Source: Candidatus Woesebacteria bacterium RBG_13_46_13 (GTDB taxonomy: Bacteria > Patescibacteriota > Microgenomatia > UBA8517). From it: 64,000 nucleotides of DNA. Numbering within the stretch: position 1 is the first letter of the stretch; each line of letters begins with the position of its first letter. The position numbers and the translations under genes are program-made. Shown here in pieces: positions 1 to 64,000 of this stretch. Where the stretch lies: assembly GCA_001791995.1 (NCBI GenBank), contig MGFR01000003.1, positions 89,543-153,542 of the forward strand, read 5' to 3'. Below the pieces are notes generated by a model. The model was given only the letters and a program-made list of their open reading frames with translations. It was not told the origin of the DNA and did not search any database.

Positions 1-399
1 CCTGAATATCCAAAAGAGTAAAGAGGTAATGAGAGAAAGTAAAAACGAAAAGCCGATATAGGCGAGAATCCCCTCCAGGCTTATCGCCGGGAAATCGAAA
101 TACTTAGTCGTAAGCCCGGCAAAAAGGAATTGGATAATCTTAAATCCCGGCACAACCAAGGTCACCAGATATAGGGCAATAGCCGAAGAAACCCACTTAA
201 AAAGACCGAATGTAATCAGGTTTATGGGTAAAAGCAGGATATTGATTATCGGTTTGGCCAGCATGGTTGTAATCGTTAGGGCAACACCGGCCAAAAGCAG
301 GGTCTGGTAGCCGTTTTCGAAAATCATTCCTGAAGTCAGTTGAGAAGCCAGATAAAGCGCAAACGTATCCAAAACATAGTGTCTGATAATTTTTCTCAT
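1..399 (-). CDS. Partial (N-terminal part in window) small membrane protein, DUF360 / phage-holin-4-like family; the gene runs off the left edge
   Basis: Minus-strand ATG at 399, no stop before the window edge. Hand translation MRKIIRHYVLDTFALYLASQLTSGMIFENGYQTLLLAGVALTITT... is hydrophobic and resembles the YvlD/DUF360 family. It is absent from the ORF track because the ORF is not closed. Confidence 0.4.
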   Translation of the reverse strand, partial: MRKIIRHYVLDTFALYLASQLTSGMIFENGYQTLLLAGVALTITTMLAKPIINILLLPINLITFGLFKWVSSAIALYLVTLVVPGFKIIQFLFAGLTTKYFDFPAISLEGILAYIGFSFLLSLITSLLFWIFR

Positions 400-430
400 T
401 ACTTCTTAAGTATCGCTTTAAATCCTGAGA

Positions 431-461
431 CTTGTCAAGAAATCAAATCTTTCTTGACAAG
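431..461. promoter_or_regulatory. Perfect 12-bp inverted repeat (cttgtcaagaaa-N7-tttcttgacaag) overlapping the uvrC stop codon. It contains TTGACA on both strands. On the minus strand TTGACA-N17-GATACT lies 10 nt before the downstream ATG at 399.
   Basis: Read directly from the sequence. Arms at 431-442 and 450-461. Confidence 0.4.
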
Positions 462-1772
462 AAAGTGGTGATAGCGTCGGGCAAATCTGTGCGCTTCGTC
501 TCTTAATCTTTGAATCAAGTTTAAGGCTGGAGGTTTTAGGCGTACCTCGACAAAGTTCGCCATAACTCCCTGCGGATTTGGAATCACCAAAGTTTCCATT
601 CTTTTGGCCAATCCGACAACGGGAACACCCTCTTTCAGGAAAACCTCTCTGAACGTCGTTACCTGAGCTTTACCTCCGTCAACAACTATCAGGTCGGGTC
701 TACCCCAACCCCTAAGACTTTTAACGCGCCTGGCGGCAATTTCTCTCATGGCGGCAATATCGTCGGCTTTTCTAATAGTTCTAATTTTAAAATGCCGATA
801 GAGGCTTTTTTCCGGTTGCCCGTTGATAAACGTCACCATGGAAGCCGTTTGTTTGGTACCACCAAGATGGGCAACATCAAAACATTCGATTCTGGCTAAT
901 TTATTCTTAACCGGTAAATATTTAGAGATTACTTTCTCTAATTCATTGGATTCAGAAGCCAGGATATCCTCGGAAAGGTTGGGATTTTCTATAAAATCCG
1001 AGACAGGAGTAATCGGTTGAAGAATGTATTCAAGTTTTTGGATTTTTTCTCGTATTTGGGCTGCCGCTTCGTATCCTTGGTTTTTCGAAAGAATTGCCAT
1101 CTGCCTATACAAAGATTGAATTACGGCTTTTGAACGCCTCGAGAGAATATTTTTAAGCATCCGTAAATTACTTCGGTATTTTCGGCGAAGAGCTTGTTTG
1201 GTTTGTATATCGGTCTGGGCTTCGATGCTAGACGGGCAGGGATTGCAAAACCCTATCTGTGAATAAATACAGGCTTTCTTGCCCAATTTATGATCCGAGT
1301 AGGGAATAATTTTCCTCAGCATCCTCAGAACGCTTCTGACGTTGGTTGAAGATGGAAAGGGGCCGTATGTAACCAAGCTGGCCAGTTGGTCGGATTTTCG
1401 GGCGGTTATAACCCTGGGGTATTTTTCCCTGGTAATTTTTATATAGAGAGGGTGTTTGTCATCTTTGGCCACAGTATTGTATGGGGGCTGTTCGCTACGA
1501 ATGAGCTCCGCCTCCAAAAGCAAGGCTTCCAATTCGCTTTCGGATTTGACGTAAATAAAGTATTCCGCCTCAGTCAACATTTTCCGGGTCTTTGGTCCGA
1601 TATGGATAGTCAGGTAAGAATTTAACCTGCTGCGTAAGCTTTTGGCCTTACCTACATAGAGGGCTTCTTTGCCTAAGAAGAAGATATAAATACCCGGGAC
1701 TTCCGGAATCTTCTTAAATTCGGATTTAGTTATTGGGAGGTGGGGCCTTTGGGATAGAATCCTTTTTAACAT
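435..1772 (-). CDS. uvrC: Excinuclease ABC subunit C (UvrC)
   Basis: N-terminal GIY-YIG motif (GIYIFFLGKEALYVGKAKSLRSRLNSY), UvrC homology region, C-terminal HhH region. 445 aa. Confidence 0.9.
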   Translation of the reverse strand: MLKRILSQRPHLPITKSEFKKIPEVPGIYIFFLGKEALYVGKAKSLRSRLNSYLTIHIGPKTRKMLTEAEYFIYVKSESELEALLLEAELIRSEQPPYNTVAKDDKHPLYIKITREKYPRVITARKSDQLASLVTYGPFPSSTNVRSVLRMLRKIIPYSDHKLGKKACIYSQIGFCNPCPSSIEAQTDIQTKQALRRKYRSNLRMLKNILSRRSKAVIQSLYRQMAILSKNQGYEAAAQIREKIQKLEYILQPITPVSDFIENPNLSEDILASESNELEKVISKYLPVKNKLARIECFDVAHLGGTKQTASMVTFINGQPEKSLYRHFKIRTIRKADDIAAMREIAARRVKSLRGWGRPDLIVVDGGKAQVTTFREVFLKEGVPVVGLAKRMETLVIPNPQGVMANFVEVRLKPPALNLIQRLRDEAHRFARRYHHFLVKKDLIS

Positions 1773-3630
1773 TTCTGATTTTTAATAATAGATCCCTATA
1801 CCTTTTGCCAATGATACTTAGATTTATTTTTTTCAGCCTGATAAGTACAAAGATGATAACTGCCGCCAGGACGACGAATACGATTATCAGGTTGTAGATT
1901 ATAACCTGATTTTTAAAAGTTGGCACGCTTATCTCCTTATCTGCTGCCACAATTTTAACCAGGTTGGGAGTATCTTTGGCCAAAAAGCTAAAAGGTACCA
2001 CGACTTGAATTTTGGTCGAAGCATAAGGCGGCAATACTTCGATAATGGTTTTACTCGACAGCTTATTGTCGAAATAAATATGGGGTTGCAAATCATAAAG
2101 GGCTACGGGGCCGGGATTTTTGATATTTACCGCGAGTTTACTTCCAAAAAAGGGAATGCCCCTTTGGGGCACTACGGTTATTTCGGGATGGCTGATTCTT
2201 TCTTCAGGGAGCTGACCGAAATTGACAAACACATCCTTTTGCGGGTTGGAGCCCAATTTATACGAACCCGGAGGGTAAGGCTTTAGGGGGTCCTTACCGT
2301 GAACCACAAAAGTGAAGTGGCGAAGGTCAAGTTTGGTAAAATAGTCCACTCCTCCAGTGGTTGAGGCCCAGGTCGGGTCGATAGGAATCCAGCTTTTGCT
2401 CTCATCGCTCCAGTATTCCGGCCAAGAATGGAGTACGTCCGCGACCAAGCTTAAGGGCTGGATTTGAGGGTTTTCGGTGTAGGCAAAACCGTTAACTTCC
2501 CGGGCCGGAATTCCCGCAGAACGGGCTAGGGCAATAAAGAGGTCGGTAAATTCCATGCAGATAGCGTTTTTGGGGCTGTTTAAAGCCTCTACGGCCCCCA
2601 TTCTTTCCACGTTGGGCCTGACCCGTTCGTAATCATAAGAGAGGGTTTTAGCAACAAAGTCGTATATCTGCTTGGCAGTTTGTAACCTTCTGGCGGTATC
2701 CTTAATAACGGGATTGGAAGTTTGCCAGTACTGGGTTTCTTTCAAATCATTGGCCAGAGTTTCTTTGGTGGGTTTAGGGAACGGTCTGACAGTTGCAAAG
2801 ATCTGTACCGAGCCCTTGGCCCGAATATCGACTCTTTCGCGCGGTTCGAGTTCGTAGGCAGCTATCCAATTCCCGTCCTCATCGATACTCACGTTTTTGG
2901 GAGCTGGGGTAATCTCCTGGAAATACACTTTTTGTAATGCCGTATCAGGGGGCAAAGCTATCTCCGTAGTGGTTTTTTTGCCTATCGGGTTTTCCAAATG
3001 GTAGCTCAGATCGAAAGAGAAAACCTGGAAAGCTCCGAATCCGGCAGTGATTCCCGTCTTTTCAACGCTTTCTTTGCCAAACTTGTAAAGATTAAGCCCT
3101 GCTTCTTGCTTTAGCGAGTCGGGTTTGGGAGACATATAAGCCTCATTGCCCAAAGACGTAGGTATAATAAGAGAAAGAGAGTAGGAACGGAAAGAGTTGT
3201 CTTCGGAAAGTCTGGGAATCGAAATTTCCCAAACCTCCCCGGTGCGTGTTGCGAATCCGGAATTGTTAAAACTGACGCTGAAGATTTGCGACTTGCCTTT
3301 GCCGACAACCGTATCGTCGAAGAAAACGGTGAGGATGGTTTTACTTCCTTCTTTAGCCTGTTCAACTCTTAAGGCCCTGCCTTCCTTTGAAGCTTTGACG
3401 TCGGAAGGCTCTATATTGTCCAAGACCAACCTGTAAGAAGTGGCGTAGAGATTGGAAACCGTATTTTCCAGAGTGAAATTGTGGGTTACAGTCACCCCAC
3501 CGCCCTCAAGAACCCGATACTCTACGTTTACATCAGTAATAAATTCTCCCTGGGCCGAAGCCTGGTGTATAAACAAAAAAGCGAAGATAATCGCAAGAAC
3601 AATACCCGACAAAACCTTGAGAATTTTCAT
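1726..3630 (-). CDS. Secreted transglutaminase-like domain protein with a C-terminal TM anchor
   Basis: Signal peptide MKILKVLSGIVLAIIFAFLFIHQASA from the ATG at 3630. The longer ORF to 3723 has an N-terminal extension with no signal character. Transglutaminase-like core NAICMEFTDLFIALARSAGIPAREVNGFAY ... HSWPEYW. C-terminal hydrophobic helix IIYNLIIVFVVLAAVIIFVLI. Confidence 0.6.
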   Translation of the reverse strand: MKILKVLSGIVLAIIFAFLFIHQASAQGEFITDVNVEYRVLEGGGVTVTHNFTLENTVSNLYATSYRLVLDNIEPSDVKASKEGRALRVEQAKEGSKTILTVFFDDTVVGKGKSQIFSVSFNNSGFATRTGEVWEISIPRLSEDNSFRSYSLSLIIPTSLGNEAYMSPKPDSLKQEAGLNLYKFGKESVEKTGITAGFGAFQVFSFDLSYHLENPIGKKTTTEIALPPDTALQKVYFQEITPAPKNVSIDEDGNWIAAYELEPRERVDIRAKGSVQIFATVRPFPKPTKETLANDLKETQYWQTSNPVIKDTARRLQTAKQIYDFVAKTLSYDYERVRPNVERMGAVEALNSPKNAICMEFTDLFIALARSAGIPAREVNGFAYTENPQIQPLSLVADVLHSWPEYWSDESKSWIPIDPTWASTTGGVDYFTKLDLRHFTFVVHGKDPLKPYPPGSYKLGSNPQKDVFVNFGQLPEERISHPEITVVPQRGIPFFGSKLAVNIKNPGPVALYDLQPHIYFDNKLSSKTIIEVLPPYASTKIQVVVPFSFLAKDTPNLVKIVAADKEISVPTFKNQVIIYNLIIVFVVLAAVIIFVLIRLKKINLSIIGKRYRDLLLKIRNVKKDSIPKAPPPNN

Positions 3631-3655
3631 AGATTTAGTATAAATGAACTTGAAG

Positions 3656-6601
3656 CTATTTGTAAGGCGACTCTTGCAGGAATTTCCCAGTATAGGACCC
3701 ATCGTTTTTCTTGATATCGACAACCGTCCCTTTGGCTACGACATTTCCTCCGTCTTCGCCTCCTTCGGGTCCCAAATCAATAATCCAATCAGCATTTTTG
3801 ATTACGTCCAAATTATGCTCTATCAGAAATACCGAGTTGCCTTTATCCACCAAAAGCCTCAGCACCTTTAATAGCCGCTCCACGTCCGCAAAGTGGAGCC
3901 CGGTTGTGGGTTCATCGAGAATATATACGGTTTTACCGGTGGCCCTTTTGGAAAGCTCTGTTGCCAACTTAACCCTTTGGGCCTCACCTCCCGAGAGCGT
4001 GGTTGCGGGCTGGCCGAGTTTCATATAGCCCAAACCTACATGTTCCAAGGTTTCCAGTTTGGCCAGAATTTTCGGATGGGAGTGAAAAAACTCGAGCGAA
4101 TCGTTTACCGTCATTGCCAAAACTTCCGCGATATTCTTACCCCTGTAGCTAACCTCCAAGGTTTGAGAGCTATACCTTTTACCCCCACAGACATCGCAGG
4201 TAATCCAAATGTCACTCATAAACTGCATTTCTATCTTTATTTGTCCTTGACCCTCACAGGCTTCACATCTGCCGCCTCTTAGATTGAAAGAAAATCTGCC
4301 TTTCTTAAATCCCATTGCTCTGGCCTCTCTGGTATTGGCAAAAACCTCCCGTACGGGGTCAAAAACTCCGGTATAGGTCGCGGGGTTACTCCTTGGGGTT
4401 CTGCCGATAGGGGATTGGTCGATAAGGATTACCTTGTCGATATTTTCTTTGCCCTCGAGCCTTATAAACTTGCCCACGTTTCCCCTGTAAAGAGGGTTAA
4501 GATAACTGCTTAAAGCGGGAAATAAAGTTTCTACGAGTAAAGTAGATTTACCCGAACCCGACACCCCGGTAATACAAACCAGCTTACCTAAAGGAAAATC
4601 CACATCAATGCCTTTTAGGTTAAATTGTGAAGCTCCGAAGACGGAGAGCGAAACCGGATTTTTGAGCAAAGATTGGGTTTTTAAAATATCTATTCTTCTT
4701 TTTCCGGACATAAACTTACCGGTCAGGGATTTTGGATTTGCTGAAATTTGTTTGGCCGTCCCCGTAGCGACTATCTCTCCCCCATCTTCCCCCGCACCCG
4801 GTCCAAAATCGATGACATGATCTGCGCTTCCGATCATTTCCCTGTCGTGTTCGACCACGACCACTGTGTTTCCCAAATCCCTCAATCTTTTAAGGGTGTC
4901 TATCAGCTTTTTATTGTCCCTTTGGTGAAGCCCGATGGTAGGCTCATCCAAGACATACAAGACTCCGGTTAAGCCCGAGCCTATTTGCGAAGCCAGACGG
5001 ATTCTTTGGGCTTCTCCTCCAGATAAACTCCCCGCTTCCCTATCCAGGGTTAAATATTCCAGACCCACCGAGATTAAAAACTTCAGCCTTTGTTCTATTT
5101 CTTTGATAATTAGCTTCGCAATTTCTTTCTCTCTGGCACTGACTTGGGTGTTTAGATTAAGAGAATTTACCCACTCGAGAGTTTTACTTACCGAGTTTGA
5201 GGTTAAAGCGGATATGGATTGGCTCAAGATGGTTACCGAGAGGGATTCCGGCTTTAGCCTGCTACCCTTACAAGTTGCGCAAAGCTGTTCCCTCATATAT
5301 TTCTCTATTTCTCCTTTGACATAATCTGAAGTCGACTCCCTGTATCTTCTTTCCAAATCGGCAACAATTCCTATAAACCTTTCGTAAATCCGGGTAAAGC
5401 GTCCCCAGCGGTTGGTACCTTCGACCATGTATTCGAAATCTCCTGTTCCGTAAAGCAGAATATCTATTTCGTCGGAAGACAGGTTTTTAATCGGAGTTTT
5501 TGGATCAATACCGTTTTCTTTGCAAACCTCAAGGTAGAGTCTTGAAACCCAAGTGTCGTGTTCGAACATGGTTGCGAAAGGCAGAATTGCCCCTTCGGTA
5601 ATCGATATTTCCGGAGCAAAGATAAAACTAGGTTCCACTTTCAGGATTTTTCCCAAACCAGAGCAGGAAGGACAAGCACCATGAGGAGAGTTGAAAGAAA
5701 AAGTACGGGGTTCTATCTCCGGAATCTGGATATTGTCGGTCGGACAGGCAAATTTCTCGGAGAATAAATGGTTTTCGAATTTCTTGGGATACTCGGGCAT
5801 CTCAAAACCTACGTCCTTAATCTGCGCCAGAACCGCATTGCCTTCCGAAAGATTCAAGGCCTGCTGAAAAGAGTCAGCCAGTCTGGAGCGCAGGTTGTCT
5901 ATAAAAACCTTATCTCTGATGTTGCCGAGACTTAGGCTTAGCTTATCTATAACAACTTCTATGGTGTGCTTATTAGTTTTTATGAGCACAAAGTCTTCCG
6001 ATAAATCTTTGATATACCCGTCAACTCTTAATTGTTTGTAGCCTTTGGCTTTTAGGTTATCGAAAAGGGACGAGAATTCTCCCTTTCTGTCGGAAACGAC
6101 AGGAGAAAGAATCATAAACCTGCCGACTTTGCCCTTCTTGGTTTCTTCACTTATAAGAGAAAAAGATTGTTCGACAATTTGATCAATGGACTGATGTGAG
6201 ATTTCCCTGCCGCAGACGGGACAATGGGGATGGCCGATGCGGGCGAAGAGAAGTCGCAGATAATCGTAGACTTCGGTAACGGTCCCCACCGTAGAGCGTG
6301 GATTTCTGGAGGTAGTTTTTTGATCGATGGAAATTGCGGGGGATAATCCTTCTATGTGGTCCACATCCGGCTTTTCCATAATCCCCAAAAATTGCCGGGC
6401 ATAAGTCGAAAGACTCTCCACATAACGCCTTTGACCTTCCGCGTAGAGAGTATCGAAAGCCAAAGAGCTTTTGCCACTACCGGAAACTCCCGTCAGAACA
6501 ACAAGTTTGTTCTTGGGTATTTCCAGATTGATATTTTTGAGGTTATGCTGACGCGCCCCTCTTATTCGTATTGTGTTTTCCATAACACGCAAACTTCCCA
6601 T
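3656..6601 (-). CDS. uvrA: Excinuclease ABC subunit A (UvrA). The true start is probably the internal MENTIRIRGARQHNLKN at 6583.
   Basis: Two ABC ATPase modules (GVSGSGKSSLAFD ; GVSGSGKSTLLVE), LSGGEAQR signatures, zinc-finger CxxC pairs. 981 aa. Confidence 0.95.
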   Translation of the reverse strand: MGSLRVMENTIRIRGARQHNLKNINLEIPKNKLVVLTGVSGSGKSSLAFDTLYAEGQRRYVESLSTYARQFLGIMEKPDVDHIEGLSPAISIDQKTTSRNPRSTVGTVTEVYDYLRLLFARIGHPHCPVCGREISHQSIDQIVEQSFSLISEETKKGKVGRFMILSPVVSDRKGEFSSLFDNLKAKGYKQLRVDGYIKDLSEDFVLIKTNKHTIEVVIDKLSLSLGNIRDKVFIDNLRSRLADSFQQALNLSEGNAVLAQIKDVGFEMPEYPKKFENHLFSEKFACPTDNIQIPEIEPRTFSFNSPHGACPSCSGLGKILKVEPSFIFAPEISITEGAILPFATMFEHDTWVSRLYLEVCKENGIDPKTPIKNLSSDEIDILLYGTGDFEYMVEGTNRWGRFTRIYERFIGIVADLERRYRESTSDYVKGEIEKYMREQLCATCKGSRLKPESLSVTILSQSISALTSNSVSKTLEWVNSLNLNTQVSAREKEIAKLIIKEIEQRLKFLISVGLEYLTLDREAGSLSGGEAQRIRLASQIGSGLTGVLYVLDEPTIGLHQRDNKKLIDTLKRLRDLGNTVVVVEHDREMIGSADHVIDFGPGAGEDGGEIVATGTAKQISANPKSLTGKFMSGKRRIDILKTQSLLKNPVSLSVFGASQFNLKGIDVDFPLGKLVCITGVSGSGKSTLLVETLFPALSSYLNPLYRGNVGKFIRLEGKENIDKVILIDQSPIGRTPRSNPATYTGVFDPVREVFANTREARAMGFKKGRFSFNLRGGRCEACEGQGQIKIEMQFMSDIWITCDVCGGKRYSSQTLEVSYRGKNIAEVLAMTVNDSLEFFHSHPKILAKLETLEHVGLGYMKLGQPATTLSGGEAQRVKLATELSKRATGKTVYILDEPTTGLHFADVERLLKVLRLLVDKGNSVFLIEHNLDVIKNADWIIDLGPEGGEDGGNVVAKGTVVDIKKNDGSYTGKFLQESPYK

Positions 6602-6633
6602 CGGATTACCGACGGATGAGTTAGTATAACAAA

Positions 6634-8661
6634 CTAGACGGTGATTTCCTTAATCTTGTCCCTAATCTCCGCCGCCAATTCAAAATTCAAATCCTGGGCG
6701 GCCAAAAGCATTTCTTTCCTTAGATTATTCACTAAACGTTTTTTATCCATTGGCGTGAGTCCATCCATGTCTATATGCGGAAGCTTAAGGAATAATGATT
6801 CTTTCTTGCCAAATAATCTTTCCATTCCGGTTTCCTGCTCTTTTTCTACCACCTTTTCCCGGATTGGCTTATGAATTGATTTGGGCGTAATTCCTATCTT
6901 CTTATTCATTTTTATTTGATACTTTCTCCTTCTGCCGACTTCATCCAAGGCTCTTTGCATCGAACCTGTAACCCTATCTGCATACATAATTACCCTTCCT
7001 TCCACATGTCTGGCAGCTCGACCCATGGTTTGAATAAGGGTGACGTCGCTTCTTAAAAAGCCTTCCTTGTCGGCATCCAAAATTGCCACCAAAGATACTT
7101 CGGGAAGGTCCAGTCCTTCTCTTAACAGATTAATTCCCACCAAAACATCGTAGTTGCCGCGTCTTAAGTCGTCTAAAATATCCGTACGGTCCAACGTTTT
7201 AACGTCGGAGTGCAGATAGTGAACTTTTAAGCCTTGTTCCGCCAGATATTCTGACAAATCCTCGGCTGTTCGTTTAGTTAAAGTGGTAACCAGAGTCCTT
7301 TGTTTCTTTTTAGCCTGCTTTTTAATCTCTTTAATAACATCGGCCACCTGGTGCTTGGTCGGTCTAATCTCTACCTCCGGGTCCGGTATGCCCGTAGGTC
7401 TTAAGAGTTGTTCGACCACCTGTCCGTTTTCCTTTGCTTGGGAAAGTTCCCATTCGGCGGGAGTGGCAGAGGTGGCAATGAAATTGGGAATTCTGCGCAT
7501 AAACTCTTCAAACCTTAGGGGACGGTTATCAATGGCTGCGGGAAGTCTGAATCCGTAATCTATTAGTGTTTGTTTTCGGGAAAGGTCACCGTTATACATT
7601 CCTCTAATCTGGGGGAAAGTCATGTGGGACTCGTCAATTATTACCAGCCAATCTTTCTTATATGGTTCGTTGAAATAATCCAGAAGGCTAAAGGGCGCAT
7701 CCCCCGGAGAACGGCCGTCAAAATATCTGGAATAATTCTCTATCCCTTTGACATAACCGAACTCCTTAATCATTTCCAAATCGTAGCTTACCTTTTGTTG
7801 TATTCTTTGGGCTTCCAATAGCTTGCCGTGCTTCTTAAAAAGGCTAACCCTCTCTTCCATATCGCCTTTTATTTGTTCAAATACTTCCTGGTTTTTGGCA
7901 GGGTCGGTGATGAAATGCTTGGCCGGGTAAAGAACATAGACCGAAGGGTCGTATCCGCCCAATTTAACCTTTTCCCCGGTTACGGTATTGATATAGTCAA
8001 CTTTACTTATCTTTTCCCCCTTTAGCTCTATTCTCATTCCCTCATCAATATAGGCGGGGTAAATATCAACAGTGTCACCCCTGACCCTGAAAGTTCCCCG
8101 GTGGAATCCGAACTCGCTTCTTTTGTACTGCAGATCAATTAGCCTGTCGATTATCTGTTCCCTGGCTATCTTCATGCCTTCCGCAAACTCGAATACAAAG
8201 TGACCGTATTCCCTCGGAGAGCCGATGTTATAGATGCATGAGACGGAGGCAACAACGATAGTATCGGATCTCGTAAGGAGATTTGCGGTTGCCGCCAGTC
8301 GTAGCTTGTCTATCAACTCGTTAATGTCCGAATCCTTCTCGATATAGGTATCGGTTGAAGGAATATACGCCTCGGGCTGATAGTAGTCGTAGTAGGAAAC
8401 GAAGTAGGACACCGCATTTTTGGGAAAAAAGTCCCTCAACTCCTGGTAAAGTTGTGCGGCCAGGGTTTTGTTGTGGGAGATAATCAGGGTCGGCTTTTGC
8501 AGCTTTTGGATGACATTGGCCATGGTGAAGGTTTTCCCCGAACCGGTTACCCCCAAGAGAACCTGATACTTTTTGCCTTTAACAACAGCCTTGGCCAGTT
8601 TATCGATGGCTTGAACCTGGTCAGCGATCGGCTTGAAGGTGGACTTAAGCTTAAATTTCAT
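6634..8661 (-). CDS. uvrB: Excinuclease ABC subunit B (UvrB)
   Basis: Helicase motifs (GVTGSGKT Walker A ; DESH), beta-hairpin region, C-terminal UvrB/UvrC interaction helix. 675 aa. Confidence 0.95.
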   Translation of the reverse strand: MKFKLKSTFKPIADQVQAIDKLAKAVVKGKKYQVLLGVTGSGKTFTMANVIQKLQKPTLIISHNKTLAAQLYQELRDFFPKNAVSYFVSYYDYYQPEAYIPSTDTYIEKDSDINELIDKLRLAATANLLTRSDTIVVASVSCIYNIGSPREYGHFVFEFAEGMKIAREQIIDRLIDLQYKRSEFGFHRGTFRVRGDTVDIYPAYIDEGMRIELKGEKISKVDYINTVTGEKVKLGGYDPSVYVLYPAKHFITDPAKNQEVFEQIKGDMEERVSLFKKHGKLLEAQRIQQKVSYDLEMIKEFGYVKGIENYSRYFDGRSPGDAPFSLLDYFNEPYKKDWLVIIDESHMTFPQIRGMYNGDLSRKQTLIDYGFRLPAAIDNRPLRFEEFMRRIPNFIATSATPAEWELSQAKENGQVVEQLLRPTGIPDPEVEIRPTKHQVADVIKEIKKQAKKKQRTLVTTLTKRTAEDLSEYLAEQGLKVHYLHSDVKTLDRTDILDDLRRGNYDVLVGINLLREGLDLPEVSLVAILDADKEGFLRSDVTLIQTMGRAARHVEGRVIMYADRVTGSMQRALDEVGRRRKYQIKMNKKIGITPKSIHKPIREKVVEKEQETGMERLFGKKESLFLKLPHIDMDGLTPMDKKRLVNNLRKEMLLAAQDLNFELAAEIRDKIKEITV

Positions 8662-8722
8662 AACCTAAATATTCTACCATAGTTTTGGGTTTATTTTGGG
8701 TCTTGACTAGTTCGGGTTTTAT

Positions 8723-9358
8723 TTGTATTTTCTATATATGGCACCGATAATTTACAAAAGACAGGGTCAAATACTCGACTTCATCAAGCAGCACATTCAA
8801 GCAACCGGTTCGGCCCCTACCCTAAAACAAATCGCTGACGCGATAGGTGTCTCTTCCCTGGCTACAGTTCATGAACACCTGCAAACCCTTGAGGAAAAGG
8901 GCTTAATCAAGCGCAAAATCGGCAAAACCAGATCAATTGAGCTTACCTCGTCTAACGTCGATTATTCTGCAGTGGGAATGGATGTCCCCATACTGGGCTT
9001 TATCGCCGCAGGAACCCCTATAGAGCCCTACACCGACCCCAATGCCACCATGAGTATTCCTTCGCCCTTTGTTACCGGCAGAAAGCGGGTGTATGTTCTT
9101 CAGGTGCGGGGAGAAAGCATGATTGAAGAACAGATAAGAGACGGAGATTATGTTGTTGTAGAACAGGCGGAACATGCCAACAACGGCGAAATCGTAGTTG
9201 CCCTGCTGGATAACGGGATGGCCACCTTAAAAAGGTTTTTCAGGGAGGCAACCAGAATAAGATTGGAGCCGGCCAATGCCAAGATGAGCCCCATCTTTGT
9301 CAAAAACGTCAGGATTCAGGGAAAAGTGGTTGGGCTGATCAGAAAGTATAAAAATTAA
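8723..9358 (+). CDS. lexA: LexA repressor (S24 peptidase). The start may be the second ATG at 8738.
   Basis: N-terminal winged HTH (LKQIADAIGVSSLATVHEHLQTLEEKGLI) and C-terminal S24 autopeptidase (GESMIE ... K in the RFFREA region). Confidence 0.85.
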   Translation: MYFLYMAPIIYKRQGQILDFIKQHIQATGSAPTLKQIADAIGVSSLATVHEHLQTLEEKGLIKRKIGKTRSIELTSSNVDYSAVGMDVPILGFIAAGTPIEPYTDPNATMSIPSPFVTGRKRVYVLQVRGESMIEEQIRDGDYVVVEQAEHANNGEIVVALLDNGMATLKRFFREATRIRLEPANAKMSPIFVKNVRIQGKVVGLIRKYKN

Positions 9359-9984
9359 GCTTCTCTTCTTCTCTTGAGGTGGGTATAGATATAAAAACCT
9401 ACAGCTGCGATTCCTAAACCGACAATCACGAACTGAAATTTTCTGAAGTAAGGTTCAATTGCCAGCCAATTCTCACCGAGTTTTAAGCCGATATATGCCA
9501 GAAATCCGGACCATAAAAGTGAACCGATAAAGGTCAGTAAGGAAAAAAGAGGCAGGTTCATTTTGGCGATTCCTGCCGGAAGTGAAATAAAGGTCCTGAC
9601 AATCGGCAGCAGCCTTGAGGCAAAGGTTATCCCCTGACCGTATTTTTGATACCAATCCTTCGCCTTATCGTATTCATGCTCCCGGATAAGGAGCCACTTG
9701 CCCCATTTCCTGATGGCGAGCCTGACCCATTCTTCGCCTTTAACGTAACCCAACCAGTAGGCCAAGAGGGAACCCGTAAGGTTCCCGATGGCACCGATAA
9801 GGATGGCTACCCAAAAATTCATGACCCCCATGCCGGCAAGAAAACCGGCAAAAGGCATGGTAATCTCCGAAGGAATGGGAATTAGAGCCGACTCTGCCGT
9901 CATCAAAACAAATACGGCCAAAAGTCCGTAGGAAGAAATGAGACTGGTGAGGTTTGCTACAAAAAATTGGGTAATCTCCTGCAT
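9355..9984 (-). CDS. DedA/SNARE-associated (TVP38) family membrane protein
   Basis: Conserved DedA motifs (YGLLAVFVLMTAESALIPIPSE ; ASRLLPIVRTFISLPAG). Confidence 0.8.
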   Translation of the reverse strand: MQEITQFFVANLTSLISSYGLLAVFVLMTAESALIPIPSEITMPFAGFLAGMGVMNFWVAILIGAIGNLTGSLLAYWLGYVKGEEWVRLAIRKWGKWLLIREHEYDKAKDWYQKYGQGITFASRLLPIVRTFISLPAGIAKMNLPLFSLLTFIGSLLWSGFLAYIGLKLGENWLAIEPYFRKFQFVIVGLGIAAVGFYIYTHLKRRREA

Positions 9985-10002
9985 AGAATATAAATTCTAT
10001 AC

Positions 10003-11667
10003 TTAAGCGTATAAAGGCTCAAGTATGTTTCTGCCCGACATTGCCGAAGGTGGGGTCAAACCCAAGAGGTTAAGAATCGTTGGAGCTACATCGGCCAAAA
10101 TTCCGGCAGGCAGAACCTGGGGACGACCGATTAGGTCCTTGGATATAACGATAAAGGGGACAGGATTGGCGTTATGTTCGGTATCAATCTCGCCGGTGTG
10201 GGTATTAATCATTTCTTCGGCATTGCCGTGATCGGCGGTTATGATCAGAATTCCCTCGTAGGCCAGAACGAAACTGGCGATTTTCCCGATACACTCATCC
10301 ACCACTTCGCAACCCTTGCTGGCGGCCCCGATATTGCCGGTGTGACCTACCATGTCTGGATTGGCAAAATTGACCAAAATAAACGAATAGTCGATGGAAT
10401 TTCTTAATCTCGAAAGCAATTTAGCCGTAAGTTCCCTGGCGCTCATTTCCGGCAAAAGATCGTAGGTGGCTACTTTTGGCGAAGAAACGATATCCCGTTC
10501 TTCTCCCGGAAAAGCAGCTTCCTGCTGGCCATTGAAATAAAAAGTTACAAATCGTTCTTTCTCCGATTCGGACATTCTTAGCTGTTTGAGGTTATGTTCC
10601 GAAATTACTCTACCTAAAGGCATTTCCACGATTTCGGGGGGAAAGGAGACCTTCACCCCGGCTGCCACCAAAGGCTTGGCATACTCGGTCATACTGGCGA
10701 AGTAAAGATTATTCAGAGACGGACCCCTTTGAAAAGAAGACTGGGTTTTGGGCTCTACAGACAAATGGGATTTGGTATATTTGACCAGGTAGGGGTCAAA
10801 CCCCCAGCTTATTGATTCCGGATTAAAATCCTTGAAAACAAAAGCGCTGGTTAATTGCCTCGGCCTGTCGATTCTGAAATTGAAGAAAATTACCGAATCG
10901 TTATCGGCAATCGTAGCCACTGGTTTTCCGTCGGTTCCCGCAATCAGACATGGTTCTATAAATTCATCCGTCTTGCCTTGCGAATAGGAAGTTTGGATAG
11001 CCTGTTCGTAACTGGTTACCAAATTTCCCTGTCCTTGGGTAAGAGCCGCATAAGCCTTGGCCGTTCTTTCCCAACGAAAATCACGATCCATTGCCCAGTA
11101 ACGTCCCATTACGGAGGCAATAACACCAGTACCAGCCTTTGCTGCAACATCGGCGATGCTTTTTATATAGATAGTTGCCGAGGTTGGAGGAGAATCTCTG
11201 CCGTCGGTAAATAAATGCAGAAAGACGTTCTTAAATCCTTCTCTTTTGGCCAGCTGAATTAAAGCAAAAAGGTGAGATATGTCGGAATGAACCCCCCCTG
11301 CACCCACCAATCCCATCAAGTGCAGCCTGGAGTTGTTTCTTTTAGCGTGATTGATGGCCTCCAGAAGTACGGGGTTTTTGAAAAAGGACCCATCGGCTAT
11401 CGACATGTTTATCCTGGCCAAATCCTGATATACGATTCTGCCCGCCCCCAGGTTAAGATGTCCTGTTTCGGTATTACCGGCCTCTCCCCGGGGCAAACCT
11501 GCCGCTTCACCCGAAGCCACCAGTTGGGTATGGGGATAAGAAGCCGTAAAACGGTTAATGTTGACGGTATTGGCCAAGGAAATGGCATTGCCGGGACCGG
11601 GTGAAGCCAGACCCCATCCGTCCAGAACCGCCAAGCAAACGAATTTTGCAGGTTGGGGAGAAATCAT
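10003..11667 (-). CDS. gpmI: 2,3-bisphosphoglycerate-independent phosphoglycerate mutase (iPGM)
   Basis: 554 aa. Metalloenzyme/iPGM motifs (LAVLDGWGL ; ADHGNAEEM). Confidence 0.9.
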   Translation of the reverse strand: MISPQPAKFVCLAVLDGWGLASPGPGNAISLANTVNINRFTASYPHTQLVASGEAAGLPRGEAGNTETGHLNLGAGRIVYQDLARINMSIADGSFFKNPVLLEAINHAKRNNSRLHLMGLVGAGGVHSDISHLFALIQLAKREGFKNVFLHLFTDGRDSPPTSATIYIKSIADVAAKAGTGVIASVMGRYWAMDRDFRWERTAKAYAALTQGQGNLVTSYEQAIQTSYSQGKTDEFIEPCLIAGTDGKPVATIADNDSVIFFNFRIDRPRQLTSAFVFKDFNPESISWGFDPYLVKYTKSHLSVEPKTQSSFQRGPSLNNLYFASMTEYAKPLVAAGVKVSFPPEIVEMPLGRVISEHNLKQLRMSESEKERFVTFYFNGQQEAAFPGEERDIVSSPKVATYDLLPEMSARELTAKLLSRLRNSIDYSFILVNFANPDMVGHTGNIGAASKGCEVVDECIGKIASFVLAYEGILIITADHGNAEEMINTHTGEIDTEHNANPVPFIVISKDLIGRPQVLPAGILADVAPTILNLLGLTPPSAMSGRNILEPLYA

Positions 11668-11670
11668 TTG

Positions 11671-12942
11671 TTATTTCCTTAAACGGGTAAGCTCAACCTC
11701 AATTGCGGAGAGTCTGTTGTATTTTGCCACCCGTTCGCCTCTGGCCGGAGCGCCGAATTTTGCATAATCTGCCCCAACCCCGACAGCAAAATCCGCGATG
11801 AAATAATCGTTGGTTTCCCCGGAGCGGTGCGAAACAATTATCTTAAAGGCCGCGTCTCTGGCCTGCTTGATAACCTTGATGGTTTCGCTAACCGTTCCTA
11901 TCTGATTTGGTTTAATCAGGATGGAGTTGCAGGCCTTCTCGGCAATTGCTTTCTCAAGTCTTTTGGGGTTGGTTGCCAAAAGGTCATCTCCCACTATGGT
12001 TACAACAGATCCCATGGTCTCCGAAAGTTTTATCCAGCTTTCCCAGCCATCTTCTTGGAAAGGATCTTCAAGTATTGCCAGGTGGTACTGCTCGTTTAGG
12101 CCTTTATAGTACTCAATCATCTGGTTATCCGTCATCGGCGAGGACTTGTCCCGTATCGAATATTCACCGTTCTTGAAAAACGAGTTGGCAGCAACATCCA
12201 ATCCCAAAAATACGTCCCGGCCGATTGAATACTTGGTTTGTCTAATCGCCTCAACAAAAACCTCCAAAGCATCGGCATTGGTAAACAGGTTGGGTGCGTA
12301 GCCGCCTTCGTTGCCGACCGAGTGAATCGCACCCCTTCTGGCCAAATTCTCACCGATAGTTAAGTAAACCTCCACTCCCAACTGAATCCCCTGGCTGAAG
12401 GTTTTGGTTGAGGCCGGGATTACATGGAATTCCTGAAAGTCCAAATTTCCCGCTCCGTGGAGGCCTCCGTTGATCATGTTAAAAAGAGGTGTTGGAATTT
12501 TTAAGGAAGGTTTGAGTCCGATTTTCTGGGATAGATAATTTATCCAGACATAAAGATCAAGTCTGGAAGCCGCGGCTCCGGCCTTGGCCACGGCCATTGA
12601 AATCGCCAGTATTGCATTACCCCCGTATTTTGTCTTGTTCTCGGTACCGTCTAGGGCGTCAAGTTTTTTATCTATTTCTTCCTGGTTCACTGGGTCCATG
12701 CCGATAACTGCCGGACCCAAAACGGTATTGACGTTGGCAACTGCCTTAAGAACTCCTTTGCCCAGGTAGCGGGGATTATCCGTATCCCTTAACTCCAGGG
12801 CTTCGTAGGCACCGGTGGAGGTCCCTGCCGGAACGGAGGCCACCGAAACTGCCCCGGAATCCAGCATGCAGGCCGCCTCCACTGTGGGGATTCCTCTGGA
12901 ATCCAAAATCTCTCTCGCCCATATTTTGGCTATCTTTGCCAT
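11671..12942 (-). CDS. eno: Enolase
   Basis: 423 aa. Enolase signature (ILIKPNQIGTVSET ; SHRSGETND). Confidence 0.95.
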   Translation of the reverse strand: MAKIAKIWAREILDSRGIPTVEAACMLDSGAVSVASVPAGTSTGAYEALELRDTDNPRYLGKGVLKAVANVNTVLGPAVIGMDPVNQEEIDKKLDALDGTENKTKYGGNAILAISMAVAKAGAAASRLDLYVWINYLSQKIGLKPSLKIPTPLFNMINGGLHGAGNLDFQEFHVIPASTKTFSQGIQLGVEVYLTIGENLARRGAIHSVGNEGGYAPNLFTNADALEVFVEAIRQTKYSIGRDVFLGLDVAANSFFKNGEYSIRDKSSPMTDNQMIEYYKGLNEQYHLAILEDPFQEDGWESWIKLSETMGSVVTIVGDDLLATNPKRLEKAIAEKACNSILIKPNQIGTVSETIKVIKQARDAAFKIIVSHRSGETNDYFIADFAVGVGADYAKFGAPARGERVAKYNRLSAIEVELTRLRK

Positions 12943-12943
12943 A

Positions 12944-15205
12944 TTATTTGCCTGACAATACTTTCCTTTCCGCTTCTATTATTACATTTCTAACCCGGTT
13001 TACAGCATCGGGATTTACGGAAATGCTGGTAACGCCGTAGCCGACCAGCTTTTCGACCAGGTCTTCATAAACGGAAGGCGCTTGTCCGCAAATGGATGAG
13101 CTAACCCCCAATTTATTGCACTTCCTGATTACTCTCCTTAAAGACCAAAGCACCGAGGCGGATCGCTCGTCAAAGGCTTTGGCAACCTCCGAATTATCCC
13201 GGTCGGTTCCGAGAAGTAACATTGTCAAATCGTTTGAGCCGACCGAAACCCCCTCAATGCCCACTTTAATAAAATCCTCAATCAGAATTACGTTTACCGG
13301 TAACTCCACCATCATCCAGAACTTAAAAGTCGGGCTCTCAAAAAATCCTTCTGCGGCTACAATCCTTCTGATGGTGGCCAGCTCTTCGGTTGATCGGACG
13401 AAGGGAACCATCAACCAGAGATTTTTGTATTTCTGACGTACCTTCTTGATGGCTTGAAGTTCCAAGTTAAACACATCGGGATTGGCTACGTAGCGGAAGG
13501 CACCCCTGAAGCCCAAAAGAGGATTCGGCTCTTCCGGCTCCCAGTATTTTCCTCCCGGAAGTGCCCGGTATTCATTGGTTTTAAAATCCGTGGCCCGATA
13601 AACCACGGGTCTGGGCTCAAATGCCTCGCAAAAAGTTTCAATATCGTGAGCCAGTTTGTCAATAAATTTATCCTGCTTTTTGTTTTTGATTGCCTCCTTG
13701 GGATGAATTCCAATGTTGGCAATCATAAACTCGGCTCTTAAAAGTCCTACACCGTCGACATTTAATTTGGATATCTCTTTTGCCCTTTCCGGTTCTCCCA
13801 GATTAACGTAGAGCCTGGTTGCGGTTTTAGTCTGAGTCGGTTTAACCTCTTTTTCCTCTTTAACAACGTGTGCGACTTTACTGCCCAGGAAAACCTGGCC
13901 GGCGTCACCATCGACCGTAACAATTGAGCCAGCTTTCAATTCACTTGTGGCCATTTTGGTCCCCACCACACAGGGAATTCCCAGCTCTCGGGAAACGATG
14001 GCAGCATGCGACGTTTGTCCCCCTTGATCGGTGACGATGGCAACGGCCTTCCTCATGGCCGGAACAAAATCGGGTGAGGTCATCGGGGCAACTAGGATAT
14101 CTCCTTTTTGCACCTTTTCGATTTCCTTGGCTGTTTTGATGATTGTAACCGGCCCTGAGGCGGTCCCGGGGGAAGCGGGAGTTCCGGTTAAGATTGAGGT
14201 TAAGGCGGAGGTATAGTCCTGGCCTTTAGCCTCGACCGCCTTTTTGGTGGTAGTAACCGGTCTGGTCTGGACAAGATAGAGATTCTTGCCTTCTTTTGCC
14301 CATTCCGCGTCCTGGGGAAAATAGTAGTGTTTTTGCAGGGCCTCGGCGATTTTCGCCAGCTTAACAATCTCCTCGTCGCTAATCTTTTGCCTGTCGCGTA
14401 TTTTTGGCGGCACATCTCTTTGGCTGGTTTCAGTTCCCTTTTTAATAAGCTGAACCGACTGGTCGGAAACCTGTTTGGAAAGAATCGCGTAAGTTCCTTT
14501 TTGAACAACATACCTATCCGGAACAACCTGACCCTGAACGATCATTTCGCCCAAACCCCAAACCGCTTCGATAACAATCCTGTCTTTTTCGTTGGTTACT
14601 GGTTCGATGGAAAACATTACACCGGAGACCTCCGATTGAACCATTTTTTGGACGATAACCGAGATTTTGACCTTCTCGTGGGGTACTTTGTTCTCAACCC
14701 GATAAAATATCGCCCGGGGGGTAAAAAGCGAAGCCCAGCATTTTCTGGTGGCGTTTAAGAGGTTTGCCTCCCCTTGAATGTTAAGCAGTGTCTCCTGCTG
14801 TCCGGCGAAAGAGGCTTCGGGAAGATCCTCGGCAGTTGCCGAAGAACGTACGGCCACCAAGGCTTTCCTTAAGGGACCGGAAAGTCTCTTGTATGATTTA
14901 ATTGTGGCATCCGCTACTTCTTTGGGAATTTCTCCCGAAAGGATAAGTTTTTGGATGGTTTTGGAAGCGTGGTTAAGCTGTTGCGGGTCGTTGTGGTCGG
15001 TAGTTTTTAAGATTCGGGTGACTTCTTGCAACAGATTGTTTTGTCCAAGAAATAAATCATAGGCTACAACAGTTATGGCAAAACCGTTGGGTACTGGAAA
15101 ACCCGAATTGGCCATCTCGCCCAAATTCGCTCCTTTGCCACCAACCAAGGGGATATCCTCCTTCTGGATATCCTTAAAAAAAGCAATTAAGGGCCGAGCA
15201 GGCAT
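12944..15205 (-). CDS. ppsA: Phosphoenolpyruvate synthase / pyruvate,phosphate dikinase family (PEP-utilising enzyme)
   Basis: N-terminal ATP-grasp (LVGGKGANLGEM), phospho-His domain (GGQTSHAAIVSRELGIPCVVG), C-terminal PEP-binding TIM barrel. 753 aa. Confidence 0.8.
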   Translation of the reverse strand: MPARPLIAFFKDIQKEDIPLVGGKGANLGEMANSGFPVPNGFAITVVAYDLFLGQNNLLQEVTRILKTTDHNDPQQLNHASKTIQKLILSGEIPKEVADATIKSYKRLSGPLRKALVAVRSSATAEDLPEASFAGQQETLLNIQGEANLLNATRKCWASLFTPRAIFYRVENKVPHEKVKISVIVQKMVQSEVSGVMFSIEPVTNEKDRIVIEAVWGLGEMIVQGQVVPDRYVVQKGTYAILSKQVSDQSVQLIKKGTETSQRDVPPKIRDRQKISDEEIVKLAKIAEALQKHYYFPQDAEWAKEGKNLYLVQTRPVTTTKKAVEAKGQDYTSALTSILTGTPASPGTASGPVTIIKTAKEIEKVQKGDILVAPMTSPDFVPAMRKAVAIVTDQGGQTSHAAIVSRELGIPCVVGTKMATSELKAGSIVTVDGDAGQVFLGSKVAHVVKEEKEVKPTQTKTATRLYVNLGEPERAKEISKLNVDGVGLLRAEFMIANIGIHPKEAIKNKKQDKFIDKLAHDIETFCEAFEPRPVVYRATDFKTNEYRALPGGKYWEPEEPNPLLGFRGAFRYVANPDVFNLELQAIKKVRQKYKNLWLMVPFVRSTEELATIRRIVAAEGFFESPTFKFWMMVELPVNVILIEDFIKVGIEGVSVGSNDLTMLLLGTDRDNSEVAKAFDERSASVLWSLRRVIRKCNKLGVSSSICGQAPSVYEDLVEKLVGYGVTSISVNPDAVNRVRNVIIEAERKVLSGK

Positions 15206-15251
15206 TAGTCAATTATAAATTACAATTCACAAATGATAAATGGGGTGAGTC

Positions 15252-16316
15252 TTATAATTTGCTTTTGAAATAATCGACCCAGGGAATCGGAGTCGGGTCG
15301 ATATCGTAAAGAACGGCCAGATACAAACTCACAAAACTTCCAAGTACCAACAGCTCATAAACCTGCTGTAGCTTTGTATCAGATTGCAGTTTATAGACCG
15401 AGGCTCCGACCCCGTTTTGCTCGATAACATCCAGACTCACCGGATACCTCTTTTTAATTTCCGCTGAATACAAATCCGATTCCAGTAAAAGAAAATACAA
15501 GAACTTCTTGGCCAAAGCGGGATTTTTTAAGCCCTCCAAAAGATGGTGGTTCATCTCGGGAATATCGAATAATAGAGAAAAGGTTTTTGAATTTTCGTTT
15601 AATTGGTTTTTGAATGCGTGGCCAGCCCCCACCAGGTGTTCGCTGGCAATAATCACCGGAATTTTATCTTTAAGCTTAAGCGCCAGACTTTTGGCCGAAT
15701 TTTTGTCGTTCGGGCTGTCGGGACCGAAATCGGCCATCAGCTCTCCCATCAAGCGTATTACCCCGACAAAGTCGGAGTGGGTAAAGTCGATAAATTTCAG
15801 TTTGGAAAGAACAGTTGCCACGGCCGTGATTGAATAGCCCAAGCCCATTCTGGGCTGGTTAGAGGGATTTGCGTTTGGGGTAAAAACATAGGCAGGTAAT
15901 TTCTTTTTCTTTAAAATTTCTTCCATTTTGCCGCCAGTGCAAATTCCGAAAACCATAGCTTTTTTGTCAATCGCATCTTCAAGGGCCGAGAGCGTCTCGG
16001 CGGTGTTACCGGAATAGGAGGAAGCAATAACCAAAGTGTTCCGGTTGACGTATTTGGGCAGTGTCGGTTCGGTAAATATCTCCAATGGTGCCCTGATGGT
16101 GCCCAAGGTTAAAGCATCGATTATTCTTCCTCCCAGGGCAGAACCGCCCATGCCGGTAACGACGATATTTTTGGCTTGAGAATATTGTTCGGGGATTTCT
16201 ATTTTGGATACTTCCCTAAAAGCCGCATCTACCTGATGCGGCAAGGCAATTATCGAATCCAATATTCCGCCTTTATCTATTTTTTTGACTGCGTTATGGG
16301 AACTGATGTCGCTCAT
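15252..16316 (-). CDS. Bifunctional phosphoglucose/phosphomannose isomerase (SIS domain)
   Basis: 354 aa. SIS fold motifs (VVTGMGGSALGG ; ASSYSGNTAETL). Confidence 0.75.
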   Translation of the reverse strand: MSDISSHNAVKKIDKGGILDSIIALPHQVDAAFREVSKIEIPEQYSQAKNIVVTGMGGSALGGRIIDALTLGTIRAPLEIFTEPTLPKYVNRNTLVIASSYSGNTAETLSALEDAIDKKAMVFGICTGGKMEEILKKKKLPAYVFTPNANPSNQPRMGLGYSITAVATVLSKLKFIDFTHSDFVGVIRLMGELMADFGPDSPNDKNSAKSLALKLKDKIPVIIASEHLVGAGHAFKNQLNENSKTFSLLFDIPEMNHHLLEGLKNPALAKKFLYFLLLESDLYSAEIKKRYPVSLDVIEQNGVGASVYKLQSDTKLQQVYELLVLGSFVSLYLAVLYDIDPTPIPWVDYFKSKL

Positions 16317-17650
16317 TTTTTGATAACCTGATTAACCAACTCCAATCCTTTCTTTAATAATTCCTCGGCTTCCTCCTTTTTTTTGCTTTCGGCAAAAACC
16401 CTAAATTCGGGGGCGTTTAAGGATGAGCGGAAGAGTATCCAGCTGCCGCCTACCAGCCAAATTTTTAGTCCGTCCGTCTCATCCGTTTTTTCTCCTTTAA
16501 AATTGCTTTTTGCTTCTTGAATGATTTTGTCTTTTAAGCTCCACTCGTATTCTATCTTGTCTCTGGCCAGAAAATACTTTGGTAGGGTGGCGATTAAATC
16601 CGAAAGTTTTGCGCTTTTGGCCGCCAGAATATTTAAAATTTCAACCGTGGTCCTGCCTCCGTCGCGGCTATGCATTTCGGCAAATATCCCTCCGCCGTTG
16701 GCTTCGAAACCGAATGAGGCGCCTACCTCTTTCATCTTTTCCACCACATAGGCGGAGCCGACCTTGGTCCTTAAGACCTTTTTTCCGGCTGCTTCAACCA
16801 CCTGTGAGGTGTTAATGGGGGTAACCACAGAATCTCCCTCGGACTGCCTGGCAATAATTGTTCCCGTATAGTCTCCGGGAATATAATTACCTTTCTCGTC
16901 GATAAAGACCACCCTGTCTCCGTCGGAATCGTAACCTATCCCGAAATCAGCATTCTCGTTAACAACCGTTTCCTGCAGCTCTTTAAAATCTCCCTCAACT
17001 TCCGTGTCTCTGGAGTAAAACACCCCCTGGACGGAAGCGTTTAGCTCAATTACGTTAAGACCCAGCTGTCTTAAAACCCAGGGCGCTACGTCGCTCTGGG
17101 CTCCGTTTCCGGGATCCACAACCACCTTCCAATTGGGGTAAGGCAATTTGGCTTTTGAGACAAGGTATTCCTTGTAAGCAGAAGGGGCAGCGTCATCGGC
17201 AACCATTACTTCGCTTTTGTCCGAATAAGTAACCTGATTCTTAATTTCCCGGTATATTTCGTGAATTTTCGCCTCATGGGCCTTAAGAATTTCTTCCCCG
17301 AATGCAAAAAATTTCAATCCGTTTAAATGGGGTTTGATATGGCTGCCGGAAACCATCGTACTGCCGGCAAAAAAAGGTTGGGCCTTAAGAATATAATTCA
17401 CCGAAGGAATGGGGGTAACCCCCTCGTCGAAGACCTCCCTGCCTTCATAGATCAGACCCGAAGCGTAGGCGGTCTTTATTCTCGGGCTGGATTCGCGCGG
17501 ATCCATGCCGATTGCCACTTGGCCGACGGCTTTTCCTTGGCTCAGAAAGATGGCAAAGGTTCTGCCGATATCAAAACAAAACTGATTGCTAAAAAGTTCT
17601 TTGGCGTCACCCCTTATCCCTGTGGTTCCGAAAAGAGTACCGTCCGGCAT
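16313..17650 (-). CDS. Phosphoglucomutase/phosphomannomutase (alpha-D-phosphohexomutase)
   Basis: GTTGIRG, GYDSDGDR (Mg loop) and sugar-binding motifs. 445 aa. 4-nt overlap with the upstream gene. Confidence 0.85.
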   Translation of the reverse strand: MPDGTLFGTTGIRGDAKELFSNQFCFDIGRTFAIFLSQGKAVGQVAIGMDPRESSPRIKTAYASGLIYEGREVFDEGVTPIPSVNYILKAQPFFAGSTMVSGSHIKPHLNGLKFFAFGEEILKAHEAKIHEIYREIKNQVTYSDKSEVMVADDAAPSAYKEYLVSKAKLPYPNWKVVVDPGNGAQSDVAPWVLRQLGLNVIELNASVQGVFYSRDTEVEGDFKELQETVVNENADFGIGYDSDGDRVVFIDEKGNYIPGDYTGTIIARQSEGDSVVTPINTSQVVEAAGKKVLRTKVGSAYVVEKMKEVGASFGFEANGGGIFAEMHSRDGGRTTVEILNILAAKSAKLSDLIATLPKYFLARDKIEYEWSLKDKIIQEAKSNFKGEKTDETDGLKIWLVGGSWILFRSSLNAPEFRVFAESKKKEEAEELLKKGLELVNQVIKK

Positions 17651-17654
17651 TAAC

Positions 17655-18335
17655 TCATTCTAGTTGGGAGAGGATAATCTGGTCAAGGAGTGGGGCCAGT
17701 TCGTCTTGGGAGGTCTTGGCTTTGATGTCCGCCTCGGCCAGAAGTCCGATGATTTTTTCGATTTGTTCTTTGGAAAACCTTTTTGATTGGCCACCGATCT
17801 TCAAAATTCTCCAGTCCTGGGCGTAGGGTAACTTCGTCAAATTGAGTTTCGCCCAGTATAAATCCCGGACGTGCCGGGACAAAAGAAAGAAAACCCGCTC
17901 AATAGGTTCCTTTTTTAACAGCTCATGGAAAAGCTGGAGAACTTTTACTGAATTGCCGGGATAGAAAGCATCAAGAAAGGCAAAAATTGTCTTGGGAAGC
18001 TTATACTGTTCAACCCGGGCCTTCTTTCCGACCGCTTTCCTGGTGCTTGCGTTCAGAAAACCGTCGTTGAGAATTACCAGCGTCCCGGGAAGTTTCTCCT
18101 GCTCGGCTAGGGCCCACTTGAGTTCTTTACTCGTCAGCTTGGCTCCATTTTCGACAATAAAGAGCCGCTCTCCCTCAAAAAGGCTGGTTTTAGCAAGCTC
18201 CTCCGCGAAGGAAACGGGCCCTCCCGACTCATAATGGAAAATTTGCCAGTTGCGCTTTTTGGCCACCGCCACGAAAGAGGCCAGTCTTTGGCGTAAGGCA
18301 GAATAATCGTCTCCTTCCAGGAATATGATTTTCAT
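17655..18335 (-). CDS. holA: DNA polymerase III delta subunit-like (short HolA)
   Basis: 226 aa. Pattern of a clamp-loader delta N-terminal/AAA-lid (IFLEGDD ... LFIVEN ... LKKEPIERVFFLLSRHVRDL). Shorter than canonical delta, so the call is tentative. Confidence 0.5.
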   Translation of the reverse strand: MKIIFLEGDDYSALRQRLASFVAVAKKRNWQIFHYESGGPVSFAEELAKTSLFEGERLFIVENGAKLTSKELKWALAEQEKLPGTLVILNDGFLNASTRKAVGKKARVEQYKLPKTIFAFLDAFYPGNSVKVLQLFHELLKKEPIERVFFLLSRHVRDLYWAKLNLTKLPYAQDWRILKIGGQSKRFSKEQIEKIIGLLAEADIKAKTSQDELAPLLDQIILSQLE

Positions 18336-18748
18336 TGGATGTATTTTAGATATTGTGCGACTAAATATCTAACCTTGTCGTAAAATTTGTTTTTTCCTCT
18401 TCGGGTATGGGGCAGTAGACTTCCGGAAAAGTTTCTGGGAATGTGGGCTATCTCATGAAGTAGTACCTTGTCCTTTTCCGTCTCCCCCAGCCTATCGAAC
18501 TTTTCCGATATCACCTCGATAATATAGCTTGGTCTGGTACTCAGAGTAATCTGCCAGATTCTGGACAAACCCCAGATTCTGGAGATGGCCCGGGTATTGG
18601 TGCCTTGTGACCTGACGCAATAGATGGATCGTGTGTCAAGCCAGTCTAAATGAAGATTCTTAGCAAGAACGATAACCCTTTTTTTGATATCGGGGGCGGG
18701 GTTCCACTTAACAGCTCTGCCTTTATTCGATTTTGTATACTTCCGCAC
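18332..18748 (-). CDS. Small putative Zn-metallopeptidase (HEIAH motif)
   Basis: 138 aa with LLHEIAHIPRNF (HExxH). Family not assignable by eye. Confidence 0.4.
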   Translation of the reverse strand: MRKYTKSNKGRAVKWNPAPDIKKRVIVLAKNLHLDWLDTRSIYCVRSQGTNTRAISRIWGLSRIWQITLSTRPSYIIEVISEKFDRLGETEKDKVLLHEIAHIPRNFSGSLLPHTRRGKNKFYDKVRYLVAQYLKYIQ

Positions 18749-18977
18749 CTTCCTTGACCTCCGAATCGACTTTTAATCCTACCACATCACCCTTTTTTGC
18801 GGAATCCTTCTTCTCGTGTTCTATTTGGATGGAGGCTACCGCTTGCTCAAAAAGATCTTCTCCTCCCCGTGCGAATTTGATTTTGTCTCCTGCCGAGAGG
18901 GTACCGTCAAGTTCTACTATGGCAACGCCTATTTTGTCGTAATAATGGGTAACTTTTCCTATTTTAAGGTCAGCCAA
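18723..18977 (-). CDS. Small EF-Tu-domain-2-like beta-barrel protein
   Basis: LKIGKVTHYYDKIGVAIVELDGTLSAGDKIKF..GDVVGLKVDSEVKEGAEVYKI resembles translation-factor domain-II barrels. Likely TTG start at 18977 preceded by GGGAGGTGAGGAG, overlapping the ruvC stop by 8 nt. The track ORF extends to 19043. Confidence 0.35.
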   Translation of the reverse strand: MADLKIGKVTHYYDKIGVAIVELDGTLSAGDKIKFARGGEDLFEQAVASIQIEHEKKDSAKKGDVVGLKVDSEVKEGAEVYKIE

Positions 18978-19479
18978 TCTCCTCACCTCCCTTCGAATAA
19001 GTATACGCGTAACAAAGTGCAACTGCCAACGCGTCCGCGGCATTGTCGAAATGGGTTCTTTTTCGAGCCTGGCTTCGGACTTTGGCGCCGAGCACTTTCC
19101 GAAGCGCTTTCTGAACTGCTTTCTTATCTGCCCTGCCGTTACCGGCTATCATCTTCTTAATTGTACCCGGAGCAATCTCGACAACCTCTATTTTGCTTTT
19201 GGCGGCGGCCATCAGCATTACTCCCTGCGCCTGTCCGACCCTCATAGCCGTTTTGGCGTTTGCAGCAAAAAAAAGTCTTTCCATGGCCATAACATCTGGC
19301 TTAAATTCCTCTAAAAGAGATCTTAATTCTTTATGGATATTAATAAGCCTGACTCCGGGGGAGCCGTCCTTGTCGGTTTCTATCAACCCGAAGTTCTCTA
19401 CGCAAATTTTCTTTTTGTTCAGAGTGATAAAGCCGAAGCCTGTTGTTGCAGTTCCAGGGTCTATCCCCAATATTTTCAT
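18970..19479 (-). CDS. ruvC: Holliday junction resolvase RuvC
   Basis: MKILGIDPGTATTGFGFI N-terminus and catalytic acidic residues typical of RuvC. 169 aa. Confidence 0.9.
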   Translation of the reverse strand: MKILGIDPGTATTGFGFITLNKKKICVENFGLIETDKDGSPGVRLINIHKELRSLLEEFKPDVMAMERLFFAANAKTAMRVGQAQGVMLMAAAKSKIEVVEIAPGTIKKMIAGNGRADKKAVQKALRKVLGAKVRSQARKRTHFDNAADALAVALCYAYTYSKGGEEIG

Positions 19480-19493
19480 ATCTAATTATACAA

Positions 19494-20267
19494 CTAAGCG
19501 CCCTGAATATAACCGCTGAAGTTTTTTCTCCTTCTGAGCATTCCTTCACTGGGGTAAAAGTAGGAACAGTAGGCTTCATCATCAAAACAGGTTATCGAAG
19601 TACCCCTAAGATCACCGCTCACGTACTGGATTTTCTCTCTCATCAGGGAAAGGATTTCCTCTGTTGCGTGCAAAAGCAGAATATCCCCTTGTTCTAAAGG
19701 CCAATCGTTTACCAGCCAGCTGGACCCTGCACTCCAGAAATAAGGGGTAAGGTTTTTGTTTTGGCACATGTCCAGAAAATTACTTGTGAATTCTCCGTAA
19801 GGAGCCCTTGCATATCTTTTTACAGCCAGAGAAAAAATGTCCCTTCCCAAGAGCCGTCTGAAAGTCTCAATCCACTCATCGTAGTCTTCGTTCCACTCGC
19901 CCCCGGTCGTTTGCAGCACTGTGCCTTTTTCAGAATGCTCCATCGTATGATAACCGATTGTGTGACCCTCTCGGGCCAGCCTTTTAAATATCTCGGGGTG
20001 GCGGGAATCACAAATTATTGCAGCTCTTCCTACAGGAAAAAATGTCGCCTGAAGATGGCACTGCTTCAATAAATCCAATACACCGACCAAAGAATCAGGC
20101 TCGAAGCAATCATCTATGGTCAGGGCGTAAAGAGGTAAATCCGTTTCTAATTTGCTAATCACCCCGGGAGATCCTCTTTCGACTACTTCAGGTCTCAAAA
20201 CAAAGGACGCCATGCTTAATCCTGAGACTTTTAGGAAATCACGCCTCGAGAGAGCTTCCTTTTCCAT
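19494..20267 (-). CDS. Tat-signal polysaccharide deacetylase (NodB/CE4)
   Basis: N-terminal MEKEALSRRDFLKVSGLSMASFVL twin-arginine signal. NodB motifs (TIDDCFEP ; HTIGYHTMEH). Confidence 0.7.
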   Translation of the reverse strand: MEKEALSRRDFLKVSGLSMASFVLRPEVVERGSPGVISKLETDLPLYALTIDDCFEPDSLVGVLDLLKQCHLQATFFPVGRAAIICDSRHPEIFKRLAREGHTIGYHTMEHSEKGTVLQTTGGEWNEDYDEWIETFRRLLGRDIFSLAVKRYARAPYGEFTSNFLDMCQNKNLTPYFWSAGSSWLVNDWPLEQGDILLLHATEEILSLMREKIQYVSGDLRGTSITCFDDEAYCSYFYPSEGMLRRRKNFSGYIQGA

Positions 20268-20346
20268 TTGTGGGTATTATATGCAGATAATGCCGAAGAT
20301 TCAACCTAATTTGATATTTTTATGGAAAGATGATAACTTATGGGGC

Positions 20347-21429
20347 ATGAAAGAGCTTTCAAGAAGAGATTTTCTAAAGTTTTCTGCCTTAAGTTTGGGT
20401 GCGTTGTCGCTCCCTGACATATCCACCGAAACGGCTGAAACAATTTCGCCACTCGCCGATCTACCTCTTCTTTGGACTCAGGAAACTCCTCTAAAGGTCG
20501 AATATTTGTACAGCTGGGGGGGAAGACGCAATATCCCCGCTGATTGGAGAATGGTTTCGGGTGTACCTCTCGATATATTTACACCAATAAGGCCCGTTCA
20601 CCATAGCAATTTAGAGAACTTTACTTTGGAAACTCATTATCCCTACGCCTGGGTGGCTCCATTACCTCACCTGACTGGTTCTCCCGCCCAATGGGAGGCA
20701 ATTGTAGGCTGGGGAGTCCAAGATTCTATTCTTGTCTATAATGGCCAACTTGTCGGAAAACAAGGCGACTTAATCTCGTCTTATGCTTATGCCGAACAAC
20801 GAGATGTCTACCCCAACAAAATCTGGAACGTTCTTACTGCCCTTATTGGAATTAGTAATTTCGTGAAAAACAATGGGCCTTTGCTTCCGGGAAACAACTA
20901 TTCGATGCTGCAAATGTCAAATCTAATCGAAGACCTTGATGTCAGACACATTTACCGTAATGGTTTTTTGTCTCCTGGTGGGGGAGTCTGTTCGGTGGCA
21001 TCAACTCTCTCCAAGTCGGTTTTTATCGCCTCAGCGAGGGGTTATACGGAGGAGGTAGAAAGAACCCGACACGACCCGATTTACCAATACTGGACTCCCC
21101 CTCTTGAGCCGGGGATAACCAAATGGAATTCCGATGCTACCGTCGCGTATTACAGAAGGAATGCGCAGCCTTTTGACGAAGACAATCTGGACTATATATT
21201 TAAAATAAGGGAGGACTCTTGTCCTTTATATATTTCCGTTCGTGCGCATTTGGCCTTTAACGCCGAGCCGATAGAGGGCGATCTGACTTTTAACACGGAT
21301 GCCAGAATGGCCTTTGCGCTAACTTTGCAGAAAAACAGACCGGCGCTGGATGAACCCTCCGTTTTAGCCAACTTAAGAGAAAGCTATGCAAATTTTCACC
21401 ACTTTGAAGAAGAGATAATTATTCCGTAA
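20347..21429 (+). CDS. Tat-signal VanW-like domain protein
   Basis: ATG at 20347 gives MKELSRRDFLKFSALSLGALS. The track ORF starts further upstream at an alternative codon. VanW-like core GGGVCSVASTLSKSVF. Paralogous to 23741-25528. Confidence 0.6.
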   Translation: MKELSRRDFLKFSALSLGALSLPDISTETAETISPLADLPLLWTQETPLKVEYLYSWGGRRNIPADWRMVSGVPLDIFTPIRPVHHSNLENFTLETHYPYAWVAPLPHLTGSPAQWEAIVGWGVQDSILVYNGQLVGKQGDLISSYAYAEQRDVYPNKIWNVLTALIGISNFVKNNGPLLPGNNYSMLQMSNLIEDLDVRHIYRNGFLSPGGGVCSVASTLSKSVFIASARGYTEEVERTRHDPIYQYWTPPLEPGITKWNSDATVAYYRRNAQPFDEDNLDYIFKIREDSCPLYISVRAHLAFNAEPIEGDLTFNTDARMAFALTLQKNRPALDEPSVLANLRESYANFHHFEEEIIIP

Positions 21430-22651
21430 CTCCACAAACTTCGCTTTCGGCCTCAAACCCTGTTCCTGAAATATTTCCGGTAATAAAATCCCGAACTTCG
21501 GCTCTTGAAGCAAACCAATAATCGCTGACTAAATCCTCTGCCAAAGGATCGCCCCCGGGAGGCCTTCTTCTGGTCGTGTCCGGGGCAAACCAGTTATTCT
21601 CGGTCGTAAATTCATATCTGGCGGCAAAGGAAGGCATACCGAAACCCGAAGCCTCTCCTCCCGTACCGTTGGTAGCCAACTGTCTGACAAGTTGTCCGAA
21701 AATATCGATAAAGACTCCCGAATCGAAGTTGGTTTGAATGTTTTCCGCAGATTGTTCCCTTTGGAAAAAAAGGAGTCCTTTTCCTAAAAATCCGGCGGCC
21801 GCTAAAGCTCCCTGTGCAAATTCCTGCCTGGCTCGTCTCAACATGGCTTTGAGTACATATTGCTGCACTATATCTCTGTGTACATAGTTTGCATAATACC
21901 TGGCCCTGGATAATCTTAAAAGCTCTTCACCGTTGAGTGTTTGTAGTCCGGCTCTGAAATAGCCCATGTTTAAATCGTCGATTTCCCAGGGGACACAAAC
22001 CTCAAGTTGGTTATCATATAGATTCTCAACTGCCCTGATCAAAAACTCCATATCCACCAGGACCACAAAATCACAAGATAGACCGGTTGCGTCCTCGAGG
22101 ACTTTTTCCATTAGAGGCATTCCTCCGTTGATGTGTGCCTGGTTTGCCATGTATACCCGGTTGTTTCCTAAATATCTTGATACTTCAGGTACAGAAACCC
22201 CTCGGGGAACAGCCACGATTCTTATCTCATTCGTCTCTATGTCTAAGGACATCATCTGCATACTGTCGGTCAGTACTCTCTCACTACCTTTGCCCAAAAT
22301 TATAAAATTTATTCGGCCTTCATTGAGTTCTCTGTCGACCCGCTGCCAGTAGTCTGGATCAGCTTCGGCCTTTTCTTCTCTTCTGCGGTCGGCCACTTCG
22401 TACAAAGCCGGGTAAACATATTTCTCAAAATAACTTCTCGTATCCGGTGTTGCTGAAGGTTCAACCGTCGGCACCTCTTGAGTTGGCGGCAAAGGGGAAA
22501 AGGGGGAGGGGCTGGGCTCGAGAGTGGGTAACGGCGATACATCTCTTTGGGGATAATTACAGGCAGCCAGCAAGGCTGATGCCGAGATAAGTCCGGTTGC
22601 TCTGATAAAGTCTCTTCTGGAAAGACTTGTTGGTTTTTCTATTTTTGTCAT
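21419..22651 (-). CDS. Tat-signal LytR-CpsA-Psr (LCP) family protein
   Basis: SRRDFIRATGLISASALLAAC Tat/lipobox-like N-terminus. LCP core (RINFIILGKGS...DSMQMMSLDIETNEIRIVAVPRGVSVPE). Confidence 0.6.
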   Translation of the reverse strand: MTKIEKPTSLSRRDFIRATGLISASALLAACNYPQRDVSPLPTLEPSPSPFSPLPPTQEVPTVEPSATPDTRSYFEKYVYPALYEVADRRREEKAEADPDYWQRVDRELNEGRINFIILGKGSERVLTDSMQMMSLDIETNEIRIVAVPRGVSVPEVSRYLGNNRVYMANQAHINGGMPLMEKVLEDATGLSCDFVVLVDMEFLIRAVENLYDNQLEVCVPWEIDDLNMGYFRAGLQTLNGEELLRLSRARYYANYVHRDIVQQYVLKAMLRRARQEFAQGALAAAGFLGKGLLFFQREQSAENIQTNFDSGVFIDIFGQLVRQLATNGTGGEASGFGMPSFAARYEFTTENNWFAPDTTRRRPPGGDPLAEDLVSDYWFASRAEVRDFITGNISGTGFEAESEVCGVTE

Positions 22652-22668
22652 GGCTGCCGATTATACAA

Positions 22669-23748
22669 CTAACGATTTATCCTTTCCAAACGGTCGTTTC
22701 TGGTGGAAGGAAGGCTTGCTACTAATTCGTCAAAACCGACCCACCGATTCCAGTCTTCATATATTCCATACCTGTCTACAAGTCTTAGGTATCTTTCCAG
22801 CCTTGAAAAGTAAACCATGGGCTCCTCTCTGCCAAATACCAGCCTATTTTCAATCTTTCCCTTCAGAGCAGCCACGCCCAAAAGGAATCTTAAGGTTGCC
22901 ATATGATAATCACCAGGATCGGATTTTTGTTGAATCTCGTGGTGTCCCACAACATCCCAGGGCGTTAATCCAAACTGTCGCATCGCGGCAATACATAAAG
23001 AGAGGGTGTGGGCAAACTGCAGTCGAGGGGGTTCAATGTCCGAAGGGAATCTTTCCTCGAACCGGGTGCCTATTTGTTCATAACCTACCGCATATGAATT
23101 AAAATCGGTTATTCCCGCCTCAACAACTCCCTTCAGTTTTGAGGTAATTCCGAGGCTATCGAATCTTTCTACCGTTCTTGCTCTGCTGGGATCCAATTCG
23201 GGATGAATAGGGCTTATGTATACATGCAGTCCCCTGTCCGGAAGAAGGGGATTACCGCTGGCTGTCTGGGTCTGCAGAATTCCGTAACCTCCAATCCCCG
23301 AATCGTTTCTGGCAATCGGGGAATTATCCACACACCACTGGACGGTGGGACCCAAACCGTTTCCGTCCGGGTCATTGCCGTTTAAGCCCCAAACAGTATT
23401 TAGGGCCGTTCTTTCAGCACCGCTGAGTCGATAACGTTCTCCTCCGTCGTAATGAACTACTAGAAGCCTAACCTCCTGCATCGGATTTCTTTCCACTTCG
23501 TTTCTGTAGGTAGGAATTAAGCTGATTCCGGAGTCTTCTCCGTTTTTTCCCGTTTTTAACTTTATCAAGTTCCCCTCAGCGTCGAAACCCAGAGGGGTCG
23601 TTTTTGAAAGGATATCTGAAATTCTTTCGTTAGTTTCAATCGCGTTTTCCGGGATAAACCTTAACTTATCCATAAGTATGGCGGCACCCAAAAATTGCGT
23701 ACCTACTTTTAGAAAATCCCTTCTTGATAGAGTTCTCTCTTTAGACAT
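22669..23748 (-). CDS. Tat-signal N-acetylmuramoyl-L-alanine amidase (Amidase_2/PGRP-like)
   Basis: MSKERTLSRRDFLKVGTQFLGAAILM. Amidase_2-like motifs (LLVVHYDGG ; YAVGYEQIG ; VVGHHEIQQKSDPGD). Confidence 0.5.
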   Translation of the reverse strand: MSKERTLSRRDFLKVGTQFLGAAILMDKLRFIPENAIETNERISDILSKTTPLGFDAEGNLIKLKTGKNGEDSGISLIPTYRNEVERNPMQEVRLLVVHYDGGERYRLSGAERTALNTVWGLNGNDPDGNGLGPTVQWCVDNSPIARNDSGIGGYGILQTQTASGNPLLPDRGLHVYISPIHPELDPSRARTVERFDSLGITSKLKGVVEAGITDFNSYAVGYEQIGTRFEERFPSDIEPPRLQFAHTLSLCIAAMRQFGLTPWDVVGHHEIQQKSDPGDYHMATLRFLLGVAALKGKIENRLVFGREEPMVYFSRLERYLRLVDRYGIYEDWNRWVGFDELVASLPSTRNDRLERINR

Positions 23749-25528
23749 TTGCCCTCCTCATACCAACCCAGTTAATTGGAGGTCTACCGAAAATTGCGTA
23801 CTTATTAGTTTCGTCCACCTTAAAAAGTCTTACTTTGCCGTCAAAGCCTCGATTCGCATCCGAAACCAATAATGCCGTTTTTCCGTCTATCGTTTTTTTT
23901 GCAACAATAGCACCCACATGCCCGGCTCCCTGATCGTAGGGAACATTCTGTGTCACAAAAAGATCTCCGGGCTCGAAGTCCTCAAGTCTTTCTGTTGAAA
24001 CATAGGTGGTCCACCCACGTAGCACTCTCGGCCCGCCGCCTCCTCTTAACTCCTCGGGTACCAAATCCCTTGCGTAATTAATATCAAAACCGCTGATGTT
24101 TAAAGGCGAGTTGGCTCTTCCGAGAGATGAAAGAAAAATAACCCAAGCTACACATTGGGTTACCTGAGTTGGAAACCTCCAGTTTTGTTGATCAATATTG
24201 TCTAAACCGCAATTAAGACTCTCTTTCGTGCTAGCGTCTAGATTTTCGTACCACTCACTTTCCTTAATGTAGCTCCCTAAGGTTTTTTCGTGTCTCTCCC
24301 AATACTCTTCGTAGGGATACTCTCTAATATATCTTTCCACCAGTACCTGCACCGCCAAGATATCTCTGGTTAAGCTGTCATTGGCAAGTTCCTCCTCAAA
24401 GCCGCTTCGGTCTTCTTCGTTTCTTACTGATCGGTACAAATCTCTGTAGAAAATTCCCTCTCCCGGAGCGTATGATTCCATGAGCATTCCTTCCTGAACT
24501 TCGCTCGCCGGCGCGATTCCCCTGAGGTTGTAGTCGTCGTATGCTTCTTTTATCCTTTCTATTTTCGATAGTTGTTCTGCCAAATTTGGTCTTTCCCTTT
24601 GCAAACTGAGGGTAAGAAGTAGCCTTGAGTTGTTTCCAGTTAACCCGTCTGTCTGTCGTGGCCCCCTGATCGCCATAGCGGCATCGATAGAAATATAAAA
24701 ATCTTGTGAAGGGGTCCATCTAAAATCAGACTCTATTCCTCCGGTGCTGCTGATGGTGGCGTCGCCTTCTAAGGACACTTCAGGATCGAGGGGCCCGACC
24801 CAATAGGTGCTCCAATAAGAATGAGCCTGCCTTTCGTCTACCCTCGTCTCGGTTAACGAAAGAGCGTGTGAAAGTGTGGTCGCGAAGCCACATACTCCTG
24901 CTCCTCTGATCTGTACTCCGTTTATTTCTCCATAACGATACGCACGGTCGCCTCTGATGTCTAAGATACTAAGGGTCGAATATGACGTTCCACTTCTGAA
25001 TATCCCCTGTCTGAGTTGGTGCCGCAAAAACTGGGCCGCGCTTTCAAGGAGATTGTGTTGCTTGTTAGGGTAATACTCCCCAATCATTGAAAAATCGGCA
25101 ATGTCGGGTTCCCGCAGCTTATCTATAAACGATAAACCCGTTGCCTCTTCCGCCAGAATCGCTAAAGGCAAAGTCTTAACCCCCGTTGTGTGGTGCAGCG
25201 GTGCAACTTTGATTCTGCCCCCGTCAGGGGTTCTTAAGGTAAATATTTTTGAAAATGAAGCATCCACCCCACCTAAACTCCAAACTTCAATAGGTTTGGT
25301 TGAACTCAAAAAATAATCGTCACGAAGAGGAAAACAAACGACAGGGGTCTCTTCCAATCTAATTATCCCCGGCCTTTCCTCTATCCCCAACACCTCAAGG
25401 CTGTCATGACCAAGAAGGTTCTTGCCTCTCTCCCTCTGCATTTCTTGGGGATGCGTAATTAGCGCTCCGGCACCAACGCCCATTAGCTTTAAGAAATCTC
25501 TCCTGGAAAGTTTTTCACAACCGCTCAT
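23741..25528 (-). CDS. Tat-signal VanW-like domain protein with a C-terminal CHAP/NlpC-like cysteine peptidase domain
   Basis: MSGCEKLSRRDFLKLMGVGAGALITHP. VanW-like GAGVCGFATTLSHAL aligned with the 20347 paralog. C-terminal TQCVAWVIF ... GAGHVGAIVAKK (Cys/His of CHAP). Confidence 0.55.
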   Translation of the reverse strand: MSGCEKLSRRDFLKLMGVGAGALITHPQEMQRERGKNLLGHDSLEVLGIEERPGIIRLEETPVVCFPLRDDYFLSSTKPIEVWSLGGVDASFSKIFTLRTPDGGRIKVAPLHHTTGVKTLPLAILAEEATGLSFIDKLREPDIADFSMIGEYYPNKQHNLLESAAQFLRHQLRQGIFRSGTSYSTLSILDIRGDRAYRYGEINGVQIRGAGVCGFATTLSHALSLTETRVDERQAHSYWSTYWVGPLDPEVSLEGDATISSTGGIESDFRWTPSQDFYISIDAAMAIRGPRQTDGLTGNNSRLLLTLSLQRERPNLAEQLSKIERIKEAYDDYNLRGIAPASEVQEGMLMESYAPGEGIFYRDLYRSVRNEEDRSGFEEELANDSLTRDILAVQVLVERYIREYPYEEYWERHEKTLGSYIKESEWYENLDASTKESLNCGLDNIDQQNWRFPTQVTQCVAWVIFLSSLGRANSPLNISGFDINYARDLVPEELRGGGGPRVLRGWTTYVSTERLEDFEPGDLFVTQNVPYDQGAGHVGAIVAKKTIDGKTALLVSDANRGFDGKVRLFKVDETNKYAIFGRPPINWVGMRRANV

Positions 25529-26469
25529 CTTGCCTCCTCCTCGATGTTTCTTAAAAGATCCTGCCTAAAGGAATCCCAGTTGAAATAGCCTTCTCCCCGG
25601 ACATAAGGGTAGTAGGTTCCTATCAAAGGCTCTCCTGCTCTGGCCGTTCGGCCGTAGGCTCCGAAAAGCATCCTAAAATGGCTAAGCAAGGCATCCTCAT
25701 GAGCGGCTTCGTCATAAGGAAAGGCAAAAAAGTTTACCGGTCTGCCCAGAATTTGGCTTATCTCCTCCTGAGCCGTCACGGCATCGCGGACGGCATCGCT
25801 TTCGGAAATTTGGGGATAGTGGGGGTGGGCCATCCCGTGAGAACCCGGAATAAGAGTCCCATCTTCGAAGTACCCTTTAATAATATCCCAGCCAAGCTGG
25901 GTCGCCGAAGCAGTCTCGGGAATACTGGTTGGCCTGATAAAAAGAATGGACTTAAGACCATATTGCTTTAAAAGACAAAAACCATCTTCGTAATCAAAAT
26001 ACGGCATCCCCAAATCGATTCTGACAATTACGCTTCTTGCGGGAAGTCCGTGTTTGCCTTCCAGCCAACCCAAGAGGTCTTCTTCGCTCGGAGTGTAAAA
26101 ACCCATCTCTTGGATAATTCTCAATTGCTCCTCATAAACCTGCGGAGTCATATAGTATTCTCCATGGTCCGAACCGCTTACCCCGAAATTGGGATTGTGC
26201 TGTTCCAAAACCGGTATCTGCTGTTCAGGGTTGAAAGGAATCGCTTCTACTCCCGATAAAGCCTCAACTGTTGCCTCAGGAGTGGTAGTCGGAGCAATAG
26301 TGGGTTCCGGGGAGGGAGAAGGAGTGTCAGATGGAGCTAAACGAGTCGCTGTAGGTTCAGCTGTTGGGTCTAAGGTGGCACCGTTTCTCCTGCAAGAGGT
26401 TAAAAACCCAGCCAAAAAAAGGGCCCCCACCTTGAGAAATTCCTGTCTTGATAGTCTTTCTTTACCCAT
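25525..26469 (-). CDS. Tat-like lipoprotein, polysaccharide-deacetylase-like
   Basis: MGKERLSRQEFLKVGALFLAGFLTSC (RR replaced by RQ, plus a lipobox-like C). Pro/Thr-rich linker. C-terminal deacetylase-like region (HGMAHPHY ; FFAFPYDEAAHED). Confidence 0.45.
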   Translation of the reverse strand: MGKERLSRQEFLKVGALFLAGFLTSCRRNGATLDPTAEPTATRLAPSDTPSPSPEPTIAPTTTPEATVEALSGVEAIPFNPEQQIPVLEQHNPNFGVSGSDHGEYYMTPQVYEEQLRIIQEMGFYTPSEEDLLGWLEGKHGLPARSVIVRIDLGMPYFDYEDGFCLLKQYGLKSILFIRPTSIPETASATQLGWDIIKGYFEDGTLIPGSHGMAHPHYPQISESDAVRDAVTAQEEISQILGRPVNFFAFPYDEAAHEDALLSHFRMLFGAYGRTARAGEPLIGTYYPYVRGEGYFNWDSFRQDLLRNIEEEAR

Positions 26470-26563
26470 TTAGCGGGCAGGTGCCTAATTTATCATACTA
26501 TAGTGTAATATTCAACCTATAAGGTAGTTTCCGGTATTTTTGCTGTTTGGGGAAGAAGAGAGC

Positions 26564-27211
26564 TTAGAATTTAAGCAGGTAGAGGATCTTTGCTTTAGTC
26601 TTAAGTTCCGTTATCCAGCTACTATAGGCATCCGACAGTTTTTGCTGGTAGAGCTGCTCTTTGACACTGTCTTTGACATCTTCAAGCTTGGCCTTGGCGT
26701 CAAATAGGTCCGTGTTCTTCTCAAAATAGGTCTTTATCTCCTCATCCGTAATGCTTATTTTGGAGCTCAAAAGAGCCTCGACCGTCTTTTGCAGGCGTAT
26801 CTGCTCGATTAAGCTGGCACGGGTTTCGCCCCTCATGGAAAGAGCCTCATCCAAAGTCAAGTTCTGGTCTTTGAGAAGAGTCTCAATTCTCTCTATTTCG
26901 GTATCAACAGCACTCTTCTCTACCGTGACCTTCTGCTTCCTGGCTTCCTGAAAAATCAGAGATTTCTCGATTAGGCTGTCGAGAACCTTTTGCCCACCTT
27001 GCACCTCCAGCTCTTTAATCAGGGAGAGCCTGGATACCGGCATTCCGTTGACAAAAGCGGCCACCAGCAGTGATTTACCCAGAAATAGAACCAGAAGAAC
27101 CGCAGTCGTTACCAAACCAATCTTAAACCATTTACCTCTGTAGGCTCTGGAGACAAATTTTTTGCTTGCCAGGAACCCCGCTTTGATGGTCTTTTTGTTG
27201 ATGGCCTTCAT
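26564..27211 (-). CDS. Membrane-anchored SurA-N/PpiD-like chaperone-domain protein (no PPIase domain seen)
   Basis: Single N-terminal TM segment, then a helical region resembling the SurA N-terminal domain. 215 aa. Confidence 0.35.
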   Translation of the reverse strand: MKAINKKTIKAGFLASKKFVSRAYRGKWFKIGLVTTAVLLVLFLGKSLLVAAFVNGMPVSRLSLIKELEVQGGQKVLDSLIEKSLIFQEARKQKVTVEKSAVDTEIERIETLLKDQNLTLDEALSMRGETRASLIEQIRLQKTVEALLSSKISITDEEIKTYFEKNTDLFDAKAKLEDVKDSVKEQLYQQKLSDAYSSWITELKTKAKILYLLKF

Positions 27212-27216
27212 GGAAA

Positions 27217-28170
27217 TTATTTTAACACAAAAAGAATCACATTGGGCAAGCCTCTTCCCGGTCCGACCTTATAGCCTCCCCACCAAAGGGCGGTTGAGCC
27301 ACCGTTGTCGAGGTTTAGGGCGTTATCCATACCCAATGCCTTAAGAACTCTGGCACTCTCGGCGACTGTGGCGTTATGGACTACACCGATATAAACCAGA
27401 TTGCCTTTGTTGGCCACAAAACTCCTGGCTCCCTTACTGCCCATCTTGGGGTCGGAATTGCCTCCGAAGGAAACATTACCCCCGGATACCAAAAGAGGGT
27501 AATTCGACAAAACTCCGTTGGGGCCGGTGTCTCTGCCCCATTCCTGGATGGCTCCGACGAACCTGACATAGCCATCGCCAAAGATAACGCCGGGGTTTGT
27601 ACTGTAAACGTTTTTATCGCTATTGATATAGGTCTTATTCTTATTCATTACCAAAAAATCGAAGGTGTTTTCCTTGCCGGCACAGGAGGCATAATCCCTG
27701 GGACAAAAATAGGTCCCGTTAATTCCAGCATAGGCATTATTTCTGGCAGCATATTCGCCCAAGGAAAGTACGGGACAGTTGGAGGAACAATCCGAAGCCG
27801 AAGCGGTATCCACAATTACCCGAGTCGAGGCAATATCTGCCGATCCCAGACTAACTGTAAAAACCCCGACGTCTGTCGTCACGCTGACTTTGCCGTAACC
27901 GGAGACGGGGGGGGTTGTTGCCAATGCCGCGGTCGGGGCCGGAGTGGCAGTTGCGGTTGGTGTAACGGTCGGCGTTGCCGTCGGTACTGCTGTTGCTGTC
28001 GGTGTCGAAGAGATTTCTACCGAGGCTGTCGGGGAAGGAATGGGGGCTTCGCTATTTTCGGAAACTGTTTTTACGGGAACTTTCAGAAAGATAACTCCCA
28101 CCGACAAGGCAAAGGCCAATATTAAAAGTGGGATAGGGATAAATCCTAAGGGGGGCAGAGGCTTTTTCAT
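27217..28170 (-). CDS. Secreted protein with a T/P/A-rich linker and a phosphodiester-glycosidase-like (DUF2233/NAGPA-like) C-terminal domain
   Basis: Signal peptide, TPTATAVPTATPTVTPTATATPAPTA linker, C-terminal LDNGGSTALWWGG motif. Confidence 0.4.
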   Translation of the reverse strand: MKKPLPPLGFIPIPLLILAFALSVGVIFLKVPVKTVSENSEAPIPSPTASVEISSTPTATAVPTATPTVTPTATATPAPTAALATTPPVSGYGKVSVTTDVGVFTVSLGSADIASTRVIVDTASASDCSSNCPVLSLGEYAARNNAYAGINGTYFCPRDYASCAGKENTFDFLVMNKNKTYINSDKNVYSTNPGVIFGDGYVRFVGAIQEWGRDTGPNGVLSNYPLLVSGGNVSFGGNSDPKMGSKGARSFVANKGNLVYIGVVHNATVAESARVLKALGMDNALNLDNGGSTALWWGGYKVGPGRGLPNVILFVLK

Positions 28171-28183
28171 CTTAGTCAGTATA

Positions 28184-28747
28184 TTATATCTTTTTAAATT
28201 CGTCGCCGTGCCCCGGATATATCAGAACATTACCTAACCTTGTAATCTTAGCGATGCTTTTATCCAGTTCATCTTTTTCAGAATAATAAAAATCGGTCCT
28301 TCCCAAAGCTCCACCGGCAAAAATTAAGTCCCCTGAAAATAGCAGCTTTTCTTTTGCAGAATAAAAGCAAAGCCCTCCTGGAGTGTGTCCAGGACATTCA
28401 ATGACCGATAAAGAAGCCTTTCCTATTCCTATTTTGTCTTTTCTTTTAAGATCCTTTGTAATAACAGGGGCTGGGGAGAGCTTGTTTAACAAAAACTCGT
28501 CCTTTGCGCTCATCCATAAAGGAATCTTATAAGCCAACATCAACTCATAAGCGGAGCCAAGGTGGTCAAAGTGTCCGTGGGTTACCAGAACTTTCATGGG
28601 GGTTAAACTTAAATCAGCGATAACTCTTTCGATATAATCGGCATCTTCCCCGGGATCAATAATAACCGCTTCTTTGCTGAGCTGGTCATAGACCAGATAG
28701 CAATTTTCTGCCATTTCGCCCACGACCAATTTTTTGACATTTAACAT
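28184..28747 (-). CDS. MBL-fold metallo-hydrolase (glyoxalase II-like)
   Basis: VTHGHFDHLGS motif (HxHxDH), downstream His/Asp ligands. Confidence 0.75.
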   Translation of the reverse strand: MLNVKKLVVGEMAENCYLVYDQLSKEAVIIDPGEDADYIERVIADLSLTPMKVLVTHGHFDHLGSAYELMLAYKIPLWMSAKDEFLLNKLSPAPVITKDLKRKDKIGIGKASLSVIECPGHTPGGLCFYSAKEKLLFSGDLIFAGGALGRTDFYYSEKDELDKSIAKITRLGNVLIYPGHGDEFKKI

Positions 28748-28776
28748 CTTAGTCAGGATATTCGGCGCCGAGAGGC

Positions 28777-29142
28777 TTATTTGGAACGCTTCCCGGACGA
28801 GGTTTTTCTGTGGGTACGCGAGTAAATCTTTTCGATTTCCCTCGGGGCTTTCTTGCGGACATAATACAGCTTAGCTCTTTTAACCCCTGCTAGCCCTTTT
28901 TTAACGATACTGATTTTTTCTATAGTAGGAGAATCCAGGGGGAAAATCCTCTCGATACCTATTGCCCCTGCCCCTATCTTTCTGACAGTGAACATCTTGT
29001 TGGCTTCTCTGCCTTTGATGGCAATTAAAATCCCTTCAAAGATTTGGGTTCTTTCCTTATCTCCCTCTTTTATTTTTTGGGAAACACGAATTAGGTCGCC
29101 GACTCCGACTTCGATATCTTTATGTATAAATTTGATTGCCAT
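28777..29142 (-). CDS. rplS: Ribosomal protein L19
   Basis: Conserved L19 sequence ([30 protein letters not shown]). A -10-like TAAAAT sits 9 nt before the ATG, suggesting a leaderless or short leader. Confidence 0.9.
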
Positions 29143-29175
29143 AAGTGCCTATTTTACAGGAGCGAAGCTGTTTCT

Positions 29176-32100
29176 TCAAGAAGGGTTTGAATCCAACACT
29201 CCGGAAATTTGCCGGGCCAATTCTTCACTCCAGGCAATTTTTACCGGCAGATTCATTCTGCCTTTTTTGCCTTCGAAAACCAGGGTTACTTTTGATTGTC
29301 CGGGATTTGCCACCAAGAGGTCCCTTAATTTTCTTAACTTCTCCGCTTCCGTAGCTTTGGGAATACGGATGAAGACTTCGTTCTCTTTATCTGTCCGTCC
29401 CTCGGCGGTTTGAATTGCCTCGACAATCAGCGCGGGTGTTTCTTCACGGCTATCGACTCTGCCGGAAATGAGTAATGGTTTATAGTCTACCCAGTAATTT
29501 CTGGTGGATTTGAATATTTTGGGAAATACCACCAAATCGATGGAGCCGGTATCGTCCTCGGCTCTGACAAAGGCCATCTCTTGTCCGGAGTTTCTGGTCA
29601 CCACAATTCTGACCTCTTTGACAACCGCCGCAACCCTGACCGATTCGCCGAAAGTCTCGTGAGGGGAGATTTCGAATATTTTGTGCGTGGCCTCATGGAT
29701 CAAGGGGGTGAGCAGTTCCCCCACCGGTTTTGCGGAAAGGGAAAGGCCCAAAAGTTGTCTTTCCAAAGTCTGCAGTTCTTCCTGAGAAAATTCGCTCACT
29801 CCGGTATCTAATTTCTGGGCCTCAAAACTCTTGGGGTTTTTGATAAGGTCCTCCTCACCGAAAAGGCCCTCCTGGTTTTCCAGCGATTTGGGTTTGGATA
29901 CTTTGGCCCTAAGCTCATCCACTGCGAAGAGCAGTGCCGCACGGGAACCGAAATCGGACAAGGCCCCGACTTTAATCAGACTTTCCAAAACTTTCTTGTT
30001 GACCCGCCTGGTATCGACTTTGGAAAGGAAATCGGCGAAAGAATTAAATTTAGCTGCCGCGCGGGCTGCCAGGATGGCTTCAATTGCCGCATCCCCGACG
30101 TTTTTAATCGCCGAAAGACCAAAGCGGATTGCCTTGCCTTCCAAGGAATCCTTAGCTTCAACGATCTTAAAGCCGATATCGCTCTCGTTGATATCCGGAG
30201 GCAGCACTTTAATCTTCATCCGCCTGCACTCGTTGACTGCGGCGGAAACCTTATCGGTATCGTCGGACTCTGCGGTTAAGAGTGCATTCATAAACTCAAC
30301 CGGGTAATTGGCTTTCATATAGGCGGTTTGGTAGGCCACCATTCCGTAGGAGGCGGCGTGGGCTTTATTGAATCCGTAAGCCTGAAACGGTTCAAACAGC
30401 TGCCAAAGCATCTCGGCGAATTCTGCGGTCTGGCCGTTTGAGATAATTCCTTCCACAAAATGCTTTTTCTGAGCTGCCATTTCCGCCGGAATTTTCTTGC
30501 CCACCGCTTTTCTGAATTTATCGGCTTCTTCCCAGCTATAACCGGCGAGGACTATGGCGCAGAAAAGAAGATCGTCCTGGTAAACAATCAATCCGTAACT
30601 TTTGTCCAAGAATTCTTTCATTCTGGGATCTAAGTATTTAATCAACTTGGGGTTATTCTTGCGGGCAATATATTCGGGTATCACCGACATCGGTCCCGGC
30701 CTGTAAAGGGCCACCATGGCCATCAAGTCCTCGATTCTTGAGGGCTTGAGATCTTTTAAGTATCTGGTCATACCGGAGCCTCCGAGTTGAAAAACTCCCA
30801 TGGTTTCACCGCGGGAGAGCATCTCGAAAGTTTTCTTGTCGTCCAAGGGAATCTTGGCAACATCGATCTTTTTACCCAGCATTTCCTCAACAATGGCAAT
30901 TGAAGAGCCCAAAATGGCCAGGTTCCTTATTCCCAGGATGTCGAATTTGATAAGGCCTACGTCCTCGCAGGCGTGCATCTCATATTGGGTAATAACCTTA
31001 TCCCCCGAAGGCTCGAGTTGGATTGGCGTAAACCCGGTCAAGGCCGAAGGGGCAACCACCACTCCCGCCGCATGTACTGAAATGTGTCTGGCCGACCCTT
31101 CTATTTCTTTGGCCAAATCGATAATTTTCTTGGCATCTTTATCTTCGTTGTAAAGAGTTTTTAAATCCGAAGATACCGAGAGTGCTTTTTCGATGGTCAT
31201 GGGGAATCCCTGTGATCCTAAGGGGATGAGCTTGGCAATCCTGTCGCCGATTGCGTAGGGAAAACCCAATACTCTGGCCACGTCCCTGACCGCCGCCCTG
31301 GCAAGCATTCTTCCGAAGGTACATATCTGGGCGACCCTATCGTGCCCATAGGTGTCGCTGATATAGCCGATAACGTCTTCGCGCCGATCGTCGGCAACGT
31401 CGAAATCGATATCGGGAGGTGAGGGTCTGAAGGGATTTAGAAATCTTTCGAACGGCAAGTTATAGATAAGTGGGTTGACCGTGGTAATACCTAAGACATA
31501 AGAAACTAGGGAACCGGCCGCAGAACCCCTGGTGTTGGTGATAATTCCCTTGGAATTGGCCCAATTAACCATATCCATAACAATCAAAAAATACGGGGCG
31601 TAGCCTTTGGTACAAATAATTTCGAGTTCGTACTCCAGTCGTTCTTTGGTTTCCTTATCCGGCTCTTTGATTTTCTCTGCTAGACGCTGCCTGACTATTT
31701 TTTTCAAATACTCATCCGGTGCAAGCTTATCCGGTACGGGAAATTCCGGAAAATACCACTTGCCCAGGGTAATATCGGTTTCGCACTTCTGGGCAATTTT
31801 GACCGTATTCTCAAGGGCTTCCGGTAAATCCGCAAAAAGCTCTGACATTTCATCGGGATTTGTGATGTAAAAGGTGGGAGTGTCGATAAATCTTAATCTT
31901 TCGACCTCCGAAACATTTTTCCCGGTGGCGATGCAAACCAACGCATCCTGGGCGGTTGCGTCTTCTTTTTTGATGTAATGTGCGTCGTTGGTGGCAACAA
32001 TCGGAATCCCCATTTCCCGGCTTAACTTTTTAACCCCCGCTAAAATCTTCTTCTCGTTTTCGGCCATGGAAAGAACCTCCTCTTTAAGCTTGGGATTTTC

Positions 32101-32661
32101 AATCGCCCCGACATAATCCGAGTAATTATGCTTTTGTACTTCGAGATAATAATCTTGGCCGAAAACATCCAAAAACCACTCGGCGGTCTTGACCGCTTTT
32201 TTGTAGTCATCCGCGATGAGGGCTTGGGCGAGCTCTCCCTGGGCACACGCCGAAGTGCAGATGAGCCCCTTGGCGTATTTTGCTAAGGTCTCCCGGTCCA
32301 CACGCGGCCGGTAATAGTAACCTTCTATATGGGCCACCGAGGTTATCTTCATCAAGTTTTCATATCCTTCCCTGTTTTTCGCCAAAAGCAGGAGGTGGAA
32401 GTTTTGGAACTTGGACCTCTCCGGCCTTTGGTGCATATCAACATCCGTGGTGTAACCCTCCATCCCGATGATGGGTTTGACCTCGTGCTTTAAGGCCTCT
32501 TTGTAAAAATCGATTACCCCGTACATTGCCCCGTGATCGGTTACGGCGAGGGAGTCCATACCGCTTTCTTTGATGTGGTTAAACAGTTTGGGAATATTGG
32601 ACAATCCGTCCAGAAGTGAATATTCCGTATGGACATGAAGATGGACAAACTTCTTGGCCAT
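29176..32661 (-). CDS. dnaE: DNA polymerase III alpha subunit (DnaE)
   Basis: PHP domain HLHVHTEYSLLDG, polymerase core, OB fold. Start chosen at MAKKFVHLHVH (32661) by comparison with the E. coli N-terminus. The track ORF extends to 32685 and would overlap gatB. Confidence 0.9.
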   Translation of the reverse strand: MAKKFVHLHVHTEYSLLDGLSNIPKLFNHIKESGMDSLAVTDHGAMYGVIDFYKEALKHEVKPIIGMEGYTTDVDMHQRPERSKFQNFHLLLLAKNREGYENLMKITSVAHIEGYYYRPRVDRETLAKYAKGLICTSACAQGELAQALIADDYKKAVKTAEWFLDVFGQDYYLEVQKHNYSDYVGAIENPKLKEEVLSMAENEKKILAGVKKLSREMGIPIVATNDAHYIKKEDATAQDALVCIATGKNVSEVERLRFIDTPTFYITNPDEMSELFADLPEALENTVKIAQKCETDITLGKWYFPEFPVPDKLAPDEYLKKIVRQRLAEKIKEPDKETKERLEYELEIICTKGYAPYFLIVMDMVNWANSKGIITNTRGSAAGSLVSYVLGITTVNPLIYNLPFERFLNPFRPSPPDIDFDVADDRREDVIGYISDTYGHDRVAQICTFGRMLARAAVRDVARVLGFPYAIGDRIAKLIPLGSQGFPMTIEKALSVSSDLKTLYNEDKDAKKIIDLAKEIEGSARHISVHAAGVVVAPSALTGFTPIQLEPSGDKVITQYEMHACEDVGLIKFDILGIRNLAILGSSIAIVEEMLGKKIDVAKIPLDDKKTFEMLSRGETMGVFQLGGSGMTRYLKDLKPSRIEDLMAMVALYRPGPMSVIPEYIARKNNPKLIKYLDPRMKEFLDKSYGLIVYQDDLLFCAIVLAGYSWEEADKFRKAVGKKIPAEMAAQKKHFVEGIISNGQTAEFAEMLWQLFEPFQAYGFNKAHAASYGMVAYQTAYMKANYPVEFMNALLTAESDDTDKVSAAVNECRRMKIKVLPPDINESDIGFKIVEAKDSLEGKAIRFGLSAIKNVGDAAIEAILAARAAAKFNSFADFLSKVDTRRVNKKVLESLIKVGALSDFGSRAALLFAVDELRAKVSKPKSLENQEGLFGEEDLIKNPKSFEAQKLDTGVSEFSQEELQTLERQLLGLSLSAKPVGELLTPLIHEATHKIFEISPHETFGESVRVAAVVKEVRIVVTRNSGQEMAFVRAEDDTGSIDLVVFPKIFKSTRNYWVDYKPLLISGRVDSREETPALIVEAIQTAEGRTDKENEVFIRIPKATEAEKLRKLRDLLVANPGQSKVTLVFEGKKGRMNLPVKIAWSEELARQISGVLDSNPS

Positions 32662-32662
32662 A

Positions 32663-33991
32663 TCAGCTTTCCTCCAAGAGACCAAGCAAAATTTCCTGAA
32701 TCACTTTGGGGTCGGCGCTGCCTTTAAGTTTCTGCTGAGCCTTACCCACCAGGAATCCCAAGACCTGTTTCTTCCCTTTTTTATAATCACTCACAGCGCT
32801 TTCTTCGGCGCCGACAATCTCTCTGACTGCTGTTTCCGTAATTTCTTTAGAGGAATATACCTTGTGCGTTGCCTCCACTATTTTTTTGATAAATCCTGCC
32901 GGTTCGCTAAAATCTTTATCCATGTTTTTGTTAATCATCAAATCCGCTATCGTTTTGGCCGAAAAACCGGACTTTTCTCCCAGGCTAACTGCTTTCTCGA
33001 AGTAATCTGCTCTGGCCAGATCATCGGCTAATATCCCGCAGTAAAGTGCGGACAAGCCGTAATCTTTTTCAAAGCGGTTTCGTTTTTCTTTGGGCAATTC
33101 GGGCAACGAAGCTTTTATTTTGGCAATTTCGTTATTATCGAATCTTAGAGGAGGAATATCCGGCTCCGGAAAGTAGCGGTAATCTTTGGCCTCTTCCTTC
33201 ACCCTTTGAGAAAAAGTCTTTCCCGTTGTTTCGGAGTAACCTCTAGTCTCCTGTACCACGGAGTCTCCTTTGGCCAATATTTCTTCCTGTCGGGCAAGCT
33301 CGACATTTATGGCTTTAACCAGAAATCTGAAGGAGTTAATATTCTTAAGTTCCACTTTATAATCGGGAAGAGCCTGACTTCCCAATTCCCCCAAAGAAAT
33401 ATTTGCCTCAAGGCGCATCGAGCCTTTTTCCATATCTGCGGTCGATATTCCCAAATAGCGGACTATTTTCTGCACTTCTTTCAAAAATTCGCTGACTTCT
33501 TGACCGTTTTCAAAATCAGGTTCGGTGACCAGCTCAACCAGGGGCACTCCGCTGCGGTTGAAATCCACCAGGGTAACTTTTATGCCCCCCACCTCCGAGT
33601 GAATCAGCTTCGCTGTATCTTCCTCCAGATGGATTCTTCTGATTCTGATTTTCTTGCCGGACTCCATTGTCCATTCCCCAAGAACACAGATCGGTAAATC
33701 GTATTGGCTTATCTGATAACCTTTGGGCAAATCCGGATAGAAGTAGTGCTTCCTGTCGAACTTGGAAAAGCTGTTTACCTGGCAAGCAAAAGCCAGGCCG
33801 AGTTTTGCGGTGGATAATATTGCCTCTCGATTGGCAAAAGGAAGTGCGCCCGGCAAGCCCAAACAGACAGGACAGACCTGGGTGTTGGCGGGCTTGGCGA
33901 AGTGTTCGCTGCTGCAGGCACAAAACATCTTCGACCTAGTCGAAAGCTCTACATGCACTTCCAATCCGATAATTTTTCTGAAAGCACTCAT
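32663..33991 (-). CDS. gatB: Asp/Glu-tRNA amidotransferase subunit B
   Basis: IGLEVHVELSTRSKMFCAC ; GatB/YqeY C-terminal domain. Confidence 0.9.
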   Translation of the reverse strand: MSAFRKIIGLEVHVELSTRSKMFCACSSEHFAKPANTQVCPVCLGLPGALPFANREAILSTAKLGLAFACQVNSFSKFDRKHYFYPDLPKGYQISQYDLPICVLGEWTMESGKKIRIRRIHLEEDTAKLIHSEVGGIKVTLVDFNRSGVPLVELVTEPDFENGQEVSEFLKEVQKIVRYLGISTADMEKGSMRLEANISLGELGSQALPDYKVELKNINSFRFLVKAINVELARQEEILAKGDSVVQETRGYSETTGKTFSQRVKEEAKDYRYFPEPDIPPLRFDNNEIAKIKASLPELPKEKRNRFEKDYGLSALYCGILADDLARADYFEKAVSLGEKSGFSAKTIADLMINKNMDKDFSEPAGFIKKIVEATHKVYSSKEITETAVREIVGAEESAVSDYKKGKKQVLGFLVGKAQQKLKGSADPKVIQEILLGLLEES

Positions 33992-35244
33992 CCGCTAAAG
34001 CCCTCCTCTATAAACTTTTGCCCCAGCTTCTTTGAAAAAATCAAACCTGTTAGAGTTAAAGCACCCAGAAGAAAAAGCAGTAACCTGATTCCGAAAAGTT
34101 CGGCAATCGTTCCTGAAAATATCACCGGAAAGATAGTCGCGATAGTTGCCAAAAACCAGAAATTCCCAAAGACCCTGCCCCTTAAACCTCCGGGGGTAGC
34201 CTCCTGCAAAAATGTCTGGGCGGGAATGATCATGCCCACGAAACTGGCACCGGCCAGAAGAATGATTAGAGGTCCCAAGATTACCCTACCTGTATCGGGA
34301 ATTTCGGGAAGAATAAAAACCAAAAGGAATAAAGTCAGGGTAATGAGGGTCAAAGACATATCGATTACCCTCTTTTTCCTCCAGCCAATCTTGAGAAGCT
34401 TGGAGGCTATCAATGCCCCCACGATAGCTCCCACCCCTGCCGGAACCACAATGGCAACACCCGCACTATTGAGAGGAACTTTGAAAACATCGGCAGCTAT
34501 CACCGGAATGTTTACGGTCACGATTGCCAAGGAAACCTGGATCGTTAAAAGCAGTACAAAAGGAACCAGGATACTCTTCTTTTCTTTGATAAATCTATAT
34601 CCTTCCAAAATTCTTTCAAAGAATTTGCCGATCGCCTCTTCAAATTCTTTGGGCAGGGTGTGCTGGGATTTTAATTCGGGAAGAAAAAGTACACTGACAA
34701 AGGCCAGGAACAAAAAGGCCGCACAGAGATAGAGTGTGGTATCAAATCCAAAAACCTGCTTGAGAATTCCGGCAAAACCGAAACCCAATATCAATGAGGC
34801 CTGTTGTGTCAGGAAGAAAAGACCATTGGCTTGCGGTAGGTACGGTTTCTTAACTACGGAGGGTAAGGTTGCCGCTTCCGCCGGAACGTAAAACTGATTT
34901 AAGAAGGAGTAGGAAAGGGCGACTCCATAAAGCAGGAACAAACTCGTCTGGTGCAAAAGCGCATAGGCCAGTATCGTTAAAGACTGTAGGAAATTAGTCA
35001 CGACCAGCATTTTTCGCCTGGAAACCATATCAACCGAAGCCGCGGCCAAGGGCCCTATAAAGATAGCAGGTAAGGCATAGATAACCCACAAAAAGCTGGT
35101 GGCGATAGAAGAGCCCGTCTTTTCGAAAAGCCGGGTCAGTAACAGAAAATTCATGATGTTAATCGTCAGCTGGGAAAGAACCTGAGAGACCCAGATATAG
35201 ACGAACTTAGGGTTCTTCAATAATGGTTTGTAATCCGATATCAT
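33988..35244 (-). CDS. MFS transporter
   Basis: 12 predicted TM segments with an MFS pattern. 4-nt overlap with gatB. Sits inside the gatCAB gene string. Confidence 0.75.
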   Translation of the reverse strand: MISDYKPLLKNPKFVYIWVSQVLSQLTINIMNFLLLTRLFEKTGSSIATSFLWVIYALPAIFIGPLAAASVDMVSRRKMLVVTNFLQSLTILAYALLHQTSLFLLYGVALSYSFLNQFYVPAEAATLPSVVKKPYLPQANGLFFLTQQASLILGFGFAGILKQVFGFDTTLYLCAAFLFLAFVSVLFLPELKSQHTLPKEFEEAIGKFFERILEGYRFIKEKKSILVPFVLLLTIQVSLAIVTVNIPVIAADVFKVPLNSAGVAIVVPAGVGAIVGALIASKLLKIGWRKKRVIDMSLTLITLTLFLLVFILPEIPDTGRVILGPLIILLAGASFVGMIIPAQTFLQEATPGGLRGRVFGNFWFLATIATIFPVIFSGTIAELFGIRLLLFLLGALTLTGLIFSKKLGQKFIEEGFSG

Positions 35245-35245
35245 T

Positions 35246-36655
35246 TTATAAATCCTTTGCTAGTTTAAACTTCCATCCAGATGCGTTCTGATAAAGTTCA
35301 CCGAGGGCAAAAAGCGTATGTTCCGAAAAGCGCGGGCCCATCAGTTGAATACCCAAGGGTAAACCTGCCTTTGAGAATCCGGATGGAATTGCAAGCCCTG
35401 GAATTCCTGCGATGTTTGCCGGCACGGTTAAGATATCCGCCAGATACATTTTTAAAGGATCGTCCGCTTTTTCTCCCAAGCGGAAGGCTGTGGTCGGGGA
35501 GACCGGAGCTATGATTGCATCAACAAGGGCAAAAGCTTTATCGAAATCTTCGATTATTTTGGAGCGGACCTTCATTGCCTTAAGATAATAGGCTTCGTAA
35601 TAACCGGCCGAAAGTACATAAGTCCCCAGCATGATTCTTCTTTTTGCCTCGGCTCCAAATGAAGTCCTGGGGCCTCCGTAGCGAACTCCGTCGTACCTTC
35701 CCAAGTTGGAGGAAACTTCCGCGGGTTGGATTATGTAATAAACAGAGATGGCATATCTTGTATGCGGCAGGTTTATTTCAACCAGCTCTATCCCCTCTTT
35801 TTCAAATAATTTAGAGGCTTTGTAAACCGAATCCTTCACTTCCTCCTCTACCCCTTCGGCAAAATATTCCTTGGGGATACCAAGTTTTATCTTGGCTTTG
35901 GGTTTGGCTGCTTTAAAATTCTTGACGGTGGAGTCTTTCCCGTCTTCGCCCCGAACCACATCAAATACCTTTTCGGCATCAGCCACGCTTTGGCTAAAAT
36001 GCCCAACCGAGTCCAGAGAAGAGGCCATTGCCGTCACCCCATACCTGGAAACTGCTCCGTAGGTCGGTTTAAATCCGACAACCCCGGAAAAATTTGCGGG
36101 TTGTCTTATCGAACCTCCCGTATCGGTCCCTGTTGCGATGGTAGTTAAACCACTGGCAACAGAAACAGCGGAACCGCTGGAGGAACCACCCGGCACAAAC
36201 TCCGTATTCCAGGGATTTTTGGTCGGCCCGTAATCCGAATTTTCTCCGGATGCTCCGTGGGCCCAGGCGTCGCAGTTGGTTTTCCCTATCGTAATACACC
36301 CCGCCGACTCCAGCCTGGCTACCACTGTGGCCGAGTATGCGGGGATATAAGTGTCAAGCACTTTTGATCCGGCTGTCGTTCGTATTCCTTCTGTCAAAAA
36401 TAAATCTTTATGGGCCACAACTGTCCCAAATAAGGGGTGCTCTCCTTTTATATCCACCCCCAAATCTTTAATAAGTTTGTCTACTTTTTTTGCATCGGAG
36501 TAGGCCTTATCTTTACTGACGGTAATAAAAACATTTAACTTGGGGTTAGCCTTTTCTATATTTTCCATGTAAGTATCAACCAATTCCACGCAGCTGACTT
36601 CTTTGGACAAAAGAAGCTTTTGTATTTCAGCAATTGTAAATGGTAGATTTTTCAC
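35246..36655 (-). CDS. gatA: Asp/Glu-tRNA amidotransferase subunit A (amidase)
   Basis: Amidase signature GGSSSGSAVSVASG. 469 aa. Confidence 0.9.
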   Translation of the reverse strand: MKNLPFTIAEIQKLLLSKEVSCVELVDTYMENIEKANPKLNVFITVSKDKAYSDAKKVDKLIKDLGVDIKGEHPLFGTVVAHKDLFLTEGIRTTAGSKVLDTYIPAYSATVVARLESAGCITIGKTNCDAWAHGASGENSDYGPTKNPWNTEFVPGGSSSGSAVSVASGLTTIATGTDTGGSIRQPANFSGVVGFKPTYGAVSRYGVTAMASSLDSVGHFSQSVADAEKVFDVVRGEDGKDSTVKNFKAAKPKAKIKLGIPKEYFAEGVEEEVKDSVYKASKLFEKEGIELVEINLPHTRYAISVYYIIQPAEVSSNLGRYDGVRYGGPRTSFGAEAKRRIMLGTYVLSAGYYEAYYLKAMKVRSKIIEDFDKAFALVDAIIAPVSPTTAFRLGEKADDPLKMYLADILTVPANIAGIPGLAIPSGFSKAGLPLGIQLMGPRFSEHTLFALGELYQNASGWKFKLAKDL

Positions 36656-36969
36656 TTTTCTCCTTTTTCCGACAGCACCGCATCAACGACAAAATAGCCG
36701 TTGTGGATTTTATCCGAACCCGAAAGCGCATTTTCTTTGCTAAGGTTATCCTGGCCCTTAAGTTCGTCGGTTCTGAATACGTCCGTAAGTCCGGTGGTTT
36801 GACTCGTTGGCTCAACCCCTTCGGTATTAACTTCCGCCAATTCTCCGACGTACTCAACCACCTGTGAAAGTTGCTTTGCGTATTTTTCTTCCTCTTCGGG
36901 GGATAGAGTTAACCGCGCCAGTTTTGCTACATGAAGCACTTCCTTCTTCGCCAATTTACTCATGTTCAT
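36652..36969 (-). CDS. gatC: Asp/Glu-tRNA amidotransferase subunit C
   Basis: MNMSKLAKKEVLHVAKLARLTLSPEEE typical GatC. 4-nt overlap with gatA. Confidence 0.85.
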   Translation of the reverse strand: MNMSKLAKKEVLHVAKLARLTLSPEEEEKYAKQLSQVVEYVGELAEVNTEGVEPTSQTTGLTDVFRTDELKGQDNLSKENALSGSDKIHNGYFVVDAVLSEKGEK

Positions 36970-37014
36970 ATCATATTCTTAAGAAGCTTCTTCGACAAGA
37001 CTTTTTCGCTAATA

Positions 37015-37941
37015 TCAGGCCATCTCCTTAAGAATCTTTATGCGCTCGGAAACGGGCGGATGGGTATTAAAAAGACCTGCCAATCTTTCTACTGCCCTAC
37101 CGGTTCTTTCTTTAAACGGATTGACTATAAAAAGGTGAGCCGTGGCTTTGTTAGCAACTTCCAAAGGCTCCCTGTCTGCCGAAATCTTTTCCAAAGCAGA
37201 GATAAGACCCTCCGGCTGGCGGGTAATGGCTACCGAGCCGGCATCGGCTAAATATTCTCTTCTGCGGGATATTGCCAGCTGGATAAGTTGGGCGATTATC
37301 GGTGAAAGGATTGCAAAAATAATTCCTAGTAACATAATTACCGCTCCCAACCCTCCACTGTCATTGTCGTCCCTTCTTCCGCCCCAGCGCATTCTGAGAA
37401 ACCAATCTCCCAGGAGGGCAACCATCCCCACCATGACTGCCACCAACCCCTGGAGTCTGATGTCGTAATTTTTGACGTGTGATAACTCGTGACCGATTAC
37501 CCCTTCCAATTCGGTTCTTGTTAGTTTGTCTAAAAGTCCGGTGGTTGCACAGATGACCGCACGCTTGGGATCTCTGCCTGTAGCAAATGCGTTCGGGGCG
37601 GAGTCTTCTATGACGTAGAGTTTGGGTTTGGGAAGTCCGGTCGCAATGGCCAAATTTTCGGCAACAGTATAGAAAGTAAAGTCCTTCTTCCTATTGGCCG
37701 GTCTGGCCTGGGATATCGAAAGAACTATCTTGTCGCTGAAATAATAGCTGCCGATACTTAATAGTCCCGAAACAATTAGGGCCAAACCTACCATCCCCAA
37801 CCCACCCGGACGGTATCCGCTATAGACAGCAAATGCCTGGGACAGAACATAGACTGCCAGAGCTACAAAGAGAAAAAAGACAACAACAACTAAAGCGCTT
37901 TTGCGCTTATTGGCTGCTTGGGCTTCGTAAACGTTGACCAT
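37015..37941 (-). CDS. htpX: M48 zinc protease HtpX
   Basis: HELSHVKNYD (HExxH) plus TM segments. Confidence 0.85.
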   Translation of the reverse strand: MVNVYEAQAANKRKSALVVVVFFLFVALAVYVLSQAFAVYSGYRPGGLGMVGLALIVSGLLSIGSYYFSDKIVLSISQARPANRKKDFTFYTVAENLAIATGLPKPKLYVIEDSAPNAFATGRDPKRAVICATTGLLDKLTRTELEGVIGHELSHVKNYDIRLQGLVAVMVGMVALLGDWFLRMRWGGRRDDNDSGGLGAVIMLLGIIFAILSPIIAQLIQLAISRRREYLADAGSVAITRQPEGLISALEKISADREPLEVANKATAHLFIVNPFKERTGRAVERLAGLFNTHPPVSERIKILKEMA

Positions 37942-37943
37942 CT

Positions 37944-38534
37944 CTAAAGCTTAACCTTGGGGGATTTCATCTCGGTCTCACTAACCTTGGTGTGTTCACC
38001 CTCTTGGGGTGTAATTAAACCAGGCAGTTCGTCGAATTTGAAGAGACCTGCGATGAAGCTTGAAGGAACGCTTACCCTGCGAACGTTGTAATCCGCAGTT
38101 AAGTCGATTACCAACCTTCTGGCGTACATTACCTTATCCGAGGTATCCCTAAGTTCATCCATAAGTTTGGTTACAACATCCGAACCTTTAAGCTCGGGGT
38201 TATCCTCAACGGCGACCGTAATCGAAGGGATGACGGCTGCGAGCTTGGCTCCTGCGTCGGCCATTTTCTGGACATTTCCAGATTGAACGGCGGCCGAGAT
38301 TGCCCTTCTGGCCGAAGTCAAATCCTCAAAAATACCTTTTTCGTGTTTGAGGTAGCCTTTTGTCGATTCAACCAAATTCGGAATAAGCTCGGCTTGTCTC
38401 TTGAGTTGGTTTCCTATCTCTTGCACAGAGGCCTTGATTCTGGCTTTGCTCGAGACAAAAAAGTTATAAACGGAAATAGCCCACAAGACCAAAAGTACTG
38501 CTATTCCTAGTGCTAAATACCACATTGTTATCAC
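37944..38534 (-). CDS. lemA: LemA family membrane protein
   Basis: N-terminal TM plus a LemA helical domain. Adjacent to htpX, as is commonly observed. Confidence 0.8.
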   Translation of the reverse strand: MITMWYLALGIAVLLVLWAISVYNFFVSSKARIKASVQEIGNQLKRQAELIPNLVESTKGYLKHEKGIFEDLTSARRAISAAVQSGNVQKMADAGAKLAAVIPSITVAVEDNPELKGSDVVTKLMDELRDTSDKVMYARRLVIDLTADYNVRRVSVPSSFIAGLFKFDELPGLITPQEGEHTKVSETEMKSPKVKL

Positions 38535-38562
38535 CCCCTATCTAACCAATCAGTTTACTAGC

Positions 38563-40347
38563 TTACAACCTGCCAAGTAAATTCTCAAATTGATCAAGAT
38601 TTCTTGTATTGACGATGTCTTCCTTGGTGGCCCAACCCCGCCTGGCCACACTTACCCCGTAGGGCATATTGTTTAGGCCGTCTTTATGGTGAGCATCGGT
38701 TCCGAGTGTTAGTTTCACACCCGCTTTCACAGCGTCGTGGACAAGATTGTCCGGCAAATCCAAGCGCATTGGATCTGCATTAATTTCCAACCATTTCCGA
38801 TTTTTGATACAGAATTCGAAAATCTCCGGCCAGTTAAGTTCGATGCCCTCCCTTTCATTTAGTTTTCTTGCCGTGGGATGAGCGAATATCTTCGCCTTTG
38901 GGTGGGAAAGGCCAGACAATACTCTTTTCGTCATATCGCCCTTAGCTAAACGAAAGCTGGAGTGGACTGAAACTAAAGCGAAATCCAGAATATCCAACCC
39001 TTCTTCAGGAACAGGAAGTCCTCCTTCGGGAAGAATGTCTACTTCGAGGCTATTGAACACTTTTTTTACGCTTCCCGTCTTACTTTTCACTATCGAGTAA
39101 TTTATTTTATCGATAGCCTCCCGCTTACGCTTAAGGAGCTCCACGATCTGTCCGGCGCTATGCTGACTTTTACTGGGATTATGTTCCGTAAAGGCCAGGT
39201 ACTCGTAGGCTAACGAATTGGCAGTTTCCACTATCTCGGCCATAGAGGATTCGCCGATATCGTGGCTGGTCTCGATATCGAAGCTAGAATGGATTTGCAG
39301 ATCGGCCTTGATTTCGCTGGCTTCCACCAGCTTTGGCAGTTTATTCTCCAAAGCGGCCTCAATTTCGCCGCTATCTTCCCGAAGCTCGGGAGGAATCCAT
39401 TCCATGCCCAAATAACGGTAGAAAGATTCTTCATCGGCAAATTTCTTTATTCCTCCTGCTTTTGCCCTTTTAATTCCGTATTCGGACAAGCTCATTCCGT
39501 GCTTGATGGCATACTCCCGCAAGGCTATGTTGTGGTGCTTTGAGCCTGTAAAGTGCTGCAATAGTGCCCCGTAGGCCTCAGGTGGTTGTACCATAAGGTC
39601 TACCTGGATGTCCCCAGGTAAGACCAGTGAAGCGCTTCTGTCGCCCTTCTCAAGCGTCCGTACGGCCTTTGGATAGCGCGTAAAGTGCTCCAGCACCGCG
39701 GGACCATTATCTGAGGCTGCGGCAATGTCGATATCTCCAACCGTGGCTGCTTGTCTGCGCAGGCTTCCCAAAGGATCGACCTTTTTTACGGATTTATCGT
39801 TTTTTAGCCACGCGATTAAATCTTCGGCTATTTGCAAGGCATAGGGCAGAAGGTGTCTTTTGGTTCTGCCTTTGGTCTCCGCTATAGATTTGGCTATATC
39901 TGCCTGGGATTGTTCCCCAAATCCCTCCAGGCCCGATATTTTACCTTCTTTGGCAGCTCTCTCAAGCTCGGAAACCGAGCCTATTTTAAGCTCGCTGACC
40001 AGTCTGTAAGCAGTTTTAGCACCAATTCCCGGAACCTCCATCAACTCAAACATCGCCGGAGGAAGACCTTTCATTACAGCCTGAAAATGTTTGGAGTTCC
40101 CGGTCCTGAAAAGCTCATCTAAATGGGAAGCGATGGATTCCCCGATTCCCGGAACTTCTTTAAGTTTTCCCTCATCCCAGAGATCTTTAAGCTCGCTGGA
40201 GGCATGCTCTACGGCATCGGCTGCCCTCTGGTAAGCAATAATCCTAAATTTGTTCTTATCCGCATCTTTAAGTTGATATGAAGCCGCTACTGCCCTTAAA
40301 AGTTCGGCAATCTGCAGATTGGTCATAGTTTTTGTAAGTTTCATCAA
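38563..40347 (-). CDS. polX: DNA polymerase X family with a C-terminal PHP domain
   Basis: HhH/pol-beta N-terminus (LQIAELLRAVAASYQLKDADKNKFRIIAYQRAADAVE), PolX catalytic Asp region, PHP His residues. 594 aa. Confidence 0.85.
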   Translation of the reverse strand: MMKLTKTMTNLQIAELLRAVAASYQLKDADKNKFRIIAYQRAADAVEHASSELKDLWDEGKLKEVPGIGESIASHLDELFRTGNSKHFQAVMKGLPPAMFELMEVPGIGAKTAYRLVSELKIGSVSELERAAKEGKISGLEGFGEQSQADIAKSIAETKGRTKRHLLPYALQIAEDLIAWLKNDKSVKKVDPLGSLRRQAATVGDIDIAAASDNGPAVLEHFTRYPKAVRTLEKGDRSASLVLPGDIQVDLMVQPPEAYGALLQHFTGSKHHNIALREYAIKHGMSLSEYGIKRAKAGGIKKFADEESFYRYLGMEWIPPELREDSGEIEAALENKLPKLVEASEIKADLQIHSSFDIETSHDIGESSMAEIVETANSLAYEYLAFTEHNPSKSQHSAGQIVELLKRKREAIDKINYSIVKSKTGSVKKVFNSLEVDILPEGGLPVPEEGLDILDFALVSVHSSFRLAKGDMTKRVLSGLSHPKAKIFAHPTARKLNEREGIELNWPEIFEFCIKNRKWLEINADPMRLDLPDNLVHDAVKAGVKLTLGTDAHHKDGLNNMPYGVSVARRGWATKEDIVNTRNLDQFENLLGRL

Positions 40348-40355
40348 CTTAAATA

Positions 40356-40384
40356 ATACAACATAGGCTCGGCTGTGTTATAAT
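40356..40384 (+). promoter_or_regulatory. Extended -10 promoter (TGtTATAAT) about 23 nt upstream of tRNA-Asp
   Basis: tgtgTTATAAT at 40375-40384. Weak -35 ATACAA. Confidence 0.45.
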
Positions 40385-40406
40385 TATGCCGTTCTGAATA
40401 GAACTT

Positions 40407-40480
40407 GGGGCTGTAGCTCAGTTGGTTAGAGCGTCCGCCTGTCACGCGGAAGGTCGAGGGTTCGAGTCCCTTCAGCCTCG
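40407..40480 (+). tRNA. tRNA-Asp (anticodon GTC)
   Basis: Hand-folded cloverleaf. Acceptor GGGGCTG/CAGCCTC, D-stem GCTC/GAGC, anticodon stem TCCGC/GCGGA with loop CTGTCAC, T-arm GAGGG-TTCGAGT-CCCTT. No encoded CCA. Confidence 0.85.
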
Positions 40481-40779
40481 CTTATGTCAAAGGCAGAATT
40501 TGGGAAAGATGTCCGCTATACTGCTGCGACTATTGAAGCCACAGCCATCGACGGTAATTCACAACCAGGAGAAGCTGCTCTATATATTCTTGGACGAAAC
40601 GAGCCAAATCCAATTGTCAAAAGGGCTGCTTTGCGGGTTAGAACTCAAGAGCTAATTCGTCAAAATTCGCCGAGCCGGCCTAGCCGTCCTTAATTTCCTC
40701 TTGACTTCCTGCTCAGCTTAATCTAAATTCTTCTCACGCTGCTCTCCTGCCGACTGCTTCATGATTGGAGGTGAATAAA

Positions 40780-41328
40780 TTGGATCTTAAAAACATTCTT
40801 AAATCTCTAAAGTTAAACGAGTCCACAATTTCGATGGTTCTGGGAGCTTTGGTGATAGTCGTTGTCGGAATTTTGGTTGTAAATTATTTCAAGGATCAGG
40901 GAAAAGGTACAATCCCTTTCTTCTCTACAGGCACAAAAACAGAAGTTAGCGAATCTACCCTTCCTAAAACCCACAGCGTTGCCAAGGGAGAAAACCTTTG
41001 GACAATTGCAGAAAAGTATTACGGTTCAGGATATAACTGGGTGGATATTGCCAAAGAAAATAATCTTACAAACGCCGACGTTGTTTCCGAGGGACAAAAC
41101 CTGACGATTCCGAATGTCGAACCTAAAGTTGTTACCCAAACCGAAACCAAGGTGACGGCAGAGGCGATAACCGGAGGAACATATACGGTAGTTAAGGGAG
41201 ATAACCTTTGGAATATTGCGGTAAGAGCTTATGGAGACGGCTACAAATGGACGGAGATTGCCCAGGAAAACAAACTGGAAAATCCCAATCTTATCCACGC
41301 CGGAAACATTCTGACTCTACCAAGATAA
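40780..41328 (+). CDS. Membrane-anchored protein with two LysM domains
   Basis: Two repeats of HxVxKGxNLWxIAxxxYGxGYxWxxIAxENxL. TTG start at 40780 is preceded by GGAGGTGA. The track ORF starts at TTG 40765 with no SD. Confidence 0.7.
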   Translation: MDLKNILKSLKLNESTISMVLGALVIVVVGILVVNYFKDQGKGTIPFFSTGTKTEVSESTLPKTHSVAKGENLWTIAEKYYGSGYNWVDIAKENNLTNADVVSEGQNLTIPNVEPKVVTQTETKVTAEAITGGTYTVVKGDNLWNIAVRAYGDGYKWTEIAQENKLENPNLIHAGNILTLPR

Positions 41329-41357
41329 CAACCTATGCTATAATTAATCCCGAAATT

Positions 41358-41428
41358 GCGGGATTAGTTGAGCGGTTCAACGTTACCTTCCCAAGGTAGA
41401 AAGACGGGTTCGACTCCCGTATCCCGCT
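41358..41428 (+). tRNA. tRNA-Gly (anticodon CCC)
   Basis: Hand-folded. Acceptor GCGGGAT/ATCCCGC, anticodon stem TTACC/GGTAG with loop TTCCCAA, T-arm ACGGG-TTCGACT-CCCGT, discriminator T. Confidence 0.8.
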
Positions 41429-41478
41429 CAGGCGATTCACTCTTCTTTATTGTCGTTATACAATAGAGCCTACCGAAC

Positions 41479-43428
41479 ATGAAGTTTATTAACTTTTTCA
41501 GGGTTTTATTTATTGTTTTTCTTTTCTTCCTTTTATTCTCTAGACTGGCTTCTGCATTGACCATTTCAACCACTGACGGCAAAAAGATAACCTCCAATAC
41601 CACCGACGCCGACATGCAAATGAGAACAGTGTTTCTTTTGCCGGATTCCGAAGGAGGGGTTTTGGTTATTTGGGCGGAGCTCTCGTCTCCGGATGTAGAT
41701 TTATACGCCCAAAGATACGACTCCACCCTTACTAAAGTCTGGACAAACGATTTAACAATTGTCTCATCGCCTAATCTTATAAGCGATACATATAAAGCCG
41801 TCGCCGACGGAAGCGGTGGTGCGGTAATTACCTGGACTGATAACCGGAATTCCGGCACAACCGAATGGGATATCTACGCCCAGCGAATAGACAAAGACGG
41901 AAATAAACTCTGGGGTGTTAACGATAAACTCATATCTGATGCCAACAAAAGACAGTCTGTTCCCGATGTTTATCAAACTGCAAACGGCGATTATTATTTC
42001 GCCTGGAGAGACTGCAGAGACAATTTGTCCGATGACTGTTCTGGAACTCCACGTGACGTCTATGGCCAAAGACTCGATTCCACAGGGGTAGCCCAATGGA
42101 CAGAAGATGGAGTATTGCTAGGAGATGACCAAGCCGGTGGACCTATCGTTTTATACCCTAACCAAAATAGCGCCGTAGATGTTTGGTTAAGTTCGGCCCG
42201 ACCACTTCTTAAGGTCGCGCAGAATGGAAGTGTAACTACGGAGGACTACCCCCAGGCATACGATTATTTTGCCAAAGATGCCTCCTTTAACATCATAGGT
42301 CTCTATACCGATGTTGACGATATGTTAAAACTGGACAAATTCAACCAAAACGACATGACCGATATGGTTTGGGAGTCATCCGTCGATACAAGTATCGATA
42401 CCAACTATCTGAACGACTGGTACCTTTATTTGGATAATTCCGACAATGTGTACGTGGTTTATATGGACTTCACAAACGACGAGGTGAACTATTACAGCGA
42501 CGTTCTGATTAAAAAATTTCTAACTTCCGGTACGGCTTCGTGGTCCGGCAATGCCACAACCATTCTCCAAACCGCGGACGAGGATAGTATTCTGACCTTT
42601 ACCGATGCAGGCAATAGTAACCTGATACTTAACTCTTTAGACGAACCGGGTGGAACTACTTCTTATACCCATATGCACGCGGTGGATGTATCGACGGGGG
42701 CATTAACTTCCCACTCGTCCAATCCCTATTACACCCATACGGGTGGTGCCCAGACCAGCATGACGCCCATGACTGTCTCGGTTTATAACAATACCAGTGT
42801 ATATAGCCTGTTCGAAGATGAAGACGCAAGCGATCTTAATAATCTCTATCTTTATCTCAATACCATATCGACTGTAACTCCGACCCCGACACCTACCCCC
42901 TCTTCCTCCCAGGGTTCTTCTCCTCCCGGGATACTGGGTTGTAGCGATGCAAAACCCTTAGGGCAACCATTTATTACAAAAGTCGAAAACGAAGGAGGTT
43001 CGGCGGAGATTTATTTTGCACCTGCCCTGAATAATTTCAACAAATACCATATCGCCTATGGAACGGATAATAAAACATTCCCCTACGCCTACGAGTTTTA
43101 TTCGTCGGCAAAAGGAGGAATTGAAACCACAAGAATAGATTATTTAACTTCCGGTGCAAATTATTACTTTAAGATAAAGGCCGTCAACGGCTGTAATTCC
43201 GGAGATTGGTCGGCCTCGGTTGCTCTTTTTCCAGGTAACCTTTTCGGCTCCTCGCGGCAAACAGGGCAAAAATCCCTATTGGTTCCGAATGGAACCCAAA
43301 ACCAAAGCCTGCCGACAATAACTTCGACACCCCCTGCGGGAGGGGAAATTGAAAGTCCGGGTTTTTGGAAACAGCTCATCCTGATGTTAGACAACATCCT
43401 CTCCAAATTAAAAACTCTGTTGTTCTAA
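41479..43428 (+). CDS. Large secreted protein with a C-terminal fibronectin type III-like domain
   Basis: Signal peptide MKFINFFRVLFIVFLFFLLFSRLASA. TPTPTPTP linker. FN3-like segment (YHIAYGTDNKT...YYFKIKAVNGCNSGDWS). 649 aa. Confidence 0.6.
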   Translation: MKFINFFRVLFIVFLFFLLFSRLASALTISTTDGKKITSNTTDADMQMRTVFLLPDSEGGVLVIWAELSSPDVDLYAQRYDSTLTKVWTNDLTIVSSPNLISDTYKAVADGSGGAVITWTDNRNSGTTEWDIYAQRIDKDGNKLWGVNDKLISDANKRQSVPDVYQTANGDYYFAWRDCRDNLSDDCSGTPRDVYGQRLDSTGVAQWTEDGVLLGDDQAGGPIVLYPNQNSAVDVWLSSARPLLKVAQNGSVTTEDYPQAYDYFAKDASFNIIGLYTDVDDMLKLDKFNQNDMTDMVWESSVDTSIDTNYLNDWYLYLDNSDNVYVVYMDFTNDEVNYYSDVLIKKFLTSGTASWSGNATTILQTADEDSILTFTDAGNSNLILNSLDEPGGTTSYTHMHAVDVSTGALTSHSSNPYYTHTGGAQTSMTPMTVSVYNNTSVYSLFEDEDASDLNNLYLYLNTISTVTPTPTPTPSSSQGSSPPGILGCSDAKPLGQPFITKVENEGGSAEIYFAPALNNFNKYHIAYGTDNKTFPYAYEFYSSAKGGIETTRIDYLTSGANYYFKIKAVNGCNSGDWSASVALFPGNLFGSSRQTGQKSLLVPNGTQNQSLPTITSTPPAGGEIESPGFWKQLILMLDNILSKLKTLLF

Positions 43429-43455
43429 ATTCGCGATGTGCTAACATAGATTTCT

Positions 43456-44181
43456 ATGAAACTGAAGCTTGTCAAAAAACAAGACGAGGCCAAAGGAACC
43501 GTCTCTTTTTTCTGGGAACCCGAAAAGAAAGTAAGCTACCTTCCCGGACAGTTTTTTTACTTTACACTTCCCTCGCTTAAGTATCCGGACCCCAGAGGGG
43601 CCACTCGACACTTTACCATTTCATCCTCGCCCACAGAAGAAGGCTTTTTTAGACTATCTACCAGAATACGCGAAGAATCGGGTTACAAAAAAACACTAAA
43701 CGAACTCCCTTTGGGAACCGGGATTGAAGGAGAGGGTCCCAACGGCACTTTTCTCTTGGATGAGGGAGATACCGGCCCTCACGTCTTTTTTGCAGGAGGA
43801 ATAGGAATAACGCCTTTCAGGAGCATTATTAAGTTCGTCGTAGACAAAAACTTAAATATCCCTATCCACCTTATTTATTCAAACTCCATTCCCGAGGAAA
43901 TCGCCTTTAGGAAAGAAATTGAGGAATGGCAAGCCGGTCACCCCAACATCAAAGTGGATATGGCGGTATCCAAGCCCGAAGAATCCAAAGAGAAATGGGA
44001 AGGGTTAACCGGCAGAATCGACGAAAATCTTATTGGTAAACTTCTCCCCAACATTGGCTCCTTAAATTCTATCTTTTGGATTTCGGGACCACCGGCCATG
44101 GTGGATGCGGTAGAGGATTTACTGGGAAAACTTGGAGTTACCTCCAATAAAGTTCGCTCCGAAAAGTTCACCGGCTACTAG
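43456..44181 (+). CDS. FAD/NAD(P)-binding oxidoreductase, ferredoxin-NADP reductase-like
   Basis: RxYS-type FAD motif (TRHFTISSSP), NAD-binding GGIGITP. Confidence 0.65.
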   Translation: MKLKLVKKQDEAKGTVSFFWEPEKKVSYLPGQFFYFTLPSLKYPDPRGATRHFTISSSPTEEGFFRLSTRIREESGYKKTLNELPLGTGIEGEGPNGTFLLDEGDTGPHVFFAGGIGITPFRSIIKFVVDKNLNIPIHLIYSNSIPEEIAFRKEIEEWQAGHPNIKVDMAVSKPEESKEKWEGLTGRIDENLIGKLLPNIGSLNSIFWISGPPAMVDAVEDLLGKLGVTSNKVRSEKFTGY

Positions 44182-44182
44182 G

Positions 44183-44211
44183 TTGCTTCTGAGGCTATCC
44201 AGGTATATACT
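44183..44211 (+). promoter_or_regulatory. Canonical sigma70-type promoter TTGCTT-N17-TATACT for the GC-rich orphan gene
   Basis: Read directly from the sequence. Followed by AAGGAGG 7 nt before the ATG at 44260. Confidence 0.5.
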
Positions 44212-44259
44212 ATGGGCCTGCACATTGACAGGCGAAGCGCAAACAAACAAGGAGGAAGT

Positions 44260-44697
44260 ATGTCTAAACCTTCCGCTGAAACCGTCATGCGAAGGATTCA
44301 CGAGTACTTTGTCAGCCTCTGTACCGCGAAGGGCTGGAAACCCTTCCCCGAGGTTCACGAAAATGCAGGTATCTACCGGTTCTCGGCCAGTAGGGTGGTC
44401 AAGGTCGTAGGGTTTCCCTGGACCGACGTCGAACTCAGAATCGAGTTCGTCAAGGCCGACAGGGGAGCGGTCTTCCTGATCGAGGGGATGAACTTCCACT
44501 CGGACGGGGACCTCTCCGGAGGGATATTCCTCGACCCCGTCGAATTTCTGATTTTCCACGGCAAGGAGTTCTGCTCAATCAATCCCGACGTGGAGAACCA
44601 GAACTGCTGGCACATCGCAGCCCCCAAGGACCTAGATGCGTTTTTCGAGGGCTACGATCGGCTGGCCCAAAGGCTCGGGTACGTGACTCTGTTCTAG
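44260..44697 (+). CDS. Hypothetical protein, GC-rich codon usage unlike neighbouring genes
   Basis: ATG at 44260 with SD AAGGAGG. GC3-rich codons. No recognisable motifs. The track ORF extends upstream to 44212. Confidence 0.55.
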   Translation: MSKPSAETVMRRIHEYFVSLCTAKGWKPFPEVHENAGIYRFSASRVVKVVGFPWTDVELRIEFVKADRGAVFLIEGMNFHSDGDLSGGIFLDPVEFLIFHGKEFCSINPDVENQNCWHIAAPKDLDAFFEGYDRLAQRLGYVTLF

Positions 44698-44787
44698 CAA
44701 GTCCAAGGAAGGACTCTTTTCAGGCCTCTGCCTGAAAATCGTGCGCTTCGCCTGTCCTTCCTTTCAATGGTATAATTCCAGTTAATT

Positions 44788-44859
44788 GCCGATGTAGCTC
44801 AATGGCAGAGCAATCCCTTCGTAAGGGAGAGGTTAGGGGTTCAACTCCTCTCATCGGCT
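44788..44859 (+). tRNA. tRNA-Thr (anticodon CGT)
   Basis: Acceptor GCCGATG/CATCGGC, D-arm GCTC-AATGGCA-GAGC, anticodon loop TTCGTAA, T-arm AGGGG-TTCAACT-CCTCT. Closely resembles E. coli tRNA-Thr(CGU). Confidence 0.8.
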
Positions 44860-44866
44860 CTGAGAT

Positions 44867-45583
44867 ATGAGAAGTCATTATTCGAGGTTGGCCAGTAGCG
44901 AAGAAAAAAGAAACATCAGGAGGGCTGCTACTTTTTTGTTTCTCTCCCTTGCTGCCGTAATCGTTCTTCTTACATTTGGACTTCCCACCATTGCCAAATT
45001 CGCCGCATTTTTGACCGATTTGAGGAAAACCGCCCAGCCTGTTGAAAAAAATGACACAACCCCCCCCTCTCCTCCTCAAGTTAGTTCCTTGCCTGATGCC
45101 ACAAATAAATCCACCCTCGAGGTCTCAGGCTCCGCCGAAGCCGCCTCAACCGTGATCTTAACTTTTAACACCTCCGATGAAGAGGTAGTCGCAGACCGGG
45201 ACGGCAAATATGTCTTTTCCCTAACCCTCAAGAAAGGCGAAAACAAACTGGCTTTCAAAGCCAAGGATGCAGCCGGCAACGAAAGTCAAAAAACCCAAAC
45301 TTATGTTGTTCTTTTTGACGAAGATGAGCCGAAAATCGAGATAGGCTCTCCCTCGGACGGAAGCGAATTTTTCGGCTCAATGCAAAGGCAGGTCACAATT
45401 CAGGGTACATCCGAAGCGGAAGCTGCCCTCACTATCAACGACAGACCAATTAAGGTGGAAGATGACGGAAGCTTTACTTATGCAACCACGCTCAGCGAGG
45501 GTGATAATATTTTTAACCTCAAGGCGACTGATAAAGCCGGAAACGTCACCGAAAAGTCCCTCACCCTGAAGTTTTCTCCTTAA
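44867..45583 (+). CDS. Membrane-anchored or secreted protein with bacterial Ig-like beta-sandwich repeats
   Basis: N-terminal signal/anchor (RRAATFLFLSLAAVIVLL), two similar repeats (EVSGSAEAASTVIL... / IQGTSEAEAALTIN...) typical of Big-like domains. Begins 8 nt after tRNA-Thr. Confidence 0.5.
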   Translation: MRSHYSRLASSEEKRNIRRAATFLFLSLAAVIVLLTFGLPTIAKFAAFLTDLRKTAQPVEKNDTTPPSPPQVSSLPDATNKSTLEVSGSAEAASTVILTFNTSDEEVVADRDGKYVFSLTLKKGENKLAFKAKDAAGNESQKTQTYVVLFDEDEPKIEIGSPSDGSEFFGSMQRQVTIQGTSEAEAALTINDRPIKVEDDGSFTYATTLSEGDNIFNLKATDKAGNVTEKSLTLKFSP

Positions 45584-46745
45584 GAGCCAGGGCAAGGGAT
45601 ATTCCCATGAAGCCCATTACCCAAGGATAGAAATAACTGTTTACGAAAAAGCCGTGTAGGCCGAGCGCGACCGAGGCACCCAAAAAACATAACCCGTAAT
45701 TACCTTTCCCGATGCTTCTGAAAATCTCTATTGCCATTTTTGTAAAAACCAAAAAACCGCCGACCCCAGTGGTAGCCAGAATAAGTAATAATCCCGAGTC
45801 CGATCCGGAACAGGAATGGGAATTAGGATCTATGAAACCCAAATATGATCTTTTGGCCAAACAAAGATTGTTGTAGCCAACGCCGAATAAAGGACTTTTG
45901 CTAAAAATTATTGCGGTTTGCCGATAATTGGTAAGTCTTGCGTAAACGCTGTATAACCTCTCAAGCTTCACCCCTTCACTTGCCCCCCTGGGAAGAAAAA
46001 CGGCGACAGCAATCAGGGCAGCAACAATCAGCAGGCTTAGTTTAACTTTACGCAGAGCAATCAGTATAGCTACCGAACCACCAATGAGAGCAATATAGGC
46101 TGCCCGCGTATAGGTAAAGGCCACCGAGATCAGGAAAAATATTGCCAAAACGGCAAAAACTTTTTTCCTTTTGAAAAAGAATTGCACTATCGAAAAAAGA
46201 AATCCGAAAACCAAAAAGATGCTGGTAAAGGTCGGGTCCAAAAATGTCCCCACCATCCTTAGCAGGTGATCATCCCAGCCCCAGGCGTAAAGCGCCCTCA
46301 GGTCGGGATAAACAAAATATTGAAACCAACCAAATACTCCGATTGCGGTACAAACCGCCATCAGCATGCCCAGCCATTTTTCTTTTTGCTTAACCAGTGT
46401 TACCGCAGCCAAAAACATAAACGAATATGCACCCAGACGTAGGAGATAGAGCCCTCCCAATAAAACCGCGGATGTTTTAAAAACAGCAAAGGAGAGTAAG
46501 AATGAAAAGCCCGCAAGATAAACAAAATTTTTTATATGCCGGAAGACTTTAGGCTTTGGAAACTTGCTCAAAAGAACCAAGATAAAAATAAGCCCAACGA
46601 TAAAATCCGTAGGATGAATAGGTATCGAGGTACCGCCTAAAGCTAATTCCATTCTGGTTAATTGCCCAAATGGAAATAACACCAGATAAAGATAAAAAAG
46701 CCCTTCTACTATTTTTCTCTTTGTTTTATCCATAGCTTGCTCCAA
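45561..46745 (-). CDS. O-antigen ligase / O-antigen polymerase family (Wzy_C) membrane protein
   Basis: About 10 TM segments with a periplasmic loop carrying the YTRAAYIALIGG motif. 394 aa. Confidence 0.65.
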   Translation of the reverse strand: MEQAMDKTKRKIVEGLFYLYLVLFPFGQLTRMELALGGTSIPIHPTDFIVGLIFILVLLSKFPKPKVFRHIKNFVYLAGFSFLLSFAVFKTSAVLLGGLYLLRLGAYSFMFLAAVTLVKQKEKWLGMLMAVCTAIGVFGWFQYFVYPDLRALYAWGWDDHLLRMVGTFLDPTFTSIFLVFGFLFSIVQFFFKRKKVFAVLAIFFLISVAFTYTRAAYIALIGGSVAILIALRKVKLSLLIVAALIAVAVFLPRGASEGVKLERLYSVYARLTNYRQTAIIFSKSPLFGVGYNNLCLAKRSYLGFIDPNSHSCSGSDSGLLLILATTGVGGFLVFTKMAIEIFRSIGKGNYGLCFLGASVALGLHGFFVNSYFYPWVMGFMGISLALALKEKTSG

Positions 46746-47455
46746 GCCAAAAATGAATGAAAACTCATTATCAAGGCGGCGACAAATCCTTCTGTCCCGT
46801 CGAGAAATCCCTTCTTTGTTATCCAGTTGTTGAGAAATTTAAGTTTAGGGTAAAAAACGCTTTTAAAAAGATTGGACCTTTTCCCCTCTCTTGCGTTTGC
46901 TTCGGCATGCAGGCCGGACTGCCAATTTACGTCCGATATAAATTCTCTTAAGGTTGCATGAGGATAATGCATTAAAGCATTCTCCAAACTCCCAACCTTT
47001 CCTTGGATGATCCAATGCTCATGAACTTTCCTGACCCACTTTCCTCTATCCACCCTTGCCAGTCTTAAAAGCTTTATGCTTCCGAATTCACCGTGCTTTA
47101 GCGTTTTTCTCCAGATAACATCCTGTCTTTTTATGTAGTATCCGGAAAAATCAGATTCCTGCTTGATGATCTTTGCTATTTCGGATGCCAGCTTTTCGGT
47201 TACCCGTTCATCCGCATCGATAAATAAAACCCATTCATTTGTTGCTTTTTTAAGTCCGAAGTTTCTCTGCGCTGAAAAATCTTCCCCAAGCTCCCTTTCG
47301 TAAACCCTAGCACCACAACTCTTGGCAATTTCGGCTGTGTTATCGGAAGATTTATCATCGACAACGACAATTTCGTTGCAGAATTTCAGACTTCTAAGAC
47401 AGTCCGCGATGTTTTGTTCTTCGTTCTTGCAGAGAATTATTGCGGTTATACTCAT
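46709..47455 (-). CDS. Family 2 glycosyltransferase
   Basis: ITAIILCKNEE...VVVDDKSSDNT...FIDADE (DxD). SD AAGGAGGAAC upstream. Overlaps the previous gene by 37 nt. Confidence 0.8.
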   Translation of the reverse strand: MSITAIILCKNEEQNIADCLRSLKFCNEIVVVDDKSSDNTAEIAKSCGARVYERELGEDFSAQRNFGLKKATNEWVLFIDADERVTEKLASEIAKIIKQESDFSGYYIKRQDVIWRKTLKHGEFGSIKLLRLARVDRGKWVRKVHEHWIIQGKVGSLENALMHYPHATLREFISDVNWQSGLHAEANAREGKRSNLFKSVFYPKLKFLNNWITKKGFLDGTEGFVAALIMSFHSFLAWSKLWIKQREK

Positions 47456-47835
47456 TTAAGTTCCTCCTTAAGGGCATAAATACCGAAAAAGTTGCCTCCC
47501 TTATTATATATTCTTTCTTTTTCCATATGGTATTAATAGTATTCACAGAAATATTTCCCAACAGATTAGTAAATGGGGGATTGGCTTCTGTAAATTTCTG
47601 ATTGCCAACCTAAAAACACTTAGTTCTTATGTTCTCTATGTTCAAAGTAGGTAAATATTGTACGACATAAGCAGTTATTGCTGTCTTGCTCTTTTCTTCA
47701 ATTTTTCCTTCCCTTGTTTTCGAATCCTTAGTTTTAGATTTTTAATTCTTTATTGCCTTCTTCCCTACCCTCTCGTCTCTTTCCCTTTTCACGCGTGCAG
47801 GTATACACGGACTCGTGCATATTATGTATTCAAAT

Positions 47836-48177
47836 TTAGTCCTCACTGTTTGAATTTATATCACGACTGGTCTGTATACTTTTTCCCAATGAATTAAATG
47901 CTTTAATAAGGCCCTTGAGATCGAAAGTCCTTTCAACAAGTACCTCCATTCGAGCTAAAATTTTTGCAATTATCCGATACTGTTTTACTGTAAATATAGT
48001 TTTAATTTCTGTCGCAAAATGTTGCATTTCCTTACTCGTAGGTTGCTCGCCATATCTATAAACAGTTGATCTGTTAATACCCAAAAATTCAGCTATTTCA
48101 ATCGCGGAATAGTTTAGATCGAGAAGTGTCTTCGCGATTACTTTTTTCTGCTCTTTAGATACAAGGTCGATATCCAT
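47836..48177 (-). CDS. Small HTH protein (resolvase/transposase-type HTH)
   Basis: YSAIEIAEFLGINRSTVYRY helix-turn-helix. Promoter TTGCAA-N18-TGTAAT upstream on the minus strand. Flanked by long non-coding stretches. Confidence 0.5.
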   Translation of the reverse strand: MDIDLVSKEQKKVIAKTLLDLNYSAIEIAEFLGINRSTVYRYGEQPTSKEMQHFATEIKTIFTVKQYRIIAKILARMEVLVERTFDLKGLIKAFNSLGKSIQTSRDINSNSED

Positions 48178-48235
48178 GCTTATTTTATCTAATCGAATTA
48201 CATCAAAAGCGCTGACGGGTTTGCAACTTATTTAT

Positions 48236-48262
48236 TTCCATAAAAAAAGCGCCCTCCGGCGC
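48236..48262 (-). terminator. Intrinsic terminator (AAGCGCC-CTCC-GGCGCTT + T7) for the 49432-48494 gene
   Basis: Perfect 7-bp GC stem, 4-nt loop, followed on the minus strand by TTTTTTT. Confidence 0.7.
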
Positions 48263-48493
48263 TTGCAGTTGATTTAACTGATTAGCTTATTTACTTATAT
48301 ATCACCAAGTTTCCATTCAGTCAAATTTTATATGATTATCCTATTAGGCTTATCGCAGCTTCCCTATTAATCATTTAACTCCGATAAATAGATATCAAGC
48401 CGGACCGATTTTTTCACTGTGTATATTAAATACCTTTTCAAACACCAACATCCCAACAACAAGACCACCGGCAGGTCGTCTCATCCTTCTGTA

Positions 48494-49432
48494 CTATTGG
48501 GTAATAGTAATATTACCCGTGTCCAAACCAGTCCTGGCCGTACCAACACAGGTACTCTCGTTAGGGAAGTCGCCCGGCCAATTTTCCCAAGTATCATATA
48601 CAACTGGCCCGATACCATTTTCATTCTGGAATATTGTCACCCGTACGGTGTCTTTTGTATTCGGAGACCCAAAGTCGCCGGCTCGGAAAATCATCGAGTA
48701 ACCAGGTACACCATTCCACACGCCGTTGATAGTAAAGTTAACCGCGTCATTACAGCTGACGTCGTCTCCATCGAAAAAGTTTAACGCAGCAACATCGCTA
48801 CCATGAAACACTGATTTATCTAACCCTTCTACACTTACATTATGTAAGTTAACCTGAAAATCAGCCACAAGTGAATCATCGGAGTATTGATTTACCCAAC
48901 CACCAAAACTGACGTCGAACCAATCTTTGCGTTTAGCGCCTTCCTCTCCTTGTAGCAAATGGCCACCTCCATTAACGGAAGCAACAACAACAGGTGGGGT
49001 TTCGACCTCAAACCTTGTCCAGTCAAAACGCTCGTCCCTTTCGGCACCGAACACCATGCGAACTTCTACATATTCGTTTGCTGGAATTGTTAGGGTTTCA
49101 CTACTGTTGAACTCGCAAATATACGGATAAAGACCGTCAATTATTGCTGTGTTGTAATTTATTCCGCCGTTTTCTGCAAGTATCTGGGTAGTATCACCGT
49201 CAGTCCTGTACTCGAAACAGCTATAAAAGGCTCTTGTACTGATAAACTGTAAATCCGTTGTACCCACACCCATACTGAGCTGGTCAACATGTGCCCAGCC
49301 GTTTGTGCGATTAATATCGTTAGTGCTGGGTGTTACGGGGTTTACGTCAGCCTTAGTAATACCGGCGAACCCAAATACCAACGCCAAAACAAGTAACCCT
49401 CCAAGAACTCCTTGAATTATATTTTTTCTCAT
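48494..49432 (-). CDS. Secreted hypothetical protein
   Basis: ATG at 49432 preceded by GGAAGGAGGTGA. Signal peptide MRKNIIQGVLGGLLVLALVFGFAGITKA. No family recognised. Confidence 0.6.
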   Translation of the reverse strand: MRKNIIQGVLGGLLVLALVFGFAGITKADVNPVTPSTNDINRTNGWAHVDQLSMGVGTTDLQFISTRAFYSCFEYRTDGDTTQILAENGGINYNTAIIDGLYPYICEFNSSETLTIPANEYVEVRMVFGAERDERFDWTRFEVETPPVVVASVNGGGHLLQGEEGAKRKDWFDVSFGGWVNQYSDDSLVADFQVNLHNVSVEGLDKSVFHGSDVAALNFFDGDDVSCNDAVNFTINGVWNGVPGYSMIFRAGDFGSPNTKDTVRVTIFQNENGIGPVVYDTWENWPGDFPNESTCVGTARTGLDTGNITITQ

Positions 49433-49456
49433 TTTTTTCACCTCCTTCCTACACCA

Positions 49457-49480
49457 ATAAAAAACCGCCTCGACGGCGGT
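49457..49480 (-). terminator. Intrinsic terminator-like hairpin (ACCGCC-GTCGA-GGCGGT + T7) on the minus strand, immediately upstream of the 49432 gene promoter/SD
   Basis: 6-bp GC stem followed by a T-run on the minus strand. The plus strand has no T-run. Confidence 0.5.
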
Positions 49481-49657
49481 CGCTAACTACCAACAATGTG
49501 GTAAGGAAAGTTCATTGGTATAACTTCCTTTACCTATAGTCCTCTTTTTCCTTATCCTTGTCAATGACTTTGAAATTTGGCTTACAAAAAGTTCGGAACA
49601 AGTAATCGTAGGTCACCGCGCAAGGATGCTATAATCCTCCAAAAGGCCACCCTGTAA

Positions 49658-51145
49658 ATGAAATTGTCCAGTAAGTATTCTAACTTTATTATTTATTTGC
49701 TGATTGTTTTGTTATCCCTTGCCTATTTTTCTTTTTTTCTAAATAAGGGTCTTACCGTTTATGATGAGGGGTACATAGTTGAATCCTCATACCTGACTTA
49801 TCTTGGAAAAATTCCCTACAAAGATTTCTATTTTCAATACACTCCGCTGACAGCCTGGGTTGGGACTATCGTGTTTAAAATATTCGGGGTAGGAATACTG
49901 AAGCTCAGGTGGCTCGCGCTTGTTATCTCATTGGCTACGGTTCTTTTGGGATATGAAATTACCAAAGAGTTAGCGGGCAAAAAAAACGCACTTCTGATTG
50001 CTTTAGCGCTTATCGCATGGGGTTTCCCCCACGCAAATTTCCTTTGGCCTTCATCCTTAAGCCTGCTCTTCCTCTTAGTTACCACCTTGTGCTTCATCAG
50101 ATACAGCGAAACAAAAAACCTTCGCTATTTTTCGTTGGCGGGAATTGCCGTGTGGGGGAATATTTTAACCAAGCAGAATCTGGGCACAGTATCGCTCGTC
50201 ACATCTATAGTTTTTATACTCCTTATCTGTCGAGGGAGGTTGGTAAAAGGGTTTCTACATTTTCTAATACCGTTTATTGCCATCGCGGGCGTTAGCCTTT
50301 CTATCATCTTACTAAGTAATCCCGATTTCACGGGCATAAAGGAATTGTTTTTTCGCTCGCTCATGGCAGCTCGGGGGCAGACTTTATATTCTCCTTATCC
50401 AATGTTAAGTAAGTTGCCGAGTAATCTTGGTGAAATATTCAAGTGGGTTATAAAGACCTATCTATACTTAACACCAATATTCTTCATTACAATTCTAGGG
50501 TTGAGTCTTTTTATAAAGAGGAGCATTAAACCGCTTCTTGTGGGCATTTTTATTTCCTCGGTATTCCACTTTCTTCTAGTGGTATGGCCGACAGCCGATC
50601 TTGCCCATTTTACCTTTGGAGTTCCCTGTGTCCTGTTGGTCTTTATGGTTGCAACCCTAGTTTATAAAGGACCAATCAGGAAATTTGCCCTGCTATCAAT
50701 CTTTCTGTTTATACTCATAGGGTTTTATAAGACTTTATTTATGAGCTATTACACTTTCGAAACCCCTTATCTAAGGCTTAGAGATCCGGTGACTATAAGG
50801 GGAGAAACAATAATTGTTGATGAAAAATATAAAACTATTGTGGACTTTTTAAACGACAATAAGGATGGTCTTTTTGTCAACAGATCGATATTTGTTTACT
50901 CATATGCCCCCATGGTATATTTCATCTTGGACAAAGAGCCGCCGACACGCGAGCTCTATACTGTAGAAAACTTGCTATCTAAGGAAGCATTGGTCAAGGT
51001 GGTAGAGGATCTGGGACAAGCGAAAACCGACCTCGTCTTATTAGAAACCTGGAGAGAAAAGGATTCTGACATAACCCGGCTTATTAGACAAAATTATCGA
51101 AAGATCGAGACGGTTTGGGATTTTGAGATTCTTGCAAGGAAGTAG
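49658..51145 (+). CDS. GT39/GT83-like integral membrane glycosyltransferase (PMT/ArnT-like)
   Basis: Multi-TM protein whose N-terminal loop carries the YDEGYIVESSY aromatic/acidic motif typical of the GT-C fold. 495 aa. Confidence 0.6.
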   Translation: MKLSSKYSNFIIYLLIVLLSLAYFSFFLNKGLTVYDEGYIVESSYLTYLGKIPYKDFYFQYTPLTAWVGTIVFKIFGVGILKLRWLALVISLATVLLGYEITKELAGKKNALLIALALIAWGFPHANFLWPSSLSLLFLLVTTLCFIRYSETKNLRYFSLAGIAVWGNILTKQNLGTVSLVTSIVFILLICRGRLVKGFLHFLIPFIAIAGVSLSIILLSNPDFTGIKELFFRSLMAARGQTLYSPYPMLSKLPSNLGEIFKWVIKTYLYLTPIFFITILGLSLFIKRSIKPLLVGIFISSVFHFLLVVWPTADLAHFTFGVPCVLLVFMVATLVYKGPIRKFALLSIFLFILIGFYKTLFMSYYTFETPYLRLRDPVTIRGETIIVDEKYKTIVDFLNDNKDGLFVNRSIFVYSYAPMVYFILDKEPPTRELYTVENLLSKEALVKVVEDLGQAKTDLVLLETWREKDSDITRLIRQNYRKIETVWDFEILARK

Positions 51146-51148
51146 TGT

Positions 51149-52027
51149 ATGCAAAAGACAAATCGTTCCAAAAACATTTGCCCGGTATGTAAAAACTCTC
51201 GTATAACCGAATACTGGGCTATGCCGGGCTATAAGCTGGCGAAATGTCCCAAATGCGAGACGGTTTGGGACAAGTTACCCCCCGAAGAGATCTCCGCTAT
51301 TTACGATAAAACCTACTTTATAAATGAAAACCCAAAGGGTGGTTACGCTAATTATTTTGAGGCGATGAGAATTAACCGTAAAACATTTTCGGGCAGATTA
51401 GAAAAAATCGAAAAAACATTGGGCAAAAAAGGCACACTTCTCGATGTCGGCTGTGCCTTGGGAGATTTTCTTGCCGAAGCTAAGACTAGAGGATGGAAAG
51501 ACATCCAGGGAATCGAAATTTCGCATTATGCCGTGGTTTTTGCCAGGGGAAAAGGCCTCAAGGTTAACGAGGGGGTTCTGGAGAATAATTCTTACCCACC
51601 CAACTTCTTCGAAGTTGTTACCTACCAAGACGTAATAGAGCATATTCCAAACCCAAAGGATGAGTTAAAGAAGGCTTACAAGATACTGAAACCCGGTGGG
51701 ATTATCTTCCTTGTTACCCCCGACGTGCGGGGTCTTTGGGCAAAATTATTAGGTCCCCTTTGGTATCATTACAAACCCCGTGAACACATACTCTACTTTT
51801 CTAAAAAGAGCATCGAGGTGGCGCTTGCAAAAGCAGGGTTTAAAAATATCTTAGTGAGAAATACCTATCATGTTTTTTCTCTCGAATATATTTTGAATCG
51901 CCTCCGCTATTACCAGCCTAATTTTTTCGAATTCTTATTGAAGATGGTAAGAAAGACCAAAGTAAAGAACCTCCCGTTTAAGCTCTACACTGGAGAAATT
52001 GAGGCCTGGGGACAAAAACTTCCTTAA
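51149..52027 (+). CDS. Class I SAM-dependent methyltransferase with an N-terminal zinc ribbon
   Basis: CPVCKN...CPKCETVW ribbon. Motif I LLDVGCALGDF. Motif post-I GIEIS. Confidence 0.75.
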   Translation: MQKTNRSKNICPVCKNSRITEYWAMPGYKLAKCPKCETVWDKLPPEEISAIYDKTYFINENPKGGYANYFEAMRINRKTFSGRLEKIEKTLGKKGTLLDVGCALGDFLAEAKTRGWKDIQGIEISHYAVVFARGKGLKVNEGVLENNSYPPNFFEVVTYQDVIEHIPNPKDELKKAYKILKPGGIIFLVTPDVRGLWAKLLGPLWYHYKPREHILYFSKKSIEVALAKAGFKNILVRNTYHVFSLEYILNRLRYYQPNFFEFLLKMVRKTKVKNLPFKLYTGEIEAWGQKLP

Positions 52028-52149
52028 CTTCTACCATATTATCTGAAGTGGTGTAACCAAAGAAGAAAGATCTGGTGGGGCGGAAGCGGGACACAAGCGG
52101 AGGTTATCCGTTTATGCGCGCTTACACGCCCCACCGTGCACCCGAGGTG

Positions 52150-52368
52150 CTACTTGCGAAAGAACTGCACCATGGCAATGAGCAGGATGGCGATGGCAGC
52201 CCAGAAGGCGAAGAACGGGATGAAGATGGAGAGCAATCCCCCACCTTCGACAACCGTCACCGTGGACTTCACGATCTGCGCCTCTTCCCAGGCGAAAGCC
52301 GCCAGGATTCCAGCCACCGTGCAGATGATCAACCAGCTCAACCTCTTGGCGATAAAGCCGGTAGTCAC
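52150..52368 (-). CDS. Small two-TM membrane protein (about 72 aa), hypothetical, GC-rich
   Basis: GTG start at 52368, 5 nt after AAGGAGG. Two hydrophobic helices. Perfect promoter upstream. The track ORF extends to 52446 across the promoter. Confidence 0.5.
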   Translation of the reverse strand: MTTGFIAKRLSWLIICTVAGILAAFAWEEAQIVKSTVTVVEGGGLLSIFIPFFAFWAAIAILLIAMVQFFRK

Positions 52369-52395
52369 GAGAACCTCCTTTTTAGGTGCGAAATT

Positions 52396-52446
52396 TGTCC
52401 TATTTAGGACATAGGATATTATACCCCCCACCCGCGAAGATATCAA
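52396..52446 (-). promoter_or_regulatory. Minus-strand promoter TTGATA-N17-TATAAT, with the inverted repeat TGTCCTA-N2-TAGGACA (52396-52411) over the predicted transcription start
   Basis: -35 at 52441-52446 and -10 at 52418-52423 (minus-strand sense), read directly. The IR is a candidate operator. Confidence 0.5.
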
Positions 52447-52453
52447 CTATAGG

Positions 52454-52482
52454 TTGATTTTTGGCCTTGACCGTGCTACAAT
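52454..52482 (+). promoter_or_regulatory. Divergent plus-strand promoter TTGATT-N17-TACAAT for the 52515 gene
   Basis: Read directly. About 33 nt leader with AAGGAGG 5 nt before the ATG. Confidence 0.45.
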
Positions 52483-52514
52483 TCCCCATTCGCTCTTTTC
52501 CATAAGGAGGAATC

Positions 52515-53045
52515 ATGGAGACCAAGCAGCAGAGAGTTGGTCGCGCCTTTTCCGTTCTGGCAATCATCGTCATGTTCGGGCTCGTGGTGGGTCTATCCTG
52601 GAGTGATCTGGGGGAGAAAACCTCGACCTTTTCGGTCTGGATTCCCGCCCCAGAGCCTCCGGAAGAAACCGCCAGACTCCTGGCGCGTTGGCAAAGTGAA
52701 GGTGGGCTGGAGTGGTCAATAGAGGAGTTCCTATCCTTCACTCCTCACCCCGCCTTCGTTTTTCCCATGGAGGATGAATTCGGCAGGGAAGTACTAACCT
52801 ACGTGGGAGAGTTCGGACCTGATTACCCGCTGATGTTCGCTCGGGGGTTCATAAGGATGCCTTTCAGACACTACGTGAACTATCCCAACCATCAGTGGAA
52901 CCTTGAACCTGAAGGGCCCAGAGGAGCCAACCTGATCCTGCATTCGTGGGGCTACGGTTTCCTACCCTGGTCCCTGGCGGTCATCCTGATCTGTATCATG
53001 CTCTACGGCTGGTACCGGATCCGCCTCTGGCTGAGGAGCCTCTAA
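52515..53045 (+). CDS. Hypothetical membrane protein (N- and C-terminal TM helices), GC-rich
   Basis: Strong SD. Helices AFSVLAIIVMFGLVVGL and LPWSLAVILICIMLYGW. No recognisable domain. Confidence 0.55.
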   Translation: METKQQRVGRAFSVLAIIVMFGLVVGLSWSDLGEKTSTFSVWIPAPEPPEETARLLARWQSEGGLEWSIEEFLSFTPHPAFVFPMEDEFGREVLTYVGEFGPDYPLMFARGFIRMPFRHYVNYPNHQWNLEPEGPRGANLILHSWGYGFLPWSLAVILICIMLYGWYRIRLWLRSL

Positions 53046-53071
53046 TTCCCGGAAAGGAGCAATAAGCACCC

Positions 53072-53126
53072 TGAAGACGCAAGTCTTCCGACACGAAAGT
53101 GTTGAAAAAAGGGTGCTTTGCTTTTT
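53072..53126 (+). repeat. Copy A of a ~53-nt structured 3'-end element: two GNRA-capped hairpins (GAAGAC-GCAA-GTCTTC ; CGACAC-GAAA-GTGTTG), then A6-GC-rich-T6
   Basis: Shares a 24-nt identical core (TTCCGACACGAAAGTGTTGAAAAA) with copy B at 56292-56344. Sits 27 nt after the stop of the 52515 gene. Confidence 0.6.
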
Positions 53127-53193
53127 TAATTGAAGAACAAGGTTGCGCACCGGGTGGTGTTTCAGCGGTTAATCCGCATCGCAACCTTCTGAC

Positions 53194-53583
53194 CTACTTC
53201 CAGAACTCCCACCACTTCTTCGCCGGGATATTGGGGATGGCAATCATCCTCTTCCCCAGTGGGGGTGGGGCTGCCTTGCCGGAACGGGCTGCATTCTCCT
53301 GCTTTAGGAGCTCCCTGGACTTCTCCGGCAGAACCCCGGCCTCGTTGGCGTAGAAGCGGAACCAATAGGGCAGGGACTTGCGAATTCCTGCTTCCTGGCT
53401 GGTATCCACGACCATACGCCAGACGACCACCGTCGCGTCCTGGGGCATCAGCATCTGCTGACTCTTGATGAGGAATCCCCGAACCTCCCTTTCGACCTTG
53501 ACAATTGCCTGGTTTGCCACCTTCAACAGCACGTCTCTGTCCTTGCTGTCGAAGTCGAGCCAGAACTCCAAAGTCATGTCCAT
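53194..53583 (-). CDS. Hypothetical protein, GC-rich
   Basis: SD AAGGAGG 6 nt before the ATG at 53583. 129 aa. No family recognised. Confidence 0.5.
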   Translation of the reverse strand: MDMTLEFWLDFDSKDRDVLLKVANQAIVKVEREVRGFLIKSQQMLMPQDATVVVWRMVVDTSQEAGIRKSLPYWFRFYANEAGVLPEKSRELLKQENAARSGKAAPPPLGKRMIAIPNIPAKKWWEFWK

Positions 53584-53669
53584 CGCCGGCCTCCTTTAGG
53601 GCTTAGGGTATGAATTCTGGAAATTGTGAATGCGCGAAAAGACGGCCTATTTTAACACAATTAGACCAT

Positions 53670-54311
53670 TTATGAAGTTTTGAGGTAGGAGATAAGCTTG
53701 ACCGCTATTATATATAGAACGGCCGGAACAGAGAAAATGTAGAAAATCACAAAAGGGAAAGAGCGGGAATCGCTACCGATAAAGAAGGAATGCACCGCAA
53801 CCAACAAGAACACCGCATAATTTAGGATGTGGAACTTTCTCCAGTTTTCCCTCCACCAGGGCAAGGTTCTAAGTTTGGCTGCCAAAACAGCCGCCGAGAC
53901 CAGCCAAAACGATAGTCTTCCAAGGGTATAGAAAAATTCCGGGCGGGTTTTACACATCAGGCAAAAATCGGTAAAAACATAAAAGGGATCAATGACGTGC
54001 CTGGCGATGTAGTTAAAGACCAAAAGAGCCAGGGGGTGAAGAAGAATTAGACTATAAGCCACTGCCCCTTCGGTCAGGTGCCATTTAAAGACCCAGGCTC
54101 CTAGCTTCTCTATCCATTTCTGCATAAAAGAGCCCAAAACAACCTGCCAGAAAAGAAGGACAAAGGCCACTAGCCCCACAACTCTTTGGATAAGATTCAC
54201 AACAAGCAGGTTGTTTAAAGGAACGGGAGATCTAAGAATAAAAATCAAAACGGTAACCGGACCAAGGAGAATGGATAGAAGCCAGACAAGAAGAAAGAGC
54301 TTTTTGTTCAT
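53670..54311 (-). CDS. Six-TM membrane protein with a bis-heme His pattern like ferric-reductase/MsrQ-type transmembrane domains
   Basis: His pairs spaced 13-14 residues apart in predicted TM3 (WHLTEGAVAYSLILLH) and TM5 (FHILNYAVFLLVAVH). Codon usage is AT-richer, matching the host. A TATAAT sits 7 nt before the ATG (leaderless-like). Confidence 0.5.
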   Translation of the reverse strand: MNKKLFLLVWLLSILLGPVTVLIFILRSPVPLNNLLVVNLIQRVVGLVAFVLLFWQVVLGSFMQKWIEKLGAWVFKWHLTEGAVAYSLILLHPLALLVFNYIARHVIDPFYVFTDFCLMCKTRPEFFYTLGRLSFWLVSAAVLAAKLRTLPWWRENWRKFHILNYAVFLLVAVHSFFIGSDSRSFPFVIFYIFSVPAVLYIIAVKLISYLKTS

Positions 54312-54324
54312 TGAAGTAATTATA

Positions 54325-54368
54325 ACAAAAAAAGAGCCTGATCTTTGGCTTATGCCTCAATCAGGCTC
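54325..54368 (-). terminator. Intrinsic terminator (GAGCCTGAT...ATCAGGCTC 9-bp stem + T7) after the 54932-54375 gene
   Basis: Read directly. The T-run is on the minus strand. Confidence 0.65.
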
Positions 54369-54374
54369 CTACTC

Positions 54375-54932
54375 CTAGTACGACAACTCGTCCCACAGGG
54401 GACAGCGAGGAATATACCTCCATCTCTCCCCTTCCTCGAGCCGGCGAACGAAAGCGAACCCGCGGCATTCGAGACCCGGGAAAACAATGAGGTCGGCAAT
54501 GAACGCCTCGTGGTTATCCTCACGTTCGGATTCGGCGACGGCATAGGAAAAGCGCCGGATGTCGAAGACATACTCCTTTCCGACTCTGTCGTCGTAGGCG
54601 TTCATGCTGACATCCCAACCGCTATGAGCCAGGTCAAGCGTGAACATGACCTTGGTAGTACCGTCGAAGGCTGTAGGCCGAAATCCCAATCTCAACCTTC
54701 CGTGCCACCGCCATTCCGGGGCCAGTATGTGCGTAGAATCGAGAGAAGCGAAGAGTCCGAAATAGTACGTTTCTCTCCACATCTCTTCGGTCCTCATCAC
54801 ATCCGGCTGTATCGCTGTAATCAATCCCGGAAAGGGACTCTCCCACCCCTCGTGTACGGGTACGTCCGTGTTGGGGAAGAAGGCGATGATGACGACAGCC
54901 AACGGAACGATCCAAAGCAGATGCTTTTTCAT
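54375..54932 (-). CDS. Secreted hypothetical protein, GC-rich
   Basis: SD AGGAGG. Signal peptide MKKHLLWIVPLAVVIIAFF. 185 aa. Confidence 0.55.
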   Translation of the reverse strand: MKKHLLWIVPLAVVIIAFFPNTDVPVHEGWESPFPGLITAIQPDVMRTEEMWRETYYFGLFASLDSTHILAPEWRWHGRLRLGFRPTAFDGTTKVMFTLDLAHSGWDVSMNAYDDRVGKEYVFDIRRFSYAVAESEREDNHEAFIADLIVFPGLECRGFAFVRRLEEGERWRYIPRCPLWDELSY

Positions 54933-54964
54933 AGCTCCTCCTTTGATTTTGTAAGAGTGCGACT

Positions 54965-55006
54965 CTAGGATAGCGATATTATAGTCCTAGGTATATGAAA
55001 TATCAA
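54965..55006 (-). promoter_or_regulatory. Minus-strand promoter TTGATA-N17-TATAAT for the 54932 gene. The inverted repeat CTAGGA-N14-TCCTAG (54965-54990) brackets the -10.
   Basis: -35 at 55001-55006, -10 at 54978-54983 (minus sense). The IR shares the TAGGA/TCCTA half-site with the 52396-52411 IR. Confidence 0.5.
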
Positions 55007-55037
55007 ATTATAGGCTTAGACCTAAACATACAAATTC

Positions 55038-55066
55038 TTGCTAAATTTGAGGCTATAGGGTATAAT
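55038..55066 (+). promoter_or_regulatory. Plus-strand promoter TTGCTA-N17-TATAAT for the 55122 gene. The leader contains a small hairpin TCCGC-TCGG-GCGGA (55074-55087).
   Basis: Read directly. Back-to-back with the minus-strand promoter. Confidence 0.5.
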
Positions 55067-55121
55067 ACTGGCATCCGCTCGGGCGGAAATTCGCACTTTT
55101 CAATACTCATCAGGAGGAACT

Positions 55122-56276
55122 ATGGCCAAACGTGAAGGACGCTGGGACTGCCGCTCATGCGGCACGAAAGGCGTGAGAGGGCGTTTCAAGTACTGTTCGC
55201 AGTGCGGAAGCCCCCGTCCCGCCAACGTCAAGTTCTACCTCCCGGAAGGAGAACCGGAGGTAACCGATCCGAAACTCCTGGCCCTTGCAGGTGCAGGTCC
55301 AGACTGGACTTGCGAGCACTGCAGCCAGGACAATGTCGGCACTTCCGCTTTCTGCGGACAGTGCGGTGCCAAAAAGGACGGGAGCCCTTCCCGTAAAACC
55401 AAGACCTACGGTCTTGGAAGCATTCCCCGCTCGGGAGATGAATTCCCCGAAGAGGAAAAACCCGCATCCGCGGTTTATTCCCAGGAGACAAGTACGCCGA
55501 AGGGCAGTCTCTTTTCTAAACTGAAGATCCCTGCGGCTATTTGTGCAGGAGCGGCCTTTCTGGGTCTTTTGGGATTTCTGCTTTTCGCACGCCACGACGT
55601 GCCCTTGACCGTCTCGGGCTTCGCCTGGGAAAGAACGGTCACCGTCGAAGAGTACCGCACTGTCGTGGAAGAGGATTGGTCCATCCCCGCCGGAGGCAGA
55701 TACCAAAGCGAGGGACAGGCTATCCACCACTACGACAGCGTTGAGGTCGGGTCCCATCAGGAACCGTATCAAGACTGTCATCAGGAAGTTTCTGGCTCGC
55801 ATCAGGAGTGCAGCCAAGAAGTTACAGGCTACGACTCCTATGTCTGCGGGAGCAGTGATGACGGCAATGGTTTCTTTTCGGATGTTTACTGCGACCGGCC
55901 TGAGTACTCGACCGTCTGTGACTCGGTCACGGACTACTCGACCGTCTGTGACACCTTGTACCGAACGGTCACGGATTACGAGCAGGTACCCGTCTACGCG
56001 ACGAGGTATACCTACGAAATTGAACGTTGGGTCTTTGACCGAACCGAGGTTTCGCAGGGGTCGGACCATACGGCCTTTTGGCCTCCCTTCACCCTTGAGG
56101 ATAACGAGAGGGAGTCGGGGAGGAACGAGGCCTACGAAGTTCTCTTCGTCGACGACGAGGAGAAAACCTACTCCTATACGGTTGATTTAGCCGCTTGGCA
56201 GATCTTCGAGGTCGGCCAGAACTATACCGGCAAGGTCAACACCTTAGGAGTACTGACAGAAGTATCCGATGAGTAA
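55122..56276 (+). CDS. Membrane protein with an N-terminal double zinc ribbon (two CxxC...CxxC pairs), one TM helix and an acidic Cys/His-containing C-terminal domain with internal repeats
   Basis: CRSCGTKGVRGRFKYCSQCG and CEHCSQDNVGTSAFCGQCG. TM AAICAGAAFLGLLGFLLF. In-frame 18-bp perfect direct repeat TACTCGACCGTCTGTGAC at 55905 and 55935 (YSTVCD x2). Strong SD. Confidence 0.6.
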   Translation: MAKREGRWDCRSCGTKGVRGRFKYCSQCGSPRPANVKFYLPEGEPEVTDPKLLALAGAGPDWTCEHCSQDNVGTSAFCGQCGAKKDGSPSRKTKTYGLGSIPRSGDEFPEEEKPASAVYSQETSTPKGSLFSKLKIPAAICAGAAFLGLLGFLLFARHDVPLTVSGFAWERTVTVEEYRTVVEEDWSIPAGGRYQSEGQAIHHYDSVEVGSHQEPYQDCHQEVSGSHQECSQEVTGYDSYVCGSSDDGNGFFSDVYCDRPEYSTVCDSVTDYSTVCDTLYRTVTDYEQVPVYATRYTYEIERWVFDRTEVSQGSDHTAFWPPFTLEDNERESGRNEAYEVLFVDDEEKTYSYTVDLAAWQIFEVGQNYTGKVNTLGVLTEVSDE

Positions 56277-56291
56277 GACAAGAAGCGCCCC

Positions 56292-56344
56292 GAATCCGCA
56301 AGGATTCCGACACGAAAGTGTTGAAAAAGGGGCGCTTGTTTTTT
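56292..56344 (+). repeat. Copy B of the structured 3'-end element (GAATCC-GCAA-GGATTC ; CGACAC-GAAA-GTGTTG ; A5-GGGGCGCTTG-T6). Abuts the 3' end of tRNA-Val on the opposite strand.
   Basis: The first hairpin differs from copy A on both arms (GAAGAC/GTCTTC to GAATCC/GGATTC) yet stays perfectly paired. Lies 16 nt after the stop of the 55122 gene. Confidence 0.6.
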
Positions 56345-56349
56345 GGAGG

Positions 56350-56421
56350 TGGTCGCTGAGGGATTCGAACCCCCGGCCTTCGCAATGTGAATGCGACGCT
56401 CTACCGCTGAGCCAAGCGACC
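56350..56421 (-). tRNA. tRNA-Val (anticodon CAC)
   Basis: Reverse complement folds with acceptor GGTCGCT/AGCGACC, D-arm GCTC-AGCGGTA-GAGC, anticodon stem TCGCA/TGCGA with loop TTCACAT, T-arm GGGGG-TTCGAAT-CCCTC, discriminator A. Confidence 0.8.
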
Positions 56422-56527
56422 CTGTGTAATCCAATATTATATCACCCTAGAGATTTTCACTGCCAGTTGACAGACCTTTTCACCAGCGTATAAAGTTAAA
56501 TGTAATGATTCATATCATTACACAAAT

Positions 56528-57607
56528 ATGGATCAGAAGTTTCCCCTAGGCCTTTCCTTCGACGATGTGCTGCTTATCCCCCGCTATTCGGAAATTGCCT
56601 CCCGCGAAGATGTTGATCTCACTACCCGAATTACTCCCAAGCTCACCCTCAAGCTTCCCCTTTTAAGCGCCAACATGACTGATGTGACCGGTATTAAAAT
56701 GGCTGTGACCTTGGGCAAACTCGGGGCTCTTGGAGTCCTCCCCCGTTTTATGAGCGCCGAGGATGAAGCGGATATGGTTGCGGCCGTCAAAAAAGAGGGG
56801 TTAACCGTTGCGGCCGCGGTTGGCTTACGAAACGGAATGTTTGATCGGGCGGAGCAGCTGGTCAAAGCCGGAGCCGAAGTTTTGTTTCTTGACGTTGCCC
56901 ACGGACACATGCGCAAGGCAACCGAGGCAACCAAGAAACTTAGGCAAAAATTCGGTAAAAGTGTTGATATCGTCTCCGGAAATATCGCCACCTACGATGG
57001 TGCGGACGCTCTTTTCAGGGCCGGAGCCGATTGCGTCAAGGTCGGGGTTGGACCGGGAACCATTTGTATTACTAGGATCGAAACGGGTTTTGGGGTACCG
57101 CAAATGTCGGCCATCTTGGAAGCCGCAAGGGCAGCCAGGCGCCACCGAAAGACAATAATCGCCGACGGAGGAACTAAAAACTCCGGTGATGTAGTTAAAG
57201 CTCTGGCAGCGGGTGCATCGGCTGTCATGGCTGGTAGCCAGTTTGCCGGAACAGATGAGGCCCCCGGAGAAAAAATAACCCTAAAAGGTAAGGATTTTAA
57301 GAGGTACTACGCTTCTACTTCCTTTAAGGAAAAGAAAAATCATATCAAGAAAAACGGAGAGAATTTGTCCCAGGATTACGCAAAACACATCGAAGGAATT
57401 GAAAGTATGGTCCCTTATAAGGGCCCTGTTAAGGAAATTCTTGAAAAAATGTCAGCTAATATCCGCTCCGGTCTTTCCTACTGTGGTGCAAAGGAATTAT
57501 TGGACTTGTGGAGAAAGGCAAAATTTGTAAGAATAACCTCCCAAGGCTTAAAGGAAAGCGGACCGCACGATGTGGTAGTTAATGAAAACGGATGGCGGAA
57601 CAAATAG
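56528..57607 (+). CDS. IMP dehydrogenase/GMP reductase family enzyme lacking a CBS subdomain (GuaC/GuaB-like)
   Basis: Catalytic Cys loop [20 protein letters not shown], phosphate-binding [24 protein letters not shown]. 359 aa, a size typical of GMP reductase. Confidence 0.7.
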
Positions 57608-58953
57608 ATGAACACAAGCTTACTGCCATCTCTCCTGTCGATGGCCGCTATGGCCGACTAACCGCCCCGCTCTCCCCTTTCTTTTCGGAATTTGCCCTGA
57701 TTAAAAAGAGAGTTGAAGTTGAGCTAAAATTTCTTCTTTATCTCTCGGAGAGCCGATTAATAAGAGGGTTCACCCAAAAAGAAAAGGCATATCTACAAAA
57801 ATTAATTTCGGATTTTTCCTTAAGAGACGGGTTGATGGTAAAAAAGATAGAAAACACCACCCACCATGACGTTAAAGCGGTAGAATATTTTCTAAGAGAA
57901 AAATTTCAGAAAAGCTCTTTCAAAGGTACCATTCCCTATCTGCATATCGGGTTAACCTCCGAGGATATTAACAATATCTGCTGGCGATGTCTTGCCCAAG
58001 AAGCGCTTATCAAAGTTCTTTTACCCGAACTCTTGTCAATCCATAAAAACCTCCGTACGTTTGCCCGTACTTACAGGAATTTGGCAATGCTCGGCCGCAC
58101 ACACGGACAAGCGGCTATTCCCACGACAATGGGAAAAGAGGTTGCGGTTTTTAGCCAAAGACTTGAGGCTCAAATAACATCTTTAAAAACCCTCAAATTC
58201 TCAGCAAAATTTTCAGGTGCGGTAGGGGGTTGGAACGCGCTCTGTCTTGTCTTTCCTTCCGTAAACCTTCCTGCCTTTAGCCGCCGTTTTGTGAAATCTT
58301 TCGGACTTGAATTTCATGTTCTTACAACGCAAATTGCCCCCAATGACGATATTGTCGAACTGCTGCAGACTCTTGAGCGGATCAATCTCGTCCTGATCAA
58401 TTTAAATCAGGATCTTTGGAGATATGTCTCCGACGGCTGGCTTATCCAAAAAAGTAAAGCCGGGCAGGTAGGCTCATCCACCATGCCCCAGAAGGTAAAC
58501 CCCATCGATTTCGAAAACAGTGAGGGAAATCTTTTCTTCGCAAACGGAATCGCAACAACCATCGTTTCCAAAATTGCTATCTCCAGACTTCAGAGGGACT
58601 TATCCGGCTCAACGGTCCTGAGAAACCTCGGCGTTGCCTTTGCCCACAGCCTTGTCGGCTATTTATCTTTATTAAAAGGGCTGGATAATATTTCTCCCGA
58701 CAAAGAAAAAATAGTTGGAGAGTTAAATTCTGACTGGAGAATACTTGCCGAAGCCCTGCAGGTTATATTAAGAAAAGAGGGAGATACGAAGGCCTTTGAA
58801 AAAGTTGCGGCTTTGACAAAAAAGGGCATCTGGAAACAAGAAGATTGGCGAGAAGTTGTCGAGTCTTTTCGGCTAACCGCCAAATCGAAAAATCTACTTT
58901 TAAAATTAAGGCCCGAGGGGTATATTGGTCTTTCGGGAAAAATCGTTAAATGA
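57592..58953 (+). CDS. purB: Adenylosuccinate lyase
   Basis: Fumarate-lyase signature GSSTMPQKVNPIDFEN. 453 aa. 16-nt overlap with the upstream gene. Confidence 0.85.
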   Translation: MAEQIDEHKLTAISPVDGRYGRLTAPLSPFFSEFALIKKRVEVELKFLLYLSESRLIRGFTQKEKAYLQKLISDFSLRDGLMVKKIENTTHHDVKAVEYFLREKFQKSSFKGTIPYLHIGLTSEDINNICWRCLAQEALIKVLLPELLSIHKNLRTFARTYRNLAMLGRTHGQAAIPTTMGKEVAVFSQRLEAQITSLKTLKFSAKFSGAVGGWNALCLVFPSVNLPAFSRRFVKSFGLEFHVLTTQIAPNDDIVELLQTLERINLVLINLNQDLWRYVSDGWLIQKSKAGQVGSSTMPQKVNPIDFENSEGNLFFANGIATTIVSKIAISRLQRDLSGSTVLRNLGVAFAHSLVGYLSLLKGLDNISPDKEKIVGELNSDWRILAEALQVILRKEGDTKAFEKVAALTKKGIWKQEDWREVVESFRLTAKSKNLLLKLRPEGYIGLSGKIVK

Positions 58954-60245
58954 CAGAAAGATTGTCAAGGTGGCGCGGGACCAATGTCGTACTGGATACT
59001 ACCTGGGGAGATTCAGGTAAGGGAAAACTCGTCGATGTTATGGCCCAAAGAGCCAAGATGGTGGTGCGTTTTAATGGCGGACCCAATGCCGGGCACACCG
59101 TAAAAAACGAACATGGGGAATTTAAATTTCACCAGATTCCCTCGGGAATATTCAATCCCGAAGCAATCTCTGTTATCGCGCAGACGGTTGCGGTCAACCC
59201 CAATGTGCTACTGGGAGAAATTGCAGAGCTTAAGGCCAAAGGAATAGAAGTTAGCAAAGCCAACCTTCTCGTCTCGGAGGAAGCCCACCTGATCATGCCT
59301 TGGCACATTCAAAGGGATAGGCTGAGGGAAACTGCCAGGGGGGAAGAAAAAATCGGTACAACGGGTCAAGGAATAGGGCCTGTTTTTGCCGACAGAACCG
59401 AAAGGGTCGGCTTAAAAGTTAAAGATATCTTAGACCCCCGCCTACCGGAGATTCTGGCGAAAGAGCTTGCCTGGCAAGAAAAGCTGACCCAATTAATGCT
59501 GGATACTTCCGAACCCCAATACGATTACGACAGTATACTTGAAGATTTACGCAAGGCCGCGGATACACTTGCCCCCATAATCTCCCAGGTTCTCCCTCTT
59601 ATTCGGCTCTTCCATAAGCGGGGCAATAACATCTTGGGGGAAGGAGCACAGGGAGCGCTCTTGGATTTGGATTTGGGTGGCTATCCTTTCGTGACCTCCA
59701 CCCACCCCACTCTATCGGGATTTTCCCAGGCGACCGGAATATATGCGAATATCTCAAGAATCATAGGGGTTACCAAGGCTTATCAAACCAGGGTCGGCGA
59801 AGGCCCGATGCCCACCGAGCTTGAAAACGAGATCGGTGCAACCTTAAGAGAGCGTGGCAAGGAATACGGTGCCACAACGGGAAGGCCCAGAAGGTGTGGT
59901 TGGATAGATATTCCGGCGATAAGATACGGGGCGATGATAAGCGGCGTAAAATCCTTGGCTATCACCAAGCTCGATGTACTGGATAGCTTCGACGAAATTC
60001 GAATCTGTGCGGCCTACCGTGACCACGGACACGATTACAAATTTGGATACCCCGATACGATGGCGAGGGCGGTCCCTATCTATATAAATCTTAAAGGCTG
60101 GCGCGAGGACACTTCCGGGGCCAAAGACATTAGGTCGCTACCTGAAAAATGCAGCTTTTATCTTACGACCATTCAGGAACTGGTAGGATTACCCGTGGAG
60201 TTTGTATCCGTCGGGCCGGAGAGAAACCAAAGCATTTACCTTTAG
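58950..60245 (+). CDS. purA: Adenylosuccinate synthetase
   Basis: P-loop TTWGDSGKGKLVD, GTTGQGIGP. 431 aa. ATGA start/stop overlap with purB. Confidence 0.9.
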   Translation: MTERLSRWRGTNVVLDTTWGDSGKGKLVDVMAQRAKMVVRFNGGPNAGHTVKNEHGEFKFHQIPSGIFNPEAISVIAQTVAVNPNVLLGEIAELKAKGIEVSKANLLVSEEAHLIMPWHIQRDRLRETARGEEKIGTTGQGIGPVFADRTERVGLKVKDILDPRLPEILAKELAWQEKLTQLMLDTSEPQYDYDSILEDLRKAADTLAPIISQVLPLIRLFHKRGNNILGEGAQGALLDLDLGGYPFVTSTHPTLSGFSQATGIYANISRIIGVTKAYQTRVGEGPMPTELENEIGATLRERGKEYGATTGRPRRCGWIDIPAIRYGAMISGVKSLAITKLDVLDSFDEIRICAAYRDHGHDYKFGYPDTMARAVPIYINLKGWREDTSGAKDIRSLPEKCSFYLTTIQELVGLPVEFVSVGPERNQSIYL

Positions 60246-60289
60246 AGTTTCTCTTGTATTTGCTCCGCTAAGATAACTATAATTACATT

Positions 60290-60853
60290 ATGTTTAGGCG
60301 TTTTGGCGCATTTTTTTTGGACATTTTAGAGGTCGTTGTCCTGGCTTTCGCCATATTCCTTTTTTCTTATCTCTTTATCTTTCAACCCCACAAAATAGAC
60401 GGCAACAGCATGGAGCCCAATTTCCACGACAAGGAATATCTCTTAACCGATAAGGTCAAATATAAAATATTGAAGGAAAGCCCCCAAAGGGGTGATGTTA
60501 TCGTTTTCATTCCTCCTCTGGAGCGGGATAAGGAATACATCAAAAGAATTATCGGGCTTCCGGGAGAAACGGTTTCGATAAAAGAAGGCAGAATCATAAT
60601 CAATGGAGAAATTCTTGAAGAAACCTATCTTTCGGCAGGAACACCGACCTCGGGCGCTTACTTTCTACAAGAAGGAGAGATTGCCACCGTTCCTCCCGAC
60701 GAATACTTTGTAATGGGCGATAACCGGGCCAATTCTTCGGACTCACGTTATTGGGGCTTTGTTCCAAAAAAAGATTTGGTGGGAAGGGCTTGGTTGGTTT
60801 ATTGGCCTCCGCAGGAAACAAGAAAAGTAAAAGCTGCCAATTATAACTTCTAA
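60290..60853 (+). CDS. lepB: Signal peptidase I
   Basis: Catalytic Ser box (GNSMEPNF) and Lys box (YIKRIIGLPGE). 187 aa. TATAAT 6 nt before the ATG. Confidence 0.85.
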   Translation: MFRRFGAFFLDILEVVVLAFAIFLFSYLFIFQPHKIDGNSMEPNFHDKEYLLTDKVKYKILKESPQRGDVIVFIPPLERDKEYIKRIIGLPGETVSIKEGRIIINGEILEETYLSAGTPTSGAYFLQEGEIATVPPDEYFVMGDNRANSSDSRYWGFVPKKDLVGRAWLVYWPPQETRKVKAANYNF

Positions 60854-60855
60854 GG

Positions 60856-61707
60856 TTATTCGGTGAGGGCTTTATATACTTTTTGAAGTCTGTTTTCCGT
60901 TTCTTCCAATCCACCCTTAAAGACAAAGGTCACTCTGGTTTCGCGTCTTGAACGTACCAACTTAACCTGTGTCTTTTTTGTCTCGTCTGTCCCCTCTTCG
61001 CTTAAGGCTTCCTGGATATCGCTTTGCATCTTGTCTATCTCTTCGGAAACAATCTGCAGCATTTTTCTGGCGGAACCCGAACCCTGTCGCTCCACCGACT
61101 GCTTGGATTTGGCTTTCATTCTTCGGGCCAGCTCCTCCGCCCGCCTGACCGAACCGGATTCCCTGAGAATTATTTTGTAAGCCTCAACCATCAAGGGCTG
61201 ATCGTCAATTGCAGCCAAGGCTCTGGCGTGGCCTTCGGAGATAAGACCCGATAGGAGTCCGTCCTTAAGCGCATCCGGAAGCGATAATAGCCTTATCGAG
61301 TTCGAGACATAGGCGACCGACTTGCCGATTCTGACCGCGATTTCGCTGGTGGTTAAACCGAATTCGTTCATCAGTCTTTCAAACCCTTTGGCCCTGTCCA
61401 GCGGATTTAAATCGACCCTCTGAACGTTCTCAACCAAGGCCATCTCCAGCATTCCCTTGGGGGAGGTTTCGCGGATAATTGAAGGAAGGTGGGTCATTCC
61501 CGCCAATTTGGCTGCGCGCCATCTGCGCTCACCGGCAATTATTTGATAACCCGCGGGAGTCTTGGCCACGACCAAAGGCTCAAGAATTCCGTGCTCTCTG
61601 ATGGAATCCACCAAATCCACCAAGCTCTCGGGGGTAATTGCACCCCGGGGTTGTAAAGGGTTGGGTTGCAATTCGTTGACTTCTATTTGGACAACTTCTT
61701 CTGCCAT
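60856..61707 (-). CDS. parB: ParB/Spo0J-like partition protein
   Basis: ParB N-terminal box (LEPLVVAKTPAGYQIIAGERRWRAAKLAG) and HTH. Confidence 0.8.
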   Translation of the reverse strand: MAEEVVQIEVNELQPNPLQPRGAITPESLVDLVDSIREHGILEPLVVAKTPAGYQIIAGERRWRAAKLAGMTHLPSIIRETSPKGMLEMALVENVQRVDLNPLDRAKGFERLMNEFGLTTSEIAVRIGKSVAYVSNSIRLLSLPDALKDGLLSGLISEGHARALAAIDDQPLMVEAYKIILRESGSVRRAEELARRMKAKSKQSVERQGSGSARKMLQIVSEEIDKMQSDIQEALSEEGTDETKKTQVKLVRSRRETRVTFVFKGGLEETENRLQKVYKALTE

Positions 61708-61709
61708 AT

Positions 61710-61955
61710 TTATATTACCGAAACTATATTTCGACCTTTTCTTTTACCGAATTTCACTTTGCCTTTAGCCACGGAGTAGATTGTGTGGTCTCGCCCTACC
61801 GCCACGCCTTTACCCAAACCGATATGGGTTCCCCTCTGGCGGATAATAATCATTCCAGGGGCTACTTTCGTTCCGTCGGAGGCCTTCACTCCCAATCTTT
61901 TTCCTTCGGGGCTAATGTGTTGTGAGGCTTTGCCTGCAGCTTTCTTGTGAGCCAT
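61710..61955 (-). CDS. rpmA: Ribosomal protein L27
   Basis: MAHKKAAGKAS...GMIIIRQRGTHIGLGKGV canonical L27. Confidence 0.95.
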   Translation of the reverse strand: MAHKKAAGKASQHISPEGKRLGVKASDGTKVAPGMIIIRQRGTHIGLGKGVAVGRDHTIYSVAKGKVKFGKRKGRNIVSVI

Positions 61956-62033
61956 TTCAAAACAATATAGACAATATTTTCACAGCTGTCAAGAGATTAG
62001 AAGTTTATAGATTGATACACTAACAAGGAGAAA

Positions 62034-62339
62034 TTATTTGGAAGTAATCTTACCAATCTGTATTTTGGTATAAGAATGTCTAAAGCCCGTATGTCTTCGG
62101 TAGCGGCTTTTGGACCTGTATTTGATCACCTCGACCTTTTGACCCTTCTCTTCCCCCAATATTTTATAGCTGACCTTTGCTCCGGCAATCACTGGCGTTC
62201 CGACCGTGACCTTATCTCCATCGGCAACAAGAAGAACCGCTGGAGCTTCTTCTTCCTGAAGCCTATCCACCAAAAGTTCGTCTCCTTCGGAAACTTTGTA
62301 TTGGTGACCCGATATTTGGACGATTGCGTATTTTGCCAT
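62034..62339 (-). CDS. rplU: Ribosomal protein L21
   Basis: MAKYAIVQISGHQYKVSEGDELLVDRL canonical L21. Confidence 0.9.
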   Translation of the reverse strand: MAKYAIVQISGHQYKVSEGDELLVDRLQEEEAPAVLLVADGDKVTVGTPVIAGAKVSYKILGEEKGQKVEVIKYRSKSRYRRHTGFRHSYTKIQIGKITSK

Positions 62340-62375
62340 GTAACTTTGATATTCTACCGCCCATTGGCCTTAAAC

Positions 62376-63437
62376 TCAAGCCGAAATTTGCCTCTTGGCC
62401 CCCAAGGCAATTCCCAACCCCATCATGGTCGCCAAAAACGAAGAGCCCCCTGCGGATACCAATGGGAAAGGAACACCCGTAATAGGCACCAGGCCCAGGT
62501 TCATCCCGATATGAACCATTGTTTGGGCAAAAAGCATCAAGAATAGTCCCGAAACATAGGCTCGTGCTGCAGGACTCCTGGTATTTTCGGAGATGCCCAC
62601 CAACCGGCCCAAAACAAAAAAGGCCGCACAAAGGACAAGCACCGCACCAACCAATCCGAGTTCTTCGGCTATTGAGGCAAAAATAAAGTCCGTGTGCCGC
62701 TCGGGAAGAAAAGCCAGTTGGGTCTGAACTCCCTTGCCCAGCCCCCTACCGAATATTTTCCCCGAACCGACCGAAATCATGGATTGGATTGCGTTATAGC
62801 CAGTACCGTAAGGATCCTTGGCCGGCTCCAGAAAGGTAATAATTCTTTGCTTCTGGTAAGGGGCCAAAACCATCCAGATGATCGGAAGCAAAAAAGCGAA
62901 GATTAAAGCTCCCCAAAGAAAATACCTTTTCTTGATTGTCGAGGCCATCAGTACCCCGACAAAACCCACAACCGCCAAAACCGCAATTCCCAGAGATGGT
63001 TGGACGACTATCAAAAGCACCGGAAGGCTGAGTAGGAAAAAGGCCGTCAGGAGTCTTTTCCCGTTGATTTCCTTTTCGGTCAGGTAGTTGGCAAAGAAAA
63101 CCAAAAGCAAGGGTCGGACCAGCTCCGCCGGCTGGATAGTGAGAGCCCCTATGGGTATCCAGCGGATAGCCCCCCTGGTTACCTGTCCGATTAAAAGCGG
63201 TAAAATTAGCAGCACAATCGATGCGACATATGCATGTTTGGCAAAAATGGAAATTACTTCAAAATCTGCTTGTAAAAATAAAATAAATACGCCGATTCCC
63301 AAAATCAGATAGAGAAAATATAACGGAAATAAAGAAGGAGCGATGGCGTAAAGAACAATCACCCCGATAACAATCAGTAGAGATATCCCAACAACAAATA
63401 GAGCATCGATTCTTGGGGGTAACTTAACCCTTTGCAT
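62376..63437 (-). CDS. rodA: SEDS family peptidoglycan glycosyltransferase (RodA/FtsW)
   Basis: 10-TM SEDS pattern with the conserved loop GSGKIFGRGLGKGVQTQLAFLPERHTDFIFASIAEE. Confidence 0.85.
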   Translation of the reverse strand: MQRVKLPPRIDALFVVGISLLIVIGVIVLYAIAPSLFPLYFLYLILGIGVFILFLQADFEVISIFAKHAYVASIVLLILPLLIGQVTRGAIRWIPIGALTIQPAELVRPLLLVFFANYLTEKEINGKRLLTAFFLLSLPVLLIVVQPSLGIAVLAVVGFVGVLMASTIKKRYFLWGALIFAFLLPIIWMVLAPYQKQRIITFLEPAKDPYGTGYNAIQSMISVGSGKIFGRGLGKGVQTQLAFLPERHTDFIFASIAEELGLVGAVLVLCAAFFVLGRLVGISENTRSPAARAYVSGLFLMLFAQTMVHIGMNLGLVPITGVPFPLVSAGGSSFLATMMGLGIALGAKRQISA

Positions 63438-63439
63438 GG

Positions 63440-64000
63440 CTAGAGCTTTTCCACCTTAAACTCCCCAGATTTTAAATCCGAGGCCAAAGTCTTACTTTTG
63501 ATTCTTTGAATAAGATTTTTATCCGTAGGAATCCAGTCGCTATCAACGGATATCTTCTGGGTAAGATTTAGGCCCATATTCTTTCTTTCATCCTGAATTT
63601 TCCTTATTAACTCCCTGGCTTTGGCTTCTTCTTCCAACTCCGGTGTAATTTTGGCGTCAAGCTCAATTGTCCATTCCCCTGTTCCCGAGGTGAATTCGAC
63701 TTTTTTGACATTAACCTCATCCATAATAAGCTCCGTGAGTCCTTTTTCTTTCAATTCCAGATTCTTAACCGTCAATTTGCTTAAAGGCTGGCGGACTGGA
63801 ATCTTTAATTCTTTTCTTTTGCCGTGTGCCTTCTCTACAACCTGCCTGACAATTTCCATTTCAGCAACCAAAGCCTTATCGACCGTTAAATCCACAACCG
63901 GCCAGTCGGCCAGGTGGACAGACTCTTCTTTGTTTAAGTTTTTGTAGATTACTTCGGATACAACCGGCAGAAACGGAGCCAAAAGTTTGGCAAGGTTTAA
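63440..64000 (-). CDS. ileS: Class I aminoacyl-tRNA synthetase C-terminal region, probably isoleucyl-tRNA synthetase (partial, continues beyond the window)
   Basis: LAPFLPVVSEVIYKNL and a downstream editing/anticodon-binding-like region typical of the IleRS/ValRS C-terminus. The reading frame is open to the window end. Confidence 0.6.
   Translation of the reverse strand, partial: LNLAKLLAPFLPVVSEVIYKNLNKEESVHLADWPVVDLTVDKALVAEMEIVRQVVEKAHGKRKELKIPVRQPLSKLTVKNLELKEKGLTELIMDEVNVKKVEFTSGTGEWTIELDAKITPELEEEAKARELIRKIQDERKNMGLNLTQKISVDSDWIPTDKNLIQRIKSKTLASDLKSGEFKVEKL

Follow-up and report, generated by a model that had tools for sequence, protein, structure and literature searches.

A lineage-specific island of six predicted cell-wall enzymes with twin-arginine-type leaders in Candidatus Woesebacteria

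In a 64 kb stretch of Candidatus Woesebacteria DNA (CPR, Microgenomatia; hereafter the window), six neighbouring open reading frames at 19494-26469 carry LSRRDFLK-type leaders, one of them as an RQ variant, and make up a real, coherent and modestly novel island of predicted Tat substrates. We consider it likely that this is a lineage-specific set of six extracytoplasmic enzymes acting on the producer's own wall, each with its own twin-arginine signal and each exported by Tat. A sequence-only reading of the window had picked out six adjacent genes with similar RR-type N-termini, and the frames are present as described, with RQ in g6. It had also called the genome streamlined, as befits what is a CPR genome, and the six genes a dedicated wall-editing set, which we likewise find to be one coherent unit of wall and glycopolymer modifiers. 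The features are collected in Table 1. The start of g2 was set at 20347, as its orthologs all begin with MKELSRRD; the mechanical open reading frame opens upstream, at 20152.

Table 1. Positions of the island genes, their signal-coding segments and the flanking boundary genes in the window.
Feature	Position	Strand	Assignment	N-terminus or profile match
g1	19494-20267	(-)	NodB-type polysaccharide/peptidoglycan deacetylase, RR leader	N-terminus MEKEALSRRDFLKV; leader MEKEALSRRDFLKVSGLSMASFVL
g2	20347-21429	(+)	VanW-like, RR leader	N-terminus MKELSRRDFLKF
g3	21419-22651	(-)	LCP (LytR-CpsA-Psr) glycopolymer-to-peptidoglycan ligase, Tat-lipoprotein signal SRRDFIR...LLAAC	N-terminus MTKIEKPTSLSRRDFIRA
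g4	22669-23748	(-)	Amidase_2 (N-acetylmuramoyl-L-alanine amidase type), RR leader	N-terminus MSKERTLSRRDFLKV
g5	23741-25528	(-)	RR leader, VanW-like + CHAP-fold fusion	N-terminus MSGCEKLSRRDFLKL
g6	25525-26469	(-)	Divergent NodB-like deacetylase lipoprotein, leader SRQEFLK...LTSC	N-terminus MGKERLSRQEFLKV
SurA_N_3-like	26564-27211	(-)	PrsA/SurA-type chaperone-like, membrane-anchored; island member	Pfam PF13624, 3.2e-07
NAGPA	27217-28170	(-)	Phosphodiester glycosidase, Sec-type or membrane-anchor N-terminus	Pfam PF09992, 2.1e-13
MBL-fold	28184-28747	(-)	Metallo-beta-lactamase-fold hydrolase, first gene of inserted block	Pfam PF00753, 3e-28
rplS	28777-29142	(-)	Ribosomal protein L19, upstream island boundary	Pfam Ribosomal_L19 in locus L001
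ruvC	18970-19479	(-)	Downstream island boundary	Pfam RuvC in orthologous loci; synteny table
g1 signal-peptide segment	20196-20267	(-)	aa 1-24	
g2 signal-peptide segment	20347-20415	(+)	aa 1-23	
g3 Tat-lipoprotein signal segment	22559-22651	(-)	aa 1-31, through lipobox Cys	
g4 signal-peptide segment	23671-23748	(-)	aa 1-26	
g5 signal-peptide segment	25454-25528	(-)	aa 1-25	
g6 lipoprotein signal segment	26392-26469	(-)	aa 1-26, RQ variant	

Five of the leaders (g1-g5) share the motif SRRDF[LI][KR], and that of g6, SRQEFLK, is one residue off the S/T-R-R-x-F-L-K consensus. On TIGR01409, g2, g3 and g5 reach 17.9, 17.8 and 19.0 bits, above the cut-off of 16.7; g1 falls below it with 13.9 bits, and g4 and g6 give no match. 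On Pfam PF10518, g2 and g5 score under the cut-off. The three TIGR01409 matches, together with the PGAP name of g5, 'twin-arginine translocation signal domain-containing protein', bear out the earlier assignment of the leaders as Tat-type. The h-regions comprise 11-13 uncharged residues, and their maximum 12-aa Kyte-Doolittle hydrophobicity, our own crude measure and distinct from TatP or SignalP, is 1.3-2.0; N-termini of the Sec or membrane-anchor type in the window lie at 2.8-3.6 (2.9 for the Sec-type hydrophobic anchor of the SurA_N_3-like protein). Direct reading of the sequence revealed lipoboxes in g3 (LAAC) and g6 (LTSC), following the pattern [LVI][ASTVI][GAS]C that ends the h-region, and no obvious AxA cleavage site in the four non-lipoprotein leaders. 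When all six reading frames of the window were searched with a regular expression for the leader motif, only the six N-termini and one out-of-frame chance match were recovered, and a stricter scan of more than 80 related loci (~1.46 Mb) found only g1-g6 orthologs and one spurious match, so the clustering of the leaders is far beyond chance. These results support the view that all six would be canonical Tat-type signals, those of g3 and g6 being of the Tat-lipoprotein type, with the g6 motif apparently decayed here from RR to RQ.

The arginine pair is invariant among the orthologs of g1-g5, which cover at least five species-level variants and go down to 28-40% identity for g5, whereas the adjacent leader residues vary. 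It is present in 4/4 g1 orthologs, in 7/7 of the g4 orthologs seen and, together with the lipobox Cys, in all 16 g3 homologs with complete N-termini (46-73% identity); the g2 orthologs (L002, L085, L087, L094, L095, L096) all start with MKELSRRD or FSRRDFLK, and many of the ~60 full-length representatives of the g5 family carry an RR leader. Comparison of the orthologs shows the pair to be under apparent purifying selection. In g6 the motif reads RQ in the window and in L084 and L086, RN in L096, and RR in L087 (INRRAFLK) and L094 (FTRRDFVN...LLAAC), and the lipobox Cys is retained in the orthologs. Since the second Arg has been lost in at least two lineages, the dependence of g6 on Tat would not be absolute.

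The likeness of the leaders had been taken in the sequence-only reading as a sign of signal-peptide shuffling or duplication, that is, of a single module that had recently spread to unrelated catalytic domains by duplication, shuffling or gene conversion. It is true that the n-regions outside the core motif are also similar among these non-homologous proteins (M-S/G-K-E-R/K-L). However, when the leaders are aligned at the DNA level, third-position identity over the eight shared LSRRDFLK codons averages ~37.5%, and identity in the flanks is no higher than random, with 5-13 of 24 nt identical upstream and 11-21 of 45 nt downstream. Furthermore, the orthologs of each gene already have RR leaders of their own in genomes at 65-80% DnaE identity, and in the g3 and g5 families RR extends to distant members and to other genomic contexts, so that these leaders are family-wide beyond this genome. 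LSRRDFLK is simply the consensus of Tat-signal HMMs, with which the leaders align from profile position 1. The six are thus alike because each fits the universal consensus, and not through copying between them; we judge copying very unlikely, and its recent-event version is largely refuted.

Searches of the window, of ~10 kb past each of its ends and of the island-bearing and related loci examined turned up neither tatA nor tatC. Freshwater CPR classes are scored as lacking the KEGG Tat module, and Tat is uncommon and unevenly distributed in CPR, with a complete system in a single genome among the Saccharibacteria compared (PMC6031116). One could accordingly suppose that no Tat translocase handles the RR leaders, either because the genome lacks TatAC and uses the Sec route or because something other than Tat export preserves the motif, and the tolerance of g6 for RQ or RN alongside a retained lipobox would fit. 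But RR is invariant in dozens of orthologs despite drift of its flanks, which would be difficult to account for if no receptor recognised it; the h-regions have low hydrophobicity compared with the Sec and anchor N-termini of the same genome; and both TatA and TatC have been reported from some Microgenomatia (PMC9166423). We therefore regard this explanation as improbable. Quite improbable, too, is the bolder proposal that island-bearing Woesebacteria do without TatA and TatC and that an undescribed export route reads the leaders, or, in a milder version, that tatAC occurs only in island-bearing lineages. If the milder version were true, these reduced genomes would have a Tat system dedicated essentially to one mobile wall-editing module. 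Our preferred reading is that TatA and TatC encoded elsewhere in the genome would export the folded proteins, and we infer that export of all six depends on Tat.

The six wall- or polysaccharide-modifying assignments proposed earlier hold up, although g2 reaches only 18.6 bits on VanW (PF04294, cut-off 27). Both deacetylases score above the gathering threshold of Polysacc_deac_1 (PF01522): g1 (3.5e-15, 56.5 bits) has the metal/catalytic motifs TIDD and HTMEH, and g6 (5.5e-10, 39.7 bits) has HGMAH as motif 2 and IDLG as motif 1, in which the second Asp is replaced, so g6 may be catalytically divergent. The LytR_cpsA_psr domain (PF03816) of g3 is matched over profile positions 2-148 of 150 (5e-15, 56.4 bits, cut-off 24.6), with TIGR00350 slightly below its cut-off (59.6 against 62.3). 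In g4, Amidase_2 (PF01510) scores 29.3 bits against a cut-off of 26, covering only profile positions 64-131 of 131, and the match is likewise present in the orthologs; its N-terminal region of ~170 aa (residues 31-200) has no Pfam match.

The architecture of g5 runs from the RR leader through a beta-rich domain, a VanW-like domain and a helical linker to a CHAP-fold, papain-like domain, and g2 is a paralog of its N-terminal half (phmmer 4.6e-15). The VanW profile gives 26.1 bits on the whole g5 protein and 27.5 bits on residues 197-443 scanned alone, and at E<=0.01 it matches 26 of the 46 g5-family members. Within the VanW-like domain, Cys213 is conserved in 41/46 members, His236 in 40/46, Asp256 in 44/46 and Asp268 in 46/46; the first three form a candidate VanW catalytic triad. 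Pfam CHAP (PF05257, cut-off 26) stays below threshold on g5 (15.9 bits, E=0.018, profile positions 8-79 of 81) and matches 0/46 family members at E<=0.01. A papain-like CHAP fold with catalytic Cys and His (Cys459/His537/Asn559) makes up the C-terminus of g5, and phage lysins are its top structural matches.

Between rplS and ruvC lies a block of ~9.3 kb made up of g1-g6 together with the genes for the MBL-fold, NAGPA and SurA-like proteins. In seven related loci (L004, L006, L007, L008, L009, L010, L045) the order gatCAB-dnaE-rplS-ruvC-holA-glmM-pgi-ppdk-eno is kept and homologs of g1-g6 are absent; rplS directly adjoins ruvC in L006, L007, L009 and L045, and the gap is ~250 bp in L008. The island lies at the same site, with rearranged gene order, in L085, L087, L094 and L096, and a g5-g2-g1 core recurs elsewhere, in L095. 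The MBL-fold gene is found in every island copy and is absent from the island-lacking relatives, the SurA-like gene occurs also in L003, L084, L085 and L087, and NAGPA is confined to this genome's version, with no homolog in the other island copies. Island-bearing Woesebacteria include the assemblies GCA_001792165.1, GCA_035256625.1 and JADDYB01. On a DnaE neighbour-joining tree, the island-bearing genomes are monophyletic in 134/200 bootstraps. By these comparisons, the block is best described as a putative lineage-specific cell-envelope island of one sub-clade of Candidatus Woesebacteria.

That the block is instead the remnant of a prophage lysis cassette or of another mobile element could be argued from its endolysin-like domains and from the different cargo that this slot carries across lineages. 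We find this extremely unlikely: no relative of the g5 family turned up in 2.9 million viral contigs, the block contains no integrase, capsid, terminase or holin genes, its GC content is in line with that of the surrounding genome, and the island has persisted, with rearrangements, through a deep divergence, with copies spanning DnaE identity down to 65%.

A lineage-specific island could still be aimed at the wall of another cell, the host or prey of an episymbiont, and not at the producer's own. Amidase_2 and CHAP domains are typically lytic, with phage lysins as best structural matches, and CPR bacteria are often episymbionts (PMC9166423). However, proteins that build or modify wall, as opposed to lysins, account for four of the six: the LCP ligase, the two deacetylases and the VanW-type transpeptidase-like domains. 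Two are lipoproteins tethered to the producer's membrane, and the island has no secretion or contact apparatus. The genome also makes its own peptidoglycan, its pathway including MraY, MurG, FtsW and a PBP just outside the window. A foreign target is therefore unlikely, and based on our analysis we can outline how the six proteins might work on the producer's own wall. They would fold in the cytoplasm, which would suit Zn-dependent deacetylases and an amidase as well as thiol enzymes, before passing through Tat. Outside, g3 and g6 would be anchored through lipidation, and g1, g2, g4 and g5 would be either released or tethered by their leaders. The two NodB deacetylases, the amidase, the two VanW-like proteins and the LCP ligase, which would attach glycopolymers to peptidoglycan, could then build and edit the wall.

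Tat export of wall hydrolases, held in the sequence-only reading to be unusual, has classic precedents in AmiA and AmiC of E. coli and Salmonella, wall amidases with twin-arginine signal peptides; in these bacteria, proper cell separation and remodelling of the wall depend on Tat (PMC6231687, PMC8262268). Like these amidases, g4 is a wall amidase with a twin-arginine leader; AmiA and AmiC, however, are Amidase_3 enzymes of the Gram-negative periplasm encoded by scattered genes, whereas here an Amidase_2 protein of a CPR bacterium belongs to a six-gene block that is Tat-tagged throughout. VanW has been described as an L,D-transpeptidase domain with a conserved Cys-His-Asp triad in Ldt4 and Ldt5 of Clostridioides difficile, and 3 of 7 VanW proteins assayed from outside C. 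difficile were active (PMC11348318). The g5 family conserves the candidate equivalents Cys213, His236 and Asp256. In contrast to Ldt4 and Ldt5, g2 and g5 are divergent proteins with VanW scores at or under the Pfam threshold; neither has PG4 or G5 domains, both bear Tat leaders in place of membrane-anchor or Sec-lipoprotein signals, and g5 adds a CHAP-fold domain. For that domain, the closest systems are CHAP peptidoglycan hydrolases, namely the phage lysins Ly7917, LysIME-EF1, LysGH15 and PlyC and the pneumococcal PcsB, from which it differs in being too divergent for Pfam CHAP and in being preceded by a VanW-like domain and a long helical linker. With its full-length LytR_cpsA_psr domain, g3 resembles the LCP ligases TagTUV of B. 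subtilis. Typical LCP proteins are anchored via an N-terminal transmembrane helix, whereas the g3 subfamily uniformly combines RR with a lipobox in a Tat-lipoprotein signal; a single distant match (31% identity) has the usual hydrophobic anchor. Finally, Candidatus Teamsevenus rhizospherense is likewise a CPR genome with a few predicted Tat substrates (PMC6031116), but the Woesebacteria island brings together six clustered ones, all of them wall-related.

Six co-located genes with wall-related catalytic folds carry canonical twin-arginine (RR) leaders under purifying selection, within a lineage-specific island between rplS and ruvC (see table). The open reading frames proposed by the sequence-only reading were exact in their coordinates and the leaders read as quoted, so its observation was confirmed; of its interpretation, the Tat-type character of the leaders stood, but the shuffling of leaders and the 'unusual' nature of the export did not. 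When all six reading frames of the 64 kb window were searched with a regular expression, the leader motif appeared only at these six N-termini and at one out-of-frame chance match, and in a stricter scan of more than 80 related loci (~1.46 Mb) such leaders belonged only to orthologs of g1-g6, with one spurious match. The clustering of the leaders is real and far beyond chance.

Window coordinates of the six wall-enzyme genes and of the genes that bound the island
Feature	Position	Strand	Description
g1	19494-20267	-	NodB deacetylase
g2	20347-21429	+	VanW-like
g3	21419-22651	-	LCP ligase
g4	22669-23748	-	Amidase_2
g5	23741-25528	-	VanW-like/CHAP-fold fusion
g6	25525-26469	-	NodB-like lipoprotein
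rplS	28777-29142		island boundary
ruvC	18970-19479		island boundary

The convergent g2 and g3 have 11 bp in common at their 3' ends (window 21419-21429), and there are overlaps of 4 bp between g6 and g5 and of 8 bp between g5 and g4, both consistent with translational coupling. Promoter-like sites of the form TTGxxx-17/18-TATAAT (window 20276-20304 and 22660-22689, both on the minus strand) end 8-9 nt upstream of the start codons of g1 and g3, a hint that these transcripts have no leader or a very short one; at g4 and g5 there is instead a strong GGAGG ribosome-binding site. Across the island, scans for promoters and terminators gave counts no higher than shuffled controls.

Five of the six leaders fit S/T-R-R-x-F-L-K exactly. 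With the TIGR01409 model, g2, g3 and g5 scored above the trusted cut-off, g1 fell below it (13.9 vs 16.7), and g4 and g6 gave no match. Weak hydrophobicity of the h-region distinguishes Tat from Sec leaders; here the h-regions comprise 11-13 uncharged residues, and the maximal 12-residue hydrophobicity was 1.3-2.0, versus 2.8-3.6 for eight other window proteins with Sec or membrane-anchor N-termini. The strongest evidence for Tat signals is the conservation of RR across orthologs: all orthologs of g1-g5 retain it, and the residues near it vary (S/T/N at -1, D/E at +2, F/L/V/M at +3, L/I/V/F/M at +4 and K/R/H at +5). In the g3 family (46-73% identity), RR and the lipobox Cys are present in 16/16 complete N-termini. 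Many of the ~60 full-length representatives of the g5 family also begin with an RR leader, with more distant members bearing Sec-lipoprotein signals instead. In g6, RR is intact in the related loci L087 and L094, but L084, L086 and the window have RQ in its place and L096 has RN, with the lipobox kept in all. RR has decayed in g6 on at least two occasions, and the lipoprotein appears to be drifting from Tat dependence toward Sec export.

The likeness of the six leaders had been read as a sign of signal-peptide shuffling or duplication. When the genes were compared at the DNA level, however, the eight shared codons proved to use different synonymous codons (mean third-position identity 37.5%), and the sequence on either side of the leader core (24 nt upstream, 45 nt downstream) showed random-level identity among the six genes. 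Each gene family, moreover, carries its own leader independently, across deep divergence. On these grounds we rejected leader duplication, and we consider a more ancient exchange of leaders among the genes very improbable. Tat-signal HMMs align to the leaders from the first HMM position, and the resemblance is the Tat consensus itself. Identical-looking leaders tempt one to infer shuffling, yet need not imply it.

Phmmer searches of all ORFs with TatA, TatB and TatC of E. coli and B. subtilis found no tatA or tatC in the window or in any related locus retrieved, the sole match being an unrelated Calditerrivibrio TatA, and no Tat Pfam family was found in ~10 kb beyond each window end. Tat is patchy in the CPR (PMC6031116), and some Microgenomatia are reported to have TatA and TatC (PMC9166423); the KEGG Tat module is scored absent, at class level only, which is not informative for this genome (PMC9166423 supplementary table). 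We judge a non-Tat export route for the RR-leader proteins distinctly unlikely. We infer, with good support though short of demonstration, that the products of g1-g6 are exported by Tat.

Pfam directly upheld five of the proposed catalytic assignments: Polysacc_deac_1 in g1 (3.5e-15) and g6 (5.5e-10), LytR_cpsA_psr in g3 (5e-15), Amidase_2 in g4 (29.3 bits, cut-off 26) and VanW. Against the VanW cut-off of 27 bits, g5 was borderline (26.1 bits over its full length and 27.5 bits when residues 197-443 were scanned by themselves) and g2 weak (18.6 bits). A phmmer match (4.6e-15) makes g2 paralogous to the N-terminal half of g5. Formerly of unknown function, VanW is now recognised as a catalytic domain of L,D-transpeptidases that has a Cys-His-Asp triad (PMC11348318), and Cys213, His236 and Asp256 are conserved across the g5 family. 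Direct reading showed intact NodB motifs in g1 (TIDD, HTMEH); those of g6 read IDLG and HGMAH, so that g6 may be catalytically divergent. The AF2 structure prediction was built on 46 sequences, an earlier run on 6 (pLDDT 56) having been too poor for use. A g5 profile found no match among PDB sequences, nor was a solved structure found for its VanW-like part; its beta-rich first domain (residues ~45-150) and the ~170-residue N-terminal part of the g4 amidase (residues ~30-200) matched nothing in Pfam or the PDB. The g5 representatives came from 1.84 billion proteins, almost all of their clusters being metagenomic.

The g5 protein is identical to OGM09691.1 (Candidatus Woesebacteria bacterium RBG_13_46_13) and to HJX59206.1, which PGAP names 'twin-arginine translocation signal domain-containing protein', and an identical g3 protein occurs in Ca. 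Woesebacteria RBG_19FT_COMBO_47_8. In a genome-contig search, the nearest species by DnaE (60-68% identity) were Woesebacteria or Microgenomates MAGs. Five TPA_asm MAGs (L004, L005, L007, L012, L045) are titled 'uncultured Gammaproteobacteria' or 'Pseudomonadales' but match the window in their full gene order, at DnaE identities of 56-68%; these record titles are taxonomically wrong. DnaE relatives keep the order gatC-gatA-MFS-gatB-dnaE-rplS-ruvC-(PhageMetallopep)-holA-glmM-pgi-ppdk-eno, with rplS adjoining or nearly adjoining ruvC in L006, L007, L008, L009 and L045, and the island-lacking relatives compared for synteny have no g1-g6 homologs. In the window, ~9.3 kb separates the two genes, in the order MBL-fold hydrolase, NAGPA, SurA_N_3-like, g6, g5, g4, g3, g2, g1. 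The island recurs at the same site, with gene order and content rearranged, in L085 and L087 (DnaE 79-80%) and in L094 and L096 (DnaE 65-66%), the last with a second Amidase_2 and a sigma-70 factor gene (L096 5353-6216). Because the island-bearing genomes form one clade on a single-gene DnaE neighbour-joining tree (134/200 bootstraps), a single acquisition would be the simplest reading.

What lies between rplS and ruvC varies among Woesebacteria: L004 (13896-15265) has a YraN-like gene there, together with an Fe/Mn superoxide dismutase and a small membrane ORF. In all Woesebacteria relatives a PhageMetallopep protein (PF18894, 5e-18; window 18332-18748) is conserved between ruvC and holA, and its retention there marks it as a housekeeping-context gene in this lineage, not a phage gene. 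We considered a prophage origin of the island itself and rejected it, since a scan of viral contigs found no relative of the g5 family and the island matches its surroundings in GC content; that it is a prophage remnant is scarcely credible. Genome contigs scanned with the g5 alignment gave no match. In an unrelated context, L095 7871-13166 (JGI Ga0209254_10000132) holds four adjacent RR-leader genes (Beta-lactamase2-like, g5-like VanW/CHAP, g2-like and g1-like deacetylase), and the g5-g2-g1 trio resembles a portable core module.

Elsewhere in the window, a low-GC block (~45500-52000; 0.40-0.41 vs ~0.46 elsewhere) contains a Glycos_transf_2-like ORF, large ORFs for polytopic membrane proteins and a small HTH-like ORF; it may be a glycosylation island gained by horizontal transfer. 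A high-GC block (~52000-56500; 0.52) of hypothetical ORFs, ending at a tRNA-Val (56348-56421, minus strand), may be an integrated element beside a tRNA.

In the mechanism we propose, the island enzymes would fold in the cytoplasm, as is plausible for zinc and thiol enzymes, TatAC would export them folded, and g3 and g6 would be lipid-anchored. The enzymes would then work on the wall of the producing cell itself, editing its cross-links, deacetylating it, attaching glycopolymers to it and turning it over by amidase or peptidase action. The genome encodes a peptidoglycan pathway (MraY, MurG, FtsW and a PBP), and we regard a host-directed role for the wall enzymes as unlikely. The island suggests that some Woesebacteria edit their walls in three ways, by VanW-type (3-3) cross-linking, deacetylation and glycopolymer attachment. 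It also provides a defined set of candidate Tat substrates, open to testing, in the CPR, a group in which Tat is uncommon and next to nothing is known of what it carries, and adds two undescribed architectures, the VanW-like/CHAP-fold fusion (~60 representative clusters) and an LCP subfamily with a Tat-lipoprotein signal.

The island would belong to a known kind, that of Tat-exported wall enzymes, here clustered at one site in Woesebacteria. Less usual is the combination: a whole six-gene wall-enzyme block that is Tat-tagged, in a CPR genome, with an LCP ligase bearing a Tat-lipoprotein signal and a VanW-like/CHAP-fold fusion. Tat export of wall hydrolases in itself, which had been called unusual, has its textbook case in AmiA and AmiC, wall hydrolases exported by Tat as is predicted for the island enzymes (PMC6231687, PMC8262268).

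Follow-up and report, generated by a model that had tools for sequence, protein, structure and literature searches.

A rare moron-like gene cassette with invariant complementary UTR segments beside tRNA-Thr in a Woesebacteria genome

Background

Genomic islands integrated at tRNA genes carry an integrase at one end, lie on the 3' side of the tRNA and are marked by a direct repeat of the tRNA 3' end. Insertion sequences and MITEs have terminal inverted repeats and a target-site duplication, and their transposase is supplied in cis or in trans. Invertible switches are found in both orientations in populations, with a site-specific recombinase nearby. A type I toxin-antitoxin system of the hok/Sok type comprises an ORF for a small hydrophobic toxin together with an antisense RNA. 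To our knowledge, only a handful of bacterial mRNAs, hok and icaR among them, have been documented to pair their 5' and 3' ends in a conserved, regulatory way.

Regulation through pairing of the 5' and 3' UTRs is exemplified in bacteria by tac/fbi of hok (PMC9841398) and by the icaR mRNA (PMC3868564). In the latter, from Staphylococcus aureus, base pairing of the two UTRs controls translation and RNase III-dependent decay (PMC3868564). The term phage moron is used here as defined for the HK97/HK022 type (PMC3594210).

The gene described here lies between an FNR-like oxidoreductase gene and a tRNA-Thr gene in a 64,000-nt stretch of DNA (the window) from Candidatus Woesebacteria bacterium RBG_13_46_13. 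An earlier note on this DNA, made from the letters alone, had read the gene as a foreign-looking patch and suggested that it came to the tRNA through the same donor or mobile agent as a GC-rich island at 52-56 kb of the window.

The orphan gene and its expression signals

The ORF was located at 44260-44697 (+ strand), the coordinates given in the earlier note, and encodes a protein of 145 aa rather than 146. Its GC content is 0.562 and its GC3 is 0.760; the strong third-position bias claimed for it was confirmed against the 58 ORFs of the window (mean GC3 0.506, sd 0.081). Comparable GC3 was found only in ORFs of the 52-56 kb island (0.65-0.80), and the four neighbours of the ORF in the window have a GC3 of 0.43-0.49. 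The excess is driven by third-position C (0.47 vs 0.26), with a smaller excess of G: the enriched codons are mostly NNC over NNU (Phe, Tyr, His, Ile, Val), and the G-ending codons of Lys, Glu and Gln are likewise enriched. When homologous loci were compared, the GC3 of this ORF was 0.69-0.76 in every lineage and that of its neighbours 0.40-0.59; since the high value is found in all of these diverged lineages, the bias has been maintained and is no relic of a recent transfer. The simplest view of a 146-aa antisense ORF at 44119-44559 is that it arises as a side effect of the high GC3 in the sense frame.

A putative promoter is located at 44183-44211 (+ strand), starting 2 nt past the FNR stop codon, with a -35 box TTGCTT (44183-44188), a 17-nt spacer and a -10 box TATACT (44206-44211). 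The elements are as the earlier note described them, and its label of consensus promoter was too generous: the -35 box matches the E. coli consensus TTGACA at 3/6 positions and a generic scanner misses the site. Both boxes are kept in most homologous cassettes, including those in other genomic contexts (the -35 box is TTGCGT in locus L001, and TTGCTT is shifted by one column in L011). A Shine-Dalgarno (SD) sequence, AAGGAGG, is present at 44249-44255 (+ strand), 4 nt ahead of the ATG at 44260, a spacing that is functional but short and not the ideal one that had been claimed.

The resemblance of these signals to those of the 52-56 kb island, also pointed out in the earlier note, was upheld. 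The pattern TTGCT-N17-19-TATAMT occurs twice in the 64 kb, ahead of the 44260 ORF and ahead of the island gene at 55122. AAGGAGG-N4-ATG is found at island ORFs 52515 and 54932(-) and AAGGAGG-N6-ATG at island ORF 53583(-); in all, AAGGAGG-N3-9-ATG occurs six times in the window, and four of the six precede GC-rich ORFs (44260 and three island genes).

The deposited annotation starts translation at an upstream ATG, 44212, to give 161 aa. That ATG follows the -10 box and precedes the likely transcription start. The N-termini of the homologues are conserved as MS(K/N)(P/T)S, which together with the SD supports a start at 44260.

High GC3 combined with strong signals might simply reflect very high expression, with translational selection for C-ending codons and with UTR structures that are ordinary stabilisers plus a terminator. 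The predominance of NNC over NNU, the strong SD and the near-consensus -10 box are all in keeping with this explanation, but the ribosomal protein L19 gene in the window shows no excess (GC3 0.45), which, with this single highly expressed gene as the reference, argues against plain codon optimisation of the 44260 ORF. The enrichment of G-ending Lys, Glu and Gln codons also speaks against it, and the invariant complementary arms described below would be left unexplained. High expression as the whole explanation is thus considered improbable; it overlaps in part with the reading preferred here, a cassette whose mRNA ends pair, and does not exclude it.

Presence and absence of the cassette in related genomes

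Upstream, the cassette is adjoined by the FNR-like oxidoreductase gene (43456-44181). Downstream, tRNA-Thr (CGT) was placed at 44788-44860 (+ strand) by ARAGORN (Rfam 63.5 bits), 90 nt past the ORF stop, exactly as had been noted before. The extended -10 of the tRNA gene, TGgTATAAT (44768-44776, + strand), is part of the host locus, outside the cassette, whose right boundary it marks; it is retained in filled and in empty sites (gaTGgTATAAT and cgaTGTATAAT in L038 and L039).

The site is filled in the window and in L036, L011, L005 (representing L005-L010) and L035. The four other genomes share the gene order FNR-like, ORF, tRNA-Thr, Ig-like (Big_6/Glucodextran_B), Wzy and GT2 as far as each contig reaches, so that the neighbours of the cassette are genes for the FNR-like protein, an Ig-like surface protein, Wzy and a glycosyltransferase. 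The cassette adjoins a cluster for surface polysaccharides, a setting in which differences between strains are expected to be important.

Comparative genomics of the locus, which the earlier note had suggested, found the cassette absent from the same site in three relatives (L038, L039 and L040). In these the FNR stop codon is followed after 34-47 nt by tRNA-Thr, and the gap contains the extended -10 of the tRNA; their FNR proteins are 73-75% identical to that of the window. Filled and empty sites were grouped by a matrix of FNR identities rather than by an NJ tree: empty L038 and L039 group with filled L011 (0.83-0.86) and empty L040 groups with filled L005 and L035 (0.81-0.82). As empty sites are interleaved with filled ones in this matrix, at least two events of gain or loss must have occurred. 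The cassette is thus a dispensable accessory element at the FNR/tRNA-Thr site.

It is also a rare one. More than 1000 homologues of the FNR protein were recovered, and at least 120 clusters reach 62% identity or higher; the family of the orphan protein comprises about ten clusters. Four relatives of the orphan were found in a search of 5.8 billion sequences and six when 1.84 billion representatives were scanned exhaustively with HMMER, and a profile search brought the family to ten clusters in all. Every member is located on a Woesebacteria or Patescibacteria-type contig. For the biology of the CPR, the result is the identification of a rare, portable and probably strongly expressed accessory gene.

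Of the genes compared at the locus, the ORF evolves fastest. Amino-acid identities between lineages, from which the close pair L005-L035 (ORF identity 0.79) was left out, are 0.29-0.40 for the ORF, 0.69-0.76 for FNR, 0.55-0.66 for the Ig-like protein and 0.47-0.56 for Wzy. The same FNR/tRNA-Thr site is filled in three diverged lineages; because the ORFs have diverged at this one site in all three, the insertion is judged from these sequences to be old and not recent.

Copies were also found in other contexts. The L001 copy lies between a DUF5678 gene and a glycosyltransferase gene and is flanked by an imperfect direct repeat of ~50 nt. Upstream of the L025 copy are tRNA-Asp, a LysM gene and tRNA-Gly, but its locus has neither FNR nor tRNA-Thr; L013 carries two diverged cassettes in tandem. 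Across contexts, L001, L025 and the tandem pair of L013 included, the conserved unit begins at the -35 box and extends slightly beyond the 3' stem. This is ~585 bp (about 44182-44766 in the window), the size of the indel relative to the empty sites.

In these respects the cassette resembles a phage moron. It is an independent unit with its own promoter and a terminator-like hairpin, whose activities are predicted here; its GC content is unlike that of its neighbours (also in L005, L011 and L035); and it separates two genes that are immediate neighbours in relatives (L038, L039 and L040). Apart from location in a phage, it has every feature by which a phage moron is defined. It differs in lying in a bacterial chromosome region without phage genes, in being old and having diverged in place to ~35% identity, and in carrying invariant complementary UTR arms, which are outside the moron concept.

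The proposal, in line with the earlier note, of a recent horizontal remnant of an island or prophage, integrated at tRNA-Thr by the agent of the 52-56 kb island, is accordingly quite unlikely. The deviant GC3 of the ORF, the promoter and SD pattern common to the island, the presence or absence of the cassette among relatives and the orphan status of the protein were all reasons to entertain it, and a tRNA-associated island likewise consists of deviant DNA next to a tRNA gene that varies among relatives. However, three lineages have ORFs of only 0.32-0.40 identity at this one site, each of them still GC3-rich (0.69-0.76), so that deviant composition and a dispensable insert stand and a recent foreign origin does not. 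The notion of tRNA-targeted integration found no support: the cassette is on the 5' (promoter) side of tRNA-Thr, upstream of the gene, it consists of a single gene in ~585 bp, tRNA-derived repeats are absent, and the L001, L025 and L013 copies are not beside tRNA-Thr. The search for direct repeats of the tRNA-Thr ends found no second copy of either end in the window at up to 3 mismatches. No integrase was found near the cassette, where flanking ORFs were scanned, or in the homologous loci, in agreement with the earlier statement that neither an integrase nor a clear att repeat remained, and no phage genes are nearby. Neither the cassette nor its protein was matched in collections of phages and plasmids or among viral contigs. 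As a caution of wider use, deviant GC3 beside a tRNA gene need not mean recent horizontal transfer.

Invariant complementary arms

A perfect 15-nt inverted repeat brackets the ORF, with GACAGGCGAAGCGCA at 44227-44241 and TGCGCTTCGCCTGTC at 44742-44756. On the + strand the 5' arm reads GACAGGCGAAGCGC(A) and lies in the 5' UTR, ~8 nt upstream of the SD; the 3' arm reads (U)GCGCUUCGCCUGUC as RNA, is the complement of the 5' arm, lies in the 3' UTR and shares GUC with the outer 3' stem described below. The 14-nt core (GACAGGCGAAGCGC in the 5' UTR and GCGCTTCGCCTGTC in the 3' UTR) is the same in 11/11 cassettes, a set of ~11 sequences of which several are related, and is unchanged even where the proteins are only ~30% identical. 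The invariant blocks exceed the complementary core: they extend to AC-N-TTGACAGGCGAAGCGCA on the 5' side and to GCGCTTCGCCTGTC-N-TT on the 3' side. In the same sequences, codons for invariant Gly, Leu and Ala residues differ freely at their third positions. This shows that neutral sites have reached saturation, so the arms must be under strong purifying selection.

Pairs of arms occur only in cassettes, and the motif is found nowhere else in the window or in the homologous loci. A metagenome scan for the arm motif returned 18 matches, five of which had both arms; all five were cassettes. Matches in viral contigs (2) and genome contigs (1) had one arm only, in unrelated GC contexts, and were put down to chance. 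The arm matches in L020 and L034 were checked and rejected as cassettes. A search of the literature for the arm sequence found nothing.

An inverted repeat of this kind could consist of DNA sites at which a recombinase or transposase inverts or moves the gene. Its perfect and invariant 14-15 bp around the ORF, the copies in different contexts with the tandem pair, the ~50-nt imperfect direct repeat at L001 and the gain and loss of the cassette among relatives can each be read in this way. The promoter, however, lies ~44 nt outside the left arm and yet belongs to the mobile unit, so the arms are not its termini; in an IS or MITE the repeats are terminal, and here they are internal. No target-site duplication was seen at the window site, and no transposase, recombinase or phage gene was found in any cassette locus, IS/MITE transposase domains included. 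All of the ~12 distinct loci among the recovered contigs have the gene in the ON orientation, unlike an invertible switch. The confinement of the arm motif to cassettes, and the position of the 3' arm within an RNA structure that has covariation and G.U pairs, also weigh against DNA sites, and there is little reason to expect that this explanation is correct.

Predicted RNA structure

The 3' UTR, only ~70 nt long, forms a predicted structure at 44705-44763 (+ strand). Its outer stem is made by AAGGAAGGAC (44705-44714) and GUCCUUCCUU (44754-44763) and encloses an inner hairpin (44717-44725 with 44730-44738), leaving the 3' arm single-stranded in a multiloop. The 3' UTR alone folds alike in 10/10 homologues folded, each with the arm single-stranded, and the inner hairpin differs in sequence by lineage (CAGGC/GCCUG, CAAGC/GCUUG, GCAGGG/CCCUUGC). 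A covariance model of the 3' UTR recovered 11/11 cassettes at E<=2e-13 and nothing else significant in 143 kb. In the pair counts, 96% of cells are paired and 6 pairs show compensatory change, values reached by 0/500 shuffles, in an alignment that was fitted to the model and so favours the structure somewhat; slid controls gave 42-56% pairing. Several G.U cells among these pairs fit an RNA made from the + strand. The U-tract past the 3' stem is weak. A search against Rfam matched only the tRNAs, and the UTRs had no match even at E<=10.

On the 5' side a terminal hairpin, GCCUG-CACAUUGA-CAGGC, is predicted at 44216-44233 (+ strand). It overlaps the 5' arm and is thus an alternative to long-range pairing. 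In most homologues a comparable hairpin that uses part of the arm is predicted for the isolated 5' UTR. Its 3' side is invariant, with no compensatory change to count.

The SD/start region (44249-44274, + strand) may form a further local pairing, in which the SD (44249-44255), just ahead of the start codon at 44260, is predicted to pair with CCUUCC of codons 4-5 (44269-44274). Where the SD varies (GGAGGAAG or GAGGGAAA), its downstream partner varies to match (CCUUCC or ACUUCCC). Codons 2, 4 and 5 (TCT, xCT, TCC) are conserved at their synonymous positions, as against saturation elsewhere in the ORF.

When the whole transcript of the window was folded (z = -3.4), the long-range pairing of the 5' and 3' arms was present in both the MFE and the centroid structure, and its probability in the partition function was ~1.0 in 11/11 transcripts. 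The long-range helix and the outer 3' stem cross, sharing GUC, and the two pairings are contiguous on the 3' strand (UGCGCUUCGCCUGUCCUUCCUU). They are thus either alternatives or parts of a pseudoknot with a 22-bp coaxial stack, between which nested folding cannot judge. As the long-range helix never varies, its formation has no support from covariation. The coding region is more structured than its synonymous-codon shuffles in 9/10 homologues (z from +0.65 to -3.8), a moderate excess that is absent in L011; for the FNR and Ig-like genes z is ~+0.7.

Long-distance 5'/3' UTR pairing, local alternatives and pairing of the SD with a downstream box, all predicted here, are features of hok mRNA, and a hok-like type I toxin-antitoxin system, whose mRNA would be kept inert by a 5'-3' fold-back (PMC9841398), was considered for this reason. 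The product of the cassette, however, is a soluble protein of 145 aa and not a small toxic peptide, and there is no conserved small hydrophobic ORF in any frame. Nor was a family-wide antisense promoter noticed, such as a Sok-like antisense RNA would require. The helix of the cassette is strictly invariant, without covariation, and has no kinship with hok in sequence or in Rfam. A hok-like system is very improbable. The icaR mRNA is similar in that its 5' UTR is bound by a segment of its own 3' UTR, as is predicted here. It differs in that the icaR segment pairs with the SD itself, whereas the 5' arm of the cassette is upstream of the SD and the cassette 3' UTR is only ~70 nt long.

A possible closed mRNA

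The best reading of these observations, to which a probability of roughly one half is assigned, is an accessory cassette whose mRNA ends pair with each other to control lifetime and/or translation of the message. In this reading, positions about 44182-44766 are a stand-alone, moron-like cassette, in which a single ORF with a strong SD stands between its own promoter and a terminator-like 3' structure. In its transcript, which would start just downstream of the -10 box and end past the 3' stem, the invariant 14-nt segment of the 5' UTR would pair with the invariant 14-nt segment in the 3' UTR multiloop to give a closed mRNA. Each partner would have an alternative: the 5' arm could enter the 5' hairpin, the GUC of the 3' arm could enter the outer stem, and the SD could pair with codons 4-5. 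Paired end to end, and perhaps stacked on the 3' stem to give a quasi-continuous helix of 22 bp, the arms would set the lifetime of the mRNA in the cell and/or gate its translation. Several alternative pairings would explain why neither arm changes, and the unusual GC3 would be upheld because it supports a compact and stable RNA.

A stronger version can be put forward tentatively, and is in itself doubtful. The arms and the covarying 3' stem may together form a 22-bp pseudoknotted helix, an undescribed class of bacterial 'closed-loop' mRNA element that travels with a portable CPR cassette and is recognised in its double-stranded form, RNase III and a dedicated factor being possible candidates. 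Both arms have stayed frozen while the proteins drifted to ~30% identity, and curated RNA families hold no match. If the closed-loop reading is true, the GC3 bias is the footprint of selection on the architecture of the whole mRNA and not a sign of foreign origin.

The encoded protein

The arms may instead be operators for a sequence-specific DNA- or RNA-binding protein, possibly the cassette's own product acting in autoregulation, in which case their complementarity would be a by-product of one site present in two orientations. Such a site would show strict invariance instead of covariation, as the arms do, and the 5' arm is just downstream of the proposed transcription start, where repressors act; the protein also has a conserved basic C-terminal helix. 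However, no DNA- or RNA-binding domain was found in the protein by sequence or by fold, pI values in the family run from 5.2 to 9.0, and a structured 3' UTR 500 bp downstream is an odd location for an operator. Invariance can also arise if each arm has to satisfy several alternative pairings. Operator sites are therefore an improbable explanation, and pairing of the mRNA ends is preferred.

The statement of the earlier note that the protein has no recognisable motif was borne out by searches of Pfam, PHROGs, PADLOC and PDB sequences, none of which gave a significant match, and the predicted fold had no significant Foldseek match in PDB or BFVD. The N-terminal two-thirds of the protein are variable and the C-terminus, APKDLDAFFEGYDRLAxRLGYxTLF(E), is nearly invariant. 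The synonymous sites of the C-terminal codons vary freely, so the constraint there acts on the protein; a hidden RNA element in these codons was rejected on the same ground. The 145-aa product is a soluble alpha/beta protein; in its AF2 model, with a pLDDT of 88 and a pTM of 0.84, a four-stranded antiparallel sheet and short helices lie between an N-terminal and a C-terminal helix.

Coding start and antisense frame of the cassette

Public database entries (OGM09708.1 and its relatives) give the cassette ORF as a 161-aa protein, the start ATG of which overlaps the -10/TSS region (window 44212–44259). The later TPA annotation, HJX59223.1, is 145 aa in length and agrees with the SD-supported start at 44260. 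The cassette is also overlapped by an antisense ORF of 146 aa (window 44119–44559, minus strand); homologues carry similar long antisense ORFs, which on some contigs have been annotated as genes (contig L037, 980–1516). The simplest explanation of the long antisense ORF is that the GC3 richness of the sense frame produces it incidentally.

tRNA-Thr types and cassettes in other contexts

Two clearly distinct tRNA-Thr(CGT) sequence types were found at the FNR/tRNA-Thr locus by comparison of the copies at window 44788–44860, L005 6525–6600 and L040 ~1008–1080. The acceptor sequence begins GCCGATG in the window, in the filled sites of L011 and L036 and in the empty sites of L038 and L039, and GCCAACG in L005 (filled) and L040 (empty); tRNA type tracks the FNR sub-cluster and not the presence of the cassette.

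Contig L013 carries a tandem pair of family cassettes (1–1237) separated by ~16 nt, each complete with its own promoter, two arms and 3' structure. The two encoded proteins (P0006 and P0010) have diverged strongly, with 54% and 26% identity to the window protein, respectively. The cassette of L001, at a non-syntenic locus, is flanked by an imperfect direct repeat of ~50 nt (5193–5238 and 5816–5869; ACYGTCTCATTT ... GGWTTCGAGACCCGYATGCTCA), in which no tRNA was called by ARAGORN and which may represent a duplicated target or other small repeat. In L025, the 3' end of a tRNA-Asp (194–228) recurs 79 nt downstream (273–307) at 83% identity, ~3.4 kb upstream of the cassette, and looks like an att-like scar left by a lost integrated element.

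Other features of the window

A GC-rich island (window 52000–56340) containing several orphan ORFs adjoins tRNA-Val (56348–56421, minus strand). Each of these ORFs has a promoter of its own and a start region of the form AGGAGGAA-NN(N)-ATG. Near-identical compound terminators follow both plus-strand ORFs (52515–53045 and 55122–56276), in each of which the outer stem, AAGCRCCC/GGGYGCTT with a T-run, encloses two hairpins, and hairpin CCGACACGAAAGTGTTGAAAAA is common to both (53088–53109 and 56307–56328). The TTGCT-N17-TATAAT promoter of island gene 55122 is the only one of this kind in the window other than that of the cassette, and the spacers of the two promoters have TGAGGCTAT in common.

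Elsewhere, the ORF at 18332–18748 (minus strand) matches PF18894 ("putative phage metallopeptidase" domain) at E = 5e-18; the run of genes in which it lies is otherwise housekeeping, with RuvC and the DNA polymerase III delta subunit among its members.

Follow-up and report, generated by a model that had tools for sequence, protein, structure and literature searches.

The stretch of DNA analysed here, 64,000 nucleotides in all and referred to as the window, belongs to a member of Candidatus Woesebacteria (Patescibacteria/CPR), a groundwater bacterium with a small genome, and carries a tRNA-Val(CAC) gene (56348..56421, minus strand) whose 3' end points towards an island of five GC-rich genes. 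Farthest from the tRNA lies the gene for a 72-aa peptide with two TM segments and a GTG start (52150..52368, minus; GC3 0.82), for which a weak DUF5654 match (E 0.016) stayed below the cutoff. Next to it, a plus-strand presence/absence unit (52459..53132) comprises a promoter, a Shine-Dalgarno (SD) site, an ORF for a 176-aa protein (52515-53045) and a structured 3' element. The gene for a 129-aa soluble protein (53194..53583, minus; GC3 0.80) is followed by a branched, two-hairpin terminator-like structure (53133..53193, minus; dG -23.1) that is unrelated in sequence to the 3' element, and the gene for a 185-aa protein with an N-terminal signal or anchor (54375..54932, minus; GC3 0.68) by a terminator hairpin (54334-54368). 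Adjoining the tRNA is the gene for ZnR (55122..56276, plus), whose 384-aa product has an N-terminal pair of RanBP2-type zinc ribbons, a single TM helix (134-158) and an ectodomain rich in beta structure. Embedded among these, as an earlier note on this DNA had recognised, is a resident gene of host composition (53670..54311, minus; 44% GC, leaderless-type start), which encodes a 213-aa polytopic membrane protein and occurs in every relative. This protein, previously called a heme membrane protein, has no Pfam match, but its four invariant histidines, spaced 14 and 13 residues apart, fit a predicted bis-heme protein.

The products of the five GC-rich genes are predicted to be small membrane-anchored or exported proteins and one soluble protein. 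Hydrophobic segments are present in four of the five, so that the claim that all are membrane or secreted proteins fails for the 129-aa protein, which has none; the 176-aa protein, described as bitopic, has two. The statement that none of the products belongs to a recognisable family is wrong for ZnR; the other four are near-orphans. The 176-aa protein is an orphan except for a 36%-identical relative in locus version L087, the 185-aa protein has, in a set of 5.8 billion proteins, no relatives beyond those at 99% and 84%, and the 129-aa protein has nine relatives at representative level and a ferredoxin-like alpha+beta model (pLDDT 75) that is not diagnostic of a family. ZnR, on the other hand, is a member of a large uncharacterised family with at least 195 full-length homologues, and its relatives were confirmed by tblastn at 304 stretches of a one-genome-per-species collection.

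GC content climbs at 52.03 kb, and 52030-56349 is the most GC-rich of all 4320-bp windows (mean 46.4%, sd 2.1). The rise is real but weaker than the 57-60% given before: the interval has 52.3% GC overall (54.3% without the embedded membrane gene), the five gene bodies have 55-58%, and 55-59% is reached only by 300-nt windows within gene bodies, the step being amplified by a low-GC glycosylation cluster at 46.5-52.0 kb (34-46%). The description of GC3-rich codons is borne out, with GC3 of 0.65-0.82 (z = 3.3-6.8) in the five genes against 0.485 (sd 0.050, maximum 0.579) in the 49 other genes. GC3 greatly exceeds GC2 in every cassette, which is the pattern of real genes from a GC-rich background, and the evidence supports the five genes as compositionally foreign. 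Since four of their proteins are nearly without homologues, it is composition and patchy presence that point to a foreign origin for these four.

That the genes are native, with GC3 set by selection on expression level or mRNA stability, is very improbable. Such selection would accord with promoters and UTRs of resident type and with a ZnR GC3 of ~0.65 in the window, L003 and L098 alike despite their divergence, but the ribosomal protein genes L27 and L21 have GC3 of only 0.45-0.46, the island genes are strain-variable, and ZnR similarity is incongruent with that of core genes. Neither family is intrinsically GC-rich, since ZnR of Vulcanimicrobiota, AT-rich like its host, has a GC3 of 0.28, and in a genome of 45% GC the gene for a 129-aa protein homologue has 0.47. 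The ZnR gene is close to its flanks in GC in Chloroflexota, Gemmatimonadota, Acidobacteriota and Cyanobacteria (-0.01 to +0.06) and exceeds them by 0.09-0.17 in three other CPR genomes and one DPANN-like archaeon; it is GC-foreign in every CPR and DPANN-like genome examined. In a neighbour-joining tree, which carries no support values, the copies from CPR genomes are dispersed. A GC3 that stays high after long residence would be explained if exchange with a GC-rich pool were recurrent, and is otherwise unexplained.

A sharp compositional step, together with the end of one L001 contig inside the island, could also suggest an assembly chimera or binning contamination, to which we give a virtually negligible probability. 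L002, an NCBI assembly from another sample, is colinear with the window at 99.8% over 49416-63045, the ENA assembly L005 is colinear across both island borders, and JGI and ENA assemblies of a distant relative (L098, L099) also cross the locus. The chimeric join that the earlier note wished to see excluded is therefore ruled out by independent assemblies spanning both borders, and the resident gene inside the island likewise speaks against it.

All five genes have an AAGGAGG or AGGAGG SD site 6-8 nt upstream of the start (AAGGAGG in the 72-aa, 129-aa and 185-aa genes), as had been reported. The near-consensus promoters are also present: TTGATA-17-TATAAT, at 52446(-) and at 55006(-), and TTGCTA-17-TATAAT, at 55038(+), match the sigma-70 type better than any other site in 44-58 kb. 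The first serves the 72-aa gene (52418..52446, minus; 11/12 match), and the other two form a divergent pair (54978..55066) for the 185-aa gene and ZnR that is 93% conserved in L005. The 176-aa gene has a weaker TTGATT-17-TACAAT with an extended TG, and the 129-aa gene a 9/12 match (TTCATA-16-TAAAAT). The ZnR 5'UTR (55067..55121, plus) contains a stem-loop (55074-55087), the motif ATTCGCACTTTTC (55089-55101), which recurs in other cassette UTRs, and AGGAGG (55112-55117); L003, L005 and L098 all retain this 5'UTR, and its stem-loop shows compensatory changes among them. The evidence does not support 'E. coli-like' promoters as a mark of an imported cassette: promoters and 5'UTRs are AT-rich resident modules common to relatives, and in L005 only the SD and ORF are swapped. 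The contrast drawn with core genes, said to start just after a -10-like hexamer with no SD, was overstated: about 20 of 49 have such a hexamer 4-9 nt upstream of the start, but nine have an SD-like 5-mer and four have AGGAGG.

The structured 3'-end element does occur twice, as previously noted. Copy 1 (53058..53130, plus; element 53060-53125; dG -37.7, z -7.3) folds into a three-way junction, in which a GC-rich stem encloses a GCAA and a GAAA hairpin, with a T-run behind it, and copy 2 (56283..56346, plus; element 56279-56344; dG -33.9, z -5.5), likewise a three-way-junction terminator, adjoins the tRNA-Val 3' end. It occurs in five distinct variants, each located at the 3' end of a cassette, and 99% of the cells in their alignment are paired (26-45% in slid controls), with compensatory change in 11 of 21 pairs. 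The element has no Rfam entry. We consider it a predicted three-way-junction terminator supported by covariation, and it follows three unrelated cassette families, namely ZnR, the 176-aa family and a 146-aa lipoprotein.

Gene content varies among relatives unit by unit. The 176-aa unit is present in L002 and absent from L005 and from the 99.9%-identical L001; at the empty site, the 129-aa gene terminator still has a proper U-tract. The 72-aa gene is present in L002 and L005 (dN/dS ~0.87 against L005), and the 185-aa gene is missing from L003. In L005, an 88-93% relative, the 146-aa lipoprotein gene takes the place of ZnR between the conserved 5'UTR and the conserved 3' element, and an extra 143-aa gene is found; in L087 the homologue of the 176-aa protein occupies the tRNA-adjacent slot. 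The region is pieced together from at least five transcription units that are independent and differ in their histories, a mosaic that contradicts the idea of one inserted cassette. With dN/dS of 0.15-0.28 (0.19 for the 129-aa and 0.28 for the 185-aa gene) against 0.02-0.08 in core genes, cassette proteins evolve 3-10 times faster than core proteins while retaining purifying selection.

A distant Woesebacterium (L097/L098/L099) shares the segment 55050..56407 (plus) with the window at 87-88% nucleotide identity, covering the -10 box, ZnR, the 3' element and the 3' 58 nt of tRNA-Val. Between the window and L098, 12 core genes are 36-80% identical in amino acids with a 4-fold-site divergence of 0.61-0.79, whereas ZnR is 88% identical in amino acids and 87% in nucleotides, with a divergence of 0.23 and a dS of 0.45, core values being saturated. 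Because such identity is found in a syntenic distant Woesebacterium whose core is synonymously saturated, the sequences show the ZnR unit to have passed laterally between distantly related Woesebacteria. Horizontal acquisition next to a tRNA thus stands for foreign genes of which at least one has moved, but not for a single cassette. The same genes at the same locus with the same composition in a relative had been put forward as evidence against acquisition, and L003 (IMPDH amino-acid identity only 81%) does have ZnR there with the same GC-rich composition; this does not refute transfer, since the synonymous divergence of the cassette (dS 1.2) lies below that of core genes (2.0-3.0) and an 87%-identical copy exists in a distant lineage.

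The shared segment in L098 carries a window-type partial tRNA-Val, its 3' half lying ~330 nt from the recipient's own, intact and different tRNA-Val. This resembles an att duplication and is what an integrase-mediated event would leave, and it counts against the explanation we prefer. A decayed tRNA-linked island, in which an integrase element entered the tRNA-Val 3' end and later lost its integrase and att repeats, would also account for the location at a tRNA gene 3' end, the foreign composition, and the DPANN-like archaeon whose ZnR gene belongs to a GC-rich block of three genes immediately following tRNA-Met and tRNA-Trp. We nevertheless regard it as unlikely. In L098 the tRNA fragment is donor-type, continues without a break into the transferred cassette and does not duplicate the recipient tRNA, units vary singly rather than as a block, and a resident core gene sits mid-island. 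As the earlier note stated, the island in the window has no integrase: such a domain is missing from all its ORFs, and for the annotated genes of five related locus versions (flanks of 6-10 kb each, where the contig permits) no Pfam family of integrases, recombinases or transposases is recorded; the window contains neither a partial tRNA-Val repeat nor direct repeats flanking the island.

The 3' element might alternatively be a folded ssDNA site at which a recombinase encoded elsewhere moves ORF-plus-element units, as in integrons. Its occurrence behind unrelated families would fit, as would the 176-aa indel that ends a few nt past the element, the L005 replacement that ends exactly at its 5' edge, and L098, where two cassettes in head-to-tail order both end in an element and the transferred segment begins within ~20 nt of the upstream element. 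This is quite improbable, however, given that no recombinase is seen at the locus, that three of the five island cassettes lack the element, and that cassettes are served by promoters of their own and do not share one orientation. Invariant GNRA-type loops, a position 6-12 nt past the stop codon and a U-tract end are what an RNA terminator needs, and three breakpoints are too few to tell such a system from homologous recombination between element copies that are 82-100% identical. Genes that each have a promoter and a terminator to themselves and deviate in composition from their neighbours also match the definition of phage morons, and a prophage remnant or morons left in the chromosome could be supposed; we give this only a slim chance. 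PHROG matches were not significant, phage structural or replication genes were not found nearby, a plasmid search gave no match, and 2.9 million viral contigs, searched with single proteins and the ZnR alignment, yielded no relatives except one partial match of 28% identity to the 176-aa protein; a 21-mer of the 3' element does not occur in them.

We propose that the 3' side of tRNA-Val(CAC) is probably a flexible genomic islet, strain-variable and made of GC-rich foreign genes that are separately transcribed. It consists of one-gene transcription units around one resident membrane-protein gene, each with a sigma-70-type promoter, a ~45-55 nt 5'UTR, a canonical SD, a GC3-rich ORF and its own intrinsic terminator. 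Several 5'UTRs combine a short stem-loop with a ATTCGCAC-type motif, and in two units the terminator is the conserved three-way-junction element. ORFs foreign in composition are joined to AT-rich promoters and UTRs common to relatives, and units are gained, lost and replaced between close relatives and passed between distant Woesebacteria. Because the three mapped breakpoints lie at or beside conserved non-coding modules (5'UTR, 3' element and tRNA-Val) and no integrase is present, we infer that incoming DNA is exchanged chiefly through homologous or short-homology recombination at conserved flanks. Topology and evolutionary rate lead us to guess that the products form a variable set of envelope proteins, plausibly for host-cell contact or the avoidance of phages and competitors in an episymbiont.

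Several known systems resemble the islet in part. Morons, according to what Hendrix and colleagues reportedly described in lambdoid prophages, are autonomous promoter-gene-terminator units of deviant composition; the islet genes share this organisation but lie outside a phage genome and are essentially without viral relatives. Integron cassettes with attC sites likewise place a structured, imperfectly palindromic element 3' of unrelated ORFs and can stand head to tail, as in one relative here, but the islet has no IntI and its element resembles an RNA terminator. Integrase-mediated tRNA-linked islands are similar in position, deviant composition, variable presence and the partial tRNA copy of one relative, and differ in their integrase and att repeats and in lacking the piecemeal variation and resident gene seen here. 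Across its whole length ZnR can be aligned, at 35-46% identity, with an uncharacterised family that NCBI names 'Ran-binding zinc finger domain-containing protein', sharing the invariant cysteines of both ribbons, the TM helix and ectodomain motifs; it differs in two short insertions, one a 30-nt tandem duplication, and in being compositionally foreign in its own host. Hundreds of genomic islands have been described in 125 aquifer Patescibacteria genomes, with single-gene transfers mostly between Patescibacteria (PMC12455944). A further parallel is with flexible (additive or replacement) genomic islands, described for marine bacteria and many pathogens, which are maintained by homologous recombination at conserved flanks; like the islet, they occupy a fixed syntenic site where gene content varies between strains, are foreign in composition, encode envelope-related products and lack a linked recombinase. 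The islet departs from them in being very small (~4.3 kb), GC-richer rather than AT-richer than its host, built of single-gene units each with promoter, SD and terminator, and equipped with a conserved structured 3' element common to several units; it is real, yet of a fairly ordinary kind with some unusual details.

The GC-rich island beside tRNA-Val (window 52030-56349) is real, and its documentation now goes beyond what the earlier note offered. Window 49416-63045 aligns colinearly, in one piece and at 99.8%, to an independent assembly (L002, GCA_001792165.1), and the locus is also spanned by the ENA contig L005, the JGI contig L098 and the separately assembled ENA contig L099. The island borders are crossed in all four, and the island is not an assembly artefact. 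For the 384-aa double-zinc-ribbon membrane protein (ZnR, 55122-56276, +) and the adjacent IMP dehydrogenase (IMPDH), exact copies are on record for Woesebacteria bacterium RBG_13_46_13 and GCA_035256625.1, and a near-identical copy for RBG_19FT_COMBO_47_8.

Comparison of six versions of the locus in a common orientation (membrane gene, cassettes, tRNA-Val, IMPDH) reveals a mosaic. The window and L002 (99.8%) share the same set, namely the 72-aa, 176-aa and 129-aa genes, the membrane gene, the 185-aa gene and ZnR. The otherwise 99.9% identical contig L001 lacks window 52459-53132, which is exactly the promoter, ORF (52515-53045) and structured 3' element of the 176-aa unit, and at its empty site the converging terminator of the 129-aa gene still has a proper U-tract. 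L005, at 88-93% nucleotide identity, has no 176-aa unit and an additional 143-aa gene, and a 146-aa lipoprotein gene replaces ZnR; there, conservation covers the divergent promoter region and the 5'UTR up to some 12 nt from the start codon, and the two 3' elements do not differ. L003 (IMPDH 81% identical in amino acids) carries ZnR at the same site (73% amino-acid identity, GC3 0.67) and is missing the 185-aa gene, and in L087 (74% nucleotide identity over the IMPDH region) the tRNA-adjacent slot holds a homologue of the 176-aa protein (36% identity, GC3 0.79). Finally, the contigs L097, L098 and L099 of a distant relative have a ZnR segment that ends in a partial tRNA-Val. Autonomous transcription units with foreign ORFs are therefore gained, lost and replaced unit by unit. 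The 268-kb contig of GCA_035256625.1 starts within the island, at about window 52290 (L001 1-185), which fits strain heterogeneity breaking the assembly at a variable region.

Variation extends beyond the island. Upstream, window 46500-52027 is an AT-rich (34-46% GC) surface-glycosylation cluster with Wzy_C ligase-like, GT2, PMT_2 and methyltransferase genes, and its content varies: L005 has two PMT_2 genes and extra genes between methyltransferase and PMT_2, and L098 has a different glycosyltransferase set. Two further small GC-rich ORFs of 59 aa (GC3 0.70) and 70 aa (L005 15257-15658), also between methyltransferase and PMT_2, are missing from the window. The far side of tRNA-Val (window 57592-60245) is variable too, with IMPDH-PurB-PurA in the window, IMPDH-PurA in L003, a 365-aa adenylosuccinate synthetase without nucleotide-level match to the window after IMPDH in L005, and signal peptidase directly after IMPDH in L098. 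A sixth GC-rich gene of cassette style (window 44183-44775) encodes 145 aa at 44260-44697 (GC3 0.76), with a TTGCTT-17-TATACT promoter, an AAGGAGG Shine-Dalgarno sequence (SD) and a branched terminator, and tRNA-Thr (44788) lies just downstream; L098/L099 lack it at the syntenic site, and searches of Pfam, PHROG and NCBIfam gave no match.

The island stands out in composition, although less than first claimed. GC is raised to 52.3% over 52030-56349, not to 57-60%; no other 4320-bp stretch reaches this value (mean 46.4%, sd 2.1), and the whole window has 46.3%. The gene bodies of the five cassettes have 55-58% GC, and 55-59% is reached only in 300-nt windows inside them, while the step at 52.0 kb appears sharper because the glycosylation cluster upstream is unusually AT-rich. 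The claim of GC3-rich codons holds, with 0.65-0.82 in the five genes versus 0.485 in 49 others (sd 0.050, maximum 0.579; z = 3.3-6.8). GC2 is well below GC3 in each of the five, the signature of real genes evolved against a GC-rich background. We considered whether the high GC3 might stem from GC-biased gene conversion at a hot spot of recombination and rejected this, since the resident membrane gene in the middle of the island (53670-54311, -) retains host composition. Acquired DNA is usually AT-rich; the accessory genes here are the opposite, GC-richer than their host, which is an uncommon detail.

Expression signals were likewise borne out in part. All five genes have a perfect AAGGAGG or AGGAGG 6-8 nt upstream of the start, as described, and the sites at 52446(-), 55006(-) and 55038(+) are the three best sigma-70-like matches in 14 kb, although the supposedly near-consensus promoter of the 176-aa gene is weaker, as is the match for the 129-aa gene. 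The contrast drawn with core genes was overstated: about 20 of 49 have a -10-like hexamer just 5' of the start, but 9 of 49 have SD-like sequences, mostly operon-internal genes. Across the window, some 40% of core genes lack an SD and have a start codon that lies 4-9 nt after a TANNNT hexamer (for example 6634-8661, 18970-19479, 21419-22651 and 53670-54311), which suggests that leaderless transcripts are widespread among operon-leading genes, with operon-internal genes using SDs. In several cassettes, a motif of the ATTCGCAC(T)TTTC type follows the -10 box and precedes the SD in the 5'UTR (52488-52500, 53619-53631, 54952-54964, 55089-55101, and the UTR of the 72-aa gene), and that of the ZnR slot is kept in L003, L005 and L098. 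Neither it nor the ATTCGCACTTTTC motif shows window-wide enrichment at 3 mismatches, and the latter is suggestive only by its position in the UTRs. That resident expression slots receive foreign ORFs is a second uncommon detail of this locus.

Transfer between lineages is clearest for ZnR. L098 belongs to a Woesebacterium that is syntenic with the window but distant: 12 core genes share 36-80% amino-acid identity, are saturated at 4-fold sites (divergence 0.61-0.79) and have a GC3 of 0.35-0.41 in L098, whereas ZnR is 88% identical in amino acids and 87% in nucleotides, with a 4-fold divergence of 0.23 and a GC3 of 0.64. Likewise, dS is 0.45 for ZnR and saturated for IMPDH. The segment common to both corresponds to window 55050-56407 and comprises the -10 box, the ORF, the 3' element and, of tRNA-Val, the 3' 58 nt. 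After this fragment of a window-type tRNA, L098 has a stretch of about 330 nt before the recipient's own tRNA-Val(CAC), which differs in sequence. Two independent assemblies of the distant relative agree at 99.97%. The comparison is direct evidence for lateral transfer of ZnR, demonstrable here across lineages so far apart that synonymous sites in their core genes are saturated. Against L003, dS is 1.2 for ZnR and 2.0-3.0 for core genes, and ZnR therefore coalesces more recently than the genomes carrying it. In L098 (9857-9950), the ZnR promoter takes its -35 hexamer (TTGACT) from the 3' element of the cassette upstream, namely from the T-run and tail of that element, and so terminator and promoter overlap at the cassette joint.

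The ZnR family reaches well beyond this clade. At least 195 full-length homologues at 33-46% identity lie outside its own lineage, and tblastn confirmed relatives at 304 stretches in a one-genome-per-species collection. They occur mainly in Chloroflexota, Gemmatimonadota (Longimicrobium), Acidobacteriota and Cyanobacteria, where the GC of the gene is close to that of its flanks (difference -0.01 to +0.06), including in an AT-rich host with a GC3 of 0.28. In three other genomes of the Candidate Phyla Radiation (CPR) and a DPANN-like archaeon, gene GC exceeds the flanks by 0.09-0.17, and a strong SD precedes ZnR in all four. On the archaeal contig (CAYMPD010000002.1, 4253-7143), tRNA-Met and tRNA-Trp are directly followed by three consecutive genes of 50-54% GC, against 37% for the genome. 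At least the last two have an SD, and the third, at 46% identity, is the nearest relative of the window ZnR at species level. In a neighbour-joining tree without support values, CPR copies are scattered, the archaeal copy groups with the window clade, and the window and L098 copies are sisters to the exclusion of L003, opposite to the core genes. The foreign signature in other CPR and the archaeon may point to a common pool of donors or a common ecology. We found no confirmed relative of ZnR in IMG/VR viral contigs (single protein, alignment) and none in PLSDB plasmids (protein search). Its two N-terminal CxxC...CxxC ribbons (C10, C13, C25, C28 and C64, C67, C78, C81) are invariant in 36 sequences, although the protein scores 24.7 bits against Pfam PF00641, slightly below the cutoff of 27. 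A single TM helix (134-158) is followed by a conserved beta-rich ectodomain (full-length alignment; model pLDDT 88.6). A 30-nt tandem duplication within the gene (window 55902-55952), giving a repeated D(S/T)VTDYSTVC segment, and a second short insertion (HQEVSGSHQEC) occur, within the family, in this Woesebacteria clade only. The commonest gene family beside ZnR is found at 11 of 80 loci, those 11 being a lineage-specific trpC neighbourhood, so there is no operon-based hint to its function.

The other cassette proteins are far more restricted. Among 5.8 billion proteins, the relatives of the 185-aa protein are limited to those at 99% and 84%; the 176-aa protein finds itself and the L087 relative only, plus a weak 28% partial match in IMG/VR (L006), and the 129-aa protein has nine representative-level relatives, one of which matches the composition of its own 45% GC genome. 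Searches of PHROGs, NCBIfam and PADLOC yielded nothing meaningful for any island protein, and the 129-aa model is a generic ferredoxin-like fold. dN/dS is 0.19-0.28 for the other cassette proteins and 0.15-0.17 for ZnR versus 0.02-0.08 for core genes, and these are therefore real, fast-evolving genes; the 72-aa gene, with few changes, is near 0.87. The earlier description of all five products as membrane or secreted proteins applies to four, which have hydrophobic segments, but the 129-aa protein has none, and the supposedly bitopic 176-aa protein has two. The embedded 213-aa membrane protein is confirmed as having host composition, and it has four invariant His with spacings of 14 and 13. Its H78/H92 and H161/H174 are invariant in four homologues at identities down to 36%, a pattern that fits a bis-heme membrane protein: ferric-reductase-like/MsrQ-type bis-heme proteins share two His pairs 13-14 apart in TM helices. 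No Pfam or NCBIfam profile matches it at E <= 0.1.

The twice-used structured 3' element was correctly recognised: both window copies, after the 176-aa ORF and ZnR, have a 9-bp GC-rich closing stem, two hairpins (GCAA and GAAA loops) and a U-tract (T6-7), begin 6-12 nt past the stop codon and fold with z = -7.3 and -5.5. By sequence it has the features of a Rho-independent terminator, termination itself being predicted. In 1.05 Mb (window and loci), a descriptor search located this fold plus a T-tail nowhere but at the 3' ends of cassettes, where it follows ZnR, members of the 176-aa family, the 146-aa gene and a 170-aa gene of L097 that corresponds in position to the 176-aa gene without significant protein sequence similarity. 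Across five distinct variants, 99% of cells are paired, with compensatory change in 11 of 21 pairs and 26-45% pairing in slid controls, in a hand-fitted alignment of five sequences only. Rfam gave no match at gathering thresholds or E <= 5 (51900-56600); an element 21-mer is absent from IMG/VR viral contigs and, as an exact match, from species-representative genomes, a collection that probably masks or lacks the source species. Branched two-hairpin structures, of unrelated sequence, also form the terminators of the 129-aa gene and the 44.3-kb GC-rich gene. This conserved structured element, a predicted terminator and the third uncommon detail, is a new, covariation-supported three-way-junction RNA motif that could serve to trace such cassettes.

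The mapped breakpoints coincide with the 5'UTR, the borders of the 3' element and tRNA-Val, and the locus has no recombinase. From this we infer that incoming DNA recombines at conserved non-coding flanks and thereby exchanges units, whose products would form a variable set of envelope proteins. The 3' element, found at cassette ends and at breakpoints, could alternatively have a site-specific role in the exchange. CPR bacteria are host-dependent organisms with tiny genomes, and to our knowledge little is known of how their surfaces vary; the locus is a concrete, sequence-resolved case of gene-by-gene envelope-protein turnover in Woesebacteria. A bolder reading, which we regard as improbable, is that Woesebacteria, and perhaps other CPR/DPANN episymbionts, have an integrase-independent, integron-like cassette exchange, with resident expression slots (promoter and conserved 5'UTR) and the portable 3' element serving as defined recombination joints. 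If so, a functional integron analogue made from different parts would allow GC-rich foreign surface-protein ORFs to be inserted, exchanged and handed from lineage to lineage, perhaps even across the divide between bacteria and archaea.

Among known systems, the locus resembles a tRNA-linked integrative island in that the 3' end of tRNA-Val(CAC) (56348-56421, -) abuts the island, whose composition deviates from the host. As the earlier note had stated, domain search found no integrase among the island ORFs, and there is none in the neighbouring window ORFs (38.5-52.0 kb) or on record for called genes of the related loci. The tRNA-Val 3' 29 nt has no second copy in the window, allowing 3 mismatches, and no direct repeats flanking the island were found there; the att-like partial tRNA copy is present in the distant relative L098, not in the window. 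The locus thus has neither the integrase nor the att repeats of a classical tRNA island. A 113-aa HTH protein of 35% GC (window 47836-48177), weakly similar to transposase/resolvase HTH domains and without a catalytic domain, is the sole recombinase-like trace nearby. An integrase acting in trans might have moved the units instead, although recombination at the flanks is the reading we prefer. Unlike an integron, the locus has no IntI-type integrase or other recombinase, and in place of promoterless one-way ORFs its units have their own promoters, mixed orientations and, in two of five, the 3' element. Viral-contig scans (IMG/VR; three single proteins and the ZnR alignment) gave no confirmed relative and, unlike for phage morons, no phage genes lie nearby. 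Genomic islands and intra-phylum transfer in Patescibacteria have been documented before (PMC12455944), and our findings do not change a paradigm. Taken together, the behaviour of the locus is that of a small, flexible genomic island, in which each unit, an autonomous promoter-ORF-terminator of deviant composition, resembles a phage moron.
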